Virus record (IMG/VR): IMGVR_UViG_3300047553_000733
Coordinates: 1 to 64,000 of that record
Length of the DNA stretch: 64,000 nt
Origin: a virus
Strand: one strand, 5' to 3'
Both the position numbers and the translations under genes were made by a program. Shown one piece after another: positions 1 to 64,000 of this stretch. Each line of letters opens with the position of its first letter. The stretch's first letter is position 1. The notes below the pieces were generated by a model that saw only the letters and a program-made list of their open reading frames with translations, did no database searches and was not told the origin of the DNA.

Positions 1-41
1 CTAGGGGTTGTGTGGTCTAAAAATCGTGTATAATACAGGAC

Positions 42-419
42 ATGGACAGAACAAAATTGCAACAATTCCTAACCCGACAAACCGACAGGGTTTGGGGTAG
101 GCTTTGCGAAAGTTATCCAAAATTGGTTAGATATAATCCGCCCATTATTAAACTGAATAATCGTTTGTGGCGCACTGCGGGTTATTGCCAACAGGATCAA
201 AATATTGTAGAATTGGGTTATAAATTTTTTATTGCAAACCAAAATTATTATGCTGAAATGATAGATATTATTTTACCGCATGAGATTATTCACCAAGCAG
301 ATTATAATTTATTTGGTGAAAGCGAGAAAAAATGTGGACATGGTAAAAATTGGTGTGCTATAATGGAAACCTACGGATTACCCGCTAACCCTCATCATTC
401 AATGGAGATTTTAAGATGA
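42..419 (+). CDS. SprT-like zinc metallopeptidase-domain protein
   Basis: HEIIH (HExxH) followed by HGKNW, typical of the SprT family; AGGA RBS. Confidence 0.75.
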   Translation: MDRTKLQQFLTRQTDRVWGRLCESYPKLVRYNPPIIKLNNRLWRTAGYCQQDQNIVELGYKFFIANQNYYAEMIDIILPHEIIHQADYNLFGESEKKCGHGKNWCAIMETYGLPANPHHSMEILR

Positions 420-509
420 TTTTAGATATTATTGGTTTTAGCCTTTTGGCTTTTCATTTTTCTAGCCCATTTTGGATTAGCAAATTAATGGATTATATTG
501 GTGATTAAA

Positions 510-725
510 ATGCTTAATATTATAAGTTGGTTTGGTACATTTACCAGTATATTCGGCAGTTTTTTGGTTGCCATGCAATATATTCAAATTGGATATATTG
601 CATTTATATTCGGCTCTGCCAGTTGGTTATATGTTGCATTTAAAACTAATAATCGTTCGCTTTTGGTTTTAAATACTACATTTTTTGTAGCCAATATAAT
701 CGGAATTTATAACGCTTTTAAATAA
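510..725 (+). CDS. small membrane protein
   Basis: Hydrophobic ORF with about 3 TM segments; start placed at ATG 510. Confidence 0.6.
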   Translation: MLNIISWFGTFTSIFGSFLVAMQYIQIGYIAFIFGSASWLYVAFKTNNRSLLVLNTTFFVANIIGIYNAFK

Positions 726-754
726 AAATAACCCTACTGCCGGTAGGGTTATTG

Positions 755-792
755 GCGCCAAAATTATATCATATAATTTTGGCCGGTGTCAA
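755..792 (-). promoter_or_regulatory. leftward sigma70 promoter firing into GCGC and a hairpin
   Basis: TTGACA (787-792)-18 bp-TATAAT (763-768) on minus strand; GCGC at 755-758. Confidence 0.65.
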
Positions 793-836
793 TAGGGACA
801 AACCCTAATGTTGCGAAAACATCAAAAACCCTAGTG

Positions 837-865
837 TTGACAGGGGATTGGGTTTTCCGTATAAT
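837..865 (+). promoter_or_regulatory. consensus sigma70 promoter for A2-like gene 1
   Basis: TTGACA 837-842, 17 bp spacer, TATAAT 860-865. Confidence 0.85.
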
Positions 866-911
866 CTACTCTGTTAATTCGATAAATCCTAACTGTGAAA
901 GGCGATTTAAA

Positions 912-1238
912 ATGACTGCAAAAACTGTAAACTATACTCCCGAGCAAACCCTGCAAATGGTTGCAGATTATCAAGCCGGTGTTTCCGTGGAAACTATTGC
1001 CCAAAGCATGGGCAAAACTGTTCGCTCTGTGGTTGCAAAACTCTCACGCGAAAAAGTATATCAGGCTAAAACCTATGTTTCCAAAACTGGTGAAAAGCCC
1101 GTGAAAAAAGATGTTCACGCGGACGCTATCGGTGCAATTTTGCGATTGCCCGAAAATGATATTGATTCGCTCACCAAGGCGAACAAATCTGCCCTCAAAG
1201 CGATTTTTGACGCTTTGGCAAACTCAAAACCGATTTAA
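912..1238 (+). CDS. T5 A2-like DNA-binding protein (paralogue 1)
   Basis: MTAKTVNYTPEQT...IAQSMGKTVRSVVAKLSREKVYQ...DSLTKANK resembles T5 A2; real start ATG 912. Confidence 0.75.
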   Translation: MTAKTVNYTPEQTLQMVADYQAGVSVETIAQSMGKTVRSVVAKLSREKVYQAKTYVSKTGEKPVKKDVHADAIGAILRLPENDIDSLTKANKSALKAIFDALANSKPI

Positions 1239-1245
1239 TCGGTTT

Positions 1246-1268
1246 AAATCCCCGAAAGGGGATTTTTT
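1246..1268 (+). terminator. intrinsic terminator
   Basis: AATCCCC-GAAA-GGGGATT followed by a T tract. Confidence 0.8.
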
Positions 1269-1277
1269 ATTATCCTG

Positions 1278-1455
1278 AACTGAAGTGAGTGCTCACTTCA
1301 GTTTGCGCCAAAATTATACCATAATTTTGGGGAGCGTGTCAATAGGTGTTTTCCCTGTGTTGCGCTGGCGCAACACTTTTGGTCAATTTTGCGAAGTGAG
1401 CGCTCACTTCGCGCCAGCAACGCAAATGCGAATCATTATCATTTGCATTCGCATT
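1278..1455. repeat. palindrome cluster with Fur-box-like site (injection-stop-like region)
   Basis: GAAGTGAG(T/C)GCTCACTTC palindromes at 1278-1303 and 1391-1412; GTGTTGCGC-TG-GCGCAACAC at 1357-1376; 15/19 Fur consensus match at 1422-1440. Confidence 0.6.
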
Positions 1456-1855
1456 ACGATTTGACCAACCCACCATTTGGGTGCATTAAGCGCGCTGCGC
1501 CAGTGCAAAACCTCAAGTGGAAAAACTTGAAGGTGCCGGCGCGCCCATTATACAGTGGAAAACCTTTACTTGTCAAGTGTATTTTTAGCGGCCGTGCCGA
1601 TAACCAGCAAAAATAGTCACTTGCCGCAAGTGTCAAAACTATTTATAATTTATTTATTAAATCGGAAAGGAATCCAACATGATGCAACTTGAACTTTTTC
1701 CCCTGGAATTGACACAGTGGGAGTTGGAAAAACTTAACCAATGGGTTTATGAAATTTGTTGTGAGTGCTACCTACACGACGAATTTTTTGAAGTTGAACA
1801 GGGTAGCTTTGTTGAAGTATAATATACTCTTAGACACACAGAAAGGAAATAAACT

Positions 1856-2164
1856 ATGACCGCCGAAGTCAACAAGGTTAACTACACACCTGAGCAAACG
1901 CTTGAAGTAGTTAGCAAGTACCAATCGGGTATGCCCGTGGAAATGATTGCTCGCGAAATGGGCAAAACCACTCGCAGTATCGTTGCCAAGCTCTCGCGCG
2001 AGGGCGTTTACCAAGCCAAAACCAAAGCCGCTCAACCTCGTGTTAAGAAGGCAGATCTGGTCGACAAGCTAGCACAAGCTTGCGGTGTCCCGGCTGAACA
2101 GTTTGAGTCGCTTGAAAAAGCTAACTTGGACGTACTGGAAGCACTTGCTACCAAGCTGGCGTAA
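1856..2164 (+). CDS. T5 A2-like DNA-binding protein (paralogue 2)
   Basis: Clear paralogue of 912-1238; own promoter TTGAAC-18-TATAAT at 1794-1823. Confidence 0.75.
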   Translation: MTAEVNKVNYTPEQTLEVVSKYQSGMPVEMIAREMGKTTRSIVAKLSREGVYQAKTKAAQPRVKKADLVDKLAQACGVPAEQFESLEKANLDVLEALATKLA

Positions 2165-2196
2165 GCTAGCGCGGTTTAGGGTCAAAAAATTCTGAC

Positions 2197-2225
2197 TTGA
2201 ATTGAGACCCTAAATCCTATATAAT
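2197..2225 (+). promoter_or_regulatory. sigma70 promoter for ncRNA-1
   Basis: TTGAAT-17-TATAAT; GACCCTAAA motif in the spacer and an inverted copy upstream. Confidence 0.75.
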
Positions 2226-2232
2226 AGATATA

Positions 2233-2409
2233 TCGCAGTCGGGAAAGATAAACAAAATTAACCAGACCCATTACACCGCAAATCAGTCACTGTTAGTCGA
2301 CACACCTGTAATGCTCATGGTCTCTTTAATCCCAGTAGTCTGTTTGTTATAGCCACTACTTCAACCTAATAAAATCTTAGTAGTCCAGTGCTATTAACAA
2401 CGATTGCGA
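2233..2409 (+). ncRNA. candidate structured RNA, about 177 nt (ncRNA-1)
   Basis: Begins at predicted TSS; 5' TCGCAGTCG pairs with 3' CGATTGCGA; internal arms AGACC/CATTACA..TGTAATG/GGTCT and ATAGC/ACTACT..AGTAGT/GCTAT; no ORF. Confidence 0.6.
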
Positions 2410-2419
2410 AATTTTTTAC

Positions 2420-2449
2420 TTGAACTATAAAGCTGTTTTGTTATATAAT
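2420..2449 (+). promoter_or_regulatory. sigma70 promoter for ncRNA-2
   Basis: TTGAAC-18-TATAAT. Confidence 0.75.
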
Positions 2450-2630
2450 ATATTTATAGTTTGATGAAGGGTGTAAGCGGTCACCGAGCAAATCACGGTG
2501 ATACTACTTAATTGTTGGGAAGCTAATCGCCGAGCAACAGCCCGTTACAGTTTATGGGTGTTATGAGCCTGGCGTATTTGTCCAGATAACAACTTGATTG
2601 GTGGCGAAGCCTCTACCACCAGCCCCCTAA

Positions 2631-2732
2631 ACCCTCTGATGAGTGCCCTGCAATGGGCCGAAACTCTAAGCATCGTGTCTAGTTGCTGACAGACTTCAAA
2701 ACTGCCACCTAGATGCACCTTAGGGTCAGGGT
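2631..2732 (+). ncRNA. type I hammerhead ribozyme
   Basis: Stem I ACCCT/AGGGT; CTGATGA core; stem II G(T)GCCC/GGGCC; GAAA; stem III CTCTAAG/CTTAGGG; GUC cleavage triplet at 2725-2727. Confidence 0.85.
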
Positions 2733-3117
2733 ATGAACCCAGCACATTGGCCTGTGGCCGCTGGTAATAGTAATACCCAACCGCTTTAACACGGTCGGCG
2801 GGATACAAGTGGATTGTACTCCGGAGAAAGAACTCCTTAAAATACAGCCATCTTCTAACACAAGAGCCTCGGCAGAGGTAATGCAAGTCTGGAGTCTTGC
2901 TGGCGCTAGGTATGGTGTGAACATACCACAACGACCCTAAACTGCGGAGGGTGCGTATAATATATCCAGTCAGAGACAACTGCACTAAACCGCTAGCAAA
3001 TGCGACAACCTATGTTACCGCACGGATATCGCAAGCACTGGAACTGTAGCGACTGAAACGTGCGCGGCTCGCGAGCCACAAAAACACGCTGTTTAGCTAA
3101 ATCACTGTGACGTGTTC

Positions 3118-3153
3118 AAAAGCCCCTACTACCGGCAGGTAGTAGGGGCTTTT
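3118..3153 (+). terminator. intrinsic terminator (bidirectional shape)
   Basis: AAAAGCCCCTACTACC-GGCA-GGTAGTAGGGGCTTTT. Confidence 0.9.
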
Positions 3154-3267
3154 GTTTTGGTTTTTACAATTTAGGGTCCAAAATTTTAGCGCTGCTGCGC
3201 CAATTATACAGTGCTAAACCTTGTTTGTCAAGTGGATTTTCTTGAAACTGACCCTAAACCGCAAAAA

Positions 3268-3301
3268 ATAAAGCCTACTTAGCAAAACTAAGTAGGCTTT
3301 T
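3268..3301 (-). terminator. intrinsic terminator of the leftward unit
   Basis: AAAGCCTACTTAG-CAAAA-CTAAGTAGGCTTT just after the 3318 stop. Confidence 0.8.
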
Positions 3302-3317
3302 GGCGTTATTGGGTGAG

Positions 3318-3635
3318 TTAAGTGCAATTGCCTTGGTTTAGGGTCAGTTTTCGTTCCAACAAAACCAGCACCCCTTTGTTTACCTTCTCCAAGCTCTCCA
3401 GTTGGTCGCTGGGGACGTCCAGAAGCTCAGCAAGGCGTTCGATATGCTCCGATTTTTTCACTGGCAGCTCACCACGCTTGTTGAGGTACTGTTTTTTCTG
3501 GTACACGCCCAGACTGCTCAGCTTAGCAATTATGCTACGTTCAGGTACTTCCAGCTCAACTGCAAGCTGCGTTACTGGTATACCGCCTTTATAGTCCTTG
3601 ATCAATTTATCTGTTACTTCTTTTGTGTATTTCAT
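3318..3635 (-). CDS. T5 A2-like DNA-binding protein (paralogue 3)
   Basis: MKYTKEVT...LAVELEVPERSIIAKLSSLGVYQKK...LESLEKVNK aligns with the other two paralogues. Confidence 0.7.
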   Translation of the reverse strand: MKYTKEVTDKLIKDYKGGIPVTQLAVELEVPERSIIAKLSSLGVYQKKQYLNKRGELPVKKSEHIERLAELLDVPSDQLESLEKVNKGVLVLLERKLTLNQGNCT

Positions 3636-4411
3636 AGCCATGGCATTGCAAATGTATCTTGTTTAGGTTGTGTTTGTTCAGGTACTGTAAAAATCTCACT
3701 AGTAACTAGTGGTTCGGGCATCAAATCCCAGTTAATGGGATCTAAGATCATGTATTTAGTGCGCTTGCTGGGGTGTGCTATCCAGATTTGAGTAAGCATC
3801 GACTGTGTTAACTTGGGGAGTGTGCCTAGCTTGGTATGCTGAATGCCTGTTAGTGCCCAAGTACTTTCGGCAGGCTTCAATTCACCTGCCTTCTTGCCCG
3901 ATTTATTCATCAAGCCTTCACTTCTGATTGCCAGCAACTCCTCTGACCCTAAATCGCCAACAACTTGCAGTTGCTCCGCACTCAAGTTCACTGCCTCCAA
4001 GAGTTTAGGTTCTAGTAAGTACTCCAAGTGTTTTAGACCCTGCCAGCTCCCATAAGGTACGTCTTTGTAGAGCTTAAACCCCATTAGTATAAGTGGGGTA
4101 AACTGTGCGTACTGGGGGTGTTGTGTTTGGCTGGGCAGTAGTAATGACCTGGTAACCCTGCTGAGCTTCCACAACCCCTGCAGTTTAGGGTCCTGGCCAA
4201 CGTTGTGCTTGAGCGTGGCTAAAATATCCCAACGATCGCCAGAGTCTTTGACCAGCTTCCAGGTGCCAAAGTGTGCAACCAGCTGTGGCAGCAACCATTG
4301 GTGAAGTGGGGCAATATGCTCCTGTTTGATCCATTGCTCCAGCTCTACTTGACTCATGCTATTTATTGTGCTTAGTGGCAGTTCAAATATGTCTTGCTTT
4401 TTTAATATCAT
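3632..4411 (-). CDS. hypothetical protein (about 259 aa), coupled to A2 paralogue 3
   Basis: Long ORF; stop overlaps next start (ATGA); leftward promoter at about 4612-4642. Confidence 0.75.
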   Translation of the reverse strand: MILKKQDIFELPLSTINSMSQVELEQWIKQEHIAPLHQWLLPQLVAHFGTWKLVKDSGDRWDILATLKHNVGQDPKLQGLWKLSRVTRSLLLPSQTQHPQYAQFTPLILMGFKLYKDVPYGSWQGLKHLEYLLEPKLLEAVNLSAEQLQVVGDLGSEELLAIRSEGLMNKSGKKAGELKPAESTWALTGIQHTKLGTLPKLTQSMLTQIWIAHPSKRTKYMILDPINWDLMPEPLVTSEIFTVPEQTQPKQDTFAMPWL

Positions 4412-4457
4412 TTTTAAATTTAGTGGTTTGATTTTAGACGCAATTATCCTACTTATT

Positions 4458-4585
4458 AGTTGCACTTAGCCTTTGGTCTTTGACCCTAAACTTACAAAAA
4501 TTGCTGTAATTAAGGGGCCCTCGTGTATCGTCCCTTATTACTAGCATTTTGTGTTGTTTAGGTCAACAACCACGGCTGTGCAACT
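4458..4585 (-). other. about 128-nt rod-like imperfect hairpin in the 5' leader
   Basis: Nested pairings AGTTGCAC/GTGCAACT, AGCC/GGCT, TTGACC(C)TAAAC/GTTTAGGTCAA, ACAAAA/TTTTGT, TAAGGG/CCCTTA. Confidence 0.65.
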
Positions 4586-4716
4586 TGTATCTGTCTCTGT
4601 AATTTATACAATATTATAGCACACTAGGCAAATACTCTGCAAGCTAATTTTTTATGTGGAGGTTGTTACTGATTTTATTGGTTAGTGGGTACGAAAAAAG
4701 CCGCTTGTGCGGCTTT

Positions 4717-5361
4717 TTAATCCCAGAGTGCCTGGTAGTACTTGCCAAACAGTTTAAATCCTTGTTGCTTTCTGTGTTCCCAGTGGTTGTGAGCCTCACT
4801 ATCATGCTTGATCTGGTAGATTTGCTGGTTTAGCTCTGCTTTAGGGTCAACCTCACTGTGGTCATAGAACTGGTCTTGACTGTCCGCGTTTTGGTGCTGT
4901 TCAAAAGCCCAGATCATTTCGTCGATAACATACTCCCAGCGTTGGTGCCAGAACTCGTCTGTATCCCACTCATTCTCCTTAGGCTTTGCGTGTGTACTCC
5001 ACAGGTGTTGTGGACAGTCAAAGTCGTCTACCTTAGGGCTGCCGTGCTTGGTAGCTTTCAGTTGACGGAGCATTGGCAGGATAATGATGCTCAGGGTATG
5101 ATCCATTGACCAGGTGTCGTACTTGTCAATACGCACATACTCTTGGCGCTTACGCTTCTTATCCAACCAGTTTAGGAACTTGGTAAGCTTGCTATCACTG
5201 CCGTCCTTGTTCTCTGCTAGCCAAGTGCCGAAGTTGTGCACCCAGTCTTTGTGTCTGGGAAAGCCCACTTCGTCCTTGACTTTTGGACTCCAAAAACACA
5301 GTAGTTCAGCAATTTGATAAGGCCCCCACCAAGTTTTGTAGGGTCCAATGATAACTTTCAT
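4717..5361 (-). CDS. phage hypothetical protein
   Basis: 214 aa ORF with DTWSMD and GFKLFGKYYQALWD motifs, in a tight operon. Confidence 0.8.
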   Translation of the reverse strand: MKVIIGPYKTWWGPYQIAELLCFWSPKVKDEVGFPRHKDWVHNFGTWLAENKDGSDSKLTKFLNWLDKKRKRQEYVRIDKYDTWSMDHTLSIIILPMLRQLKATKHGSPKVDDFDCPQHLWSTHAKPKENEWDTDEFWHQRWEYVIDEMIWAFEQHQNADSQDQFYDHSEVDPKAELNQQIYQIKHDSEAHNHWEHRKQQGFKLFGKYYQALWD

Positions 5362-5543
5362 GGTAGTGGTCCTGTTATGGGTTCTTGTTCATCACCTTCT
5401 AGTGGTGGGGGAAATGGCCAAGGTGTTGGTGGATATGGCCAGGTCGCTGGCGGAGTGTGCTCGTCCAGTTCCTTGGCTAGTTGGTTTACCCTGTGAAACC
5501 ATTCTTCAATGGTTTTAATTGGTGTGGAATTCTCTGTCGACAT
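5358..5543 (-). CDS. hypothetical Pro-rich protein
   Basis: Overlapping operon ORF. Confidence 0.55.
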   Translation of the reverse strand: MSTENSTPIKTIEEWFHRVNQLAKELDEHTPPATWPYPPTPWPFPPPLEGDEQEPITGPLP

Positions 5544-5727
5544 AGTATTGAATAAGCTCTCGTTGGATTTGTGTTAGCAGGTCGCCGTAGTCTTGGTCGA
5601 CAACGAATCTGACTGGGCAAGTGCCCCAGGTTCTGGTTTTATTAAACTCTGCAAACCAGCGGCGGTGATCTTCGTTGTGTGGATCAAATACTGCCCAAGG
5701 CCTGCCGTATAGCTGTAGTCTACTCAT
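5515..5727 (-). CDS. hypothetical protein
   Basis: Overlapping operon ORF. Confidence 0.7.
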   Translation of the reverse strand: MSRLQLYGRPWAVFDPHNEDHRRWFAEFNKTRTWGTCPVRFVVDQDYGDLLTQIQRELIQYYVDREFHTN

Positions 5728-5902
5728 CGTTATTATCCTTTAGTGCTTGTTCATATCCTGCTTTAAATGCCTGACGCATCCACCAATCGCGACATTCGTG
5801 CTTTTGCAGATCAGCGTGGTCACGCATCCAGCCGTTGCGGTTGTGATTAGGCTCTGCGTATACTTCGTGGTAAAACCACTCAATAAACTTTTTATCAATC
5901 AT
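5720..5902 (-). CDS. hypothetical protein
   Basis: Start MIDKKF with GAGGT RBS. Confidence 0.6.
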   Translation of the reverse strand: MIDKKFIEWFYHEVYAEPNHNRNGWMRDHADLQKHECRDWWMRQAFKAGYEQALKDNNDE

Positions 5903-6287
5903 GATCACCTCTATGTTCGCTACACAGTGTACGAATCCAGCCGCCACGGGTCTGTGTACCAGGCTTACCACACTGCTCACACAGTTTAGCACTAAAGCCC
6001 TCAGCAAACCAAATCATGTTACGAATATTTTCGTCCCCGCCTTCGCCGTAAAATCTCAGTGTACCAAACTTCTCCTTAACCTGTACCGCAACAAACTGTG
6101 TGGTGCCAGGCTTGGCATTTTTATCTAGGTGCCACTGAATCTCACTGCACAGGTGGTCAATCAAGTCATACCAGCCATCACCACACTCAAAGCCCCAGCA
6201 CATTGCTGTTTTATCTGGGCTGGCATAGCGATTAGCAAAGATTTTAGGATACTTGTTGACAAGCTGTTCGTCTAGTGTTTTATTCAT
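5895..6287 (-). CDS. phage hypothetical protein with C-terminal CxxC
   Basis: GFECGDGW, QVKEKFGTLRFY, CEQCGKPG motifs. Confidence 0.8.
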   Translation of the reverse strand: MNKTLDEQLVNKYPKIFANRYASPDKTAMCWGFECGDGWYDLIDHLCSEIQWHLDKNAKPGTTQFVAVQVKEKFGTLRFYGEGGDENIRNMIWFAEGFSAKLCEQCGKPGTQTRGGWIRTLCSEHRGDHD

Positions 6288-6493
6288 TAATAGGCTCCGG
6301 TGTGGTTATCTAGTGCGCGGTAGAAGTCTTGCTCAAACTGGTCAAACACCTTAAGCTGATCTTGTTCAGTACCATGCTTGCGTGCATTACGCATTGCGTT
6401 TAGGTAGTCCTGCATCAAGTGGTGCAGTTGAGTGGCGTTACTCAGCATACGCACCTCATCCCAGTCTTCACATTGTACAGTAATACTTATCAT
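6287..6493 (-). CDS. hypothetical protein
   Basis: Start MISITV with GGAG RBS. Confidence 0.6.
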   Translation of the reverse strand: MISITVQCEDWDEVRMLSNATQLHHLMQDYLNAMRNARKHGTEQDQLKVFDQFEQDFYRALDNHTGAY

Positions 6494-6494
6494 G

Positions 6495-6707
6495 TTAAAC
6501 TCCAAAATAACGTTGATTGCCGCCCTTGCTGTTAATACCAACAAGGTCTTGGCGATTGAATACTGGAATGTAGTTTGACTTATGCATAGGCACAATGGTA
6601 TGCTTGTGCTCACGAGCTTGCTTGTCGCCACAAGGCAAGCAGGTATGATAACCTAGTTGCCAACGCTGTGGCATAACATCGTCACTACAATGAACACAAT
6701 AAAACAT
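6495..6707 (-). CDS. small zinc-finger protein
   Basis: CVHC...CLPCG; own leftward promoter at about 6737-6765. Confidence 0.7.
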   Translation of the reverse strand: MFYCVHCSDDVMPQRWQLGYHTCLPCGDKQAREHKHTIVPMHKSNYIPVFNRQDLVGINSKGGNQRYFGV

Positions 6708-6766
6708 AGTTAACCCTTTAGTAATTTATAAATAATATTATACACTGTGGCAACTCAAAAGTCAAG

Positions 6767-7129
6767 TCAGCGGTTCTTCATGGCTTTTTGCAGTTGCTCA
6801 ACCAAACCTAAGATTGTTCGCTGATACCAGTTAACTGCTTGCTGTTGACCAGGCAACCAATCAGGACGGAGCGCTAGTGCAAGTTCGTCGTTGTTGGTCA
6901 TAAGAATTGTCTTTAGTGTATCGTCTTCCCAGCGTAGCTTTCTACAGTAGATATCAATTACCTCTGGCATTGCAGGGATTTCCTGATTCATTGCTTCAGC
7001 AATGCTTTTCAGTGTTGGTGCAACTGCAATCCTAATAGTGCCTTGCTTTTCTAGCTGCTCCAACAACCACAGCGGAATATCTAACACAGTGATTGGCTCA
7101 AAATCTTTGGTATATAGTACAACTCTCAT
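6767..7129 (-). CDS. hypothetical protein
   Basis: 120 aa operon ORF. Confidence 0.7.
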   Translation of the reverse strand: MRVVLYTKDFEPITVLDIPLWLLEQLEKQGTIRIAVAPTLKSIAEAMNQEIPAMPEVIDIYCRKLRWEDDTLKTILMTNNDELALALRPDWLPGQQQAVNWYQRTILGLVEQLQKAMKNR

Positions 7130-7443
7130 AGTTTAGACGCCTTAAGTGTCCAGCTGCCATCGCCGTTGTCCAGCCATTCAATAACTGTGCCTTCTTGCCA
7201 GCCTTGGGCTTTTAGGAACTCTTCTGGAAAGGTAATGTGTGGCTCTTCGTCTGTACCCTCAACCTGTAGCACATAGCTATGTTGCATCCGTGCTGCATAG
7301 AACGCAGCCTCCAACCACTTACGCAAATTTGTAAATCTATCTATGCTGTGGTGTATGTCATAGTCGTCATAGCAGCGCTCTGCACGAGTAGCATAGTTTT
7401 CAATCTCGTGAAACCAGGACTCAAAGGTTGGGTAGTTATTCAC
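7126..7443 (-). CDS. hypothetical protein with AbrB/MazE-like C-terminal domain
   Basis: ITFPEEFLKAQGWQEGTVIEW pattern; GTG start overlapping thyX stop. Confidence 0.55.
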   Translation of the reverse strand: MNNYPTFESWFHEIENYATRAERCYDDYDIHHSIDRFTNLRKWLEAAFYAARMQHSYVLQVEGTDEEPHITFPEEFLKAQGWQEGTVIEWLDNGDGSWTLKASKL

Positions 7444-8104
7444 TGGTAAGCTCCTGCATAAGTGGAAAGATTTTGCTGATAATGGTAGCACATTCTTTAG
7501 CTACCAGCTGGTGCTCAAGTTGTGTGCCATTAGCACTACGCAATTCAATAAAGTGTACCCACGATCTCAGTGTACCATTCATGTAGAGTCGCGACTCCAT
7601 AAGACCCTCAGGCAACACGGCTCTGGCCTGTTCCTTAGCAATGCCATTTTTAACGGCCCAGTCATAGGCTTCACCAGCCTCACGAATCACACGTTTTTGG
7701 CGCTCTTGCCAAAATGTTTGTAATTGCAGATTGTCTGTGTGCACACTATTTTGGCGATTCTTTGGGTCTTGCATCCTAGCTTCCCGCAGCACAAAGTTTA
7801 GATCTTGTGTTGGATCAGCATAGCGTTGCGAAAACTCCTGAAAGCTAAAGCTTCGGTGTCGCAAGATTTGGCGTGCAATATCGCGAGTGGTAGTAATCTC
7901 TAAACAAGCACTGACCATCTCCAGCGGAGACCAGTGTTTGTGTTTAACCAAGTACTTGATTAGCTTTTCACTAGTTTCAGTATTTAGTTGGTTGCTGGGA
8001 TTGCTAACACGAGCACAGAAAGCAATTAGGTCTTGTGCGTCCTGCAACCCCTGCTCAATAAATTCAGCACTTGGCTGACTATAGCTAATAAGTTTAACTT
8101 GCAT
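7436..8104 (-). CDS. thyX: flavin-dependent thymidylate synthase
   Basis: HWSPLE and RQILRHRSFSFQEFSQRY (RHRx7S signature). Confidence 0.95.
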   Translation of the reverse strand: MQVKLISYSQPSAEFIEQGLQDAQDLIAFCARVSNPSNQLNTETSEKLIKYLVKHKHWSPLEMVSACLEITTTRDIARQILRHRSFSFQEFSQRYADPTQDLNFVLREARMQDPKNRQNSVHTDNLQLQTFWQERQKRVIREAGEAYDWAVKNGIAKEQARAVLPEGLMESRLYMNGTLRSWVHFIELRSANGTQLEHQLVAKECATIISKIFPLMQELTSE

Positions 8105-8233
8105 GATTAATAAAGTAATAATAAAAATTGATTTTAATTAGGTGCGTGAGCTGTTGTGGATAATGTTCGTGCAAAGATTGCAGGTATTCCTCGCCGTACA
8201 GCTCACGCAGTTTGTTCACAAATTGCTCTTGTG

Positions 8234-8980
8234 TCATACAACAATAGACATAAATGGGTCAAAATGATTGTACTCGTTCGGATAACCCATAGGGTTACAC
8301 ACAAGTCTAGTACTACCAAGTTTATGATTCATTGCGTCATGTGTGTGACCATACATCCACACAGTATTGTCTAGAGTTTCAATCCAGCTGCCAAGATCGT
8401 TGGCAAAATACTTATTTAATGCCTGGCCAGCATACTTGTGGTGAACACACTCCATAGCTGGCAAAAAGTGAGTAACGATTACTTTTTTGTGAGTAGGGTA
8501 CTGTTTATAAACACGCTTGATCCAAGCCTCGTCATTGTAGTACAAAGCTTTGCACATCGCAGGCTTAAACCCTTTAATTACCCTGAAGTCACTAATAGAA
8601 ATCTTGCAGACATCCTCAATATTTGGATTTTCACCAAAATTAGTCCACAGCGTGCCACCAAAGAAAACTACGCCGTCTTTAACCAATTTAGTGCCTGGAC
8701 GCAGTAATGTTACATCCCGATGATGACAAATAATTTCTAGATCTGCCATTACTTCTGTATAATAGTTGCCGTAAAACTCGTGATTGCCAGGCACATACAC
8801 AATCTTCCTGTGACCTGCAAGCAAAAACATATCCAAGACTTTGGCCACATTATTAGCACCCACGGCAATATCTCCGGCCAGCACAGTAACATCTTCGCCA
8901 CTGTGCTTCAGGAATTGCTGGTGTGTAAAAGTATCTGGCCTGAACTCGTGGTGTAGGTCGCTGAGCAGTCTGATTTTCAT
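8234..8980 (-). CDS. calcineurin-like metallophosphoesterase
   Basis: SDLH, AGD, PGNHE, GHTH motifs. Confidence 0.9.
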   Translation of the reverse strand: MKIRLLSDLHHEFRPDTFTHQQFLKHSGEDVTVLAGDIAVGANNVAKVLDMFLLAGHRKIVYVPGNHEFYGNYYTEVMADLEIICHHRDVTLLRPGTKLVKDGVVFFGGTLWTNFGENPNIEDVCKISISDFRVIKGFKPAMCKALYYNDEAWIKRVYKQYPTHKKVIVTHFLPAMECVHHKYAGQALNKYFANDLGSWIETLDNTVWMYGHTHDAMNHKLGSTRLVCNPMGYPNEYNHFDPFMSIVV

Positions 8981-9066
8981 GGATAATCCTAAAAGTTATA
9001 TAATATTATATCAAAAACAAAAAGGGCTAGCAAGTCAAAATTTATGACTGTGCTAGCCCCTGCAGT

Positions 9067-9543
9067 TTAATGGTAGAACACGTGATTGCCGATCACTTTG
9101 TGGTTAATCTTTGTTTGACCATGTTCTATAGTTTTATTGTGAAAGTATGTAAAGTTAAAGTTCTTGATAAATAACTTTCCAGTAAACACACCAAAAGCAA
9201 TCTCTTTGGCTTCTTGCCAAGCCTTTTTGTCTACTATCTTTGTATCCATAGTAGTCCAACTAAACTGTGGTATACCTTTTACTTGTTGATAAACAACATC
9301 GCAAACTGTACTAGGCCACTTAGTTTTATGATTTGCTCGGTTCATTGTTACCTGTGCAACAGCAATTTTTCCTAGTTGTGATTCCCCACGAGCTTCGTGG
9401 TATATATTCTTAGTTAAGCAATAAAGTTCTTTTAAAGTTTCTTGTGAGTATTCTTTTATTGGTTCTGTAGATTTTGCAAAATGTATAGGAAAACTTAATG
9501 CCGTTGCTACTAGTGCTATGCGCAGTGTTAGTAGCACGCTCAT
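9067..9543 (-). CDS. SleB/CwlJ-like cell wall hydrolase (Hydrolase_2)
   Basis: CLTKNIYHEARGES, AVAQVTMNR, QFSW, IGNHVFY; signal-peptide-like N-terminus. Confidence 0.9.
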   Translation of the reverse strand: MSVLLTLRIALVATALSFPIHFAKSTEPIKEYSQETLKELYCLTKNIYHEARGESQLGKIAVAQVTMNRANHKTKWPSTVCDVVYQQVKGIPQFSWTTMDTKIVDKKAWQEAKEIAFGVFTGKLFIKNFNFTYFHNKTIEHGQTKINHKVIGNHVFYH

Positions 9544-9699
9544 TTCTACGCTCCTTAAAACAAAGTTGATAAGTCTCAATTATATAGCACTGGGTAAAAA
9601 ATTTCAAGTCGGAGTTTAACTGGGTCGGCGCCAAACACAAAAAATTGTGGCTTGAAAATTATTTGCCGCGGTGTTATAATAGTTGGACAGGAGCAACAA

Positions 9700-9897
9700 A
9701 TGTCTGAATCTAACGAATACACGCAACAACTGGAAAATTTAATTACCAGGACTTTATTACCAGTATATGAACAGTATTGTAAACAAAATGGACTCAATAT
9801 ATACGAATCTGGAATACCAGTAAACTTGTTATATTCGCTAAAGTTAAGATCTAAACCTGTAGCAGCATTGTTGCGAGAAAAAAATTCGGGGTGTTAA
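9700..9897 (+). CDS. hypothetical protein
   Basis: AGGAG RBS and upstream promoter. Confidence 0.6.
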   Translation: MSESNEYTQQLENLITRTLLPVYEQYCKQNGLNIYESGIPVNLLYSLKLRSKPVAALLREKNSGC

Positions 9898-9902
9898 GCT
9901 TT

Positions 9903-10146
9903 TGACCCTGAACCGCAGTAGTTGCAAGAAACAACTCAAATTGCTTTAAAATTCTGCATCGAAGCCAAGGCCAGCAAGCTGCGGCGGGACAGCTAGAATG
10001 AATGTAGCGTAATTCCCATTGCTGTGGGGTGCTACCGACCCTACCTAAGGGTAGGGTCACTCAAGCTAATCAATAGTGGTTGGCTTGATTGACCCTAAAC
10101 CGCGGTGCCCTATGGGGCCGCACTAGTTTGCCTAAAAGGAAACGCA
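9903..10146 (+). promoter_or_regulatory. structured 5' leader of hsp20 (possible thermometer/ncRNA)
   Basis: Series of hairpins; last (GTTT-GCCT-AAA-AGGA-AAC) covers the RBS; two motif copies. Confidence 0.45.
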
Positions 10147-10560
10147 ATGACAAAATTTGGATTACAAGAGTTAAATCGCAATCTTATTGGATTTGACAGA
10201 CTATTTCAGCAAGCAGAAGCTAAACTACAAAACATTACAAGCTATCCACCACATAACGTGATTAAACTGGACGAGCATGGTGACAAGTATGTTGTAGAAT
10301 TTGCAGTAGCTGGATTTCAAAAACAAGATGTACAACTAGAAGTAGTTGATCAAACACTGGTAGTGCGCGGACAACGCGAACAAGAGTCGTTTGGTACTTA
10401 TGTATATCATGGCTTAGCAAAGCGCAGCTTTGTAAAGCAAATCGCACTTAGTGAATATGTAGAAGTTACTGGTGCAAAACTAGAACACGGTATTCTTGCG
10501 GTTCACCTAGAACGCAAAGTCCCAGAGGCTATGAAGCCCAAACAGATTGAGATTAGTTAA
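10147..10560 (+). CDS. small heat shock protein (Hsp20/IbpA-like)
   Basis: IGFDRLF, YPPHNV, AVAGF, HGLAKRSF, GAKLEHGIL. Confidence 0.95.
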   Translation: MTKFGLQELNRNLIGFDRLFQQAEAKLQNITSYPPHNVIKLDEHGDKYVVEFAVAGFQKQDVQLEVVDQTLVVRGQREQESFGTYVYHGLAKRSFVKQIALSEYVEVTGAKLEHGILAVHLERKVPEAMKPKQIEIS

Positions 10561-10596
10561 CTAACCTTAGGGCGGCTACGACCGCCCTTTTTAATC

Positions 10597-10974
10597 ATGC
10601 CTAAATTAGACGAACAATTAACAGAACAGTTAGAACTTAACATTGTGGTCGGTGAACACCGTCCACAGGGCAGTGCCATGAAATTTGATATGGACAAGCT
10701 GCCGCTGCACTTGCTGAGCACAGAAGCACTTAATCAAACAGCGGCTGTGCTGAAGTTCGGAGCAGACAAGTATGCAGAACACAACTGGCGAAAGGGCTTT
10801 GTTTGGAGCCGTCCCATGAGTGCCGCAATGAGACATATTACAGCATTTAATGCTGGTGAAGATGTCGACCCAGAATCAGGACTGTCACACCTAGCACACG
10901 CTATGTGTTGTATTATGTTCCTGTTAGAATTCCAAAAAACTCACCCTGAGTTAGACGATCGTTATAAGCCGTAA
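10597..10974 (+). CDS. dATP/dGTP diphosphohydrolase-domain protein (DUF5664-like)
   Basis: KFDMDK, VLKFGADKY..HNWRKG, AAMRH, DPESGLSHLAHA. Confidence 0.85.
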   Translation: MPKLDEQLTEQLELNIVVGEHRPQGSAMKFDMDKLPLHLLSTEALNQTAAVLKFGADKYAEHNWRKGFVWSRPMSAAMRHITAFNAGEDVDPESGLSHLAHAMCCIMFLLEFQKTHPELDDRYKP

Positions 10975-11189
10975 TGTACAAACGTTTAGTAAAGCATTTA
11001 GACAGAACTCGTAAATCCCTGTGGGAAGTATGCCGCGAGTTAGGTATAGACTACGACGAAGTAGACATATACACACTAGAAAAACAAATAACGCAGTGCA
11101 CACACTGTGATATCTGGACAAAGCAACCTGTTTTGGATCTAGACGGCAATCCCATTTGCAAAGTATGCTTAGGTATAAGTGGATTATAA
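10974..11189 (+). CDS. small zinc-finger protein
   Basis: CTHC...CKVC. Confidence 0.7.
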   Translation: MYKRLVKHLDRTRKSLWEVCRELGIDYDEVDIYTLEKQITQCTHCDIWTKQPVLDLDGNPICKVCLGISGL

Positions 11190-11190
11190 C

Positions 11191-11619
11191 ATGGCTAAAA
11201 TTACAGATACAATAAACTATACCTGGATGACACAGCCACCCAGACACAGCATACCACAAGAAGGCAACTTTAGACGCTGGCTTTTTGTGGATGAAACTGG
11301 TCGCATAGGCAGTGCCACAGCAGCTACAATGGCTGCTAGTATTGGTATAAATGCTCGTGTTGTTGGCACAGACTTTAATAACTGCCTTCAACCAATTTCA
11401 CCTATACTGATAAACTGGGCAGAAAAAATAATCTTTTTAAATCAAACTAGTTACGATCAAGCTGTTGCGCTACTAAACACATCTACGTATAGTAATGTTT
11501 TAAACACATTACAATCAAAGTCACAAGTATTAAATATTCCCAGCACGTTTGTGTATATGGAATATGGCTTACAAGAAACTATTAAACAGCAGATGCCAGA
11601 CTTAACTGTGATTAATTAA
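11191..11619 (+). CDS. LMW protein-tyrosine-phosphatase-like protein, degenerate active site
   Basis: Paralogue of 11684 but FVDETGRIGS replaces C-x5-R. Confidence 0.7.
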   Translation: MAKITDTINYTWMTQPPRHSIPQEGNFRRWLFVDETGRIGSATAATMAASIGINARVVGTDFNNCLQPISPILINWAEKIIFLNQTSYDQAVALLNTSTYSNVLNTLQSKSQVLNIPSTFVYMEYGLQETIKQQMPDLTVIN

Positions 11620-11683
11620 AAAAATATTGTCTTGAAATGTTGAGTTGATCAGTGTATAATATTATCTTTAGTCGGAGAATGTT

Positions 11684-12115
11684 ATGAACATGGCAACACC
11701 ATTCTTGAAAGGCACAAAAAATGCACAAATATTTAGCACAACAGCACCCTATGATAACTTTTATCAAGGTTTGGATCATCGTTGGCTTTTTGTGTGCAGT
11801 GCTGGCCTCCTGCGAAGCCCAACCGGTGCCAGGGTTGCTACCATAAAAGGTATAAATGCTCGTAGTTGCGGCAGTGCTGTGGGCTGGGCGCTGATTCCTA
11901 TTTCGGCAAACTTGATTAACTGGGCACAAAAGATTATTTTTGTGTGCAGTGATAACTACGACCAAGCACTAGACCTATTCAAAGATGTTGGTGACCTACA
12001 CTATCAGTTAGTGACTAAAAGTGTTGTACTGGACATTCCTGATATGTTTGAGTATATGGAACCACAACTAGTAGAGATATTCAATCAGCAATTGTTCAAT
12101 GCTGGCTCAAACTGA
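11684..12115 (+). CDS. LMW protein-tyrosine-phosphatase-like protein
   Basis: LFVCSAGLLRSPT (C-x5-RS), INWAQKIIFV, LDIPD. Confidence 0.85.
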   Translation: MNMATPFLKGTKNAQIFSTTAPYDNFYQGLDHRWLFVCSAGLLRSPTGARVATIKGINARSCGSAVGWALIPISANLINWAQKIIFVCSDNYDQALDLFKDVGDLHYQLVTKSVVLDIPDMFEYMEPQLVEIFNQQLFNAGSN

Positions 12116-12188
12116 CTGTAGCTCAGAAGGATAGAGCAATAACCTTCTAAGTTATTGGTCGGGGGTTCGAATCCCTCCAGTCAGGCCA
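12112..12188 (+). tRNA. tRNA-Arg(UCU)
   Basis: Cloverleaf, loop CTTCTAA, encoded CCA. Confidence 0.95.
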
Positions 12189-12254
12189 GAAATTATTTTG
12201 TTGATTTACTCATCTTTATATTATATAATATAGTCTGTTCTGTGGAGAAATAAC

Positions 12255-12452
12255 ATGGCTGCTTATACAAAAGAATTTTTAGTTGCTGCTTACATGAGCA
12301 GATTTATCAAGTGTAGTTTGATTACTATTGAACAGCTTGAAAGTCTTGAACTGCAAGCCAACACATTCTATGATAAAGTTGGCCGTGATAAGTTTCGCAC
12401 ATACGCTAGCTTAGATGCCGAAGCTATCAGACTATACAAGGCTGAGCTATGA
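12255..12452 (+). CDS. hypothetical protein
   Basis: GGAG RBS, upstream promoter. Confidence 0.65.
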   Translation: MAAYTKEFLVAAYMSRFIKCSLITIEQLESLELQANTFYDKVGRDKFRTYASLDAEAIRLYKAEL

Positions 12453-12637
12453 TAGTTGAAAGTGTTGGACGCCTGTGGCGTTGGGTAAGAGATAGGCAAG
12501 TTGTAGAAGTACAACGACAAATGCTTGATCCTAAAACTCACAAAACCTGGTACGAATACCATACGCTAATCTATAATGCTCAAGCCAAAGTAGTAGAATC
12601 TGAAGCAGTCGGCACAAAGTTTGATAAAACAGTTTAA
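12449..12637 (+). CDS. hypothetical protein
   Basis: ATGA overlap with previous ORF. Confidence 0.6.
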   Translation: MIVESVGRLWRWVRDRQVVEVQRQMLDPKTHKTWYEYHTLIYNAQAKVVESEAVGTKFDKTV

Positions 12638-12653
12638 ATTAAGTCCCGTCCCA

Positions 12654-12822
12654 CTTGTTGCCACAGTCCCTAGTGGTTAGCAGTGCACCGCGACGCTATA
12701 TGACCGCCTGGCACATATAGGTAAAACATACGAGTGATGGTGGACTGCGTATGCGGATATTTTAGACCTGCGGGCCGTCGCCCAATAGTAGCAAGACAAT
12801 ATAGCACAGTTTAGGGACTGTG
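12654..12822 (+). ncRNA. candidate pseudoknotted structured RNA
   Basis: CTTGTTGC/GTAGCAAG and GCGACG/CGTCGC stems; CACAGTCCCTA can pair with distal TAGGGACTGTG. Confidence 0.5.
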
Positions 12823-12823
12823 C

Positions 12824-12903
12824 CTATATTTTAGCACAGCACTTCACTGATAAGGAAGACTGGTCGGCTGTATTCAACTGGCTAGTGCTGTGCTAAAATA
12901 TAG
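12824..12903 (+). ncRNA. stem-closed small RNA with Ile(GAU) anticodon-like loop
   Basis: Perfect 20-bp inverted repeat enclosing CTTCA-CTGATAA-GGAAG. Confidence 0.55.
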
Positions 12904-12904
12904 T

Positions 12905-12980
12905 GTCCCGTTCATCTAGTGGCCAAGGATAGTGCCCTTTCACGGCATTCACGCGAGTTCGAATCTCGCACGGGACGCCA
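12905..12980 (+). tRNA. tRNA-Glu(UUC)
   Basis: Cloverleaf, loop CTTTCAC, CCA. Confidence 0.95.
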
Positions 12981-12989
12981 CAATTTCAA

Positions 12990-13073
12990 GCCCCGGTGGT
13001 GTAATGGTAGCCACGCTGGTCTTAGAAGCCAGTGCCGAAAGGCGTGCGAGTTCGAGTCTCGCCTGGGGCACCA
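12990..13073 (+). tRNA. tRNA-Leu(UAG)
   Basis: Type II cloverleaf, loop CTTAGAA, CCA. Confidence 0.95.
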
Positions 13074-13248
13074 GTTAATTTTTATGGGTCAATGCAAAAG
13101 ACTTCCACACCCTAACTGCTAAGGGAGAAAATTGCCTTATTACGCTAGCTTGGAATGCTAGGTAGCTTGGTGTAGCGTATAATGCACTTGTAAGGTAGGC
13201 CGCCCACGATTGCCTTTAAAATGACAGCAGTACCCATAAAAATTAACT
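13073..13248 (+). ncRNA. stem-closed structured RNA, about 176 nt
   Basis: Perfect 17-bp terminal inverted repeat, internal helices, potential pseudoknot ACTGCT/AGCAGT. Confidence 0.55.
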
Positions 13249-13274
13249 TGACACACAATACTATTTAGTATATA

Positions 13275-13499
13275 ATGACAGTACAAGAACTAATAAACAA
13301 ACTACAACAATTTGACCCTACCCTGCCCGTCGTGCTTAGTGGCTACGAGGGCGGGGTATACTTGCCTGAGCACGTCAACATTGTGCTTATGGCAGAAAAT
13401 GTCAATGACGCCTGGTATTACGGACCACACGAAATTGTGTGGCCTGATATCAATGAATTCACAGACTACAAAAAATTTCACGGAGTTTATATAAAATGA
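13275..13499 (+). CDS. hypothetical protein
   Basis: MTVQELINKLQQFDP start. Confidence 0.7.
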   Translation: MTVQELINKLQQFDPTLPVVLSGYEGGVYLPEHVNIVLMAENVNDAWYYGPHEIVWPDINEFTDYKKFHGVYIK

Positions 13500-13813
13500 A
13501 TACCTATACCCCAGATCGTTGGGTTGTGTTGCGTATTACTTACGGCAGTGAAACTATTGATAAAGTGCTAGCTGGTTGGTACGGCGGATTCGCTGGTAGC
13601 GATCACTGGAAACTTAACAGTGGTATCCTTCACACCGAGGAGTTTGATAACCGCTTTGAGTTTTACGGCTACAGTGGTAGTGTTTATGTGTGTTATAAAG
13701 CAGCACACGGATTTACTAGCTTAACTCGTAGTATGCTAGCTAGTTGGCAAAACAAAGAAAATATAGATATTAAAATACTAGAAGAAAAATACAATGTTCG
13801 ATCAACAAATTAA
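13496..13813 (+). CDS. phage hypothetical protein
   Basis: YTPDRWVV, WYGGFAGSDHWKLNSGI, GYSGSVYVC. Confidence 0.8.
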   Translation: MNTYTPDRWVVLRITYGSETIDKVLAGWYGGFAGSDHWKLNSGILHTEEFDNRFEFYGYSGSVYVCYKAAHGFTSLTRSMLASWQNKENIDIKILEEKYNVRSTN

Positions 13814-14792
13814 ACGGATCGGCTTTGCGTGTAAAATTCAAAGTGAACACGACAAAGCAGACCCTAAACTGAATACAAAAACAACTACACTAACTTGGTT
13901 AAATAACCAAACACGCGACAAAGCTGTTGAGAAACTGTGGATGGTGATGGAGCACAATGCTCAAGCACTAAAGCAACAACTCAACTGGGTAGGGAAACAG
14001 CCCAAGGGTCAGCGTATGTTTCGACTTAGCAGTGACCTGTGTCCTGCATATACTCACGACGACTGGACATGGTGGTACTTTGAACCAGATGTTCAGCGAT
14101 ACATGGAAAAACACTACGGCGAGATTGGTGAACTCATCCGTACACACGATATCAAGGCCAGCTTTCACCCAGGCCAATTTTGCGTACTAGCATCGGAGCA
14201 TGATGGAATTGTTGATAACAGCGTGGCTGAGTTTGAGTATCATTGCGACCTCATCCGCTACATGGGTTTTGGTAAGTCATTTCAAGACTTTAAGTGCAAT
14301 GTTCACATCGGCGGTAAGCGCGGACCTGACGGAATTAAAGCTGCTCTAAAAAAGCTGAGTCGCGAAGCACGAAACACTATCACCATTGAAAATGCTGAGT
14401 ACACATGGGGTCTTGACGCTAGCCTAGAGCTTGCACAAGACTGTGCACTGGTGCTTGACATACATCACCACTGGATTAATACCGGAGAATATATAAGTGC
14501 AGACAATCCTAAACTTCAACCCATTTGGGATAGCTGGCGCGGAGTTAGGCCTACCATTCACTACTCTGTCAGCCGTGAAGATTGCTTGGTCGACCACGAC
14601 CCAACAACAAAACCCGATCTGGCAGAACTCAAGCGTATGGGCTTTACCAGTGCAAAACTTCGCGCACACAGCGACTACTACTGGAACTCAGAAGTAAATA
14701 AATGGGCCTTGACTTTCTTAGACAAAGCTGATATAATGTGTGAATCAAAACAAAAGAACTTGGCAAGCAGCGAGCTTGCCAAGCTTTTGTAA
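13794..14792 (+). CDS. uvsE: UV damage endonuclease (UvsE/UVDE)
   Basis: RIGFACK, FRLSSD, HPGQF, TIEN, LVLDIHHH, AHSDY, DIMCESKQK. Confidence 0.9.
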   Translation: MFDQQIKRIGFACKIQSEHDKADPKLNTKTTTLTWLNNQTRDKAVEKLWMVMEHNAQALKQQLNWVGKQPKGQRMFRLSSDLCPAYTHDDWTWWYFEPDVQRYMEKHYGEIGELIRTHDIKASFHPGQFCVLASEHDGIVDNSVAEFEYHCDLIRYMGFGKSFQDFKCNVHIGGKRGPDGIKAALKKLSREARNTITIENAEYTWGLDASLELAQDCALVLDIHHHWINTGEYISADNPKLQPIWDSWRGVRPTIHYSVSREDCLVDHDPTTKPDLAELKRMGFTSAKLRAHSDYYWNSEVNKWALTFLDKADIMCESKQKNLASSELAKLL

Positions 14793-14800
14793 TTAAATTT

Positions 14801-14879
14801 CGGGGTGTAGGCTAGCCTGGTTTAAGTCGCTGCGTTTGGGACGCAGAGATCGTGAGTTCGAATCCCACCACCCCGACCA
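14801..14879 (+). tRNA. tRNA-Pro(UGG)
   Basis: Cloverleaf, loop TTTGGGA, CCA. Confidence 0.95.
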
Positions 14880-15060
14880 TTTAGTTTGTGTGTTGCTAGA
14901 ACACCGATTCGGTTCGGGGCTTTGCAATCCTGAGACCACAGACACCTAGGAAGGTTTGTGGGTATGGTTTGACCCTAAGCATAGGCCAGTGTCGCGAACT
15001 GGGTAAACTTAGGGCACTGGCTTAGCGGCTAGGGTAGTAAAGAGCGCACAAACTAAATGG
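14877..15060 (+). ncRNA. stem-closed multibranch RNA between tRNA-Pro and tRNA-Ala
   Basis: CCATTTAGTTTGTG/CACAAACTAAATGG terminal stem; at least 4 internal hairpins. Confidence 0.55.
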
Positions 15061-15130
15061 GGGATTAGTGCTAATGGGAACACGCGTGCTTTGCAAGCAT
15101 GAGTTGGGAGTTCGATCCTCCCATCCTCCA
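15059..15130 (+). tRNA. tRNA-Ala(UGC)
   Basis: Loop TTTGCAA, G3:U70 pair; CCA not encoded exactly. Confidence 0.9.
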
Positions 15131-15147
15131 CCCACTAGGAGCACAAT

Positions 15148-15366
15148 ATGTGGCGTAATTCATTGGGTCAGTATACATTGAATGCTGTATTTGTACCTGC
15201 TTGGTATAATACAAAACGAGAAAAATTTAAACCAATAGAATATAAAAGGATTGATTGTGAAATTACAGAAACCGAAACAACGAAACCCATTTGTGGCACT
15301 GGCCATGAAGCGGAAAGCGGGATCACACCGAAAGACAAACAAACAACTACGCAAGCAACTGAATAA
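15148..15366 (+). CDS. hypothetical protein
   Basis: AGGAG RBS. Confidence 0.45.
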   Translation: MWRNSLGQYTLNAVFVPAWYNTKREKFKPIEYKRIDCEITETETTKPICGTGHEAESGITPKDKQTTTQATE

Positions 15367-15412
15367 GCTTACACAGGAGTCTTCTATAAGTGTATAATGT
15401 ACATTTATAGAA

Positions 15413-15513
15413 GGCCCCGTAGCTTAATTGGTTAAAGAACCGAGCTTATACCTCGGCATAGCGCTGTCTAGATAAGGCAGAGTGTGGGGGTTCGAGTCCC
15501 TCCGGGGCTACCA
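15413..15513 (+). tRNA. atypical tRNA with UAU anticodon (Ile) and 29-nt variable arm
   Basis: Acceptor GGCCCCG/CGGGGCT, CCGAG-CTTATAC-CTCGG, T arm GGGGG-TTCGAGT-CCCTC, ACCA end. Confidence 0.8.
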
Positions 15514-15518
15514 TAATA

Positions 15519-15610
15519 GGAAGTGTGGCCGAGTGGCCGAAGGCAGCGGCTTGCTAAGCCGTCAGTCGCAGAAATGCGGCTCGTGGGTTCGAATCCCACC
15601 GCTTCCACCA
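15519..15610 (+). tRNA. tRNA-Ser(GCU)
   Basis: Type II cloverleaf, loop TTGCTAA, CCA. Confidence 0.95.
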
Positions 15611-15626
15611 ATAACAAGGATTGAGT

Positions 15627-15938
15627 ATGAATACTTATGTACAAACAATCGAGCGGTATAGTGAAATGCTGCGTCGAATTGAAGAAAAGGCTGCTAGTGT
15701 AAAACGGGGTGATAGCGTTAGCTGGAATAGCAGCGGTGGTACAGCTCGTGGCAAGGTTACCAAAGTAATCACTAATGGTGAAGAACAGGTACCTGGCAGT
15801 AGTTTTAAGATTACTGGCACACCAGACGATCCAGGTGCACTTATCAGAGTATACCAAAAAGACGGTGATGGCTACAAGCCAACCGATACTATTGTAGGAC
15901 ATAAAGTTAAAACACTAACCAAAATTGAAGCACTATAA
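15627..15938 (+). CDS. DUF2945-like (Tudor/SH3-like) protein
   Basis: KRGDSVSWNSSGGTARGKV...GTPDDPGALI...VGHK. Confidence 0.7.
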   Translation: MNTYVQTIERYSEMLRRIEEKAASVKRGDSVSWNSSGGTARGKVTKVITNGEEQVPGSSFKITGTPDDPGALIRVYQKDGDGYKPTDTIVGHKVKTLTKIEAL

Positions 15939-16055
15939 TGCCTTGCAAGAAACCAATGATGTAATCCCCGATTATCTAACGCTCTACGGGGGCAGTACCG
16001 GAAAGTTAAACTGCTAAAATAAACTTTCCACAACACACAACACATAGGAAATATT

Positions 16056-16310
16056 ATGTTCGGACCACATTTTTTTATTGATACCTTTCAAACTTCAAAA
16101 AAGGTAATCACAGACGCAGTTTTCAAAGATGCTACTTTGAACAAGGCTGCTCATAACTACATTGACGCGCAAACATCTTTTGCCAAGATGATGGCTACCA
16201 ATGCTATTGATCTTGCTAAATATTCTGTAGATTCAGTATCTAAGGTACTATTTCCGCAGACGGAGCAAGCTTCACGAGCTCCATACAAAATAGAAAAAGA
16301 AGCCAACTAA
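16056..16310 (+). CDS. hypothetical protein (phasin-like helical)
   Basis: FIDTFQTSKK...YIDAQTSFAK; family call tentative. Confidence 0.6.
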   Translation: MFGPHFFIDTFQTSKKVITDAVFKDATLNKAAHNYIDAQTSFAKMMATNAIDLAKYSVDSVSKVLFPQTEQASRAPYKIEKEAN

Positions 16311-16334
16311 TACACACAACACATAGGAAATATT

Positions 16335-16562
16335 ATGACACCTTTTGAAATTCGTGCCCAAATGCTTGAAATGGCACAAGACTACCTACAGAAACAGTTT
16401 GAACTCAACAGTGAGTTTGCTAAGCGTACATTTGACGAACTAGTCAAAAGTGGCGAAAAAGTACAAAGCGACTACAATCAATATATGCCAAAAATGTATG
16501 GCTTTGATGAAGTTGTTAGTAAGGCAAAGGAACTATATGGTTTTGTTAAAGATGTTAAGTGA
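16335..16562 (+). CDS. phage hypothetical protein
   Basis: MTPFEIRAQMLEMA...KAKELYGFV. Confidence 0.75.
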   Translation: MTPFEIRAQMLEMAQDYLQKQFELNSEFAKRTFDELVKSGEKVQSDYNQYMPKMYGFDEVVSKAKELYGFVKDVK

Positions 16563-16706
16563 ACTATGGCTTAACTTACAAAGCATGTTAAAACCTTACT
16601 CTCTAGAAGATTTTATCAATGATTATAAGCCGCGAGACCATGCTGACCTAGAGCGTGCAGAACGCCTGTGGCAACAGCATAAAGAACAAGGTTTTTGGCA
16701 TTAAAT

Positions 16707-16785
16707 AGCAGAGTAGGGGAGTCTAGCCGTCCCCGCCAGTCTCATAAGCTGGAGATCACAGGTGCGAATCCTGTCTCTGCAACCA
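16707..16785 (+). tRNA. tRNA-Met(CAU), initiator-like
   Basis: Loop CTCATAA, 1:72 mismatch, CCA. Confidence 0.85.
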
Positions 16786-16789
16786 ATTG

Positions 16790-16900
16790 CAGGCTTGTAA
16801 CCATTGTTGTGTAAAGACAACATCCTGCGTCCGCTGAAGCGAAAACAAGATGGGCTGCTCTCACGGGGTCGATTAGTACCTGACATAAAAAACTATACCA
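16790..16900 (+). ncRNA. candidate ncRNA with preQ1-I-like pseudoknot
   Basis: CATC..CGC-TGAA-GCG..GATG hairpin, then GTCGA-TTAGTAC-CTGAC-ATAAAAAACTA. Confidence 0.4.
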
Positions 16901-16952
16901 CTACCCGGGACCGTAGTCAGTCGGTCAGAGCGAGAGAGTGTGGGCTCTAAGC

Positions 16953-16998
16953 TAATGCTTAGATTTAGTAGTCTAGTGGCTATTAAATCTAAGCATTA
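16953..16998. repeat. 19-bp inverted repeat hairpin
   Basis: TAATGCTTAGATTTAGTAG...CTATTAAATCTAAGCATTA. Confidence 0.7.
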
Positions 16999-17024
16999 TT
17001 ATTATTTGCAACAAAGGAATAAAC

Positions 17025-17246
17025 ATGAGTGATGGCGGTAAGGGCAGTAAGCCCAGACCTTTTAGTGTAAGTCAACAGGAGTGGTCAACTCGCTGGGATG
17101 CTATATTTGGCAGGGATGTACCAAATGATTTTCAAGACATACTTTCAACTGAAGACTGTATGCTTGAAGCGTTTAAAGAGCGTGAAGAACGAGAGTCACG
17201 AAATAACGAAGAAACGCAACAAGCACACGAACAGGCTAAAAATTAG
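17025..17246 (+). CDS. phage hypothetical protein
   Basis: MSDGGKGSKPRPFSV...WDAIFG; AAGGA RBS. Confidence 0.75.
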   Translation: MSDGGKGSKPRPFSVSQQEWSTRWDAIFGRDVPNDFQDILSTEDCMLEAFKEREERESRNNEETQQAHEQAKN

Positions 17247-17937
17247 TCTACTAGCCACCTTAATGGCATTTATGCCTAGCAGCTTTGCCGATAATCATAG
17301 TATTAAGGCTAAAAGCTGGTTAGTAACTGATAGTACGGGTAGTGTACAAACTGGCAGTAACTACGAAGAACAGCGCAGTATTGCTAGCATAACTAAACTG
17401 ATGACAGTTATGGCAGTGCTAGATCATGGGCAAAACTTAGCTGAAAAGCTGGGCAAGTATACCCGTGAGCAACTAATAAAACTTAGTTTAATTAAGTCAG
17501 ATAATTGGGCTACAGATGTGCTGTGTAACAGCATGCCTGGTGGCCGTAGTGCTTGTGTAAAGTACATGAATGAAAAAGCTGGTAAACTTGGTATGCAGAA
17601 TACAAAGTTTATAGAGCCTACGGGCTTAAGCCCAATGAATATTAGTACAGCAACCGACTTAATTAAACTAGTAAAAGAAGCTAGTCACTACCCACAAATT
17701 GTGGAGGCTAGTGGTACAGCAAAGTATCCTCTAGTAGAAAATAAAAAGACTACAACTGTATATAACACAAATAAGTTAGTTGGCAGTGGCCGTGAGCTAC
17801 TAGTTAGTAAAACTGGTACTACAAACGCTGCTGGACAGTGTGTAGTGATGATGGATGCTGATGGCAGAGTATATATTCTATTAGGTATGCAGCCTGGTAG
17901 AAGATTATTAGAATCAAAAGAAATAGTTACAATGTAG
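17098..17937 (+). CDS. D-Ala-D-Ala carboxypeptidase/endopeptidase (peptidase S11, PBP7-like); start uncertain
   Basis: SITK (SxxK), SDN (SxN), KTG motifs. Confidence 0.9.
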   Translation: MLYLAGMYQMIFKTYFQLKTVCLKRLKSVKNESHEITKKRNKHTNRLKISLLATLMAFMPSSFADNHSIKAKSWLVTDSTGSVQTGSNYEEQRSIASITKLMTVMAVLDHGQNLAEKLGKYTREQLIKLSLIKSDNWATDVLCNSMPGGRSACVKYMNEKAGKLGMQNTKFIEPTGLSPMNISTATDLIKLVKEASHYPQIVEASGTAKYPLVENKKTTTVYNTNKLVGSGRELLVSKTGTTNAAGQCVVMMDADGRVYILLGMQPGRRLLESKEIVTM

Positions 17938-17938
17938 T

Positions 17939-18012
17939 GTCTCGCTAGTGTAATGGCAGCATACCAGTCTCCAAAACTGTTGGTCGGGGTTCGAGTCCCT
18001 GGCGGGATGCCA
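17939..18012 (+). tRNA. tRNA-Trp(CCA)
   Basis: Loop CTCCAAA, CCA end. Confidence 0.9.
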
Positions 18013-18077
18013 AAATTTTAATTTGAATTATTTCCTTAACAGTGCTACAATATATTTTTAATCAGAGGAAATACTAC

Positions 18078-18293
18078 ATGAATCTATTAGCACAAGTTTC
18101 TAGTCCTATGTTTTTACTGCCTGCGTATGGTCGCAGCTATAAAACTAAACAAGAAGCATTGAGTGCATGGAATAGCGGCAAGGATTTTCAAATCTATAGA
18201 GGCCCATACTGTAGTAAACGCGATATTGATCAGCTACATGATTTGGCTGATAGAGTATATATTCAGTATGATAACGGAATAGTAGAAGTATAG
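18078..18293 (+). CDS. hypothetical protein
   Basis: PAYGRSYKT..WNSGKDF; GAGG RBS. Confidence 0.65.
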   Translation: MNLLAQVSSPMFLLPAYGRSYKTKQEALSAWNSGKDFQIYRGPYCSKRDIDQLHDLADRVYIQYDNGIVEV

Positions 18294-18385
18294 GGTGTGT
18301 TGATGCTATGGTGTGTGCATCCCAAGACTGTAAATCTTGTCCCGCTGGGTAAACACTGTTGGTTCGACTCCAACCACACCCACCA
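18293..18385 (+). tRNA. tRNA-Tyr(GUA)
   Basis: CAAGA-CTGTAAA-TCTTG, variable arm, CCA. Confidence 0.9.
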
Positions 18386-18389
18386 ATAC

Positions 18390-18472
18390 GCCCCTGTGGT
18401 GGAATGGTAGACACAGGAGACTTAAAATCTCCCGCTTTTGGCGTGCCAGTTCGACTCTGGCCAGGGGTACCA
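18390..18472 (+). tRNA. tRNA-Leu(UAA)
   Basis: Loop CTTAAAA, CCA. Confidence 0.95.
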
Positions 18473-18474
18473 CT

Positions 18475-18657
18475 ATGAAACAAACTATGAATGAAATTTT
18501 ACTAGCATTACTAGGCTCACAAGAATTAGTAGAGCGCTGGTGGGCTACACCAAATAAAGCATTTGATGGTGAAATACCAGATGATTTGCTACATACACCT
18601 CGTAAAATTGAGGTGTATAAATATATAATGGCTCAAGTAAGTGGTCATTACAGTTAA
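18475..18657 (+). CDS. hypothetical protein (MbcA/Xre antitoxin C-terminal-like)
   Basis: LLGSQELVERWWATPNKAFDGEIPDDL. Confidence 0.5.
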   Translation: MKQTMNEILLALLGSQELVERWWATPNKAFDGEIPDDLLHTPRKIEVYKYIMAQVSGHYS

Positions 18658-18659
18658 TA

Positions 18660-18734
18660 GACTCTGAAGTGTTCATGGACGCACGTATGCCTGTCACGCA
18701 TAAAGAAGGGGATCGTTACCCCTCAGGGTCGCCA
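18660..18734 (+). tRNA. tRNA-Asp(GUC)
   Basis: Loop CTGTCAC, atypical T loop ATCGTTA, CCA. Confidence 0.9.
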
Positions 18735-18798
18735 TACTAAAGCATATTAGTAGTTATAAACTATAGCCTGCACTAGCGGGGCTATAGTTTATAGTTAT

Positions 18799-18873
18799 TC
18801 CACTGTAGCTCAGAGGTAGAGCAGTTGACTGTTAATCAATTGGTCGTTGGTTCGATCCCAGCCAGTGGAGCCA
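18799..18873 (+). tRNA. tRNA-Asn(GUU)
   Basis: Loop CTGTTAA, CCA. Confidence 0.95.
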
Positions 18874-19020
18874 TTTGGGAGTATTTATGTTAGTATATCA
18901 TGGCCGCAGTAGGGAAATGTGCGAGTGGGTTATTGCCCAGTATGAGCACTGCCCACTAAGCAAAAATAATTTGACTACACAGCTGTGGATACAAGCCTGT
19001 AAAGATTTTCTACAATCACT

Positions 19021-19096
19021 TGGGGATTCGCCAAGCAGGTAAGGCATCGGATTTTGATTCCGACATTCGGTGGTTCGAGTCCATCATCCCCAGCCA
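19021..19096 (+). tRNA. tRNA-Gln(UUG)
   Basis: Loop TTTTGAT, CCA. Confidence 0.95.
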
Positions 19097-19103
19097 AAAC
19101 ATC

Positions 19104-19574
19104 ATGAAAAAATTTAATATTGAACAAGTTCGCGAATTTATATATAATCAATCTTTAGAAACCAAAGTTTATCTTGGCGCAGACAGTGAGCGCGTAAATG
19201 TTGGTGGCAAGTGGTGTGTAGACTATACCATGGCTGTAGTAGTGCATATAGACGGACGACACGGCTGTAAGGTGTTTGGTTATGTAGAGCGCGAACCGGA
19301 CTGGGATCAAAAAAAGAATAAGCCTGCTCTTAGACTAATGAACGAAGTCTACAAAGTAGCACATCTATTCAGCGAATTGAGTGAGGTATTACAAGACAGA
19401 CACGTTGAAGTACATCTAGACTTAAATCCGCAAGAACACTTTGCCAGTAGCCAGGTTGTACAGCAAGCAGTAGGATACATTCGCGGAGTGTGCAATATTG
19501 ATCCACAAGTAAAGCCACAAGCATTTGCAGCAACTTACGCAGCCGATAGACTTAAATTTGTATTGAGTAACTAA
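19104..19574 (+). CDS. RNase H-like YkuK-family protein
   Basis: VYLGADSE, RLMNEV, EVHLDLN, KPQAFAATYAAD. Confidence 0.8.
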   Translation: MKKFNIEQVREFIYNQSLETKVYLGADSERVNVGGKWCVDYTMAVVVHIDGRHGCKVFGYVEREPDWDQKKNKPALRLMNEVYKVAHLFSELSEVLQDRHVEVHLDLNPQEHFASSQVVQQAVGYIRGVCNIDPQVKPQAFAATYAADRLKFVLSN

Positions 19575-19575
19575 A

Positions 19576-19794
19576 ATGACACTATTTAAACAAAAAGACC
19601 GCTTTGACTTGGAACAAGAGATTATGGAGTGCTGGAATGTAACCAAAGACATTCAGAACTTCTATTATGCTCAAGAAAACCTGGACGAAGATCAGCGTGC
19701 AAACTATATTCTTGGACTAGAGCAGATTTATGAAGTAAAGTTTGAAAAGCTGTGGGCTACTTTTGAACAGTGCATTCGTAATAAACAAATCTAA
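19576..19794 (+). CDS. phage hypothetical protein
   Basis: DRFDLEQEIMECW...KFEKLWATFE. Confidence 0.75.
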   Translation: MTLFKQKDRFDLEQEIMECWNVTKDIQNFYYAQENLDEDQRANYILGLEQIYEVKFEKLWATFEQCIRNKQI

Positions 19795-19870
19795 CTTGGT
19801 GTGACCCGAACGGCTAGGGAGCGGATTGCAAATCCGTTATATGCAGGTTCGAATCCTGTCACCAAGTCCA
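19795..19870 (+). tRNA. tRNA-Cys(GCA)
   Basis: Loop TTGCAAA, U73, CCA. Confidence 0.95.
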
Positions 19871-19871
19871 T

Positions 19872-19946
19872 GCCGGTTTAGCTCAGTGGTAGAGCAACCG
19901 CCTTGTAAGCGGTAGGTCGTCAGTTCGATCCCGACATCCGGCACCA
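19872..19946 (+). tRNA. tRNA-Thr(UGU)
   Basis: Loop CTTGTAA, CCA. Confidence 0.95.
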
Positions 19947-20056
19947 TAACAAAACACACTACTTGCCACTTAATCAATATATGCGGAGCTGTTCCGGACT
20001 GTAGCCTTCCGCGGGTAACTGGGAGCACCCAGCATAGGTAGTGTGTTTTGTTATGG
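19944..20056 (+). ncRNA. stem-closed small RNA between tRNA-Thr and tRNA-Ser
   Basis: Perfect 19-bp terminal inverted repeat; internal GCGGA/TCCGC and CTGGG/CCCAG hairpins. Confidence 0.55.
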
Positions 20057-20143
20057 AGGGTTAACTAGGCTGGGCCTGGCACTGTTTTGAACACAGATGG
20101 ACTTGGAAACAGGTTGGAGTTCGATTCTACCATCCCTCCTCCA
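20055..20143 (+). tRNA. atypical tRNA-Ser(UGA)
   Basis: Loop TTTGAAC, variable arm, 6-bp D stem, bulged T stem, CCA. Confidence 0.75.
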
Positions 20144-20396
20144 TTAAAAAGGTTTTTATGTTAATAAATATTCTACTAATAATTCTTGCAGTATTTTGTG
20201 TAAGTTATTGGGCGTACTATGTAGCCGTGTATGATTGGGATAATTTTGAACAAGATCAGCAACGAGCAAAAGAAGACTTTTTTTAATGGAGCGCAAATGC
20301 AGTATATAATGATGTTTCCTCCAAAGCAGTTTATACATTGGTATATTGATGAGCATGGCTTTTTAGATTTAGAATTAATTGATTTATCAGATTAAC

Positions 20397-20473
20397 GCGT
20401 GCGTCGTATAGCCTGGTTATTATCGCTGGTTGCCAACCAGTGGACAGGGGTTCGAATCCCCTCGCCCGCACCA
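20397..20473 (+). tRNA. tRNA-Gly(GCC)
   Basis: Loop TTGCCAA, CCA. Confidence 0.9.
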
Positions 20474-20474
20474 A

Positions 20475-20548
20475 GCGTGGTTAGTTTAATGGCAAAACGG
20501 TAGGCTTCCAACCTTCAGTCAAGAGTTCGATTCTCTTACCCCGCACCA
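20475..20548 (+). tRNA. tRNA-Gly(UCC)
   Basis: Loop CTTCCAA, CCA. Confidence 0.9.
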
Positions 20549-20567
20549 CACAACACAAAGGAAAACA

Positions 20568-21020
20568 ATGTTGAGTAATACACTTAAAAACTTGGAGAGT
20601 GCGCTCGCTGGCGAGAGCATGGCTCACATCAAGTACCGATACTTTGCAAAGATTGCTCGTGAATCAGGCTACGACGATATTGCCGATCACTTTGAGCATA
20701 CAGCAAATCAGGAAATTAAACACGCCTGGGGCCATCTAGAACTACTAGTAGGCTACCCCAGTGTGCGGGAATGTTTGGAACTAGCAATCAAGGGCGAGAC
20801 TTATGAGTATACAGAAATGTATCCAAAGTTTCAAGAAGAAGCTGAACTAGAAGGTGATGAAAATGCCTTGCTAGAAGCCAGATTGCAAGCTAAAGAATCT
20901 AAGGAGCACGCAGAAGCGTTTCAAGAACTACTATATAAAGCTGAAGCACGATTTGCTGCACTGGCTAAAGTAGAGGAACGGCATGCAAATGCTTACAAGA
21001 AAAAGCTGGAGGCACTATGA
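20568..21020 (+). CDS. rubrerythrin (ferritin-like diiron protein)
   Basis: NLESALAGESMA, ExxH motifs, GETYEYTEMYP. Confidence 0.9.
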   Translation: MLSNTLKNLESALAGESMAHIKYRYFAKIARESGYDDIADHFEHTANQEIKHAWGHLELLVGYPSVRECLELAIKGETYEYTEMYPKFQEEAELEGDENALLEARLQAKESKEHAEAFQELLYKAEARFAALAKVEERHANAYKKKLEAL

Positions 21021-21163
21021 GTAACTGCGAATATGTATGCATAGTGTGTGGTCATATACATGACGAAGAAGTCGAAGGTCAATGGGATACCTTACCTGAT
21101 GACTTTGAGTGCCCAGAGTGTGGAGTAGGCAAAGAAGATTACGAAGTGTATAGCTTTGATTAA
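21017..21163 (+). CDS. rubredoxin (below ORF-track cutoff)
   Basis: Translated by hand: YVCIVCGHIHDE...LPDDFECPECGVGKEDY. Confidence 0.9.
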   Translation: MSNCEYVCIVCGHIHDEEVEGQWDTLPDDFECPECGVGKEDYEVYSFD

Positions 21164-21164
21164 T

Positions 21165-21239
21165 GCCTGATTAACTCAGCGGTAGAGTGCCTCCTTTACA
21201 CGGAGTAGGTCGGCGGTTCGATCCCGTCATCAGGTACCA
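21165..21239 (+). tRNA. tRNA-Val(UAC)
   Basis: Loop TTTACAC, CCA. Confidence 0.95.
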
Positions 21240-21305
21240 AATTATTAACTTGATTTATATCCCCAAACTTAGTATAATATATACTGGTTTGGGGATTTTT
21301 TATTT

Positions 21306-21445
21306 ATGCAAACACCTTGTATTAAAATATGTAAACTAAATCCCTACACACAAGCGTGTATAGCCTGTAAGCGGACTATAGAAGAAATACAGCGCTGGGC
21401 ATACATGACCCCTGCAGAACGTGAAAAAATAATGAAACAATTACT

Positions 21446-21455
<10 letters not shown>
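21306..21455 (+). CDS. DUF1289-like small Cys protein
   Basis: MQTPCIKICKL...CIACKRTIEEIQRW. Confidence 0.75.
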
Positions 21456-21523
<68 letters not shown>

Positions 21524-21533
21524 AGGACACAAA

Positions 21534-21863
21534 ATGGAAAATTCAGAAATTAAAAAAGAACTAGATGAAACTGCTAGAGAGTTTGATAAGTATGTTCAGG
21601 CCTTGGAACAAGAACAAGAAACTTACTGGAATAGTCTAACCGAAGACCAGAGACTAATGGCTTTTTGTTCTGTAGTACGACGTATTTACAAAGGCGAAGT
21701 AGAAGAGCGTGGCACTTATCGCTATGTTCTGTATGATGTTTTTGATTTTGGTCCACAAAGCTACATGCTTGCACAACTAGCAGGTTACTTGACTATACAC
21801 AACTTAATCTTTGAAGGACTAGATGCCGAGGAGAAGGTAATCACTAGTGGAGAACAGACTTAG
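21534..21863 (+). CDS. hypothetical protein
   Basis: GTYRYVLYDVFDFG..GYLTIHN. Confidence 0.7.
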   Translation: MENSEIKKELDETAREFDKYVQALEQEQETYWNSLTEDQRLMAFCSVVRRIYKGEVEERGTYRYVLYDVFDFGPQSYMLAQLAGYLTIHNLIFEGLDAEEKVITSGEQT

Positions 21864-21953
21864 TAAGTGATTTTTTGTTGCAAAATTATTTTGTTGACAA
21901 GTTGTGATTAATTTAGTATAATATTAGATTCTTAACCACGTAAAGGATATATA

Positions 21954-22313
21954 ATGAAGATTTATTTTGGCAAAGCCGACCCTCATGATGTGAGTATGTT
22001 TGGTGATGATGGTATGTTTACCATTGAGCGCAATGGAGAAACTCACTGGTTTTATCAAGGCGTAGAACATGGCACTAATCCAGGAGGCCTAGATGAAGTA
22101 CGGATTTTTGATGGTTGTAATCGTAGTATTCCAATCAGCATTGATCAAATTCCAGAACTTGTAGAAGCTCTCAATTACTGCTATAACAATCATACTAGCG
22201 TTACTCATGGTCAAGCTTTGGTAGATCGCATTGAAAGTGATGAAGAAGCTTTTGTAGAGTCCGAAGACGGCTATATTTTGGTTAATGATAGTGATTACTC
22301 AGACGAGGAATAA
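21954..22313 (+). CDS. hypothetical protein
   Basis: Strong upstream promoter and AAGGA RBS. Confidence 0.75.
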   Translation: MKIYFGKADPHDVSMFGDDGMFTIERNGETHWFYQGVEHGTNPGGLDEVRIFDGCNRSIPISIDQIPELVEALNYCYNNHTSVTHGQALVDRIESDEEAFVESEDGYILVNDSDYSDEE

Positions 22314-22705
22314 TGTCAAAAAGCGCAAGTAAATCTAAACAGGGCTATTATAGCAATTACAAGGCTAATAGTCGTTGGAAAACTAATCGTGAGCGTAAAC
22401 TTAAAAAGTTAATGCGTGAACAGCCAAACAACCTACAACTTGGAGAAGCGCTAAAGAATATTACTTATAGACGCAGAACTCCAGGTACTACTGGTCAGTG
22501 GTCTAAAACCAATATTCAAACTGCAAAAATGTTTAAGTTCTTTACAGGCATGGCAAGCCATGACTTATTTAGTAGCAATGATAAAATTCGTGCTGCTGCA
22601 CTACATTTACGCGGTAATAGGCAGAATCCCAAGATCGAAGGCCGTGTTAGCTTTACACTAGGAGCACGTGCTCACGATAAACTTGGTAATCTTGTATGGG
22701 GTTGA
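22313..22705 (+). CDS. basic hypothetical protein
   Basis: Operon ORF. Confidence 0.7.
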   Translation: MSKSASKSKQGYYSNYKANSRWKTNRERKLKKLMREQPNNLQLGEALKNITYRRRTPGTTGQWSKTNIQTAKMFKFFTGMASHDLFSSNDKIRAAALHLRGNRQNPKIEGRVSFTLGARAHDKLGNLVWG

Positions 22706-22956
22706 TTGAATTATATATTTTATTTGCACTAACTACAAGTCTTACGTGTTGCATTCTATTCTTTTGGCCATTAGTCAGTGAGGCAAGAGAAGCGGGTATT
22801 GACAATGAGTTTACTCAATATCCAGTAATGAGTGCACTAATCTTTATAGTAATTAGCTGTATTATGGCCCCATTTTTAATACTTCCTATTTTGTTCGAGT
22901 CAAAAGCAGAACAGTTTAGGCGTGGTCTGCACAGTAACATATTTGACAAACAATAA
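22696..22956 (+). CDS. membrane protein
   Basis: Two hydrophobic segments. Confidence 0.7.
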   Translation: MGLIELYILFALTTSLTCCILFFWPLVSEAREAGIDNEFTQYPVMSALIFIVISCIMAPFLILPILFESKAEQFRRGLHSNIFDKQ

Positions 22957-22967
22957 AAATTTTACAG

Positions 22968-22996
22968 TTGACCCTAAGCCGTCAAACTTGTATAAT
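22968..22996 (+). promoter_or_regulatory. sigma70 promoter overlapping TGACCCTAAG motif
   Basis: TTGACC-17-TATAAT. Confidence 0.7.
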
Positions 22997-23027
22997 AATA
23001 TATTGACAACTCAAGGAAACCACACAC

Positions 23028-23300
23028 ATGAAACTAATCGAATTTACTTACACAAAAACCGATGGCTCGCAAAGTTCCAGAGCAGTAATTGAGCTTCAGC
23101 AACCCTGTAAGTTTGTTGAAGGTATTGATGTTACTCAGATGCCTGAGCAAGAATTTGCACAGTTCTGTCTTGAGTTCGGTCAACTCAAACAACAACAACA
23201 CGAGCAAACTATGGCTGTTTTGAATAAGTTTGACTTGAATCATAACTATCGTCGGTTCATCCCTGAGCAAATGCAGGCAGTAACCGCCGATTATGTCTAA
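23028..23300 (+). CDS. hypothetical protein
   Basis: FTYTKTDGSQSSR; RBS and promoter. Confidence 0.75.
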   Translation: MKLIEFTYTKTDGSQSSRAVIELQQPCKFVEGIDVTQMPEQEFAQFCLEFGQLKQQQHEQTMAVLNKFDLNHNYRRFIPEQMQAVTADYV

Positions 23301-23547
23301 ACAACGATTTAGAACATGGGATAGTGCGGCACTGGCAGAAGCCGCTAAATTAGGCTTACAGCTAAGTAAAAAAATAGAAGAAATTTCTATTGACAACGGC
23401 ATCTCGCCATCAGAACTGCCAGACAGTTTAATGCCAACTGATAAGTTATACTTACTAGCAATGGCTTATAATGCTGCATACGAAAAACTAATAGAATATG
23501 ACTTGGTAAAGTCAGGCAATATCAAACAAACTAAAAACACTCATTAA
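23293..23547 (+). CDS. hypothetical protein
   Basis: Operon ORF. Confidence 0.7.
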   Translation: MSKQRFRTWDSAALAEAAKLGLQLSKKIEEISIDNGISPSELPDSLMPTDKLYLLAMAYNAAYEKLIEYDLVKSGNIKQTKNTH

Positions 23548-23555
23548 GGAAACAA

Positions 23556-23930
23556 ATGGCTACAACTACACAGTGGACTGACGAACTCAAGGCTAAGGTT
23601 ATTGAGATGTATGAGGGTGCAGGCCCTACACCCGAGTCCAGTACTGAAATCATCAAAGACATTGCTGAAGAAATCGAAATGTCACCCAATGGCGTACGCA
23701 TGGTGCTTGTGCAAGCTGGCGTATATGTCAAGAAAGACCCCGGTGCTAGTTCCGGTGGCACTAAGACCAAGACCCCTAGTGGCGAAGGCAGCAAGCGTGT
23801 TAGCAAAGAGTCTAGCATCGCAGAACTACGTGCGGCTATTGAAGCCAAGGGCGCACCTATTGATGAAGATATTCTAAGCAAACTTACTGGCAAAGCTGCC
23901 GTATACCTGCTTAGCGTTATCAAGGCTTAA
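23556..23930 (+). CDS. D3: T5 D3-like protein
   Basis: TQWTDEL, SPNGVRM..AGVYVKK, KLTGKAA match T5 D3. Confidence 0.9.
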   Translation: MATTTQWTDELKAKVIEMYEGAGPTPESSTEIIKDIAEEIEMSPNGVRMVLVQAGVYVKKDPGASSGGTKTKTPSGEGSKRVSKESSIAELRAAIEAKGAPIDEDILSKLTGKAAVYLLSVIKA

Positions 23931-23963
23931 TTATAGGCGGCCCAGTGCCGCCTATTCTTTTTT

Positions 23964-24158
23964 ATGGACAACATTATGGATCAAGACATTGTAGACAGAC
24001 TACGCATTCGTGCTAGTATACGGCGACAAATTCCTGGTCGCAAAAGTGTCCAGGAAAACAAGCCAGATAGAATTGCAGACTTGTTAGACGAGGCTGCCCA
24101 AGAAATAATGGACTTGCGAAATCTTGTGCAACAGATGATGGGAGATGACAATGGCTAA
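23964..24158 (+). CDS. hypothetical protein
   Basis: RLRIRASIRRQI..PDRIADLLDEAA. Confidence 0.7.
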   Translation: MDNIMDQDIVDRLRIRASIRRQIPGRKSVQENKPDRIADLLDEAAQEIMDLRNLVQQMMGDDNG

Positions 24159-24774
24159 ACGAAAACGCAGCGAACTAGAAGAAGAATTGATGACAGATGC
24201 AAATATTGCACGAGTTATCCGTCTACTAGAACCTGTGGAAGAAGGTGCAAAACCTATTACAAAAAAAGATGCTTGTCAAATTCTGGGTATGAGTTATAAT
24301 ACTACTCGTCTTGGAACTATTATTCAACAGTACAAAGATAAGCAAGCACGCGATAAAAAGTTTCGCGCTGAAAAACGCGGCAAGCCGCTTACCAACGACG
24401 AGCTAACTTATATTATCAGTGAGTATCTAGCTGGCGAACCTATTGATGGTATTAGCAAAAGCATTTATCGTAGTCCAGGATTTGTAAAACAAGTTTTGGA
24501 AGACTACAGTGTACCAATTCGTGTACCTGGTCACAGCTACTTTAGTCCGCAACTAATTCCTGAAGGTGCAGTGCGTGACCGATTTAAAGTTGGAGAGGTA
24601 GTGTACAGTGCTAGATATGACACACTAGCCAAGATTACTAGCGAGAAACAAGACCCTAAACATGGGTGGATTTATTCAATGTGGCTTCGTGGTAACTGGC
24701 AACAAAACGCATACCAGCCAGCGTATGAATTGGCCAGTCTAGAGCACTTGCGTGCAGTAGGGGTAACAATATGA
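24151..24774 (+). CDS. D2: T5 D2-like DNA-binding protein
   Basis: TKKDACQILG, KRG, YRS..VKQVLE, YELASLEHL match T5 D2. Confidence 0.85.
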   Translation: MAKRKRSELEEELMTDANIARVIRLLEPVEEGAKPITKKDACQILGMSYNTTRLGTIIQQYKDKQARDKKFRAEKRGKPLTNDELTYIISEYLAGEPIDGISKSIYRSPGFVKQVLEDYSVPIRVPGHSYFSPQLIPEGAVRDRFKVGEVVYSARYDTLAKITSEKQDPKHGWIYSMWLRGNWQQNAYQPAYELASLEHLRAVGVTI

Positions 24775-25052
24775 GCGAAGGTACACTACATTACGAAAAA
24801 ATGATTTACCACAATGAGGATAAGTATTATCAGCTTATGCTTACTGTGTCGGAATTTCGCGACAAGCACTATATCAACATACGTAAATACTTTCAAAGTT
24901 ATGAAGGCGATTTCGTTCCTAGTAAAGAAGGTGTCAGTATGGAAGCAAGCCTAGACAACATCTATGCGCTGCTGGACGGATTATTTGATATAGTTAGCAA
25001 AGGCGAGGCCGAAGAAATCATTGGTCGCTATGCTGAAAAAATTCACAGTTGA
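24771..25052 (+). CDS. PC4/p15-like ssDNA-binding protein
   Basis: LTVSEFRDKHYINIRKY..PSKEGVS; T5 synteny. Confidence 0.8.
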   Translation: MSEGTLHYEKMIYHNEDKYYQLMLTVSEFRDKHYINIRKYFQSYEGDFVPSKEGVSMEASLDNIYALLDGLFDIVSKGEAEEIIGRYAEKIHS

Positions 25053-25084
25053 TTTCAGTAACTTAAACCTGTATAATATATACT

Positions 25085-26038
25085 ATGACTGAACTAGAAC
25101 AATTCTTGAATAAAGCGGCCCGAGCATACTATGCAGGCCAACCAATCATCACTGACGATCAGTTTGATCGTCTTGCCGATAGCTGTGGCTACTCGGCTGT
25201 TGGCGCACGCAGTACTGGCCCAACCGAGCGTCACCTATACCAAATGTATTCACTTCAAAAGTATTATGAAGATGAAGGCAAGCGTCCGCTTGAAGGTATT
25301 CAAGACTTGTGCATGACTGCCAAACTAGACGGCGCAGCCGTTAGTTTACTGTATGTAGATGGCGTTCTAGTGCGAGCACTTACTCGTGGTGATGGAGTAG
25401 AGGGTCAGATTATCACAGACAAGATTCTGGCACATAAAGGTTTAGTGCCTAATAATATCAACTTGCCAGGAGTGTATCAGATTACTGGTGAGATTGTAGC
25501 ACCTAAGCATATTGAAAATGCCCGCAACTATGCGGCAGGCTCACTAAACCTTAAAGATGTAGAAGAGTTCAAAACTCGTGCACTTAGCTTCTTTGCCTAT
25601 GGCGTTCAGCCTAGCCTAGAACTAAAGTACGATGACGACTTACTGTGTCTACAACGGCGCGGATTTGGAACAATTAACGAACCCGAGCTAGACAAAATTT
25701 ACCCTTGCGATGGTATTGTGTTCCGTGTAAACTGTAACAAAACCTTTGTAGAAATGGGGTATACGGCAAAGCATCCGCGCGGTGCATATGCCAAAAAAGA
25801 ACGCGCAGAGCACGTAGAGACTAAACTCATCGGTGTAGAGTGGCAAGTTGGCAAGTCGGGTAAGGTTACCCCTGTTGCTATTCTAGAGCCTATCATGATC
25901 GGCGATGCCTTAGTATCACGAGCAACTCTCAACAATCCTGGATTTATTGAGAGCCTGGGCTTGCAGATCGGAGATACAGTAGCTGTTATTCGTAGCGGTG
26001 AAATTATCCCTTGTATCCTGCACAAAGTTGACGCGTAA
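25085..26038 (+). CDS. ligA: NAD-dependent DNA ligase, subunit A (adenylation/OB)
   Basis: KLDG, TRGDG, NARN, DGIV, RATLNN, SGEIIP. Confidence 0.95.
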   Translation: MTELEQFLNKAARAYYAGQPIITDDQFDRLADSCGYSAVGARSTGPTERHLYQMYSLQKYYEDEGKRPLEGIQDLCMTAKLDGAAVSLLYVDGVLVRALTRGDGVEGQIITDKILAHKGLVPNNINLPGVYQITGEIVAPKHIENARNYAAGSLNLKDVEEFKTRALSFFAYGVQPSLELKYDDDLLCLQRRGFGTINEPELDKIYPCDGIVFRVNCNKTFVEMGYTAKHPRGAYAKKERAEHVETKLIGVEWQVGKSGKVTPVAILEPIMIGDALVSRATLNNPGFIESLGLQIGDTVAVIRSGEIIPCILHKVDA

Positions 26039-26127
26039 ATTTTATTTTGCTAATGGGCAAACAAAATTTTAACTTGTCAACGAGCAGTTAATGCTGTATA
26101 ATTATATCTTAAATTGATAAAGCAACT

Positions 26128-26889
26128 ATGAGAATCACAATACCAACTGAATGTCCTTGCTGTAGTTACAAATTAGAACTGGTCAATGATCAGCTCTACT
26201 GTCGCAACACAGCCTGCGGTGCTCAGCTTAGTAAAAAAGTCGAGCACTTCTGCAAGACTCTTGGCATTAAGGGTATGGGTTCTCGCACAATTGAAAAACT
26301 CGGCTTAGCAGATATTACAGAGCTGTATTATCTCGAACCCGAAGAAGTTACCAGTCAGCTTAGTAGTGAGAAAGTGGCCACAAAGCTACTCGAAGAAATT
26401 GATAAGAGTCGCAGTGCTGATCTAGCCACTGTACTCAGTTCATTTTCAATACCACTGGTAGGTCAAACTGCAAGCAAGAAATTGTGTGAAGTAGTAGCAT
26501 CTGTAGACGAGATCAGTTTCGAGACTTGCAAGCAGGCCGGGTTGGGCGACAAAGTTACAGAAAACTTGCTCACCTGGCTAGAGACTGATTTCCAAGAGAT
26601 GAGAGAGTTCTTGCCTTTCTCGTTTCGTAGTGAAAGAGTTAGTGGTGTAAACAGCAATGCAAAAACTGTTTGTATCACTGGCAAATTAAATTCTTATAAA
26701 ACTAAAACCGAAGCACACAAAGCATTGGAGTCTGCAGGATTCAAACCTGTAGAGTCTGTAACAAAAACAACAGACTATTTAGTAGACGAAGAAGATAAAG
26801 GTAGCGCAAAACGCAAAAAAGCCGAGTCTCTCGGTATTACAATAATCACAAACTTAAATACTTTCTTGAAAGAAATTAGAAATGACTGA
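26128..26889 (+). CDS. ligB: NAD-dependent DNA ligase, subunit B (Zn finger, HhH, BRCT)
   Basis: CPCC..C..C, HhH repeats, CITG..SVTKTTDYLV BRCT; T5 split ligase. Confidence 0.9.
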   Translation: MRITIPTECPCCSYKLELVNDQLYCRNTACGAQLSKKVEHFCKTLGIKGMGSRTIEKLGLADITELYYLEPEEVTSQLSSEKVATKLLEEIDKSRSADLATVLSSFSIPLVGQTASKKLCEVVASVDEISFETCKQAGLGDKVTENLLTWLETDFQEMREFLPFSFRSERVSGVNSNAKTVCITGKLNSYKTKTEAHKALESAGFKPVESVTKTTDYLVDEEDKGSAKRKKAESLGITIITNLNTFLKEIRND

Positions 26890-27634
26890 AAAAGCTAAAA
26901 AGTGGTCCGATTCCGCTGTTAACACATTGATGGGCGTTATTGGTAGTCAGCGTCCAGTAAGCGCTGAAACCGTAGAACGTGCTGCACAAGCACTTGGCGC
27001 AGACTTTACTGCCCGTAGCGTTGCTAGCAAGTTGCGTCAACTCGAAGTTGAAGTAACTAGCATGGCTAAAGAAAAGACAAGCGCATTCACCGAAGATGAA
27101 GGTGCTAGCCTTGCTGAGTTCGTTATCAGCAACAACGGCAATCTCACATATAAGCAGATTGCTGAACAGTTTGCTGGTGGTAAGTTTACTGCCAAGCAAA
27201 TCCAAGGTAAATTGCTTGCCCTTGAACTGACTGGTAGCGTTAAGCCTGCCGAAAAGGTTGAAGTTGCTCGTACTTATACCGATGCAGAAGAAAGCAAGTT
27301 CGTACAGATGGCTGAAGCCGGTAGCTTTATCGAAGATATTGCTAGCGCACTTAACAAGACTGTTGCCAGTGTTCGCGGTAAGGCATTGAGCCTAACTCGT
27401 AAGGGTCAAATCGCTAAGATTCCAGCACAGCGCGTTAGCCATGCTAAGGAACAAGTTGACCCCGTTACTGCTCTAGGCGATCGTATTCACGGCATGACCG
27501 TGGCTGAAATTGCCAAGGCTGTTGACAAGACTGAGCGTGGTCTTCGCACTCTGCTAACTCGTCGTGGCATCAAGGTTGCCGATTACGACGGAGCTGCTAA
27601 GAAGGCTAAGGCAGAAGCAAAAGCTGCTGCCTAA
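26882..27634 (+). CDS. D5: T5 D5-like DNA-binding protein
   Basis: TARSVASKLR, QIQGKLLALE, DYDGAAKKAK match T5 D5. Confidence 0.95.
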   Translation: MTEKAKKWSDSAVNTLMGVIGSQRPVSAETVERAAQALGADFTARSVASKLRQLEVEVTSMAKEKTSAFTEDEGASLAEFVISNNGNLTYKQIAEQFAGGKFTAKQIQGKLLALELTGSVKPAEKVEVARTYTDAEESKFVQMAEAGSFIEDIASALNKTVASVRGKALSLTRKGQIAKIPAQRVSHAKEQVDPVTALGDRIHGMTVAEIAKAVDKTERGLRTLLTRRGIKVADYDGAAKKAKAEAKAAA

Positions 27635-27710
27635 TCTAGCAGGTATTATACCTATAGGTCGGGAGTTGGTTAAACGGCTCCCGACCTTTTTTCTTTTGCG
27701 GAGTCGAAGT

Positions 27711-28010
27711 ATGAAAGTCACTATTACATACCACGACAACGAATCTTTTACCGTGGAGGAAGTTGTCAAACAAGCTGTTCACAATTATGGTAAAGCTGTT
27801 AGCGTAGATATTATGCCCGAGTCAATGATGGCATATGATCACATCTACTTTGGTCTACAGCAACTTATTACCCACGAACAACTTAGCATACTTTTTGAGC
27901 AAGGCGGTACATATCAACAAGATATTAAAAAGCTCAGAGAACAGATACTGTACAAAGTTACTGAAATTATAGACCAAGTTATTATTGACAATGAATCGAA
28001 AGTAGGGTAA
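27711..28010 (+). CDS. hypothetical protein
   Basis: Start MKVTIT with GGAG RBS. Confidence 0.7.
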   Translation: MKVTITYHDNESFTVEEVVKQAVHNYGKAVSVDIMPESMMAYDHIYFGLQQLITHEQLSILFEQGGTYQQDIKKLREQILYKVTEIIDQVIIDNESKVG

Positions 28011-28012
28011 TC

Positions 28013-29401
28013 TTGGATACTTCAGCAGTAGTCTTAAATAAATTATTAACAGAGCGAAATCTAGAAATCTGGGCAAAGCTCAAGTTAGTATTCTTAGACG
28101 CTGCGTACTCTTCCCTTTATGGTGCCATTAACAAGTATTATGAAAAATACAATGGTATCCCATCGTTTGACGATCTAGAACTAACCTTAAGGGAGGGTCC
28201 GGCGTCAAAAACGTTAGCAACCCTTAAGTTGACCGAGGTTCCTGATGTTTCAGCAGAAGTCGCATTAGACGCACTAATAGATCAATATACACAAAACGAA
28301 ACAGTAAAATTACTAGATAAATTTGTAGATAAATTACCGCTTTACGATACAAACGAAATAAAAGATAGTTTAGCAAATATTGCGCTAACTATTGAAGAAA
28401 AGACACACACCAGTGAAAAAGTTTTCACTATGGCCGATTTAATGATGTTTCAACATCCCGACGATCTGGAGAAAGAGCGTGTTTATTTGGGTCTTAATAA
28501 TACTTTTGACGCTGTGCTGGGTGGCGTGGCTAGGCAAGAGCTCGTACTCATTGGGGGTCGGCGAGGATCTGGCAAATCTATTACTAGTAGCAATATTTTT
28601 GTTAATCAATATGAGTCTGGTAATAGCAGTATTTACTTTAGTATTGAGATGACTGCGATAGAAGTCATGCATCGCAACTTATCTATATTAGCTAATGTAA
28701 ACTTACAAAATTTAAAACAAAATAAACTAACAGATGACGAAATACTAAAAGTAGTTAGGGCTAGAGCAGGAATGTTTGATGCTTCTGATGAAACTGTGCA
28801 TAACTTTTTAAGACACAGAGACCGATACAGGTTCGAGGAAGAGTTAGTACGAAATCACACATTAAAAGTAGATAATCAAATGATTATTGTAGACGATCGC
28901 GATCTTACCCTAAGCAGTATCGACTTGCACATTGGCAAAGCCAAGGCAAAGTTTGGTGATAAGTTAAAGGTAGTAGTGGTTGACTACATTAATCAAATTG
29001 TACTAGAAGGACAGGATCAATATGATTGGAAACCACAGATTGAAGTGTCCAAAAAGCTTAAGAACCTCGCACGCAAATACGAAGTGGTTATGGTTTCACC
29101 GTATCAAATTGATGCAACAGGTGAAGCCCGATTTGCGAAGGGTATTCTTGATGCGGCCGATATTGCTCTTACAATGGAAGCCCATGACAAAGAAACAAAT
29201 GCTGTTAGCTTTGAGACCACAAAAATTCGTGGAGGAAAAGAAATGGCTTTTACATGCCCTATCGACTGGGATACCCTACGGATTAGCCCGCAATCCGTGG
29301 ACAGACCCCAGGCTAAAGAACCAATTAAAAAGACTGGTAAAAAGAAAGAACAACCGGATTTAAAGCAAGACGATAGCAACGCAGACATACCGTGGAATTA
29401 A
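28013..29401 (+). CDS. replicative DnaB-like helicase (T5 D6-like)
   Basis: GGRRGSGKS Walker A, FSIEM, VVVDY, ARFAKGILDAAD. Confidence 0.9.
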   Translation: MDTSAVVLNKLLTERNLEIWAKLKLVFLDAAYSSLYGAINKYYEKYNGIPSFDDLELTLREGPASKTLATLKLTEVPDVSAEVALDALIDQYTQNETVKLLDKFVDKLPLYDTNEIKDSLANIALTIEEKTHTSEKVFTMADLMMFQHPDDLEKERVYLGLNNTFDAVLGGVARQELVLIGGRRGSGKSITSSNIFVNQYESGNSSIYFSIEMTAIEVMHRNLSILANVNLQNLKQNKLTDDEILKVVRARAGMFDASDETVHNFLRHRDRYRFEEELVRNHTLKVDNQMIIVDDRDLTLSSIDLHIGKAKAKFGDKLKVVVVDYINQIVLEGQDQYDWKPQIEVSKKLKNLARKYEVVMVSPYQIDATGEARFAKGILDAADIALTMEAHDKETNAVSFETTKIRGGKEMAFTCPIDWDTLRISPQSVDRPQAKEPIKKTGKKKEQPDLKQDDSNADIPWN

Positions 29402-29402
29402 A

Positions 29403-30257
29403 ATGAGTGATCCAGTTTTAGACATATTAAAAAAGAATGGCCTGGCACCTGCGGTGTCGGGCCGTGACTATTTAATTAAGTGTCTAAATCCTGAGCATGA
29501 CGACAGCAATCCTAGTTTTAGAATTGATCGTGTATCAGGAGTTGCACACTGCTTTAGTTGTGGGTTTAAAACCAATATATTTAAATTTTTTGGTGTATTT
29601 ACCAATCCTGTGCCAATTAGAATTGCTGCGCTAAAAGAAAAACTAGCGGAGTTAAAGACTAGCGGTACTGGACTAGACTTGCCTAGTGGTCATACACCCT
29701 ACACCAAACAGTTTCGTGGCATCAGTCCACAAACATTACGTCATTTTGGTGCATTTTATACAACGCAAGTTGAAAAACTACAAGATCGTATAGTTTTTCC
29801 TATTAAAGATATTACTGGAAAAATTGCAGTATTTGTTGCTCGTCATACTATGAGTAATGGTAACCCCAGATATGTAAACTATCCTAGTGGAGTTAGAATA
29901 CCTGTATTTCCAAGTTACTTGCCGAGTGGATATAAGTCTATGGTTCTAGTAGAAGGCATATTTGATATGCTAAACTTGTACGACAATGGACTAGAGAATG
30001 TAGTTGCAGTATTTGGCACAAATACCTTACAGAATGAAACTAAAGCTAAGTTATTGCCTTTTAAAGCTCAGGGCATAACTCATATATACTTACTATTTGA
30101 TGGTGACGAAGCTGGTCGTAAAGCATCACAGCAAGTAAAACCGCTGATAGAACAAGAAGGCTTTATAGTAGAAGTTATTAACCTACCTGATGGTACAGAC
30201 CCAGGTGAATTAGATAAAGAAGATATACGCAGCATTGCTGAGTATATTGATAAATAG
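29403..30257 (+). CDS. DNA primase
   Basis: CLNPEHDD..CFSCG zinc finger, LVEGIFD, FDGDEAG TOPRIM. Confidence 0.95.
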   Translation: MSDPVLDILKKNGLAPAVSGRDYLIKCLNPEHDDSNPSFRIDRVSGVAHCFSCGFKTNIFKFFGVFTNPVPIRIAALKEKLAELKTSGTGLDLPSGHTPYTKQFRGISPQTLRHFGAFYTTQVEKLQDRIVFPIKDITGKIAVFVARHTMSNGNPRYVNYPSGVRIPVFPSYLPSGYKSMVLVEGIFDMLNLYDNGLENVVAVFGTNTLQNETKAKLLPFKAQGITHIYLLFDGDEAGRKASQQVKPLIEQEGFIVEVINLPDGTDPGELDKEDIRSIAEYIDK

Positions 30258-30313
30258 TCTTGAATATTTAGCCAAGATACGCTATAATAAAGTATCACAA
30301 AGGAACTAAACAC

Positions 30314-32593
30314 ATGAAAATCGCAGTAATTGACAAAGCACCAAATCGCACTAGGTATAGTGATTACTTTCAGTTCGAGTATGATCACTACCACATGAGT
30401 AGTAAGCCTATCACTAAACTACTCAAAAAAGATGTAGATTTAGAGGTAGACCTAGAGCCATACAACTATGTTATCTTGGTCGGTGCAGAAGCAGCCAAAG
30501 AATACGCTAAAATTACCTCAGTAACAAACTATGCTGGACAACTAGTAAATGATAAATTTATTCCTATCAGTAACCCTGCTATGTTGGCTTTTAAGCCGGA
30601 GGGCAAGCCTGACTTCCAGCGAGCAGTTGATAAAATCCACAAGTATATTGAGGGGGTTTTGCGACCAACTGCTGATGGAGACTATAAAGGGATTAGTGAC
30701 ACAGCAGAGGCAGCAGCTTTCTTGCAAGAAGTCATTGACAATGCACAAGGCTATGTAGCACTAGATACAGAAACAACAGCACTATATCCTCGTGATGGAT
30801 ATGTTCTCGGACTGTCCATTAGTTATAAAACTAAGCATGGACGATATATTCTTACTGACTGTTTAGATGAAGAATGTATGGCTTTGCTGGAGCGAATTGT
30901 TGCCGACTTTAGCATAGTATTTCACAACATGAAGTTTGACTATAAAATGATTAAGTATCATTTAGGTTTAGACTTCAATCGTGATAAAGTACATGACACT
31001 ATGGTCATGCACTACGTGCTTGATGAAGCAGATACACACGGACTAAAACAGCTGGCGCTGAAGTATACCGACTATGGTGACTACGACAGTGAACTTGACG
31101 ATTTTAAGAAAGAATACTGTGCTAAAAATGGTATTCTACAGGATGACTTTACTTATGACCTTATTCCGTTCGATGTTATTAGCCGTTACGCTGCAATTGA
31201 CACAGCCGTTACATACGATCTTTTCCAGAAATTCTGGCCTATCGTACAGAAAAACGATAAACTGCTCCATGTATACAAGCAGATTCTAATTCCAGGTACA
31301 TTATTCCTAATGGATATGGAAGAAGTTGGCATCCCCATTAGTCGTGAGCGAATGGAAGCAGCTAATCTATACTTGGATGAAGAAGTACAGAAAGCAAAAG
31401 AGGCCATCTATGCCTTTGAAGAAGTTAAGCGGTTTGAGCAAGACACTGGTAAGATTTTTAATCCTAATAGTGTTATGCAGCTGCGTGTCGTCTTGTTCGA
31501 TTATCTTGGTTTGGAACCTACTGGAAAAAAGACAGCAACAGGAGCAATCTCAACCGACGCAGAAGTCCTTGAGCAGTTGAGTGAGTTGCACCCACTTCCA
31601 GCAGCAATTTTGAAAGTGAGACAGCTTGGCAAGATTCAGAATACCTACATTCAAAAAATTCTACCAGAGCTTGATAGAGATAATAGAATTCGTACCAATT
31701 TTAATCTTACTTTTACCACTAGCGGTCGTCTCAGTAGTTCTGGTAAGTTTAACGCTCAGCAAATTCCTCGTGACGACCCTATTATCAAAGGTTGTATTCA
31801 GGCTCCGGCGGGCTATAAAATCGTATCGCAGGACTTGACGACAGCAGAAATGTACTATGCTGCTGTGCTGAGCGGTGACAAAAATCTGCAGAAAGTATTC
31901 TCTAGTGGCGGTGACTTTCACAGTACAATTGCAAAAATGGTTTTCAATTTACCTGGCGAAGTTGAGGACGTAAAGAAACAGTATGGTGCTATGCGTCAAA
32001 GCGCAAAAGCTATTAGCTTTGGTATTCTATATGGTAGTGGCGCTAATAAAGTCTCACAAACTGTTACCAAGGCCACTGGTGAAGAGTATCCAGTAGAACA
32101 GGCCCGTGACGATATTAAGCAATACTTCAGCAGATTTAGCAAACTAAAGCAGTGGTTAGATACTAGAAAAACATTTATTGAACAAAATGGTTACACATAC
32201 TCATTCTTTGGCAGAAAACGCAGACTACCTAATGTATTTAGCTCAGATAAAGGTATTGCGGCTCACGAAGTGCGCAGCGGAATCAATGCCGAAGTTCAAT
32301 CACTCGCAAGTGATGTTAACTTACTTGGAGCTATGCGAACAGCGAATGAGATTAAGGCGCGTGGACTAGATGCTAGTATTTTTATGCTAGTACACGACTC
32401 CATTGTTGCTTTAGTACGCGAAGATCAAGTTGGAGACTACTGTGAGATCCTAAAGCGTAATACTCAACACGATTGGGGCTGCTCTATTCCAGACTCTCCT
32501 ATCGGAGTAGACCAAGATATAGGAGATGATTACAGTTTTGGAAAATTCATCGAGACCTATGCTATTACAGGAAATAAGCTTTCCCGTATTTAG
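30314..32593 (+). CDS. pol: family A DNA polymerase with 3'-5' exonuclease
   Basis: DTETT, HNMKFD, SGRLSS, RQSAKAISFGILYG, VHDS. Confidence 0.95.
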   Translation: MKIAVIDKAPNRTRYSDYFQFEYDHYHMSSKPITKLLKKDVDLEVDLEPYNYVILVGAEAAKEYAKITSVTNYAGQLVNDKFIPISNPAMLAFKPEGKPDFQRAVDKIHKYIEGVLRPTADGDYKGISDTAEAAAFLQEVIDNAQGYVALDTETTALYPRDGYVLGLSISYKTKHGRYILTDCLDEECMALLERIVADFSIVFHNMKFDYKMIKYHLGLDFNRDKVHDTMVMHYVLDEADTHGLKQLALKYTDYGDYDSELDDFKKEYCAKNGILQDDFTYDLIPFDVISRYAAIDTAVTYDLFQKFWPIVQKNDKLLHVYKQILIPGTLFLMDMEEVGIPISRERMEAANLYLDEEVQKAKEAIYAFEEVKRFEQDTGKIFNPNSVMQLRVVLFDYLGLEPTGKKTATGAISTDAEVLEQLSELHPLPAAILKVRQLGKIQNTYIQKILPELDRDNRIRTNFNLTFTTSGRLSSSGKFNAQQIPRDDPIIKGCIQAPAGYKIVSQDLTTAEMYYAAVLSGDKNLQKVFSSGGDFHSTIAKMVFNLPGEVEDVKKQYGAMRQSAKAISFGILYGSGANKVSQTVTKATGEEYPVEQARDDIKQYFSRFSKLKQWLDTRKTFIEQNGYTYSFFGRKRRLPNVFSSDKGIAAHEVRSGINAEVQSLASDVNLLGAMRTANEIKARGLDASIFMLVHDSIVALVREDQVGDYCEILKRNTQHDWGCSIPDSPIGVDQDIGDDYSFGKFIETYAITGNKLSRI

Positions 32594-33089
32594 ACTAGGT
32601 GAAAAAAGACCGACTATAGATGCTGGAGTAACTTTCTTTATGGCCGAATATAGTGATAAAGATAGTGCAAAATACTCCAGTAACTATAGAATAGTTGATG
32701 ATAAAAATATAGATAAGCCAACCCTAGGGCTGCGAAGATTGATGCTAGCACAAAAAGTTTCGTTATTTCCTATCGGTTCGGCTATTTATTTTTTAGCAGA
32801 CTTAATAAAATTAGCAAAAAGTACAACCTGGTTTGTGGACAACACCGGTCAGGTTTTTCAACATAAAAAATCCACACGCGCCAAGCTGACAACAAAGAAG
32901 ATAAAACAAGTTTTACCTGCAAGTACCTTAGGGTGTGTAATAGAAGTTGATGGTCTGTCTCAGAGATTCAAGTCTATGCAGCCACCTCAAGCATATCAAA
33001 AATATGCCGGACTATTAGAAATATCTGGTGGTCACATATTATATGGATTCTATGAGACGCAGATAAAAGACACTTGGAGACTAGTATAA
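32559..33089 (+). CDS. T5-like hypothetical protein
   Basis: Between pol and D10 as in T5; FPVFRL. Confidence 0.7.
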   Translation: MLLQEISFPVFRLGEKRPTIDAGVTFFMAEYSDKDSAKYSSNYRIVDDKNIDKPTLGLRRLMLAQKVSLFPIGSAIYFLADLIKLAKSTTWFVDNTGQVFQHKKSTRAKLTTKKIKQVLPASTLGCVIEVDGLSQRFKSMQPPQAYQKYAGLLEISGGHILYGFYETQIKDTWRLV

Positions 33090-34384
33090 TGCCTAAAGCA
33101 ATAATATCTAATAGAATATATATGGATGATCCGGGCAGAGATCATACAAAACACATAATCAAAACTCTTACATACAAGATTCATAAGGATACTGGTAGTA
33201 AAAAGTTTGTGAGTGTGGAAACAATTAGAAATTATAAATCGCTTGTAAATGGTATCATAACAGTACCACAGGGCAGACTAGATTTAATACCGAAAGAATA
33301 TGAAGTTGTAGATAAAAGGGTACTTCATCCAGTACCTTTTCCAAATCCAAAATTCGAACTAAGAGAAGATCAAGAGATAATATACAATCAAATTACCGAT
33401 ACTTGTTTTATTAATGCTCTAGTAGGTTGGGGTAAGACTTTTACCGCCCTACACGCTGCTAGAAAGCTAGGGCAAAAAACTCTTGTAATTACCCACACAA
33501 CCGCTCTGCGAGATCAGTGGATAGAAGAAGTAGAAACACTTTTTGGTATCTCTCCAGGAGTGATAGGTAGTGGAAAGTTCGATATTGAAGATCATGCTAT
33601 AGTAGTGGGTAATATACAAACCATAGTTAAAAATCTTGACAGTTTGTGCAAAGAATTTGGAACACTAATATTGGACGAAGCACATCACTGTCCAGCTACC
33701 ACTTTTGCAGGTACTGTAGACGCATTTCATGCTAGATACAGAATAGCCCTTAGCGGCACAATGACTCGTAAAGATGGCAAGCACATACTGTTTCAAGATT
33801 ACTTTGGTCACACTGTATACAAGCCCCCACAGGCAAATACAATAAATCCTACGGTACACATAGTCAAAAGTGGGCTTACATTAAAGCCTGGCGCAACTTG
33901 GGTTGAGAAAATTAATGATTTAACCCAAAATGACAATTATAGAAAGTTTATTGCTGGTTTGGCTAATATGCATATTAGTTCAGGCCATAGTGTTCTCATT
34001 GTAGCAGATAGAGTAGAGTTTTTAGAAAAGGTAAAAGAATATGTTGGAGAAACGTGTTTGTTGGTTACTGGCGAAACGGACTTTGAAGCAAGACAACGAG
34101 CCAAAGAACAAATACTTAACAAACAAAAAATGTGTATTGCTGGTTCCCGCCAAATATTTGCAGAAGGAATCTCAATAAATATTTTAAGTTGTGTTATATT
34201 AGCTGTACCTATGAGTAATGATAGTTTACTAGAACAGATTGTAGGCAGAATAATGCGTCCACATGAGGGTAAAATAGATCCTATAGTTGTTGACATACAG
34301 TTTGCTGGCTGGGCAGATAAAAAGCAGAATACTGACAGGCTAGGTCTTTACCTACGCAAAGGCTGGGAAGTTGTAACGGTTTAA
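33089..34384 (+). CDS. D10: SF2 helicase (T5 D10-like)
   Basis: GWGKT, DEAHH, LSGT, QIVGRIMR. Confidence 0.95.
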   Translation: MPKAIISNRIYMDDPGRDHTKHIIKTLTYKIHKDTGSKKFVSVETIRNYKSLVNGIITVPQGRLDLIPKEYEVVDKRVLHPVPFPNPKFELREDQEIIYNQITDTCFINALVGWGKTFTALHAARKLGQKTLVITHTTALRDQWIEEVETLFGISPGVIGSGKFDIEDHAIVVGNIQTIVKNLDSLCKEFGTLILDEAHHCPATTFAGTVDAFHARYRIALSGTMTRKDGKHILFQDYFGHTVYKPPQANTINPTVHIVKSGLTLKPGATWVEKINDLTQNDNYRKFIAGLANMHISSGHSVLIVADRVEFLEKVKEYVGETCLLVTGETDFEARQRAKEQILNKQKMCIAGSRQIFAEGISINILSCVILAVPMSNDSLLEQIVGRIMRPHEGKIDPIVVDIQFAGWADKKQNTDRLGLYLRKGWEVVTV

Positions 34385-34442
34385 AAAATTCAACTTGTAA
34401 CTACATAGCCAGTGTGCTATAATATAACATAAGTTCTAGATT

Positions 34443-34841
34443 ATGGCACTTTTCTTTGACTTACAAACTCTTGAGACTAAAACACGGAGTGATTCTGTAA
34501 AATTAGTCGAAGTTTTGCGATTGCATTATTTAGGTAAAACAGCACCAAAAAACGCTAGAGATTTAGTGAAACCACTTAATAAACTTGTTGGAACTAGTTT
34601 CTTACTTAATGCAAAAGCACTTTTCGAAGATAAAACTACTGATATAGCTTATAAAGCCCAATACATCAAACTAGCTGGGCGAAGAGACTATTTACTTTAT
34701 AAACTATATGGTTATAAACATTTAGATTTATCTTATTTTTTGGATATAAATGTTAAAATAATACAACATAAACCGCTACTAACGATAACCGAAAACAAAA
34801 TTTATTTTAAATACGAGGAAATAATTAAAAATGGCACTTAG
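34443..34841 (+). CDS. T5-like hypothetical protein
   Basis: Between D10 and D11. Confidence 0.7.
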   Translation: MALFFDLQTLETKTRSDSVKLVEVLRLHYLGKTAPKNARDLVKPLNKLVGTSFLLNAKALFEDKTTDIAYKAQYIKLAGRRDYLLYKLYGYKHLDLSYFLDINVKIIQHKPLLTITENKIYFKYEEIIKNGT

Positions 34842-35472
34842 TTTTAAACAAACCAAAGGCAAAGCAATCAAAAATACAGTTGAAGCATACGAATACAAAG
34901 ACGGTGAAAACACAGTTCGTTTGATTGGCGGAGTCCTACCACGATACATCTATTGGCTGAAGGGTACTAATAACAAGGATATTCCTGTTGAGTGCCTGGC
35001 TTTTAGTCGTGAAAAAGAAAAGTTTGATAATTTAGAAAAAGATCACGTCCAGGAATTCTTTCCAGATGCAAAATGCAGCTGGAGCTATAGCGTCAATTGT
35101 ATTGACCCTAAGGACGGTAAAGTTAAGGCACTAAATCTTAAGAAGAAACTGTTTGAGCAAATTCTAACAGCCGCTGAAGATTTGGGCGATCCTACGGATT
35201 ACGATACAGGCTGGGACGTAGTATTTAAGCGTACTAAGACAGGCCCATTAGCTTTCAATGTAGAATATACATTGCAAGTTTTACGTTGTAAAACACGTTC
35301 ATTAACTCCTGAAGAAAGGGAATTGGCAGATAAAGCTCAACCTATTGATGAGAAATTTGTACGTCCAACACCAGAGGAGGTTTTAGCGCTTTTAACTAAG
35401 ATTACTACTAATACAGAAGAAAGCGATGCTGCTGATACTTCAGAGCAAGAAGCTGTAAAAGAATTAGGCTAA
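34831..35472 (+). CDS. D11: T5 D11-like ssDNA-binding protein
   Basis: VLPRYIYW, LKKKLFEQI, KTGPLAFNVEY, acidic tail. Confidence 0.9.
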   Translation: MALSFKQTKGKAIKNTVEAYEYKDGENTVRLIGGVLPRYIYWLKGTNNKDIPVECLAFSREKEKFDNLEKDHVQEFFPDAKCSWSYSVNCIDPKDGKVKALNLKKKLFEQILTAAEDLGDPTDYDTGWDVVFKRTKTGPLAFNVEYTLQVLRCKTRSLTPEERELADKAQPIDEKFVRPTPEEVLALLTKITTNTEESDAADTSEQEAVKELG

Positions 35473-35479
35473 AATTATA

Positions 35480-35515
35480 AAAGCCCGCTAAGTCTAAACA
35501 TTAGCGGGCTTTTTT
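35480..35515 (+). terminator. intrinsic terminator
   Basis: AAGCCCGCTAA...TTAGCGGGCTT followed by a T tract. Confidence 0.8.
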
Positions 35516-35533
35516 GTCTCGTAAAAGGAAAGC

Positions 35534-36493
35534 ATGAAAATTTTATTTACAGCAGATATACACATAAAACTGGGGCAGAAGAATGTTCCAGTGGAGTGGG
35601 CAAAAAATCGCTATGACTTATTGTGGAAAGAGTTTGAGCGTTGCCAAGAACAGGCAGATGTGTTTATTATAGGTGGTGATGTTTTTGACAAACTACCTAA
35701 TATGGAGGAATTAGAAGTATATTTTGATTTAATTAATCATTGTACTATTCCTACTATAATTTATAGTGGCAATCATGAAGCTATCAAGAAAAATACGACT
35801 TTCATGTCTAATCTTGCAAAAGCCACTAACAAAATGAATAAAAACGTAATAGTTATTGATGACTATTATAGCGACTACGGCATAGAGTTTGTTCCTTACA
35901 ACAAACTAAAAGACTTTGAGCAAGGTAACTATCCGTGGCCAGAGGGCGGCCAAATACTGTGTACTCATGTTCGTGGCGAGATCCCGCCACACGTTCAAGC
36001 AGAAGTAGATTTGAATATTTTTAAAGACTGGGACGTAGTTCTAGCAGGTGATCTTCACAGTTATGAAAACTCGCAACTTAATATTCTGTATCCAGGCAGT
36101 CCTGTTACCACTAGCTTTCATAGGCATCCCGTGGACACTGGAGTTATCTTGTTTGATAACGATACTATGGATCATACTTGGATCAAACTCAAAGTACCAC
36201 AACTTATCAGAAAAACAGTAGGTGTAAGTGACCCTAAACCGCCAACTGACTACGATCACACAATCTATCAGGTTGAAGGTGATATGCAAGAATTGGGTGG
36301 ATTAGAGGATAGCGAATTAATTGATCGCAAAGTATTAAAGCGAGAAACAGATACTGCGCTATTACTAGACAAAGATATGAGTCTAAATGAAGAAGTAAGC
36401 GAATATTTACGATACATACTTCAATTACCAGACGGCACTATTGAACAAGCATTACAGGAATTACAGAATTATGCAGATAAAATCGAACAGTGA
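35534..36493 (+). CDS. D12: SbcD/Mre11-like nuclease (T5 D12)
   Basis: ADIHIKLGQ, GGDVFD, GNHE, GDLH, YPGSP. Confidence 0.95.
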   Translation: MKILFTADIHIKLGQKNVPVEWAKNRYDLLWKEFERCQEQADVFIIGGDVFDKLPNMEELEVYFDLINHCTIPTIIYSGNHEAIKKNTTFMSNLAKATNKMNKNVIVIDDYYSDYGIEFVPYNKLKDFEQGNYPWPEGGQILCTHVRGEIPPHVQAEVDLNIFKDWDVVLAGDLHSYENSQLNILYPGSPVTTSFHRHPVDTGVILFDNDTMDHTWIKLKVPQLIRKTVGVSDPKPPTDYDHTIYQVEGDMQELGGLEDSELIDRKVLKRETDTALLLDKDMSLNEEVSEYLRYILQLPDGTIEQALQELQNYADKIEQ

Positions 36494-36719
36494 TACTCTT
36501 ATAGAGATATGGTCTCAACCTGACTGTGCTGGTTGTTTAAGTGCAAAAAGAATGCTACACTCTAAGAATATTCCTTATACTGAAAGAATGTTAGGAGTTG
36601 ATGCTACACTAGAAGATTTAATTATAAAGCTACCTGGTGCTAGAAGTGTTCCTCAAATATTTATAGATGGCCGACATTTAGGCGGTCTACCTGAACTAGC
36701 AAACTACCTAAACAAATGA
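36471..36719 (+). CDS. glutaredoxin
   Basis: CAGC, RSVPQIFIDG..GG. Confidence 0.85.
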   Translation: MQIKSNSDTLIEIWSQPDCAGCLSAKRMLHSKNIPYTERMLGVDATLEDLIIKLPGARSVPQIFIDGRHLGGLPELANYLNK

Positions 36720-38512
36720 TAACTATTAAAGAATTACGTTGGAGTAATGCCTTTAGTTATGGTCAAAATAATCGTGTAAACTTTATTACAGCACCGCTAA
36801 CACAGTTAGTTGGTAAAAATGGTCATGGCAAAAGCAGTATAGCCCTAATCCTAGAAGAAGTGCTATTTAACAAAAATAGCAAGGGCATTAAAAAAGCGGA
36901 TATTCTTAATCGCTATATAAAAGATAAGACATACACTATTGAGCTTGACTTAGAAAAAGACGGCATACAGTATACAATTAAGAGCAGTCGTGGCACACAA
37001 CAAACAGTTAAGCTGCTAAAAGATGGTCAAGATATTAGTGGTCATACGGCCACCACAACCTATAAAATGATAGAAGATATTATAGGTATTGATCACAAGG
37101 GATTCTCACAAATTGTATATCAAAGCAATGCCAGTAGTCTAGAATTTTTAACAGCTGCAGACACTGCCCGTAAAAAGTTCTTAATTGAAATATTAAATTT
37201 AACTAAGTATACACGTGCAGCTGAAGTTTTTAAGGAAGTTGCTGGAGATTTAAGCAAAGATATAAGCTCAGTACAAGGTCAAGTTAACACTGTAAAAGCC
37301 TGGTTAGATAAGTACGAAAAGATAGACTTAACCCCAAAGCCACTAATAGAAGTACCAGTTCTAGAAGAAGAATTGGTACAGCGCGCAGCGGAACTAGAGT
37401 CTAGTCTTAAAAGTATTGATAGTACAAACAAAAAGATTGGACAAAATAATACTTATAAAAAGCTACAGGGCGATATACAATTAGTGCCAATTCCTGAAAT
37501 GCCAACTGAATCTATTGAGCCAGTACAGGCAGAAAAAGTAAGACTAGACAAAACAATTCAGGATGCAAATACTTTTGTTAAAAAGATGCAAGTATTGAAT
37601 GGTACTTGTCCAACTTGTTTATCACAGATTGATGAGTCTAAAGTAGCTGATATGATTAGCGAAAAGACTACAGAAATTGATACTGCAAAAGCTAGAGTAA
37701 GCGAACTATCTGCAGTAATAAAAGACTTGCAACAAGCGCAAAAAGATTGGGAAAATGCTCAGAAATCACAAGATTCTTGGGAAAAATACCATCAGTTAAT
37801 AGATTTGACACTGCCAGATGAATTGTTGAATAAAGACGAACTACAGCAGCAGTTAACTGGTCTACAGAGTAGTATTCAACAGACTAAGCAACGAATCAAA
37901 GATGCAGAGGCTCATAACAATAGTGCTAACACGCATAATGCAAAAGTAGATACTATTGGCAAGCAGTTAGTAGAAATGACTGAAGAGCTAGAAACCTATA
38001 GTGAATCACTACATAAACTTAGTGAAAGAATGTCTATAGTAAATATTCTTACTAAAACTTTTAGTACTACAGGTCTGGTTGCTTATAAAATAGAGTGTTT
38101 AGTAAAAGACTTAGAAGCAATTACTAATCATTATCTTGTTGATCTAAGTGATGGCAGGTTTCAGATAAGTTTCAAGGTTAATAGCAGTGATAAACTAAAT
38201 GTAGTTATTACTGATAATGGCAAAGACATTGAAATGGCCGCACTAAGCGGTGGCGAAAAAGCACGTGTTAATGTCGCCACACTACTAGCAATACGTAAAT
38301 TAATGCAAACACTTAGCAGTAGTAGAATTAATTTGCTTATTTTAGATGAAACAGTTGAAGCGCTTGATGTAGATGGCAAAGAAAAACTAGTAGAAGTTTT
38401 GCTAAAAGAAGAACATCTTAACACATTTTTAGTATCACATGGATTTACACATCCATTGCTAGAAAAAGTAAATGTTGTAAAGCGTGGAAATATCTCTAGT
38501 ATAGAGGCATAA
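36716..38512 (+). CDS. D13: SbcC/Rad50-like ATPase (T5 D13)
   Basis: GKNGHGKS, CPTC hook, LSGGE, ILDE. Confidence 0.95.
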   Translation: MITIKELRWSNAFSYGQNNRVNFITAPLTQLVGKNGHGKSSIALILEEVLFNKNSKGIKKADILNRYIKDKTYTIELDLEKDGIQYTIKSSRGTQQTVKLLKDGQDISGHTATTTYKMIEDIIGIDHKGFSQIVYQSNASSLEFLTAADTARKKFLIEILNLTKYTRAAEVFKEVAGDLSKDISSVQGQVNTVKAWLDKYEKIDLTPKPLIEVPVLEEELVQRAAELESSLKSIDSTNKKIGQNNTYKKLQGDIQLVPIPEMPTESIEPVQAEKVRLDKTIQDANTFVKKMQVLNGTCPTCLSQIDESKVADMISEKTTEIDTAKARVSELSAVIKDLQQAQKDWENAQKSQDSWEKYHQLIDLTLPDELLNKDELQQQLTGLQSSIQQTKQRIKDAEAHNNSANTHNAKVDTIGKQLVEMTEELETYSESLHKLSERMSIVNILTKTFSTTGLVAYKIECLVKDLEAITNHYLVDLSDGRFQISFKVNSSDKLNVVITDNGKDIEMAALSGGEKARVNVATLLAIRKLMQTLSSSRINLLILDETVEALDVDGKEKLVEVLLKEEHLNTFLVSHGFTHPLLEKVNVVKRGNISSIEA

Positions 38513-38513
38513 T

Positions 38514-38867
38514 ATGATTAAAATAGAACAATTAAAAGATGGTGCTAAAGCCACTTACATTCGTGACGGTAAGCGCAGAGAAGTATACTTACATCACCTA
38601 ATTACACATGACGAACTGGCAACTCTCGAAGTTACAGCAGGTACAGTTGTGTACAGTGTAGACGAAATGGAAATCTGTGAACGGAGTGCACTTAGGCACA
38701 GTAATAACGAAACCAAGATTACCGAAGCCACAGCAACCACTGAACCCACATATGGCGAATCGGTGGCCCCTACCGCACCGCCTGAGCGAAAGCTAACAGC
38801 TAAAGAAAAAGCAAAAGCTTTAAAACTAGCCGCTGAGCAGGCCCAAAACTCAGAACAAGCCGATTAA
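38514..38867 (+). CDS. hypothetical protein
   Basis: Operon ORF. Confidence 0.65.
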   Translation: MIKIEQLKDGAKATYIRDGKRREVYLHHLITHDELATLEVTAGTVVYSVDEMEICERSALRHSNNETKITEATATTEPTYGESVAPTAPPERKLTAKEKAKALKLAAEQAQNSEQAD

Positions 38868-39319
38868 TGGTAGATAGCAGAGCAAAAGGTGCTCGCACAG
38901 AAACAGTTGCTAGAGATATGTTGCGTAAACATACCAAGCTAAGTTGGGAAAGAGTGCCAGGAAGTGGTGCTCTTGACCCTAAACATCAGCTAAAGGGCGA
39001 CTTGTACGTGCCTGGCATGACAAACTTATTTGCTGTAGAAGTAAAGGGTTATGCCGAGGATCACCTAACATCCCAAGTATTAACAGCAAAAAACCCACAA
39101 CTTATTGAGTTTTGGAAACAGACATATAGACAAGCCTGTCAAGTAAATAAACATCCACTGCTAATCTTTAAATTTGACAGATCTAAGTTATTTGTTGCGT
39201 TTGAAGATTTACCTACTAGTAATTATAGATTTTTGTGTGTAAGTTGTGATGGGCATGAATTTTTTGTGGCGCTACTCGAAGATTGGCTTGAACACGAGAA
39301 AACACAATTTGTGTCTTGA
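38867..39319 (+). CDS. D14: Holliday-junction resolvase-like nuclease (T5 D14)
   Basis: DSRAKGAR, RVPGSGA, KGD, EVK. Confidence 0.9.
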   Translation: MVDSRAKGARTETVARDMLRKHTKLSWERVPGSGALDPKHQLKGDLYVPGMTNLFAVEVKGYAEDHLTSQVLTAKNPQLIEFWKQTYRQACQVNKHPLLIFKFDRSKLFVAFEDLPTSNYRFLCVSCDGHEFFVALLEDWLEHEKTQFVS

Positions 39320-39357
39320 TTTTCTTAACTACTTGTAGTATAATAAAAGATTAAACA

Positions 39358-40206
39358 ATGTCAAAAACTTTTCAAACAATGCAACAAACAGAAAATACAC
39401 TACTAGTGGTTGATGCTTTAAACTTGGCTTTCCGATACAAACACAGCGGAGCAACTGACTTTGCAGAGGACTACCTGCGTACTGTGCAAAGTCTTAAAAA
39501 ATCATATAAAGCTAGTAAGGTTATAATTGCCTGCGATCAAGGCAGTAGTCAGTATCGCAAAGAAATATATCCTGAATACAAACAAAATCGTAAAGATAAA
39601 TTTGCTGAACAAACTGAGGCCGAAAAAGCACAGTTTGAAATTTTCTTTGAAGATTTTACAAAAACGCTAGAACATATTGAACAAAATACCGATTATCCTG
39701 TTATAAAGTTTCAAGGCGTAGAGGCTGACGATATTGCTGCGTATATTGTAAACAATAAACAAAACTTGCAAGTAGATAATATTTGGCTAATTAGTAGTGA
39801 CAAGGATTGGGATTTATTAATTCAACCAAATGTCAGTAGATTTAGCTATGTTACACGCAAAGAAACTACAGTAGATAATTGGAGCACACACTATGACTTT
39901 AGTCCTGAGGACTACATTAGTATTAAGTGTCTTACAGGCGATTCTGGTGACAATGTCATTGGTGTGCCTGGTATTGGGCCTAAACGTGCTCAGCAGTTGG
40001 TTGCTGAGTATGGTAGTACTTACGACATTATTGCTAGCATTCCTATTGCTAGTCGATACAAATATGTTCAAGCACTCAATGAATCAAAAGAGCAACTCTT
40101 GCTCAACTATAAATTAATGGATTTAGTTACCTATGCACATGAAGCACTGGGTAGCGATAATTGTAAACAAATAGACGAAATATTGGAAATTTATGTCAAC
40201 GATTGA
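39358..40206 (+). CDS. D15: flap endonuclease / 5'-3' exonuclease (T5 D15)
   Basis: VDALNLAFR, YKQNR, EADD, SSDKD, GDSGDNVIGVPGIG. Confidence 0.95.
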   Translation: MSKTFQTMQQTENTLLVVDALNLAFRYKHSGATDFAEDYLRTVQSLKKSYKASKVIIACDQGSSQYRKEIYPEYKQNRKDKFAEQTEAEKAQFEIFFEDFTKTLEHIEQNTDYPVIKFQGVEADDIAAYIVNNKQNLQVDNIWLISSDKDWDLLIQPNVSRFSYVTRKETTVDNWSTHYDFSPEDYISIKCLTGDSGDNVIGVPGIGPKRAQQLVAEYGSTYDIIASIPIASRYKYVQALNESKEQLLLNYKLMDLVTYAHEALGSDNCKQIDEILEIYVND

Positions 40207-40690
40207 TACTGGTACTTATACTATTGCTACCTCAAATCTTAATAATTTTACATTTGGCCCATGTATTAGCTGCTTGGTTAGCCCAGGTGCTAAACTGCCA
40301 CAACGAGCACACAGCACTGACGCAGGTGCAGACTTATTTGCTTGGTTTGAAGGCAACACACAGGAATATGAAATTTTTCCTGGTGAACAAAAAATGATTG
40401 ATACTGGTATAGCAGTAAAAATTCCTAGAGGCTATGCTGGATTTGTATATAATAGATCGAGTCAAGGTAAAAAGGGAATTCAAATCCCTCACAGTGTAGG
40501 CATTATTGATAGTGACTATCGTGGAACTATTAAGGTAATTTTGAAAAATTTGGGTGAAGACCCTTACAAAATTACACTAGGCGATAGAATTGCACAACTG
40601 GTAATCCAAAAAGTAGAACTAGTAACATTTACTGATATTTGGAATGACACACAACGAGGTACTGGCGGTTTCGGCAGTACAGGAACTTAA
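40193..40690 (+). CDS. dut: dUTPase
   Basis: DAGADL, RSS, GIIDSDYRG, RIAQL, RGTGGFGSTG. Confidence 0.95.
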   Translation: MSTIDTGTYTIATSNLNNFTFGPCISCLVSPGAKLPQRAHSTDAGADLFAWFEGNTQEYEIFPGEQKMIDTGIAVKIPRGYAGFVYNRSSQGKKGIQIPHSVGIIDSDYRGTIKVILKNLGEDPYKITLGDRIAQLVIQKVELVTFTDIWNDTQRGTGGFGSTGT

Positions 40691-40702
40691 TTAAAGGATA
40701 AT

Positions 40703-42667
40703 ATGGCAGTTTCTACAAGAGCACAAGTCATCACACGTCGAACATATAACAGACCAGTTTCAGACGACGGTAAACAATTTGAAACCTGGCAAGAAACTGT
40801 TGCCCGAGTTATTGATCATCAGCAGTGGTTGTGGGAACGAGCAGTAGGCCGTGACCTAAATGACAGCGAATATGGCGAACTGTACGATCTAGAGCAGCTC
40901 ATGCTAGACAGAAAAGTTAGCATGAGTGGCAGAACACTGTGGCTGGGCGGTACAGATGTAGCTAAGCATCGTGAAGCTAGCCAATTTAATTGTAGCTTTA
41001 CTGAAGTCGAAACAGTATATGATGTTGTCGACGTGTTATGGCTATTGCTGCAAGGTTGCGGAGTAGGATTTAAGCCAGTAGTTGGTACATTAAATGGCTT
41101 TTCAAAACCAATCAAAAATATAAAAGTAGTTCGTAGTACACGAACTGCAAAGGGCGGCAATGAAGAAAATGTGGAATATTGGGAGCCTGATACCAAGATT
41201 TGGACAATCCAGGTCGGAGATAGTGCAGAGGCTTGGGCAAAGTCTGTGGGCAAGTTGCTTGCGGGTAAGTATCCTGCTGATACTCTGGTACTTGATTTTT
41301 CACAGCTTAGACCTGCTGGGGAAAGGTTAAAGGGCTATGGATGGATTAGTAGCGGCGATGAGGCGATTAGTGTGGCTTATACTGCTATTGCCACCATTCT
41401 TAATGGCAGGGCTGATAGTCTCCTCACACGGATGGACATTCTGGATATTGTTAATCATCTTGGGACAATTCTTAGCAGCCGCAGAAGTGCTGAAATAGCA
41501 CTTTTTGATTACGGGCAACCAGAGTGGGAAGAGTTTGCAGTAGCTAAAAAAGACTGGTGGTTATATAATAATAGTCATCGTCAACAAAGTAATAATAGTC
41601 TAGTTTTCCAAGAAAAACCTACTAAGGGCGACTTAGAAAAGATTTTTAACTTGATGTTAGAGGCGGGCGGTAGTGAGCCGGGCTTTATCAATGCAGTAGA
41701 AGCCCGTCGTCGTGCACCTTGGTATAAAGGCGCTAATCCTTGTGTAGAAATTCTACTCGGAAATAAATCGTTCTGCAATCTTACCGAAACTGATATTGCT
41801 AAGTTTAGGGGCGATACAGCTGGATTACATGAGGCAATCAGACTTGCAGCTCGTGCTAACTATCGTCAAACTTGTGTTAACCTAAAGGATGGTATTCTAC
41901 AAGAAGCGTGGCACTTAAACAACTACTTTTTGCGTTTGTGCGGAGTGGGGTTGACGGGTATTGCTAAGCGTCCTGATATGACTGGATATGATTACGAATA
42001 TCTTAAGCGTACAGCTACCGCAGCGGCAGTTGGTATGGCACAAGAACTTGGGCTACCAAGTCCCAAGAATATTACTTGTGTAAAACCTAGCGGCACATTG
42101 AGTAAAATCATGGATACAACTGAAGGCGTGCACAAGCCGCTTGGCAAGTATATATTCAACAACGTACAATTTAGCAGATTTGACCCAATCGTAGAAGTTG
42201 TTCGTGAAGCAGGTTATAAAGTTATTAATCATCCAACAGACCCTAGTGGCGTATTGATTACTTTTCCAGTTGAGTGGGCAGATGTACCATTCCATAAGGT
42301 TGCTGGTAAAGAAGTTAACTTAGACAGTGCAATCGAACAGCTAGAGAAGTACAAACTTATTCAAACCAGTTGGACTCAGCAAAATACTAGCGTAACTATT
42401 AGTTATGATCCTAGCGAAGTGCCACAAATTATTGACTGGCTATTAGACAACTGGGATTGTTATGTCGGCGTTAGTTTTATTTACAGAACTGATCCTACTA
42501 AAACAGCCAAAGACTTAGGGTATCTATATCTGCCACAAGAAGTTGTTGATGAGCAAACATATAGAGAGTATGTACAAAACTTACGCCCAGTAGATCTTGA
42601 AATGGCAAATAGCTTTGACGAGATTATGGGTGAAGACTGTGCAACAGGAGCTTGTCCAATAAAATGA
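40703..42667 (+). CDS. nrdJ: class II (adenosylcobalamin) ribonucleotide reductase
   Basis: RRTYNRP, GRTLW, FNC, RRSAEI, NPCVEI, TCVKPSGT, C-terminal CATGACP; no R2 gene nearby. Confidence 0.9.
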   Translation: MAVSTRAQVITRRTYNRPVSDDGKQFETWQETVARVIDHQQWLWERAVGRDLNDSEYGELYDLEQLMLDRKVSMSGRTLWLGGTDVAKHREASQFNCSFTEVETVYDVVDVLWLLLQGCGVGFKPVVGTLNGFSKPIKNIKVVRSTRTAKGGNEENVEYWEPDTKIWTIQVGDSAEAWAKSVGKLLAGKYPADTLVLDFSQLRPAGERLKGYGWISSGDEAISVAYTAIATILNGRADSLLTRMDILDIVNHLGTILSSRRSAEIALFDYGQPEWEEFAVAKKDWWLYNNSHRQQSNNSLVFQEKPTKGDLEKIFNLMLEAGGSEPGFINAVEARRRAPWYKGANPCVEILLGNKSFCNLTETDIAKFRGDTAGLHEAIRLAARANYRQTCVNLKDGILQEAWHLNNYFLRLCGVGLTGIAKRPDMTGYDYEYLKRTATAAAVGMAQELGLPSPKNITCVKPSGTLSKIMDTTEGVHKPLGKYIFNNVQFSRFDPIVEVVREAGYKVINHPTDPSGVLITFPVEWADVPFHKVAGKEVNLDSAIEQLEKYKLIQTSWTQQNTSVTISYDPSEVPQIIDWLLDNWDCYVGVSFIYRTDPTKTAKDLGYLYLPQEVVDEQTYREYVQNLRPVDLEMANSFDEIMGEDCATGACPIK

Positions 42668-42837
42668 CACAAGAAGATCCAAAACAGAAAGTACTTAAAC
42701 TTGAGTTAAATGTTGAGGAAATTAATACTGTACTAAGTGGGCTACAAGAATTACCTGCAAAAGTATGTAATCCATTAACTAACAAAATAGTTAAACAAGC
42801 ACAACAACAGCTTCCACAAGAAGAAGTAGACAAATAA
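42664..42837 (+). CDS. hypothetical protein
   Basis: Last ORF of the early operon. Confidence 0.6.
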   Translation: MTQEDPKQKVLKLELNVEEINTVLSGLQELPAKVCNPLTNKIVKQAQQQLPQEEVDK

Positions 42838-42872
42838 AAAAGCCCCGATAACGCAAGTTATCGGGGCTTTTT
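42836..42872. terminator. bidirectional terminator between early and late units
   Basis: AAAAAAGCCCCGATAAC-GCAA-GTTATCGGGGCTTTTTT. Confidence 0.9.
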
Positions 42873-43511
42873 TCATACTGGTGTATCTAAATTACTATCT
42901 TCTTCATCCACAGTATCGCTACTGCCTTCTTCACTAATGTCTAGTTCGCTGAACACAGTAATTAATATATCTCTATACTCGGGATCTACCATATGTAGAT
43001 CTAGTAAATATACATCTAAGTGACCATTTCGTAGCAGCTGTGCATGGTACATAAACTGTCCAAATGCATCGTCTGACTCTGGAATACTTTGATTGGCATA
43101 GTCTTCTAGCATTTGAGCAGCAGCTTGTAGTAACATATCTGGTACAATACTTTTAGTAATTTGTACTAGTTTTAAGGCCTTACCTTCACGCTCACGCATA
43201 ATTTGATTACGTTTTGCACTGCTCCAACTATAACCACCATCTCCGCCCCATAAGTCCCAGGCTACACGACCTTTACTTGGAAAACCCTCTTCTCCACTGT
43301 TAAAGCCAGTTGCACGCTTATCTACTTCATGGCGACTGAAAAAACTATACATTCTGAGTACAGTTGATACCGTTAGTGGATCACGATCTTTTAGCTGATT
43401 TGCTCTGGCTAAGCCAACAAGTGTGCCGCCAGGTTTGCCTTCGTCTTTCCATTTTAGTGCTCGTTTAGCAGCACTGGCCATGCCACTTGTTGGTTTATAT
43501 GTCTTAGCCAT
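42873..43511 (-). CDS. phage hypothetical protein
   Basis: ARANQL, RMYSFFSRHEVDK, GRVAWDLWGGD. Confidence 0.75.
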   Translation of the reverse strand: MAKTYKPTSGMASAAKRALKWKDEGKPGGTLVGLARANQLKDRDPLTVSTVLRMYSFFSRHEVDKRATGFNSGEEGFPSKGRVAWDLWGGDGGYSWSSAKRNQIMREREGKALKLVQITKSIVPDMLLQAAAQMLEDYANQSIPESDDAFGQFMYHAQLLRNGHLDVYLLDLHMVDPEYRDILITVFSELDISEEGSSDTVDEEDSNLDTPV

Positions 43512-43519
43512 TTTATCTC

Positions 43520-44200
43520 CTAATTTCTATATGCTAAAATAATTTCTTTGCATAGCTTGCTGCGAACAATATCTTCGTCAACAAATCTAACAATATCTAC
43601 CCCTTGTATAGACCCTAATCTATTAACGGCATCTGTTAAACCGCTGTTGGGTATATCACACTGATCTGTATCACCACTGATAATCATTTTGCAATTTTTG
43701 CCAATGCGTGATAAAATCATTTTCATCTCTTCTCGTGTAGCATTTTGTGCTTCGTCTAGCAAAACTACGCAATTATCAAAAGTAGTGCCGCGCATAAACC
43801 CTAGTGGTTTAGGCTCTATGTTTTTGTTTTTAAGTGCATACTCGTAAAAACCTTTGCCAAGACTTTTCGTAAAAATATTGTCAAAAGGTTCTAAATACGG
43901 AGCATACTTTTCCTCAAGTGTACCAGGTAAAAATCCTAAACCACGACCTGTTTCTATATTTGGCCTAGTTAGTATAATCTTCTGTATGCGTCTGTGAAAT
44001 AATTCACTTGCTGCATAAAGTGCTGCTATATATGTTTTACCGGTACCTGCACTACCTACACCAAATATTATTTGATTTTCATGTATTGCACGTAAATATT
44101 CGTGCTGAATATAGTTTAAAGGCTTTACTTCTTGAAATCCATATTCAACTGGATTATCTGGTGTATTATTTACTCGTCTTGCTTTTTTACCACTAGCCAT
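43520..44200 (-). CDS. phoH: PhoH-family ATPase
   Basis: GSAGTGKT, GFLPG, MRGTTF, DEAQN, DIVRS. Confidence 0.95.
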   Translation of the reverse strand: MASGKKARRVNNTPDNPVEYGFQEVKPLNYIQHEYLRAIHENQIIFGVGSAGTGKTYIAALYAASELFHRRIQKIILTRPNIETGRGLGFLPGTLEEKYAPYLEPFDNIFTKSLGKGFYEYALKNKNIEPKPLGFMRGTTFDNCVVLLDEAQNATREEMKMILSRIGKNCKMIISGDTDQCDIPNSGLTDAVNRLGSIQGVDIVRFVDEDIVRSKLCKEIILAYRN

Positions 44201-44279
44201 AGAGTTCCTCAAAGGATTAATGAAAAGTGGTCTGCTAAGCTATATTATAGCAGACCACCCAGCGTGTGTCAACTATAAA

Positions 44280-44522
44280 TTATTTTTTGGCTGGTTCTTT
44301 TTTAGCATCTTCTACTTTAGTACCTTCAAGCTTTTTATGTTGCTTGACTTCTTTGCAGTCTTGTTGAGGCTTACCGTCTTTACCTAACACTGGCTTACCG
44401 TCCTTGATTTTATCAATGCAGACTTTTTTAGTTTCTGGTGCACTTGCAGGTTTTGCAGGTTCTGCCGCTGTTGCTGCTGTTACCATACCAAAACACAATA
44501 AAATTGTGGTTAATAGTTTCAT
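44280..44522 (-). CDS. small secreted protein
   Basis: Signal peptide, one Cys pair. Confidence 0.7.
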   Translation of the reverse strand: MKLLTTILLCFGMVTAATAAEPAKPASAPETKKVCIDKIKDGKPVLGKDGKPQQDCKEVKQHKKLEGTKVEDAKKEPAKK

Positions 44523-44531
44523 AAGTATCCT

Positions 44532-44987
44532 TTAAATTTCAGGAAAATATTGTTGTGGAGCCGGTTTTCCACCAAAACCTGTAGAAACCTGTGGTTGCAT
44601 GCTTCTAGGTTCTTGATAAGCCATCGGCTGAGGCTGTTGATATTGTACTTGTTGAGTTGTAGTTGTAATTGTAGCTGGTTGTGGAGTATTGGCTACACCA
44701 GCCATTTTTTCTTGTCCACGGCTCCAAGCAGTAATACCTAATACTGCACCCATTGCCATATGGAATAATCCACCACCTTGCAGTGTTAATGGTGCCCATT
44801 GACGAAATGCATCATTTTGTACTGCTGTTTCCCAAAATTGTACGATGGTAAACATTATAGGAAAAAGAATAAAATCACTGGCACATACGCACATGTACAT
44901 AACTGCCATCATTGGACGCCACTTCTTCTGAATCCAACTTTCTTCTTCTTTGGTTGGTTTATTATCGTCTTTTGTTTCTTCTGCCAT
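44532..44987 (-). CDS. putative holin (GTA/3TM-holin-like)
   Basis: WIQKKWRPMM, TM segments, GAVLGITAWSRGQEK. Confidence 0.7.
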   Translation of the reverse strand: MAEETKDDNKPTKEEESWIQKKWRPMMAVMYMCVCASDFILFPIMFTIVQFWETAVQNDAFRQWAPLTLQGGGLFHMAMGAVLGITAWSRGQEKMAGVANTPQPATITTTTQQVQYQQPQPMAYQEPRSMQPQVSTGFGGKPAPQQYFPEI

Positions 44988-45109
44988 TAGACATCCTTTT
45001 TACTAAATAGTCCTAGTGCTTTAGCTTTTATATTCTTTGCCCACTGTGGTTCTGGGAAGTGCCAACCAATAAGTGCACCTACTGCTAACCAAAAAATTGC
45101 TTCAATCAT
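44987..45109 (-). CDS. small single-TM protein
   Basis: MIEAIFWLAVGALIGWHFPEPQWAK translated by hand. Confidence 0.6.
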   Translation of the reverse strand: MIEAIFWLAVGALIGWHFPEPQWAKNIKAKALGLFSKKDV

Positions 45110-45119
45110 TTTAATTTCC

Positions 45120-45668
45120 TTATAATAATAGTGGAAGCCAAAGCCATACACCCTGACTCATTAACAATGCAGCCAATCCTCCTACCACTATACTAGCCCA
45201 GTAAAGAGGCATACTAACTGCAAGAATACTGGCACTCAGTAGTACAATACTAATTTGAAAAGCACTACCTGCAAAAGTTAACCACGGATTCTTTTTACGA
45301 ATTTCATCGCGCTCTGCTTCTAGGGCTCTAGCCTTAATCATTAATTCCTTTTTGCCCTCGCCAGTTTGTGGGTCGCTCTCATATCTATCAATTTTGGCTT
45401 GTAGTTTAGCTACTTTTTGAGGTTCTTTGCGAAATTCAGCATCTTCTTTTGCCATCTCTGCTAGTGTTTGCTTAATACTTTTTGCTTGATAAAAGGCCCA
45501 AGTATCGTTTGCTTTTATTGTATTGTTGAGCACCTTACTACTATTGCCACTACTAATATAAGTATTAATGGCCAGCAGAGCAGCAAGCACAGTGATAACC
45601 CATCCGGCTTTATCTTTGATTTTTGCTTCTCGTTCACTTCTACTAAGAGGTTTCTTTTCTTCTATCAT
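45120..45668 (-). CDS. DUF4337-like membrane protein
   Basis: ANDTWAFYQAKSIKQ, FQISIVL; 3 TM segments. Confidence 0.75.
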   Translation of the reverse strand: MIEEKKPLSRSEREAKIKDKAGWVITVLAALLAINTYISSGNSSKVLNNTIKANDTWAFYQAKSIKQTLAEMAKEDAEFRKEPQKVAKLQAKIDRYESDPQTGEGKKELMIKARALEAERDEIRKKNPWLTFAGSAFQISIVLLSASILAVSMPLYWASIVVGGLAALLMSQGVWLWLPLLL

Positions 45669-45678
45669 CTAGTACTCC

Positions 45679-46173
45679 TTAACGACTGCAACCAACTTGG
45701 GAGCAATATTTAATTAATTCAACTGTGCCCCAAACCGCACCACTAGCCATAACTATAGTAAGAACAAAAATAAGTGCATATTCAAAATATTCTTGCATTT
45801 GCTGTTTTCGCTTTTTGGCTAACAATTGCTGCTTTTTAGCTTCTCTTGCAGCTTCAAGTTCCATTTGTTGAGCACGCAACTTAATCTTATTCCAAACATC
45901 TACCTTACCAGCTTGCATAAAAAGTAGCTGTAGTTGTTTTTCAAACTGTTGTGCTTGGTCCAGTGCCATTTCTATTTGTATGGCTGCACCCATTGCACTT
46001 TTATTACCGCTGTTTTTAGCTTCTACTACGGCTTTTGTTGCTACACTTTTAGCGTCAAAGTATTTACCAAGTGCAGGACCTAAGGAGGCTACATCATCTA
46101 CTGTGTGCTGTACCTTCTTTATAAAACTAACTGCTGCTTGTATACCTGCCAACGCTGTTATTGGATCTATCAT
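45679..46173 (-). CDS. hypothetical membrane-anchored protein
   Basis: MIDPITALA start, C-terminal TM. Confidence 0.75.
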   Translation of the reverse strand: MIDPITALAGIQAAVSFIKKVQHTVDDVASLGPALGKYFDAKSVATKAVVEAKNSGNKSAMGAAIQIEMALDQAQQFEKQLQLLFMQAGKVDVWNKIKLRAQQMELEAAREAKKQQLLAKKRKQQMQEYFEYALIFVLTIVMASGAVWGTVELIKYCSQVGCSR

Positions 46174-46358
46174 TATACCCCCAATCTACAAATACTTTTA
46201 TATAATCTGTTTGAACAGTTTTTCTCACGTCGCTCTAAACAAATTACTTTTCTATTAAATACATCACCCGTCCAAGCCCACTTAATACACTCGTATATAG
46301 GTGGTTCTGGTAGTTTTGGAGGTTTTGTTAAGGCTATAAGTAATATAACTTCATACAT
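46173..46358 (-). CDS. small hypothetical protein
   Basis: YECIKWAWTGDVFNRKVICL. Confidence 0.6.
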   Translation of the reverse strand: MYEVILLIALTKPPKLPEPPIYECIKWAWTGDVFNRKVICLERREKNCSNRLYKSICRLGV

Positions 46359-46936
46359 TACTTACCTGCCAGCGGATTGTCTATAGCTTTTTGTATTTTA
46401 CTATCAACTTCTTTTTTAAGCTGGTCCACTTCTTTGCTGATTTCTTTACGAGCATCTGCCATTTCTTTTCTTATGGACACTACCTCCGCTCTAGCTTTAT
46501 CCAAATCTTCACGAATATCTTTTCGCGCTTGTCGCATCTCTTGTTCAGTTTCACGTTGCGCTAATTTAACACTACGCTCAACTTGTTCTGTTACTGATTC
46601 ATTTCTGCGAATATCATTTTTTAAATCAGTTTTAATATCGCGAGTATAATCTGCCGCCTTAGAACTATTTTGCTCAATAACTGCTAGTCGTTTATCAAAC
46701 TCGCTGAGATCAGGTGCTTCATAACTAGCAATTTTCTTTTTCATTCCCACATAGTCTTTGTAGATTTCAAAAGTTCCGTACAACCCACCAAGGGCACTGC
46801 TAACTATTGTAAATGCAACCATTAATTTAGCTGGTGTAAACTCGTATCCACCTATGCTAATAACAGTATCTTTACTAGCATACTGTTTGGCAGCTGCCTC
46901 TAGTTTATCTACCTGCTTATTTAGATCTTCTGCCAT
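46358..46936 (-). CDS. TM-anchored coiled-coil protein
   Basis: One TM, then heptad repeats, ends DNPL. Confidence 0.75.
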   Translation of the reverse strand: MAEDLNKQVDKLEAAAKQYASKDTVISIGGYEFTPAKLMVAFTIVSSALGGLYGTFEIYKDYVGMKKKIASYEAPDLSEFDKRLAVIEQNSSKAADYTRDIKTDLKNDIRRNESVTEQVERSVKLAQRETEQEMRQARKDIREDLDKARAEVVSIRKEMADARKEISKEVDQLKKEVDSKIQKAIDNPLAGK

Positions 46937-46937
46937 A

Positions 46938-48722
46938 CTATCTCCTATATTGACTATCTACAAGTTCTTTGTGCCTAGCATCACTGGCACCGCTAAGCCC
47001 TCGCATAGCTCGTTGATTGTCTACAGTAGTTTGACCACGATAAATTTCTGTAGACTTATAAAAGGGCACGTCTTGTAAAATTGCCATATAGGTTTCAAAA
47101 CCTTGCGGCTGTCTAGCAATACTTGCTATACTAACTCCGCCAGCTAATTCGCTATCCTGTGCCTTTTGATTAATTGGTTTCGGTGGTGATTGATTACTAA
47201 CATTATCTAAGTTAGGTATTGTGCCCAGAAATTTTTCTAGCGGATTGGTCGGCCCTATTACTTGTTTTTGCTCAGTGTTTATTTCAGGCAATAGGTCTAT
47301 TTTTTGCTGCAGCGGTGTTGCAGCATATGTAGATTGAACAACAATACTTGATTGCTGTAATTGTTGTGGCGGGGGTACTAAAGAATAAATACTGCTAGTT
47401 TGCTGCTGCTGTGATTGATCTACTAAAACAGGTAGTATAACTGTACTAACTACCTGTTGAGGTTCTACACTTTTTATCGTCACAGGTTGTGGTAAATTCT
47501 GAGAAAAACTTTCCACATTACTGCCGCCCGTACTTGCTAAACTAGTATTATTTCGCTGATTTTGATTGCTGGGCTGCAAGGAAAAATCTTGACGAATTGT
47601 ATTTACAAAAGTTTGTTGTACACTAGTACTTTGCGAATTTTGTTGAATTTGCTGTTGTTCTTGTTGTTGCTGATTTTGTTTACTACTAAAAGATTCTGCA
47701 TCTTGTGTTGCTTTTTCAGCTTGTTTTGTAGCTTCTTGTATAGCTTGTTGAACTACTGAACGCTCTGTTCTACTAACCTGGGACTGTACGCCAGTAATAA
47801 TACTTAACAATGTACCAATGCTTGGTTGAGAGCTTTGTTTTTGAGTAACTTGTGGTGTAACTACAGCCATTACTGGAGTAGTAGTAGCTGTAACTGTAGC
47901 TGTGGCAGTAGTAGCCGTAGTTGTAGTTACTGGTTGTTGACCTACTGCACTAGTAACCACAGGTTCTGCAACTACTGTAGATTGTTGCGGGGTCGGGTCC
48001 GCTATTGCAATAGTTTTTGGTATTAATTTATTAAAAGCATCTAAATAACCGGGACAAGTTGGGGAGTACAGTGAGTTACTTACACATGGATCAACACTGT
48101 ACTTTAAGCTAAAGTTAATATTGTTTATTTCAGGACCATATGGGCCTGCCCAACCATTACTGTCACGACCAACAAAACCATAAGTTACATTTTTTAAGTC
48201 GTTGGCTATGAAAGGTGTTGTAAAAGTTTCACTAAAATTAAAAGTTGTCCAATTAAACTTATTAGTTAAATTGTAAGTATTATAGCTAACTACTTGATTA
48301 TTTTGATTAGTAAAGTGAGTATAAGCATACAAGTAGTCAGTTTGTCCATTATCCCAGCCGTTACCATTTTTAGCAGTAAAACTAAAATTATAACCATTTA
48401 CTCTTAAACCTGTGGCTGAAGGCAGGACACTAGCTACAGCTTGACTTTGGTATAGGTCCGTTTGGCCAAAAGAGAAATTTATATTATTACCTGGTCGCAC
48501 AATTGCATTTGGTCCGCAATATCCAGGATCACCCCACGTCCAGCATGTTAGACTGTTCTGATAAACGCCATTTGTCCAAGTACTTGGTCCACCTTGTTGC
48601 GTTTGTTGAACTATATTACCAGTAGTGTACTGTTGTCCAGGTACTAATTCTTGTGAATTAGAATAGCTTGAAGGCAACCATGCCAAGCAGAGCACCAAGA
48701 CCCATTTTCTTATAAGTGTCAT
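46938..48722 (-). CDS. secreted protein with beta-rich N-terminal domain and Q/T-rich linker
   Basis: Signal peptide; GWAGPYGP, DPC..P.CPGY; low-complexity middle. Confidence 0.75.
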   Translation of the reverse strand: MTLIRKWVLVLCLAWLPSSYSNSQELVPGQQYTTGNIVQQTQQGGPSTWTNGVYQNSLTCWTWGDPGYCGPNAIVRPGNNINFSFGQTDLYQSQAVASVLPSATGLRVNGYNFSFTAKNGNGWDNGQTDYLYAYTHFTNQNNQVVSYNTYNLTNKFNWTTFNFSETFTTPFIANDLKNVTYGFVGRDSNGWAGPYGPEINNINFSLKYSVDPCVSNSLYSPTCPGYLDAFNKLIPKTIAIADPTPQQSTVVAEPVVTSAVGQQPVTTTTATTATATVTATTTPVMAVVTPQVTQKQSSQPSIGTLLSIITGVQSQVSRTERSVVQQAIQEATKQAEKATQDAESFSSKQNQQQQEQQQIQQNSQSTSVQQTFVNTIRQDFSLQPSNQNQRNNTSLASTGGSNVESFSQNLPQPVTIKSVEPQQVVSTVILPVLVDQSQQQQTSSIYSLVPPPQQLQQSSIVVQSTYAATPLQQKIDLLPEINTEQKQVIGPTNPLEKFLGTIPNLDNVSNQSPPKPINQKAQDSELAGGVSIASIARQPQGFETYMAILQDVPFYKSTEIYRGQTTVDNQRAMRGLSGASDARHKELVDSQYRR

Positions 48723-49911
48723 CTAACTTCTCCTTTACTGGGCTAGGAATTTTCTCTGGATTCTGTTCCCATGCTAGCTTAGCTTGTTCACCGATTTTAC
48801 CTTCATAAGGACAAGGAGTACCTGCTGCCATCATTGCATCCCAAACACGACGATCTTGACACATAGTAGCAACTGCTGCTACTTTCATACCCATATCAAA
48901 TAGGGTTTTACTCAACTTTAGTCGCTCGCAGTTTAAATCACGAACTGTTCCACCACTGCTAACACCAAATATTTGTGTTTGTACACTGCCACTAGTACCT
49001 GTACTACATAGATCTTGATTACCACCACTTAACATACTTGGTGCAATTGCTGTTGCTGGTGGTTGTATTACTCGCTGCGTAACCTCACTAGTATTTTGAT
49101 TTACATTGGTAACTGTGCCACTGTTAATATTTTGATTAACATTGGTATTTTGGTTTACATTATTATTAGTACTAGTGCTTGTATTAATATTACGATTAGT
49201 CATATCACCAGTATTAATATTTGTATTAGTATTCTGATTAGTATTAGTACTTGTTGCCGTACTAGTATTAATATTGCGATTAGTCATATCGCCAGTATTA
49301 ATATTATTGTTTGTACTAGTAGAATTACTGGTATTAATATTTCTGTATGTCATATCACCAGTATTAATATTGTTGTTTGTGTTTGTACTTGTACTTACAT
49401 TATTGTTATTATAAGTCATTGTACCACTATTAACATTATAGTTAGTATTTGTACTAGTACTGGTGCTAGTATTAATATTGCGATTAGTCATATCGCCAGT
49501 ATTAACATTGTTGTTTTGATTAACATTGGTACTTGTACTAGTATTAACATTATTGTTATTGTTGGTCATTGTGCCAGTATTAACATTGTTGTTATTATAA
49601 GTCATTGTACCACTATTAACATTGTTGTTGTTAATAGTTTGTGTACCACTATTAATATTATTGTTTGTATTAACATTAGTACTTGTACTTGTACTCGTGT
49701 TATTATTATTGTTTGTGTTTGTACTATTAACAGTACTAGTACTTGTGTTAGTACTAGTACTAGTACTTGTGTTATTACTATTAACAGTACTTGTACTAGT
49801 GCTAGTACTGTTAGTATCTACCAGTGTTTTGTTATCATAGGTAGTTGTAGTTTGCGCTAAGGCAGAACCTACAGCAAAGGTTAATAATATTACCAAATTC
49901 TTTACTTGCAT
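48658..49911 (-). CDS. secreted Asn/Thr-repeat protein with Cys-containing C-terminal domain
   Basis: Signal peptide; repeats N(I/V)N(T/S)G(D/T)MT(N/Y)(R/N)N; DLC..NCERLK..MCQD..GTPCP. Confidence 0.8.
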   Translation of the reverse strand: MQVKNLVILLTFAVGSALAQTTTTYDNKTLVDTNSTSTSTSTVNSNNTSTSTSTNTSTSTVNSTNTNNNNNTSTSTSTNVNTNNNINSGTQTINNNNVNSGTMTYNNNNVNTGTMTNNNNNVNTSTSTNVNQNNNVNTGDMTNRNINTSTSTSTNTNYNVNSGTMTYNNNNVSTSTNTNNNINTGDMTYRNINTSNSTSTNNNINTGDMTNRNINTSTATSTNTNQNTNTNINTGDMTNRNINTSTSTNNNVNQNTNVNQNINSGTVTNVNQNTSEVTQRVIQPPATAIAPSMLSGGNQDLCSTGTSGSVQTQIFGVSSGGTVRDLNCERLKLSKTLFDMGMKVAAVATMCQDRRVWDAMMAAGTPCPYEGKIGEQAKLAWEQNPEKIPSPVKEKLDDTYKKMGLGALLGMVAFKLF

Positions 49912-49926
49912 TTCTGCCCCCTTTAT

Positions 49927-50541
49927 TTAAGCACCAAATACGTGTAGCGCGTGCTCGTAGTGTTTTTGTCTATCTTCTAATCCGATAGTACCGCCGTTAA
50001 TTCGTTTTGTTAATGTTACGATGTCACCACGATCTGCCCACTGATTTAGGTTATTTGTTTCCCAGAACCAGCATGCACTCTGTGCTGCACCCTCAAAAGT
50101 TTCCATATACTCACTAGCTTCTTCAGGGCTAATGCCTAAACTGGCTGCAAACCAGCTGTAATTGTCACGACCAGTTACCTGTATTAATCCGCGACCACAA
50201 AACCTCCAACCATCTCCGCTGGCCTCATCACCATTGCCCATGCGATTAGCATATACTCTGTTAGCAATCCTTTGTGGCTGCTTTTCGTATTGCTGCGCCA
50301 ATGCGTCCGTTTGAAAATACTTGGGAAAAGTTTTTCGTAGGGACTGCCACTTATAGTTTAGATTCTCTTTGATAAAAACAAAATTACCCGACTCATGAGC
50401 ACACTGTGCTAAAAAAGCTGCTAATCGTTGCGGAGTGTCAATTTGGTACTGCGGCAGCAATTGTTCCAGTGCATTGAACCAATATTGTGTATACTGATTT
50501 TTAGGTATAATTTGTTGTAAGTGTTGTAATTCTAATTCCAC
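49927..50541 (-). CDS. endolysin, glycoside hydrolase family 19
   Basis: FLAQCAHES, ENLNY, IANRVY, GRGLIQVTGRDNY, RINGG. Confidence 0.95.
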   Translation of the reverse strand: MELELQHLQQIIPKNQYTQYWFNALEQLLPQYQIDTPQRLAAFLAQCAHESGNFVFIKENLNYKWQSLRKTFPKYFQTDALAQQYEKQPQRIANRVYANRMGNGDEASGDGWRFCGRGLIQVTGRDNYSWFAASLGISPEEASEYMETFEGAAQSACWFWETNNLNQWADRGDIVTLTKRINGGTIGLEDRQKHYEHALHVFGA

Positions 50542-50801
50542 TACTTTAACTCCTTGTAAATATTTTGTTGTGTTTTGTACCACTCTTGCCAGCCATGTAC
50601 TAACACACTACACTGATAGTGTTTTGTATAATTTTCTACAACTACTTTTGTTAAGTCTACTAAGCTGGCCTCTTTAGCTACTTCTTTAAGCTGCTCGCAT
50701 TGTTGCATTAACACATCAGGTGCTTGCGGAAATTTTTGAGTAACTGGCACAGTAGTACTGCAACCAGTTAGTAGTAATAAAATAAGGACAATATACTTCA
50801 T
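50541..50801 (-). CDS. o-spanin (Rz1-like lipoprotein)
   Basis: LLTGC lipobox; adjacent to endolysin. Confidence 0.8.
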   Translation of the reverse strand: MKYIVLILLLLTGCSTTVPVTQKFPQAPDVLMQQCEQLKEVAKEASLVDLTKVVVENYTKHYQCSVLVHGWQEWYKTQQNIYKELK

Positions 50802-51229
50802 GGTTTTGCTGCCTTATTTATTGTGGTAACTACCTCATCAGGTAATTTAGGACATTGTTCAATATACTTGACTACTTCTTGATTTTTTACAACTTCACGG
50901 TCTATATACTTTATAATGTCTTCACCACGCTCTTTTACGATTTGTTTTTTAGTGATTACTTTTTCAACTATTTTAACATTTTCCTCAGCGCTTTTAGCTT
51001 CTAAAGTTTTTACTTGTAGTTCTAAGGCGTGTGTACGCTTACGCCATGCATCATCATTGGCCTGCATTCCTAGCATGTACACACTTAAAAATACTATGGC
51101 TATAGACGCCCACTTAAAAGTGCTACTATATGGTAAAACCTTTAGTGTACTGGACACTAGATATAGTACAATGCCTAAAAAGAAAGTTAATTGAAATATC
51201 CACGAAGGTAAAAAATTAAATATCCACAC
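50798..51229 (-). CDS. i-spanin (Rz-like)
   Basis: TM segments plus coiled coil; precedes the lipoprotein. Confidence 0.7.
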   Translation of the reverse strand: MWIFNFLPSWIFQLTFFLGIVLYLVSSTLKVLPYSSTFKWASIAIVFLSVYMLGMQANDDAWRKRTHALELQVKTLEAKSAEENVKIVEKVITKKQIVKERGEDIIKYIDREVVKNQEVVKYIEQCPKLPDEVVTTINKAAKP

Positions 51230-51268
51230 TAAAATGCCTCCGGTAGTACTGAAAGTATTTCTTCCACG

Positions 51269-51958
51269 TCACTCCACCAATTCTGGAAATAAGTCTTTAT
51301 GTATAAAATCATGTACCATTTCCTCTGTAAATCCTAAAGCCTGCAACACTTTAGGTGTGTGCGGGTTTTGTTTTTGTTGCTGACAGTAAAAATTTTGGTG
51401 CTTGGTGTAGTTATACTCACGCACTAAGTCATCATAACTTTTAGGTGGTCTGCTATACATTATATTATCCAAGTAGTACACCAACAACTCTTTACTTAAG
51501 TCTAATATTTCTACTAACTCAAACTCAGTATTAATGTTACCAGCTGCAACCATCTTATCACTAAATATCTTTTTAGCCCAGTCTGGCAGTACTCTAGGTT
51601 TTGACCACTCATAGCGGCTAACTTTATCACTAAAGTACTGATTAAACTTGTGCTCGGGATCAACAGGGCTAAAGTCTAAGAAAGCTCCTGTAACTTTATT
51701 TGGGCCAGCAACAAGGTCAAAACCAAATATTGGTGCACCGTCAAAAATATGCGGAAATACACATAGGTGCATCATCCACAGTTTCTTTGTTTCTGTAGCG
51801 TCTATTATGTCTAAGTGCATGCGTCTTGCAAGTGCACTACTATAAACTTGGTTAGTCCAGTTATAGGTGTTTGTTTCAGGCAGTAAAAAGGCCCGTGAGC
51901 TTAAAACTTTTTCAAGTTCTAGCGCATGGGCCTTTAACCTATTAAAGATTATACTCAT
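51269..51958 (-). CDS. ferredoxin-dependent bilin reductase (PcyA/PcyX-like)
   Basis: RRMHLD, MMHLCVFP, PIFGFDLVAG..GAFLDFSP, LPDWAKKIFS, YCQQQKQNPHT. Confidence 0.85.
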   Translation of the reverse strand: MSIIFNRLKAHALELEKVLSSRAFLLPETNTYNWTNQVYSSALARRMHLDIIDATETKKLWMMHLCVFPHIFDGAPIFGFDLVAGPNKVTGAFLDFSPVDPEHKFNQYFSDKVSRYEWSKPRVLPDWAKKIFSDKMVAAGNINTEFELVEILDLSKELLVYYLDNIMYSRPPKSYDDLVREYNYTKHQNFYCQQQKQNPHTPKVLQALGFTEEMVHDFIHKDLFPELVE

Positions 51959-52463
51959 CTGCAATCCTGCTAAACAGGTGCAAGGTTAACTCAAAGCATT
52001 TATTTGCTTCACTAGCCATGCTAACATCCAATTTAGTCCTTAATAGTTGTATTAATTCTTGACGATTTTGAAACTGGTACATTGCTCCGCTACCAGGTAC
52101 TTTGCTTTTTATTATCTGACCACCGTATAAATCACCCATATGTTTGGTATATATGTGTGCCCATAAACCGTGATCAGTTAAACACTTTACGTGTCTGCAG
52201 TATTCTGCGGTACTGTCAAATATAATTACTGGCTCGTCTAATTCCAGTAAGTCTTGCAGTATGTACTCACTGCGTTGTATGCCTGGCAAATCTTGTAACA
52301 AATGGTCTGCACAGTGCTCTAGTACTTGATATTGTAGCAACTGATTTGCTAAGTAAGTGGCGTATATGCCGCTAGTAATTTTTCCACCAAGTAGTAGTTG
52401 TGTAAACTTGTGATTTTCTGCAATTTCGTGGTTGTGATGTGTTAATTCTTTTAATGTTGACAT
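51942..52463 (-). CDS. heme oxygenase
   Basis: LKELT..H..AE, AHIYTKHMGDLYGGQII, EANKCF. Confidence 0.9.
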   Translation of the reverse strand: MSTLKELTHHNHEIAENHKFTQLLLGGKITSGIYATYLANQLLQYQVLEHCADHLLQDLPGIQRSEYILQDLLELDEPVIIFDSTAEYCRHVKCLTDHGLWAHIYTKHMGDLYGGQIIKSKVPGSGAMYQFQNRQELIQLLRTKLDVSMASEANKCFELTLHLFSRIADEYNL

Positions 52464-53311
52464 ACATACTCATGTGGTTGTATAAATTTATAGTCGCCTA
52501 TAAGATTTGTTCGCAGCTTTGTTAAATCTGCTTTGCTATAGTATTGATACTTTCCGCGCAACTCGTTGGGCATATCAATCCTGTGCGAGTTATCTGTGTA
52601 CAGTCTAGCAATTTCTAAAAAGCTTGTAGCTACACCAGACCCTAAATTGTAGATGCCTGGGTGTTTGTTGGTATAATTAACCATGACGTTTACTACATCG
52701 TCAACGCACACAAAGTCTCGTAGTATTTTTTCACTGCCATGAAACAGTGTAACTATACCTTCCTGCTCAACCTGTTCTTTAAACTTGCTGATTGGGCTTT
52801 GCTGTGCACCTTTGTGCTGTTCGCCACTGCCGTAGACATTGAATGGTCTGAATACCCAGGTATTTGGCATGCTGGCAACCACCTCACTCAACTGTTTGGA
52901 CACTGCATACGGATTGAGTGGATCTAGCTTGTCAGTTTCACAGAATGTTTCGCTATTGCCATATACACTAGCGCTGCTTGTGTATACCAGAGGTATTTGC
53001 TTCAGCTGACAAAATTCTGACCAGCTAAGGGTATGGGTATAGTTATAGTTAAGCAGTCGTTTGCCATCCGTTTCTGTGGTGCTGGAAATCCCGCCACAGT
53101 GAAATACCTTGCATATGTCCAGCTTTAGCAACTCAGTCCAGTTTATATTGTCTAAATCACGGTAGGCCAAAAACTTTAGTGTTTTTAGGGTCATCAACTT
53201 GCTGGCATCACTACAATCATCAACAATTAATATATTTTCTATGCCTTGCTTATTAAGCAACTTGACCAAGTTACTACCAATAAAACCAGCACCGCCTGTT
53301 ACGACATACAT
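52451..53311 (-). CDS. hldD: ADP-L-glycero-D-manno-heptose-6-epimerase-like
   Basis: VTGGAGFIGSNLV, SSTTE, SSASVYG, YAVSK, YQYYSKADLTKLR. Confidence 0.85.
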   Translation of the reverse strand: MYVVTGGAGFIGSNLVKLLNKQGIENILIVDDCSDASKLMTLKTLKFLAYRDLDNINWTELLKLDICKVFHCGGISSTTETDGKRLLNYNYTHTLSWSEFCQLKQIPLVYTSSASVYGNSETFCETDKLDPLNPYAVSKQLSEVVASMPNTWVFRPFNVYGSGEQHKGAQQSPISKFKEQVEQEGIVTLFHGSEKILRDFVCVDDVVNVMVNYTNKHPGIYNLGSGVATSFLEIARLYTDNSHRIDMPNELRGKYQYYSKADLTKLRTNLIGDYKFIQPHEYVCQH

Positions 53312-53601
53312 TGAAAATATTCCTTGTCACTGAGCGCTTTATCGTCTATGAATACATCATAGCTAGGCTTTTTCATATGTAATTTGGTGTATTTGCAACC
53401 CCACGCCTCAAGCTGCTGTTGTGTAAGTTTGGTATAGTCTTTGCCACTGTGACCGCCACGCGCAGTCCAGTAGTGAATCTCATGCCCACTATCAAACAAC
53501 TGATTTATGTGCTCAATACGATTTGTGTAAGGTCTGGCCAACTTATAGTTGCCGTTTGTGTTTGTGCAAATAGTGCCGTCAATATCAATATAGTAAATCA
53601 T
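53299..53601 (-). CDS. small HAD-family phosphatase
   Basis: DIDGT, TARG, KP, FIDDK. Confidence 0.8.
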   Translation of the reverse strand: MIYYIDIDGTICTNTNGNYKLARPYTNRIEHINQLFDSGHEIHYWTARGGHSGKDYTKLTQQQLEAWGCKYTKLHMKKPSYDVFIDDKALSDKEYFQCMS

Positions 53602-53954
53602 CGCTGACTGTCGCCGGGTTGAACTCTGTAATTATCCTCTACGCTGTCTGGAGTGCTCACCTCTAATACAGTGCCTGCCTCCAAACAAATAATTCTGTGT
53701 GGTACTAGCTTGGCGTTGTGGTGTACCCCGCCTTCGCCAATGATCTTCTTATGCACTTCTGCTGTGTTGGTGTCAATAGTTTCAATTTCGAACCTACCAC
53801 TTAACACATACCAAGTTTCCACTTTTTTACTATGAAAGTGCATTGAAAACTTAGCACCTTGATTAAAGTTTAAAAACTTACTGCAGTAGTGATCGTTTGT
53901 AGCCCATATCAATTCACTGCCCCAGCCCTTTTTAACTAATCCCTCTAATCTCAT
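53598..53954 (-). CDS. cupin, sugar isomerase-like
   Basis: KGWGSE, SMHFH..ETW, H, EVST..DNYR. Confidence 0.8.
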   Translation of the reverse strand: MRLEGLVKKGWGSELIWATNDHYCSKFLNFNQGAKFSMHFHSKKVETWYVLSGRFEIETIDTNTAEVHKKIIGEGGVHHNAKLVPHRIICLEAGTVLEVSTPDSVEDNYRVQPGDSQR

Positions 53955-54735
53955 CTATTTCTTTCAGTTTAGGCGCGTATACGCCAACATGTTTTACTGT
54001 TATGCCTGCTGCTAAGTTAGCAAACTTAATTGCCTGTTGCATACTGTTTGTATTCAAATACTCAAACACTAGTGCGGATAAAAATGTATCGCCTGCTCCG
54101 CATACGTCGGCTACTTGCACTGGATCACTGGAAAAGTACTCACCCAGATATGTAGTACCGCGGCCGCCCAGTGTAACAATAATATTATTGCCTACAGTGT
54201 GTGCTTGATTGCGTTCGTGCTCATTAATTTTAATAAACACATTTGGCTTATCAAACTGTTGCAAGTCTGTTTTCTTGGTATCTATGAATACTGGACAAGT
54301 GGCTTGATCTATAATTTCGTGTAGTAACTCATAGCTTACACAGCCCTTGTTGTAATCACTAACCACAATTGCGTTATATATGGGAGGTATTTTAGTTTCC
54401 AGCTCCAGCGGCTTGCTGTATGCGTCTTGATCTAGGCGCATTATGTGCTGACCACTTTTACTGTCAATAAATCTAGTTTTAACACTGCCTGGCAGTGTAA
54501 GCAGCTCAACTGTGCAATCAAGTGCCTGCAAGTTCTCGCGAACATTGGCAGCCATGCCCGGCTTTTCCAGCTCTGTTTGTGGTACAAATACTGGCACAGG
54601 TGCTTCAGGGCTCAGCCTGTTAATACTTCCAAAAACATACTTATCAACGCAAACGTCGCCGATTAATAAAATGTTCCAAGATTTGCGTTGTTGAGTCAGT
54701 AGTTGTTCTGCTATAAAATTCAAGTCGTTTTGCAT
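53932..54735 (-). CDS. heptose-7-phosphate kinase (HldE/RfaE domain I, PfkB family)
   Basis: RLSPEAPVPV, GMAANV, SDYNKG, DVCGAGDTF. Confidence 0.9.
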   Translation of the reverse strand: MQNDLNFIAEQLLTQQRKSWNILLIGDVCVDKYVFGSINRLSPEAPVPVFVPQTELEKPGMAANVRENLQALDCTVELLTLPGSVKTRFIDSKSGQHIMRLDQDAYSKPLELETKIPPIYNAIVVSDYNKGCVSYELLHEIIDQATCPVFIDTKKTDLQQFDKPNVFIKINEHERNQAHTVGNNIIVTLGGRGTTYLGEYFSSDPVQVADVCGAGDTFLSALVFEYLNTNSMQQAIKFANLAAGITVKHVGVYAPKLKEIDEIRGIS

Positions 54736-55051
54736 ATTCTGAACCGATTACAGGCTTGTTGCGATAGTCACTGCCTACAATCATTATGTCTGGTCTATAT
54801 TGTTTTACTAGTTGTGTTAGTTCTACATCACTGTCGAACACAACCACTTCATCAACCCAGCGTAAACTTTCTAATAGTTTTTTTCTGTTTTGTTGTGGAT
54901 TTAGTGGTCTGTCCGCACCTTTTAACTTTGCAACCCTGTCATCAGAGTCGATACCTACAAGCAAAAAAGTACCTAAACTTGCCGCGTGCTGCAACAAGTT
55001 CAGGTGACTTGGATGTAAAACGTCAAAAGTGCCGTTTACAAATATTTTCAT
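54644..55051 (-). CDS. heptose-1-phosphate nucleotidyltransferase (HldE/RfaE domain II)
   Basis: NGTFDVLHPSH, KGADRP, VDEVVVF, GSDY, STTQI. Confidence 0.9.
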   Translation of the reverse strand: MKIFVNGTFDVLHPSHLNLLQHAASLGTFLLVGIDSDDRVAKLKGADRPLNPQQNRKKLLESLRWVDEVVVFDSDVELTQLVKQYRPDIMIVGSDYRNKPVIGSEYAKRLEFYSRTTTDSTTQILEHFINRRRLR

Positions 55052-56829
55052 TGGTTTGCTATTGTTACCAGTTTACCATACTCTGGTAGATAAAGATATT
55101 CAATTTCGCTTTGTTGCAGTGTCCACAGTGCGTCTTCCAATGTTTCTACCAGCGGCTCTCCACCAAGGTTAAAGCTAGTATTGAATATAATTGGTATTCC
55201 AGTTTGCTTTTTGAACTCACTAATTAGTGCGTAATAATGAGGATTCTCATTAGTGTTAACTGTCTGAATACGACAAGTTCCATCTACATGTATAATGCTA
55301 GGAATCTTATCCTCAACTCCAGGTTGGCAGTTAACCGCATACATCATATGCGGGCTTGAGTTCATGCCGCGTAAATCAAACCACTGGTGCACATCTTCTT
55401 CTAAAATGCTACCTGCAAAAGGTCTAAAATATTCACGGTGCTTGATGCGGTTTACGTAATCTTTTCCGTCCACAAAAGTAGGGTCAAACATTAGTGAGCG
55501 GTTGCCCAGTGCTCTGGGGCCGTTTTCACTGCGACCTTGAAACATTGCAACAATATTCTTTTTACGCATTAGTTCTACAACTTTTGCATTATCGCAAGTT
55601 TCTACGGTACCACCATACTGCTCAGCAATAGCCTCTATTTGATCAGTATAATCATACTTTGGACCTAAGTAGATTTCTCGTGGATGTGTTTCTGTGGCCT
55701 GTGTAAGTTGATGATAACCCCACAGTGCAACACCAATTGCTGTGCCGCCATCATTGCTAACTGGCTCAACATACAGCTCAACGCCTTCATCACGCAGTGT
55801 TTTTAAGTAGTAGTAGTTTGCAACACAGTTTAGGGCATATCCGCCACTAAGTACTACTTGTTTTTTACCTGTTAATTCTACTGCACTCTTAATTAGCTGT
55901 AGTACCTGTGCTTGAGTTTGTGTTTGACAAGTATATGCTAAATCTCGCCTATTTTGACACTTGGTAACATCCTGATCTGTAATAGTTTGTAGTTCGGAGT
56001 ACATTGATGCATTAACTATTGCACCGTTAGGATATCTAGGTATAATAACATTTCTGTCACTGATTGGGGCTACTTGTGAATCTATAAATAGCTTGGGTAT
56101 TTGTTCGTTTGATTTGCCATATGGAAATAATCCCATAGTTTTTCCAGCTTCAATAGAACTAAACCCACAATATTCTGTTACTGCTTCATATACTTTAGTA
56201 ATACCAGCATTTCCACTTATAAACTCTATATGTGTGCCTTGCTCACCAAATTTTTCACTATTTTCGCTGTGGTTGTAGTGACCAACAATTGGCTCTTTGC
56301 AACCCAAGTGTTTGTAAATAGTTTTAAAGTTTGCTGGATAGCTACAATCAAATACTGTTTCTGTTTCCCACAATATAACCTGTTGATTATCAAACATAGC
56401 TGGATACATCGTACCAGCTCCGTCAACAATAACTGCTACAGCATCGTTAAATCCACTGCGATAAAATGCAATTGCTGCATGAATTTTATGGTGTGAATGG
56501 CTAAGATCAATTACTTGTGGATGATTTCGTAAGTCTGCTTTACGATCTATAAATCCCATTTTTCTGGCTAAACCAGTATAAACGTCGTCGCCAGTATAGT
56601 CTACTTTGCCTGCGGTATCATGCAGTGATTGTGTGTGCGATACAAATATAAAATCAAGCTTATCAGTATACTCTTTTACCTTCATCATGGTGGCATAGGG
56701 ACCACCATCATATTTTTGACGACTTAATCGTTCTTCTTCTAAGCTAAAAACAATTTTTCCGTCTTTTAATAGACAGGCACCAGCATTGTGCCCTCTAGCA
56801 ATTCCTAAAATATATCCTGTTTTATTCAT
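55048..56829 (-). CDS. carbamoyltransferase (NodU/CmcH family)
   Basis: EEERLSRQK, HHKIHA, GKTMGL, GGYALNCVAN, GPRALGNRS, RPFA, NTSFN. Confidence 0.95.
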   Translation of the reverse strand: MNKTGYILGIARGHNAGACLLKDGKIVFSLEEERLSRQKYDGGPYATMMKVKEYTDKLDFIFVSHTQSLHDTAGKVDYTGDDVYTGLARKMGFIDRKADLRNHPQVIDLSHSHHKIHAAIAFYRSGFNDAVAVIVDGAGTMYPAMFDNQQVILWETETVFDCSYPANFKTIYKHLGCKEPIVGHYNHSENSEKFGEQGTHIEFISGNAGITKVYEAVTEYCGFSSIEAGKTMGLFPYGKSNEQIPKLFIDSQVAPISDRNVIIPRYPNGAIVNASMYSELQTITDQDVTKCQNRRDLAYTCQTQTQAQVLQLIKSAVELTGKKQVVLSGGYALNCVANYYYLKTLRDEGVELYVEPVSNDGGTAIGVALWGYHQLTQATETHPREIYLGPKYDYTDQIEAIAEQYGGTVETCDNAKVVELMRKKNIVAMFQGRSENGPRALGNRSLMFDPTFVDGKDYVNRIKHREYFRPFAGSILEEDVHQWFDLRGMNSSPHMMYAVNCQPGVEDKIPSIIHVDGTCRIQTVNTNENPHYYALISEFKKQTGIPIIFNTSFNLGGEPLVETLEDALWTLQQSEIEYLYLPEYGKLVTIANQ

Positions 56830-56835
56830 AAATAA

Positions 56836-57864
56836 TTATACTAAACTTGTTTTCTTTGCAAATGGTGGTATGGAGGCGTTGTGCTGGCAGCTATCAGTAT
56901 GTACATGATTAGTTGCAACTAGCTCAGGTTTAGAATCTTTTTGTTTAGATTTACCTAGTTTATCAGTAACGCTCTTAATCATTTTATCAAAAGTTTTATC
57001 TTCCAAAACCATTAAGTACTCATTAGTTCTATCACTAACAAAATCCATAGTAATTCGTATTGGACTATAGATGCGCTTGTCTTTACCATTATCTATAATA
57101 GTAAAATCCTTATTATCTGGATAACTAATGTTTTCAGGATAAGTGGCACCTATAACAACAGTTGCTGGTTTACTTAAGGCATGAGCATAGTGCTGTCCAA
57201 CACTATCACAACCTAAAAAATAATCTGCTGCATTAATTATACCCATCCACTGCAGTAAATTCGCATTTGGTATTGCTGCAGCCATTTGCTTATCTGTTGG
57301 TATTTCTACATTGGACATCATAATTACAGCATAATGTTTTCCGAGCTCTTCTACTGTTCTGTATACATCTCGTAACTCAAAACTACGACCACTGGAATCA
57401 ATTATAAAATTACCGTCTTTTTGTACACCGCTACCAAAAGGTTGAAATACTACAGCTTTTTGTTTACCTAACTGTGACTTTACTTGTGATACTAGTGTGT
57501 GCCCATACGCTTGGTCAACTTTATTTATCTGTAGATTAAATGGTTTGGTTGCTGGAATATCTTTTAAATCATTTATCAATATATCAAATGCTTGGATTAA
57601 GTTGCACTTTTGATTAAAATATGCATTTAATCTATAAGGTTCAGGACTAATTATTTCTTTATCTTTTAATTTTTCTTCAAAAAGACTTTTATGACCCATT
57701 GGCCATACATTATTACGCAATACAGGACTAGCTAAAAATATTTCGTTCCAGGCCTCTGCAACAATAACAACGTCTTGATCTATGTTTTGCTTATACCACT
57801 CTAATGCTGGAATAGCACAGAGTACTCTGCCTATTCCACCATTAATAAAAAATGCTTTTTTCAT
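56836..57864 (-). CDS. GT9 (heptosyltransferase-like) glycosyltransferase
   Basis: GGIGRVLC and ADYFLGCDSVGQHYAHALSKP. Confidence 0.75.
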   Translation of the reverse strand: MKKAFFINGGIGRVLCAIPALEWYKQNIDQDVVIVAEAWNEIFLASPVLRNNVWPMGHKSLFEEKLKDKEIISPEPYRLNAYFNQKCNLIQAFDILINDLKDIPATKPFNLQINKVDQAYGHTLVSQVKSQLGKQKAVVFQPFGSGVQKDGNFIIDSSGRSFELRDVYRTVEELGKHYAVIMMSNVEIPTDKQMAAAIPNANLLQWMGIINAADYFLGCDSVGQHYAHALSKPATVVIGATYPENISYPDNKDFTIIDNGKDKRIYSPIRITMDFVSDRTNEYLMVLEDKTFDKMIKSVTDKLGKSKQKDSKPELVATNHVHTDSCQHNASIPPFAKKTSLV

Positions 57865-57965
57865 ATAGTTTCTGATGGTTTATTTTGGTAGTTAAAGATA
57901 AAATTATACCACAAGTTACTAAAAAAGTAAAATGTATTTTTAACTACGCTTAACCATATAATACC

Positions 57966-58406
57966 TTATTCTGCTGGTACTTCCGCTGGTGGCGGTGGCG
58001 TTGGTTCAGGCTCTGGAGGTATATTTGGTGGTACATAGTCTGGTGCAACTACTTTTGGTGGTTGAACTATATACTCTGTGTCAAATACAAACTTTGCCTG
58101 CTCCTCGCTGTACTCTGAAGTTAGGTCGTTATAAGTTATAACTTCGTCAAATATTGCATCCATAGTGTCCGTAATAGGCAATAAATCTTGTTGATAGAGT
58201 GCAATAAAAGCAAATAGTGGACTATCAGCAACTGTTAGCTCCTGATAGTAGTACATATTTTTAGGATCATTAACAAAATCTTCTGCATCAATTGCAATTT
58301 GATCAAACTTATTATCCAGGTTCATTCTGCAATAAAGCGTATCTGGTAAGTCTATATCAAAAGTTTTTGTTTGCTTGTCTGCAATTAAATAAGTAATTGT
58401 TGTCAT
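57966..58406 (-). CDS. hypothetical protein (tail-fibre-associated)
   Basis: Acidic, Pro-rich end; follows fibre-like genes. Confidence 0.6.
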   Translation of the reverse strand: MTTITYLIADKQTKTFDIDLPDTLYCRMNLDNKFDQIAIDAEDFVNDPKNMYYYQELTVADSPLFAFIALYQQDLLPITDTMDAIFDEVITYNDLTSEYSEEQAKFVFDTEYIVQPPKVVAPDYVPPNIPPEPEPTPPPPAEVPAE

Positions 58407-58415
58407 TATATTTCC

Positions 58416-59465
58416 TTATTTAAATGTTACTATTACTAGTCCAGCGCTACCACAAGCGCCATAGTTAGGGCCTTCATAACAACTAGACACATTACCTGGG
58501 CCGCCCAGTCCTGGTTTGCGGAATACATTATAGGCATTAGCACAGCATCCGCTATATTCATATCCACTAAATCCGCAACTGATTGCGCAAACTGTATGAT
58601 TTGGCATTACAGTATAGTTCCACTGACACATATAACAAATGCTATTACCACACTGCGCTACTGCCCATACCAACGAAGGAATTTTTGCTTCTACAGCTAT
58701 AGCATTACCGGAAGTAACTCCACCCACACATAAGCCATCATATCTGTATGTAGGCTTACTAAAGTAATTACTACACTGAAAATAACCAGTACACGCCATT
58801 AAATTAGATTGACTAGTTGCGTAGTGATGGCCGTTGCTTGGGTAGTAGCATCTTGCACCAACACCACATAAATTACCATATCCAGTTAAACCACCACAGC
58901 TTAGTATACAAGTATCGTTACTGCCACACACAAAGCTATTACAACCATCATAGGCACAATAACTATAACAATTGTTTTGTGTGGTGGCTATACCGCCACC
59001 AGCACATAGCGTATACTGCTGGCCAGCCTGTACATTCATTAATACATAAGTATACTCGCCATTTCCACCACTTTGTGCAAAAGAGCAACAAGCGCCCCAG
59101 CTACACGCACTACCATTGCCGCCAGCACCCCAAATTTGAAACTGTGCCTGTGTAACGCCAGCTGGCACTGTCCATAAACAGCAGCAACCACCAGCGGTAC
59201 TGTAATTCGTAGTTTCTCCAACAGTTATAACTCCAGCGGCACCAGTCATCAACTGATTTGGGCTAGGCAGATTGTACCCACCATAAAAAGTAGTCCAGTT
59301 ACGACGCACACCATTAGCAGCAGACAATGCTGCTGCTGCGTTGGTAGTTGCACTGTCTACTTGAGTTTTTAGCGTATTTAGGTCAGCATCTCCAAAGTCA
59401 TTAGAATTATTAATTCTAATATTTTTCTTTACGGCCAACTCTAAAATATCATTAATTTTTGACAT
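58416..59465 (-). CDS. Cys/Gly-rich tail-fibre-associated protein
   Basis: WTVPAGVT..FQIWGAGG Gly-rich domain, many Cys. Confidence 0.7.
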   Translation of the reverse strand: MSKINDILELAVKKNIRINNSNDFGDADLNTLKTQVDSATTNAAAALSAANGVRRNWTTFYGGYNLPSPNQLMTGAAGVITVGETTNYSTAGGCCCLWTVPAGVTQAQFQIWGAGGNGSACSWGACCSFAQSGGNGEYTYVLMNVQAGQQYTLCAGGGIATTQNNCYSYCAYDGCNSFVCGSNDTCILSCGGLTGYGNLCGVGARCYYPSNGHHYATSQSNLMACTGYFQCSNYFSKPTYRYDGLCVGGVTSGNAIAVEAKIPSLVWAVAQCGNSICYMCQWNYTVMPNHTVCAISCGFSGYEYSGCCANAYNVFRKPGLGGPGNVSSCYEGPNYGACGSAGLVIVTFK

Positions 59466-59497
59466 TTTGTCTCCAAATTATATATTTATATCTTAGA

Positions 59498-60538
59498 TTA
59501 GCACCAGCTAACCTTAACCATGCCCATACGGCCCCAATCACCACATAGTGAAGTACAGCCGCCAAATGCTACACTAGCCGTGCCACCCATACCAGGGAAT
59601 GTCCAAATTGGCGTACCATTTTGTGAATTTGTAGCTCCACAGCAAGCAGCTTGATAAAACGGGTTACAAGTTTGGCCATTATTAAACACAAGACAGCAGC
59701 AAGCTACTTGCGACTTACCGTCCACAGGACTTACTAGTGGAGGGTGAATATGGAACCCATAGATATTGGTATCCATGCAGGTTGCTCCATGTATACTATT
59801 ATGACCAAAAGGTGTACCATAAAAAGTTACTTCTGTATCATTAAATACTGGAATACAGCCACAAGTTGCGCAACTATTATCATTACAATAATAACTAGTA
59901 CCACAAATACATCCACCACTGCTAGTGCAAGTAGGATTTTGCCAGCGGCAGCACATACTAGTACCGCAAAGCTGTGTTCTTTGTTGACACATTCTGCGAA
60001 TAAGATTGTGACAACCACCATTTGCACAGAAATTGGTTAGCCCATATCCTGTTACTGATGATGGGCTACCTTGATATGTAGCATTTAGTGTGCAGCACAG
60101 TCTGTTTGCATCTGCACAACCGGCTGTTAATACATACTGACAGCCAGGGGTTACGGGAATTATTGTGGTAGCATATGCGCCTGTTGCACCAAATGGTGCA
60201 CCGCCACAACACATACCAGCACCACCTTGTGCCCCTGGGCCCCAGATTTCAAACTTTGCAAAGCTAACTCCGCTTGGAACAGTCCAAGTGCAGCTAGCTC
60301 CACATCGCTTAAAACTACTAGTATCACATACTTGCAGTGTACCAGTACACTGTGTTAAGTGCGGAAAAATACATTTCCAACACTCTGGATTACAGGCATG
60401 ACAAGCCAGCACGTTTTTAATTGAAGTAAAAGTACCAGCTGCTGTAAAAGTAGCCTCGGCCATTGCACTAGTTGCAACGGCCTTGGCTTTTGTTCCGACA
60501 GCTAACAAACTGCCATTTAAATCTACTATATTAAACAT
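59498..60538 (-). CDS. Cys/Gly-rich tail-fibre-associated protein (paralogue)
   Basis: WTVPSGVS..FEIWGPG, G..GMVKVSW. Confidence 0.7.
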   Translation of the reverse strand: MFNIVDLNGSLLAVGTKAKAVATSAMAEATFTAAGTFTSIKNVLACHACNPECWKCIFPHLTQCTGTLQVCDTSSFKRCGASCTWTVPSGVSFAKFEIWGPGAQGGAGMCCGGAPFGATGAYATTIIPVTPGCQYVLTAGCADANRLCCTLNATYQGSPSSVTGYGLTNFCANGGCHNLIRRMCQQRTQLCGTSMCCRWQNPTCTSSGGCICGTSYYCNDNSCATCGCIPVFNDTEVTFYGTPFGHNSIHGATCMDTNIYGFHIHPPLVSPVDGKSQVACCCLVFNNGQTCNPFYQAACCGATNSQNGTPIWTFPGMGGTASVAFGGCTSLCGDWGRMGMVKVSWC

Positions 60539-60552
60539 TTATTGCAGCCTCC

Positions 60553-63500
60553 TTAAGATAGTACTACTGAAGTAATCTGTAAATTATTATTGTAATTTAC
60601 AGTATATGTGCCATTTTTGTATCCTTGCGCATGAGTTTCAGTAATCTTATCTATTACCTTTATCGGTGCACTTACATATGTTGCAATTTGGCCTGAGGTT
60701 AGTGTTGGTGAAGTAGTAGGTATTGTTATACTGTTACTTGTTAACCAAGCACTAAATCCTGGTATAAACTGACTGTACGGTATTCCGTCAGCATTTGCTG
60801 GTAGTGTTACATTTTTATATGTAACTGCGTAAGTATAAGCATCCCATGTTGCGGCAGTTAAATAACCATTTGCATCATAAGTTGTACTTGCTCCACTTAT
60901 GCCATTAGTATTAGTTAGTGTATTAACATAAGTTCTTACAGCATACTCAGTAGGTACAGCAGTATTACTGTTACCACTCATACTTGCATCACTACTAAAT
61001 TCGTTAATAGTTTCACCAAGTTGAGCACCAATACTACCAAGTTTCAAGCTAGTCAAACCAGCCAAGTCGAAAGCGTTAGCGTTCAGTGTAGCACGTCCAG
61101 TTGCCTGGTCAATACGGAAATATTCACCTACACGGAAGTTACCGTCTTGGTCAGTACTTACATAGAATACGCGACCTGGGTATGCTTCGTCTGTTTCATT
61201 GCCCTGCGCAGCTGCTTGTGTTGGAGTACCTGGATAGTTAGTAGTACTAATACCACCTGTACCAATACTCAAGAAGTCATGACCAGTTAAACGAATCTGT
61301 GAATACTTACTGCGTAGCGTAACTGCTGTGCCACTTGCACTGCCAGTTGGTTTTTCTTGTGCTAGCACAACTACCAATTGACTTGTAGCATCTACATAGG
61401 TACCGGTTACACTTTGTACCACATAAGCAACTGCATCGCCAGCTAGTTGAATACTTTGACCAGGTTTCGGTGCCGCTGTTAGATTGTTTAATACAAGTAC
61501 AAAACCTTTTTGGCCTTCCAATGCACCCGCACTTACAGTACCTGTTCCACCACTAGTAAATGTCAGCGTATTACCAAGTGCAAAAGTACCAGTTGTAGCT
61601 TTCAAGTACACCTTATTGGCACTGTACTGTACATTAGTAACTATACCAGTAGCACCACTGCTGCTTGTACAAGTATCACCAACGTTAATAGTACCGCCCT
61701 GATAAACAAAGTTTAGTTGCTGACCAATTAGCGCACCTGTTACTGCTGTTTCGTTAACATCGAATCCTCTACTTACAGCACCCCAAGTACCATAACTATT
61801 GTTACCATTTAGTGCACGAATATGTCCACCACCAGTACTTGCGTATCCAAAGTAACAGTAGTAGGTAAAGCAACTTACAATCTCAGCCTTGCCACCATCC
61901 TTCATCCAGTAACCAATACCATTATCACTGATAACAGTAAAGCCGTGGAAGATCATGGTTTTTGCACCGGTTGCGTGTACAGTACCGTCAACTAGCGCAC
62001 CAATTAATCCACTACCAATTGCACTGCACTCCAGTACATAAGGAGATTTTGTAGTAATTGGGCTTGCAGGATTCAATCTTGCTACAACACCACGAATAGT
62101 ACTAGTTGTAATATCGCCAGGTGTTGCACCAGGAACCCAGCCAGTCATGCCAACAAACGTCATTTTATTAAGAATGCTGCCATTGCTCAATAACCACATT
62201 GTTGATTGATTGTTTGGCGTTACGCCATCGTCACTGTTACCGCTTGCAGGCTGTACAATTGTAGTACGCTGATTGTCGCCAACAATGGCTACATTGGCTG
62301 GTACCGTTATTGGTAGTTGCTCACTGTATGTACCAGTTTTTACAAAAATTGTACTACCTGGTTCAGCTTGTTGGCAAGCATACTTGATACTTGCAAATGG
62401 TGTAGCTAAGTTGCTACCATTAACTGCTGTGTCCACACCGTGTGGGGCAACATAGTAAACTTTACTAGACTCTGTAGCACCAAGCCACAGTGCTGCTGTA
62501 CCTGCCGAAGATATAGTAGGGGATCTACCAACCTTTGTGCCACCAGCATTTAGTGGTGCAGCATTTACCTGATTAGCTAGTAGGTCATAATAAAGGATAT
62601 TATTACCCTGATTTGTACTTGGTACTGCTACAACTTCACCAGTGTTATTTAGCACCGAGAAGCCTACAAATTCATAGCTGTTATATGGTAGTCCGTAATC
62701 TTTTAGTTCTTTTATTTCCTGTGTAGCATACTGGAAAGCTTCGCGTATACTGTTGAATACGTAGCTGCTAGGTATTTTAATAACACGATCTGTGCTATTT
62801 GTTGCCACAAAATAAGTATTTGTAAACTTATTAGCAGGAATATTGTTTAAGTCAAATCCAGTTCCGGCGTTAACATAGTTATTATATTGTGGAACTGGTG
62901 TTAGTGTTGTTGTAGCCGCAAAGCCAGTTGCACCGCCAGTATCTGTTGCAATAATATTTGCATAGCTGTAATGCTTGCCAGGGTCAACAATTGTAACGCC
63001 TAAAATACCGCTTGGTGTAGCTTGTATAGTAAATTGGGCTCCAGTACCTGGGGTACTGCTGTTAATTGTGGCTGTTGCGTATGTGTAGTTTGTACCAGGA
63101 TTAGTAATTGACACGCTGCCAATACTATTACCCTCAGCAAGTGTAAGTGCAATTGCACCGTTTTGTGCATATTGATTAGCAGTTAGCTGAACAGTTGGTG
63201 TACTTGTGTAGTTTTTACCTGGATTGGTAACTGTTACACTGCCAATTGGGTAACCACTCAGTATAGGGTTAACTGTTGCTCCAGTACCACCACCACCACT
63301 AAATGTCATGGTTGCGTATGTGTAGCCATGTCCACCATTGGTGATTACCACATCAGTAACACCACCAGCAGTTACTTGCGCAGTTGCAGTAGCACCATGT
63401 CCGTCACCAGTAATGGTAACTGTTGGTGCACTGGTATAGCCACTACCCACATTGGTGATCTCATAGCCCTGAATAAAACTCTTTAGAGTATACGCAGTTG

Positions 63501-64000
63501 CTGTAGCACCAGTACCGTTACCAGTAATTGTTACGTTTGCGTAAGTATAGCCGCTACCGCCATTAGTAATGTCAATGTCAGTAACTGCTCCGGCAACTAT
63601 GGTTACTGTTGCTGTTGCACCAGTACCGTCACCAGTAATTGTTGCAGTTGCATTTGTATAGCCGCTGCCCAATGTATCCATGTGCACGTGTGCAACCGGT
63701 GTACCTGTGTTTAGCGTAATTGCAACTGTGGCACCTGTGCCACCTCCACCTACCACTGTACCAGTTACACTAGTATAACGGCTACCTGCATTAGTAATTG
63801 CTGCGCTTGCAACGTTTTTACCTGGTGCTACTACTAGTGCCGCTGTTGCTCCAGTACCGTCACCACTTAGGGTAATGGTAGAGTCATTGGCATAGTTATA
63901 ACCAGCATTAGTTAGTGTAATGCTTTGTAGTGGTGCACCTGCTAGTACAGGTGTAACTACTGCTCCAGTACCATCACCCTGCACGCTTAATGTGGTAGAT
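60553..64000 (-). CDS. large tail fibre/structural protein, 5' end beyond the window
   Basis: Tandem ITNxGxGYTxAxxTIxGDGTGATA repeats, then YYVAPHG..PFASIKYA..GTYSE beta-helix-like domain. Confidence 0.8.
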   Translation of the reverse strand, partial: STTLSVQGDGTGAVVTPVLAGAPLQSITLTNAGYNYANDSTITLSGDGTGATAALVVAPGKNVASAAITNAGSRYTSVTGTVVGGGGTGATVAITLNTGTPVAHVHMDTLGSGYTNATATITGDGTGATATVTIVAGAVTDIDITNGGSGYTYANVTITGNGTGATATAYTLKSFIQGYEITNVGSGYTSAPTVTITGDGHGATATAQVTAGGVTDVVITNGGHGYTYATMTFSGGGGTGATVNPILSGYPIGSVTVTNPGKNYTSTPTVQLTANQYAQNGAIALTLAEGNSIGSVSITNPGTNYTYATATINSSTPGTGAQFTIQATPSGILGVTIVDPGKHYSYANIIATDTGGATGFAATTTLTPVPQYNNYVNAGTGFDLNNIPANKFTNTYFVATNSTDRVIKIPSSYVFNSIREAFQYATQEIKELKDYGLPYNSYEFVGFSVLNNTGEVVAVPSTNQGNNILYYDLLANQVNAAPLNAGGTKVGRSPTISSAGTAALWLGATESSKVYYVAPHGVDTAVNGSNLATPFASIKYACQQAEPGSTIFVKTGTYSEQLPITVPANVAIVGDNQRTTIVQPASGNSDDGVTPNNQSTMWLLSNGSILNKMTFVGMTGWVPGATPGDITTSTIRGVVARLNPASPITTKSPYVLECSAIGSGLIGALVDGTVHATGAKTMIFHGFTVISDNGIGYWMKDGGKAEIVSCFTYYCYFGYASTGGGHIRALNGNNSYGTWGAVSRGFDVNETAVTGALIGQQLNFVYQGGTINVGDTCTSSSGATGIVTNVQYSANKVYLKATTGTFALGNTLTFTSGGTGTVSAGALEGQKGFVLVLNNLTAAPKPGQSIQLAGDAVAYVVQSVTGTYVDATSQLVVVLAQEKPTGSASGTAVTLRSKYSQIRLTGHDFLSIGTGGISTTNYPGTPTQAAAQGNETDEAYPGRVFYVSTDQDGNFRVGEYFRIDQATGRATLNANAFDLAGLTSLKLGSIGAQLGETINEFSSDASMSGNSNTAVPTEYAVRTYVNTLTNTNGISGASTTYDANGYLTAATWDAYTYAVTYKNVTLPANADGIPYSQFIPGFSAWLTSNSITIPTTSPTLTSGQIATYVSAPIKVIDKITETHAQGYKNGTYTVNYNNNLQITSVVLS

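What the first reader, a model, noticed from the sequence alone, without database searches (positions are those of the whole stretch)
15413..15513. tRNA with UAU anticodon and a second, GAU-loop arm
Seen: a complete 101-nt cloverleaf with anticodon UAU and a 29-nt variable region folding as CTGTC-TAGATAA-GGCAG, a 5-bp stem with a 7-nt loop centred on GAU followed by AA. Established: most bacteria read AUA with lysidine-modified CAU tRNA, tRNA-Ile(UAU) is rare, IleRS reads the anticodon, and long variable arms normally mark Leu/Ser/Tyr/Sec. Inference: the extra arm may supply an Ile identity element so a UAU tRNA is charged without TilS, or the tRNA is charged by LeuRS/SerRS and misreads AUA, or it is a decoy. 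Caveat: the second loop has A, not U, at the position equivalent to 33.
Basis: partly seen in the sequence, partly recalled or inferred. Interest (0 to 1): 0.75.

Follow-up and report, generated by a model that had tools for sequence, protein, structure and literature searches.

The report
Phage AUA tRNA with GAU arm
This phage gene is a real isoleucine tRNA for the codon AUA that carries a second, strongly conserved hairpin copying the anticodon arm of the ordinary isoleucine tRNA (GAU); the design is widespread in phages and mobile elements, and the hairpin may be how the host charging enzyme accepts it, though that is untested.

Summary
Window 15413-15513(+) is a 101-nt tRNA (Rfam tRNA, 53.8 bits) with anticodon UAU, A73 and an encoded CCA. 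A 5-bp hairpin with a 7-nt loop centred on GAU lies between the anticodon arm and the T arm.

It is not a class II variable arm. A 7-nt linker precedes the hairpin, and a complete 5-nt variable loop follows it.

It belongs to a large family:
- 237 distinct members were fetched, 162 from viral contigs and 75 from bacterial genomes.
- The loop is Y-AGAU-N-R. AGAU is invariant also in the samples whose search pattern did not require it.
- The 4-bp stem covaries, with 49 different stems.
- The hairpin occurs almost only on UAU tRNAs.
- It also carries C29-G41, a pair typical of tRNA-Ile(GAU).
- In this phage's lineage it equals a relative's tRNA-Ile(GAU) anticodon arm except U33 to A.

ATA is heavily used in the phage and behaves as isoleucine.

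Function is inferred: the hairpin is most likely an IleRS handle that compensates for poor recognition of U34 (about 0.4).

Acidobacterial relatives are probably the 'allo-tRNA-UAU' group of Mukai et al. 2017. No paper I found notes the GAU loop. This scan had already noted the same design on other DNA, in at least 81 genomes.

The parts
15370..15398 (+). Promoter-like site (TACACA, 17 nt, TATAAT), 14 nt upstream of the tRNA
   Evidence: 10 of 12 matches, but 0.9 such sites are expected in shuffles. Only a possibility.
15413..15419 (+). Acceptor stem, 5' strand (pairs with 15503-15509; G1-U72, C4-G69)
   Evidence: The acceptor stem covaries across the family.
15422..15438 (+). D arm: stem GCUU/AAGA with G10.A25 mismatch and U12-A23; 9-nt loop with G18G19
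15440..15456 (+). Decoding anticodon arm: 5-bp stem, loop CUUAUAC, anticodon UAU at 15447-15449, with U33 and A37
   Evidence: A canonical loop, so this arm is fit for ribosomal decoding.
15457..15463 (+). 5' linker CAUAGCG. It resembles a second D-stem 3' strand plus position 26 and could pair with 15422-15424.
   Evidence: it aligns with AGAGCA of a relative's tRNA-Ile(GAU); linkers of 7-8 nt are complementary to the D 5' strand across subfamilies; the alternative fold is isoenergetic.
15464..15480 (+). Extra hairpin: 5-bp stem CUGUC/GGCAG and 7-nt loop UAGAUAA (AGAU at 15470-15473). It mimics the tRNA-Ile(GAU) anticodon arm with A at the '33' position.
   Evidence: AGAU invariant, stem covaries; identical to the tRNA-Ile(GAU) arm of L007 except U33A.
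15481..15485 (+). Canonical 5-nt variable loop AGUGU (positions 44-48). Its last base, U, partners A15.
   Evidence: the spacer is 5 nt in 150 of 237 members and 6 nt in 71. Its last base covaries with position 15 (A15/U, G15/C).
15486..15502 (+). T arm: 5-bp stem, loop UUCGAGU
15503..15513 (+). Acceptor 3' strand (15503-15509), discriminator A73 (15510), encoded CCA (15511-15513)
   Evidence: A73 in 232 of 237 members, CCA encoded in 179 of 237.

Best explanation
SHOWN. The gene encodes a genuine tRNA of a distant T5-like phage. It belongs to a large family found in phages, tRNA arrays and conjugative elements.

Family layout: acceptor; D arm; UAU anticodon arm; linker of 2-8 nt; a 4-5 bp hairpin with loop Y-AGAU-N-R; an ordinary 5-6 nt variable loop; T arm; A73.

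The UAU arm has all the features of a decoding loop (U33, A37). The hairpin does not: A33 is invariant and position 37 is mostly U.

The hairpin copies the anticodon arm of tRNA-Ile(GAU). It has G34 A35 U36, mostly A38, C.A or U.A at positions 32/38, C31-G39 and the Ile-typical C29-G41.

INFERRED, origin. The 3' part (D 3' strand remnant, GAU arm, variable loop, T arm) derives from a tRNA-Ile(GAU). It was fused or duplicated behind the anticodon arm of a UAU tRNA.

INFERRED, function. The ribosome reads AUA with the UAU arm. Host IleRS accepts U34 about 360-fold worse than lysidine-34 in E. coli. The GAU hairpin gives IleRS an anticodon-like handle, so the tRNA is charged with isoleucine without TilS. 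A33 keeps the handle from acting as a second anticodon or as a nuclease or modification substrate.

The phage, at 40% GC with ATA at 18 per 1000 codons, thereby gets a self-sufficient AUA decoder.
For: - Real tRNA: (53.8 bits).
- Family and architecture.
- AGAU is present where the search did not require it: 8 of 8 and 14 of 17 long UAU tRNAs.
- Stem covariation: the three pairs nearest the loop are never unpaired in 134 distinct rows. The score is 0.778 against 0.16 in shuffles and 0.10-0.17 when slid. RNAalifold predicts the hairpin on its own.
- Hairpin implies UAU: 137 of 143 phage hits with no constraint on the anticodon. In Pyrinomonadaceae, 26 of 27.
- Ile-arm mimicry: the third pair from the loop is C-G in 205 of 237 members and the closing pair C-G in 202 of 237. 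C29-G41 occurs in 67% of tRNA-Ile(GAU) and 10% of other tRNAs in the same loci. It occurs in only 32% of the family's own UAU arms.
- This lineage: the window hairpin equals the tRNA-Ile(GAU) arm of relative L007 apart from U33A and the outermost pair. The linker aligns with that tRNA's D 3' strand.
- ATA demand and meaning.
- IleRS weakness for UAU: PMC3575796, Table 1.
- Carriers have tilS, so they presumably have the usual IleRS type.
Against: - No aminoacylation, expression or structure data exist.
- Position 37 of the hairpin is usually U. Yet t6A37 matters for E. coli IleRS (PMC3575796), and A38 is not universal.
- The invariance of A33 is not predicted by IleRS recognition alone.
- In a canonical L-shape the variable region faces away from class I synthetases (textbook knowledge). 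The hairpin loop can therefore reach the anticodon-binding domain only by swivelling or by an alternative fold.
- About three quarters of phage UAU tRNAs in my unbiased sample have no extra arm, so UAU tRNAs can work without it in some hosts.
- Mukai et al. found that six acidobacterial UAU species, converted to CUA, gave no serine suppression in E. coli. That assay could not detect isoleucine.
Confidence: 0.4

Rival explanations
1. The hairpin is a conserved binding site for another partner: a U34 or anticodon-loop modification enzyme, a ribosome-associated factor that suppresses AUG misreading, or a processing or stability factor. Its likeness to the Ile anticodon arm is inherited from its origin and is not what is recognised.
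For: - A33 is invariant and position 37 is free. This fits a motif AGAU read as such better than an anticodon mimic does.
- Unmodified UAU misreads AUG on E. coli ribosomes (PMC3575796), so a second problem exists that the arm might solve.
Against: - No conserved neighbouring gene for a partner was seen in the window's tRNA region.
- Carriers span very different phages and bacteria, so the partner would have to be universal.
- Enrichment of C29-G41 and C31-G39 points to Ile-arm recognition.
Confidence: 0.27
2. The RNA is not mainly a translational adaptor. It is a decoy or regulator: bait for a nuclease or toxin specific for tRNA-Ile(GAU), an IleRS or T-box titrator, or an RNA tied to toxin-antitoxin or transposable elements, as Mukai et al. 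proposed for acidobacterial UAU species.
For: - PMC5389517 reports no serine suppression by six converted species, with two of them toxic.
- Bacterial copies lie in mobile contexts.
Against: - All tRNA features are under selection: acceptor and T-arm covariation, the 15-48 pair, A73, CCA.
- The genes sit inside ordinary tRNA arrays.
- A decoy need not be tied to a canonical UAU decoding loop, yet the tie is near absolute.
- The phage uses ATA heavily.
Confidence: 0.12
3. It is a two-anticodon tRNA that switches between two cloverleaves. It reads AUA with the UAU arm and AUC/AUU with the GAU arm.
For: - In the window's class the linker holds a second D 3' strand.
- The two folds are isoenergetic, -29.7 against -30.0 kcal/mol.
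- This phage has no separate tRNA-Ile(GAU).
Against: - The hairpin has A33 invariant and mostly U37, which is poor for decoding.
- About 85% of members have linkers too short for the second D stem.
- Close relatives L005 and L007 keep a separate tRNA-Ile(GAU).
Confidence: 0.07
4. The long arm makes it a substrate of SerRS, LeuRS or TyrRS, so that AUA is misread.
For: A long extra arm is the hallmark of class II tRNAs. Allo-tRNAs with non-Ser anticodons are serylated in E. coli (PMC5389517).
Against: - It has A73, not G73.
- The arm has a 7-nt 5' linker and a 5-nt 3' spacer. The phage's own tRNA-Ser has one or two nt on each side.
- The loop sequence is invariant, which SerRS does not require.
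- ATA positions align with I 75%, V 10%, L 9% and no S, like ATT/ATC.
Confidence: 0.04
5. The hairpin is a neutral relic of a gene fusion and has no function.
For: The origin by fusion or duplication is well supported.
Against: AGAU is invariant while the stem shows 49 variants that all keep pairing. Body sequences have diverged widely.
Confidence: 0.03

Closest known systems
TilS-independent bacterial tRNA-Ile(UAU), e.g. Mycoplasma mobile tRNA-Ile2 (Taniguchi et al. 2013, PMC3575796)
   Same: UAU anticodon reading AUA without lysidine; A73; an ordinary 7/5 cloverleaf core.
   Different: - M. mobile solves charging on the enzyme side (IleRS Arg865) and has a normal short variable loop.
- Here the tRNA carries an extra GAU hairpin.
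- The bacterial carriers tested here still have tilS.
'allo-tRNA-UAU' group of Acidobacteria (Mukai et al. 2017, PMC5389517; review PMC7609411)
   Same: - UAU anticodon and a five-helix junction.
- Abundant in soil Acidobacteria and linked to mobile or toxin-antitoxin contexts.
- My acidobacterial hits with a tetraloop D arm carry the same hairpin with the CAGAUUA loop. They are probably this group. This is inferred, because the paper's supplement was not available.
   Different: - The window tRNA has a canonical 7/5 acceptor/T branch, a normal D arm and A73, so it is not an allo-tRNA.
- The papers do not mention the conserved GAU loop.
- The papers judged the group probably non-translational.
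Class II tRNAs (Leu, Ser, Tyr, Sec) with long variable arm
   Same: Five helices, with an extra stem-loop between the anticodon arm and the T arm.
   Different: - Class II arms are flanked by one or two nucleotides and have short loops that are not conserved.
- In class II tRNAs the arm replaces most of the variable loop.
- Here a complete 5-nt variable loop with the 15-48 partner follows the hairpin, and the 7-nt loop is invariant in four positions.
Anticodon-arm mimics bound by synthetases outside tRNA, e.g. the E. coli thrS operator bound by ThrRS (from my own knowledge, not checked here)
   Same: A hairpin that copies a cognate anticodon stem-loop and is recognised by the synthetase's anticodon-binding domain.
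   Different: That mimic lies in an mRNA leader and serves feedback control. Here the mimic lies inside a tRNA and would serve charging.

Membership tests
tRNA (Rfam RF00005) | Cloverleaf with 7-bp acceptor stem, D arm, anticodon arm with 7-nt loop, and T arm with the GTTCRA loop | tested here: met
   53.8 bits against a gathering score of 29, with model positions 1-71 all matched. ARAGORN finds the same span.
AUA-decoding tRNA-Ile with UAU anticodon | Anticodon UAU in a canonical loop (U33, purine 37) | tested here: met
   loop CUUAUAC at 15445-15451.
AUA-decoding tRNA-Ile with UAU anticodon | Isoleucine identity: A73, and in E. coli terms C4-G69 and U12-A23 | tested here: met
   A73, C4-G69 and U12-A23 are present. 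A73 occurs in 232 of 237 family members. ATA behaves as an Ile codon.
AUA-decoding tRNA-Ile with UAU anticodon | Aminoacylated with isoleucine by IleRS | not testable with these tools
   Needs biochemistry.
AUA-decoding tRNA-Ile with UAU anticodon (M. mobile type) | Class I body with a 4-5 nt variable loop; host lacks TilS and has an adapted IleRS | tested here: not met
   The variable region is 29 nt. Five bacterial carriers of family members all have tilS above the curated cut-off.
Class II tRNA (Leu/Ser/Tyr) | Variable arm flanked by 1-2 nt on each side, loop not conserved, cognate anticodon (G73 for Ser) | tested here: not met
   The flanks are 7 nt and 5 nt, the loop AGAU is invariant, the anticodon is UAU and the discriminator is A73. 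Contrast the phage's own tRNA-Ser.
allo-tRNA (Mukai 2017) | 8/4 or 9/3 acceptor/T branch, long D stem with tetraloop, G73 or U73 | tested here: not met
   The window tRNA has a 7/5 branch, a 9-nt D loop with GG, and A73.
UAU tRNA with AGAU hairpin (family defined here) | UAU arm; then a 4-5 bp hairpin with 7-nt loop Y-AGAU-N-R; then 5-6 nt to the T stem; A73 | tested here: met

The most novel reading that the evidence does not exclude
The tRNA separates synthetase recognition from decoding. IleRS reads a dedicated GAU 'identity arm' while the ribosome reads the UAU arm. In the window's subclass this may work by switching between two near-isoenergetic cloverleaves. Mobile elements could then carry a TilS-independent AUA decoder that works with any standard IleRS.
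Probability: 0.3. Interest if true: 0.9.

Novelty: new variant of a known kind. Interest (0 to 1): 0.72.

Why it matters
AUA is the one sense codon that most bacteria can read only after an essential enzyme, TilS, has modified a tRNA. IleRS rejects the obvious alternative, a UAU anticodon.

A tRNA that carries its own copy of the accepted anticodon arm would be a new solution to that problem. It would also be the first natural case in which the anticodon seen by the synthetase and the one seen by the ribosome sit on different arms.

The idea is directly testable, because cultured phages carry family members: Vibrio phage Gary and Pectobacterium phage Arno162.

It also matters for annotation. 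Tools label these genes 'tRNA-???', miss them or call them pseudogenes. It would also reopen the acidobacterial 'allo-tRNA-UAU' group, which was set aside as non-translational.

As a design principle it could be used to build orthogonal or recoded tRNAs.

Tried and rejected
- **Single-sequence MFE fold.** It gives a non-cloverleaf structure with z = -1.8. Uninformative, as usual for tRNAs.
- **Nucleotide searches of cultured phages.** Megablast of 12 kb found nothing near. blastn of the tRNA found only distant hits. A mis-set coordinate query found nothing.
- **Replacement for TilS.** I tested whether the bacterial carriers lack tilS. They do not.
- **A partner enzyme nearby.** I looked for a tRNA-related gene in the window's tRNA region. 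It holds UvdE, a D-Ala-D-Ala carboxypeptidase, an RNase H-like protein, rubrerythrin, HSP20 and others, none obviously relevant.
- **A general rule that the extra arm copies the major isoacceptor's anticodon.** A scan for tRNA-Arg(UCU) with an ACG-loop hairpin gave only three closely related loci. Suggestive, not general.
- **Hairpin stem equal to the co-resident tRNA-Ile(GAU) stem.** All 8 stem bases match in 4 of 84 pairs. Given the N-C-N-C bias, that count alone is not above chance. It is persuasive only for the window's own lineage, where both stems are rare types.
- **C4-G69 enrichment.** 46% in the family against 29% in other tRNAs. Too weak to use.
- **Literature.** Five searches found no description of the GAU hairpin. 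The supplement of PMC5389517 is not held.

Full report
**1. Observation**

Window 15413-15513(+) reads as a 101-nt tRNA. Its parts are listed here.
- A 7-bp acceptor stem (G1-U72, C4-G69).
- A D arm GCUU/AAGA, with a G10.A25 mismatch and a 9-nt loop holding GG.
- An anticodon arm of 5 bp with loop CUUAUAC (UAU at 15447-15449).
- A 29-nt variable region.
- A T arm with loop UUCGAGU, then A73 and an encoded CCA.

The Rfam tRNA model scores 53.8 bits and places a long insert in the variable region. ARAGORN reports the same span as 'tRNA-??? (tacc)'.

The variable region has three pieces:
- a 7-nt linker (15457-15463);
- a hairpin with a 5-bp stem and 7-nt loop UAGAUAA (15464-15480);
- five nucleotides, AGUGU (15481-15485).

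The gene lies in an array of 20 tRNA genes at 12.1-21.5 kb.

The record is a 102-kb virus contig, 96% complete. Its DNA polymerase is 49% identical to those of T5-like Vibrio and E. coli phages of the Demerecviridae.

**2. A large family**

A pattern fixing only the anticodon arm and the T loop found 8 viral loci. All hold a 94-101 nt UAU tRNA with the hairpin. AGAU is invariant although the pattern did not touch it.

Parsing all loci gave 292 distinct UAU tRNAs:
- 243 have a long variable region;
- 237 of those carry a hairpin around AGAU, 162 viral and 75 bacterial.

Most of the 237 were fetched with patterns that required AGAU or YAGAUNR. Their invariance is therefore partly built in. The independent evidence is the samples without that requirement: 8 of 8, and 14 of 17 in section 4.

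Family features:
- The loop is Y-AGAU-N-R. CAGAUUA occurs 146 times, CAGAUAA 28 and UAGAUAA 14.
- The stem has 4 bp in 153 members and 5 bp in 67.
- The 5' linker is 1-12 nt.
- The 3' spacer is 5 nt in 150 members and 6 nt in 71.
- A73 occurs in 232 of 237.
- CCA is encoded in 179 of 237.

**3. The hairpin is selected**

I aligned 150 diverse members without gaps, anchored on the loop (A2). Results:
- The three pairs nearest the loop are never unpaired in 134 distinct rows. The fourth is paired in 94%.
- 195 cells have changes on both sides, against 64 in shuffles.
- The covariation score is 0.778. It is 0.16 in shuffles and 0.10-0.17 when the partners are slid.

There are 49 different inner stems. 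RNAalifold on 45 full-length members independently predicts the acceptor stem, the hairpin and the T arm, with many compensatory changes.

**4. Specificity in both directions**

*UAU tRNA to hairpin.* In an unbiased sample of phage UAU tRNAs (any length, no AGAU in the pattern), about 50 had a normal short variable loop and 17 a long one. Of the 17, 14 carry the AGAU hairpin. The other three carry UUCG, GAAA or another loop.

*Hairpin to UAU tRNA.* A scan for the commonest loop plus the T arm, with no constraint on the anticodon, gave 143 distinct hits.
- 137 have a UAU arm just upstream.
- The rest are chance matches, for example inside tRNA-Leu arms.

In Pyrinomonadaceae genomes the hairpin-plus-T-arm pattern occurs in 38 of 151 genomes. 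That is 36 of 149 without the two unpublished genomes G133 and G148, which I left out of the further counts.
- 26 of 27 hairpin-forming hits have UAU.
- One (L479) has GAU in the main arm.

Among 1272 tRNAs in the first 125 loci, long tRNAs that are not Leu, Ser or Tyr are almost all this type.

**5. It is not a class II arm**

The last base of the 3' spacer covaries with position 15: A15 with U, G15 with C. The middle base is mostly G. The spacer is therefore the ordinary variable loop 44-48.

The insert (linker plus hairpin) sits between positions 43 and 44. The molecule can equally be read as two anticodon-type arms in tandem. The first has the canonical junction to the D arm. The second has the canonical junction to the variable loop.

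**6. The hairpin copies the tRNA-Ile(GAU) anticodon arm**

Beyond G34 A35 U36:
- The closing pair is C-G in 202 of 237 members.
- The third pair from the loop is C-G in 205 of 237. The second and fourth pairs vary freely.
- The '32/38' positions are C.A, U.A or U.G, as in anticodon loops.

In the same loci, C29-G41 occurs in 67% of true tRNA-Ile(GAU) anticodon stems but in 10% of all other tRNAs. It occurs in only 32% of the family's own UAU arms.

For this phage's lineage the match is direct. Relative L007 has the same long tRNA and a separate tRNA-Ile(GAU). That tRNA's arm, GUGUC-UUGAUAA-GGCAU, differs from the window hairpin only at the outermost pair and at U33 to A. MAFFT aligns the whole tRNA-Ile(GAU) to the 3' three quarters of the long tRNA, with the linker CAUAGCG opposite AGAGCA, which is the D 3' strand plus position 26.

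In the 7-8 nt linker class the linker is complementary to the D 5' strand across subfamilies: GCUU with AAGC, GCUC with GAGC, GCCG with AGGC. The regular D stem in that class often has a G10.A25 mismatch.

For the window tRNA the regular cloverleaf scores -29.7 kcal/mol. An alternative cloverleaf, with the D stem closed by the linker and the GAU hairpin in the anticodon-arm position, scores -30.0 kcal/mol.

I infer an origin by fusion or partial duplication with the 3' part of a tRNA-Ile(GAU). Most members (linker 2-5 nt) have since lost the second D strand but kept the hairpin.

**7. Meaning of ATA**

The window is 40% GC. In 16 long ORFs, ATA is 18.1 per 1000 codons, or 29% of Ile codons.

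In a helicase (33074-34384) the 27 ATA positions align in 120 homologues with I 75%, V 10%, L 9% and S 0%. ATT/ATC positions give I 80% and V 10%.

One caveat applies: homologues sharing ATA were themselves translated as I. Serine is nonetheless excluded. The whole record has no tRNA-Ile(GAU).

**8. Context elsewhere**

Bacterial copies lie in mobile contexts:
- dense tRNA arrays (24-32 tRNAs per 8 kb) in Pyrinomonadaceae;
- next to TrbL/VirB6 and KfrA genes in Stenotrophomonas.

All five carriers tested have tilS.

Cultured phages carry members too:
- Vibrio phage Gary (T5-like) has one at 77510-77602, annotated plainly as tRNA-Ile, right after its tRNA-Ile(GAU).
- Pectobacterium phage Arno162 has an unannotated copy with a bulged T stem.

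**9. Mechanism**

Shown: a real tRNA with a decoding-competent UAU arm and a selected, non-decoding copy of the Ile(GAU) arm.

Known from the literature (PMC3575796):
- E. coli IleRS has a 360-fold lower kcat/Km for UAU than for the lysidine anticodon.
- Unmodified UAU also reads AUG on E. coli ribosomes.

Inferred: the hairpin restores IleRS recognition (confidence about 0.4). Four points weigh against it:
- A33 is invariant, which the model does not predict.
- Position 37 is usually U.
- Class I synthetases face away from the variable region.
- Most phage UAU tRNAs lack the arm.

The rivals are another partner for the AGAU motif, a decoy or regulator, a true two-anticodon tRNA, class II-type mischarging and a neutral relic. 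They are weighed in their own sections.

**10. Prior knowledge**

Mukai et al. 2017 (PMC5389517) and a 2020 review (PMC7609411) describe 'allo-tRNA-UAU' as follows:
- It has possible five-stem junctions.
- It is inactive in a serine reporter after UAU was changed to CUA.
- It is probably non-translational.

My acidobacterial hits, with a tetraloop D arm and the same hairpin, are probably that group. The reporter they used could not have detected isoleucine. I found no paper that notes the GAU loop or the phage 7/5 forms.

Earlier notes of this scan describe the same design in at least 81 other genomes and reach the same reading. They are not independent evidence. One later check there questioned the tie to UAU in bacteria, which led me to test it. 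It held in my sample.

**Verdict**

This is a new variant of a known kind of molecule, of high interest, with its mechanism untested.

Noticed in passing
L098:3310-3402; also L325 and L330: A 93-nt tRNA-Arg(UCU) has an extra 3-bp hairpin whose 7-nt loop AUACGAA matches the anticodon loop of tRNA-Arg(ACG). It parallels the Ile case. Only three closely related loci were found. L098 also carries the Ile(UAU)+GAU tRNA.
   Followed up: partly
L156, L184, L198 (UAU tRNAs); L037:8136-8223 (tRNA-Pro UGG, 88 nt): Other phage tRNAs have an extra hairpin in the variable region, but with UUCG or GNRA-type tetraloops instead of AGAU.
   Followed up: no
L479 (a Pyrinomonadaceae genome): One family member has GAU instead of UAU in the main anticodon arm and keeps the AGAU hairpin.
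   Followed up: no
bacterial tRNA-array loci such as L383, L353, L339: C instead of U at position 33 is frequent in array tRNAs: Ile(GAU) 24%, Val(UAC) 23%, Ala(UGC) 19%. Most other isoacceptors show about 0-11%. The tRNA-Ile(GAU) of Vibrio phage Gary also has C33.
   Followed up: partly
window 16707-16785 and 21446-21523: The phage has two CAU tRNAs. By my reading of the sequence printed, the first has an A1 x A72 mismatch and so looks initiator-like. I did not determine whether either is a lysidine-type tRNA-Ile2.
   Followed up: no
window 10105-21020: Genes interspersed in the tRNA array match these Pfam families: HSP20 (10105-10560), UvdE UV endonuclease (13794-14792), Hva1_TUDOR (15621-15938), D-Ala-D-Ala carboxypeptidase (17098-17937), RNase H-like (19020-19574) and rubrerythrin (20568-21020).
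   Followed up: partly
window 55048-56829 (-): A Nol-like carbamoyltransferase (PHROG 1601, E = 9e-167) in a T5-like phage.
   Followed up: no
L005:4560-4953: ARAGORN calls a tmRNA-like gene (tag ANDESFALAA) in a close relative of the window phage, overlapping the end of a tRNA-Thr. No such call was made in the window.
   Followed up: no
L462:1486-1586 (Pectobacterium phage Arno162, MK290737): This family member is absent from the GenBank annotation and missed by ARAGORN. It has an extra C in the 5' strand of the T stem.
   Followed up: partly
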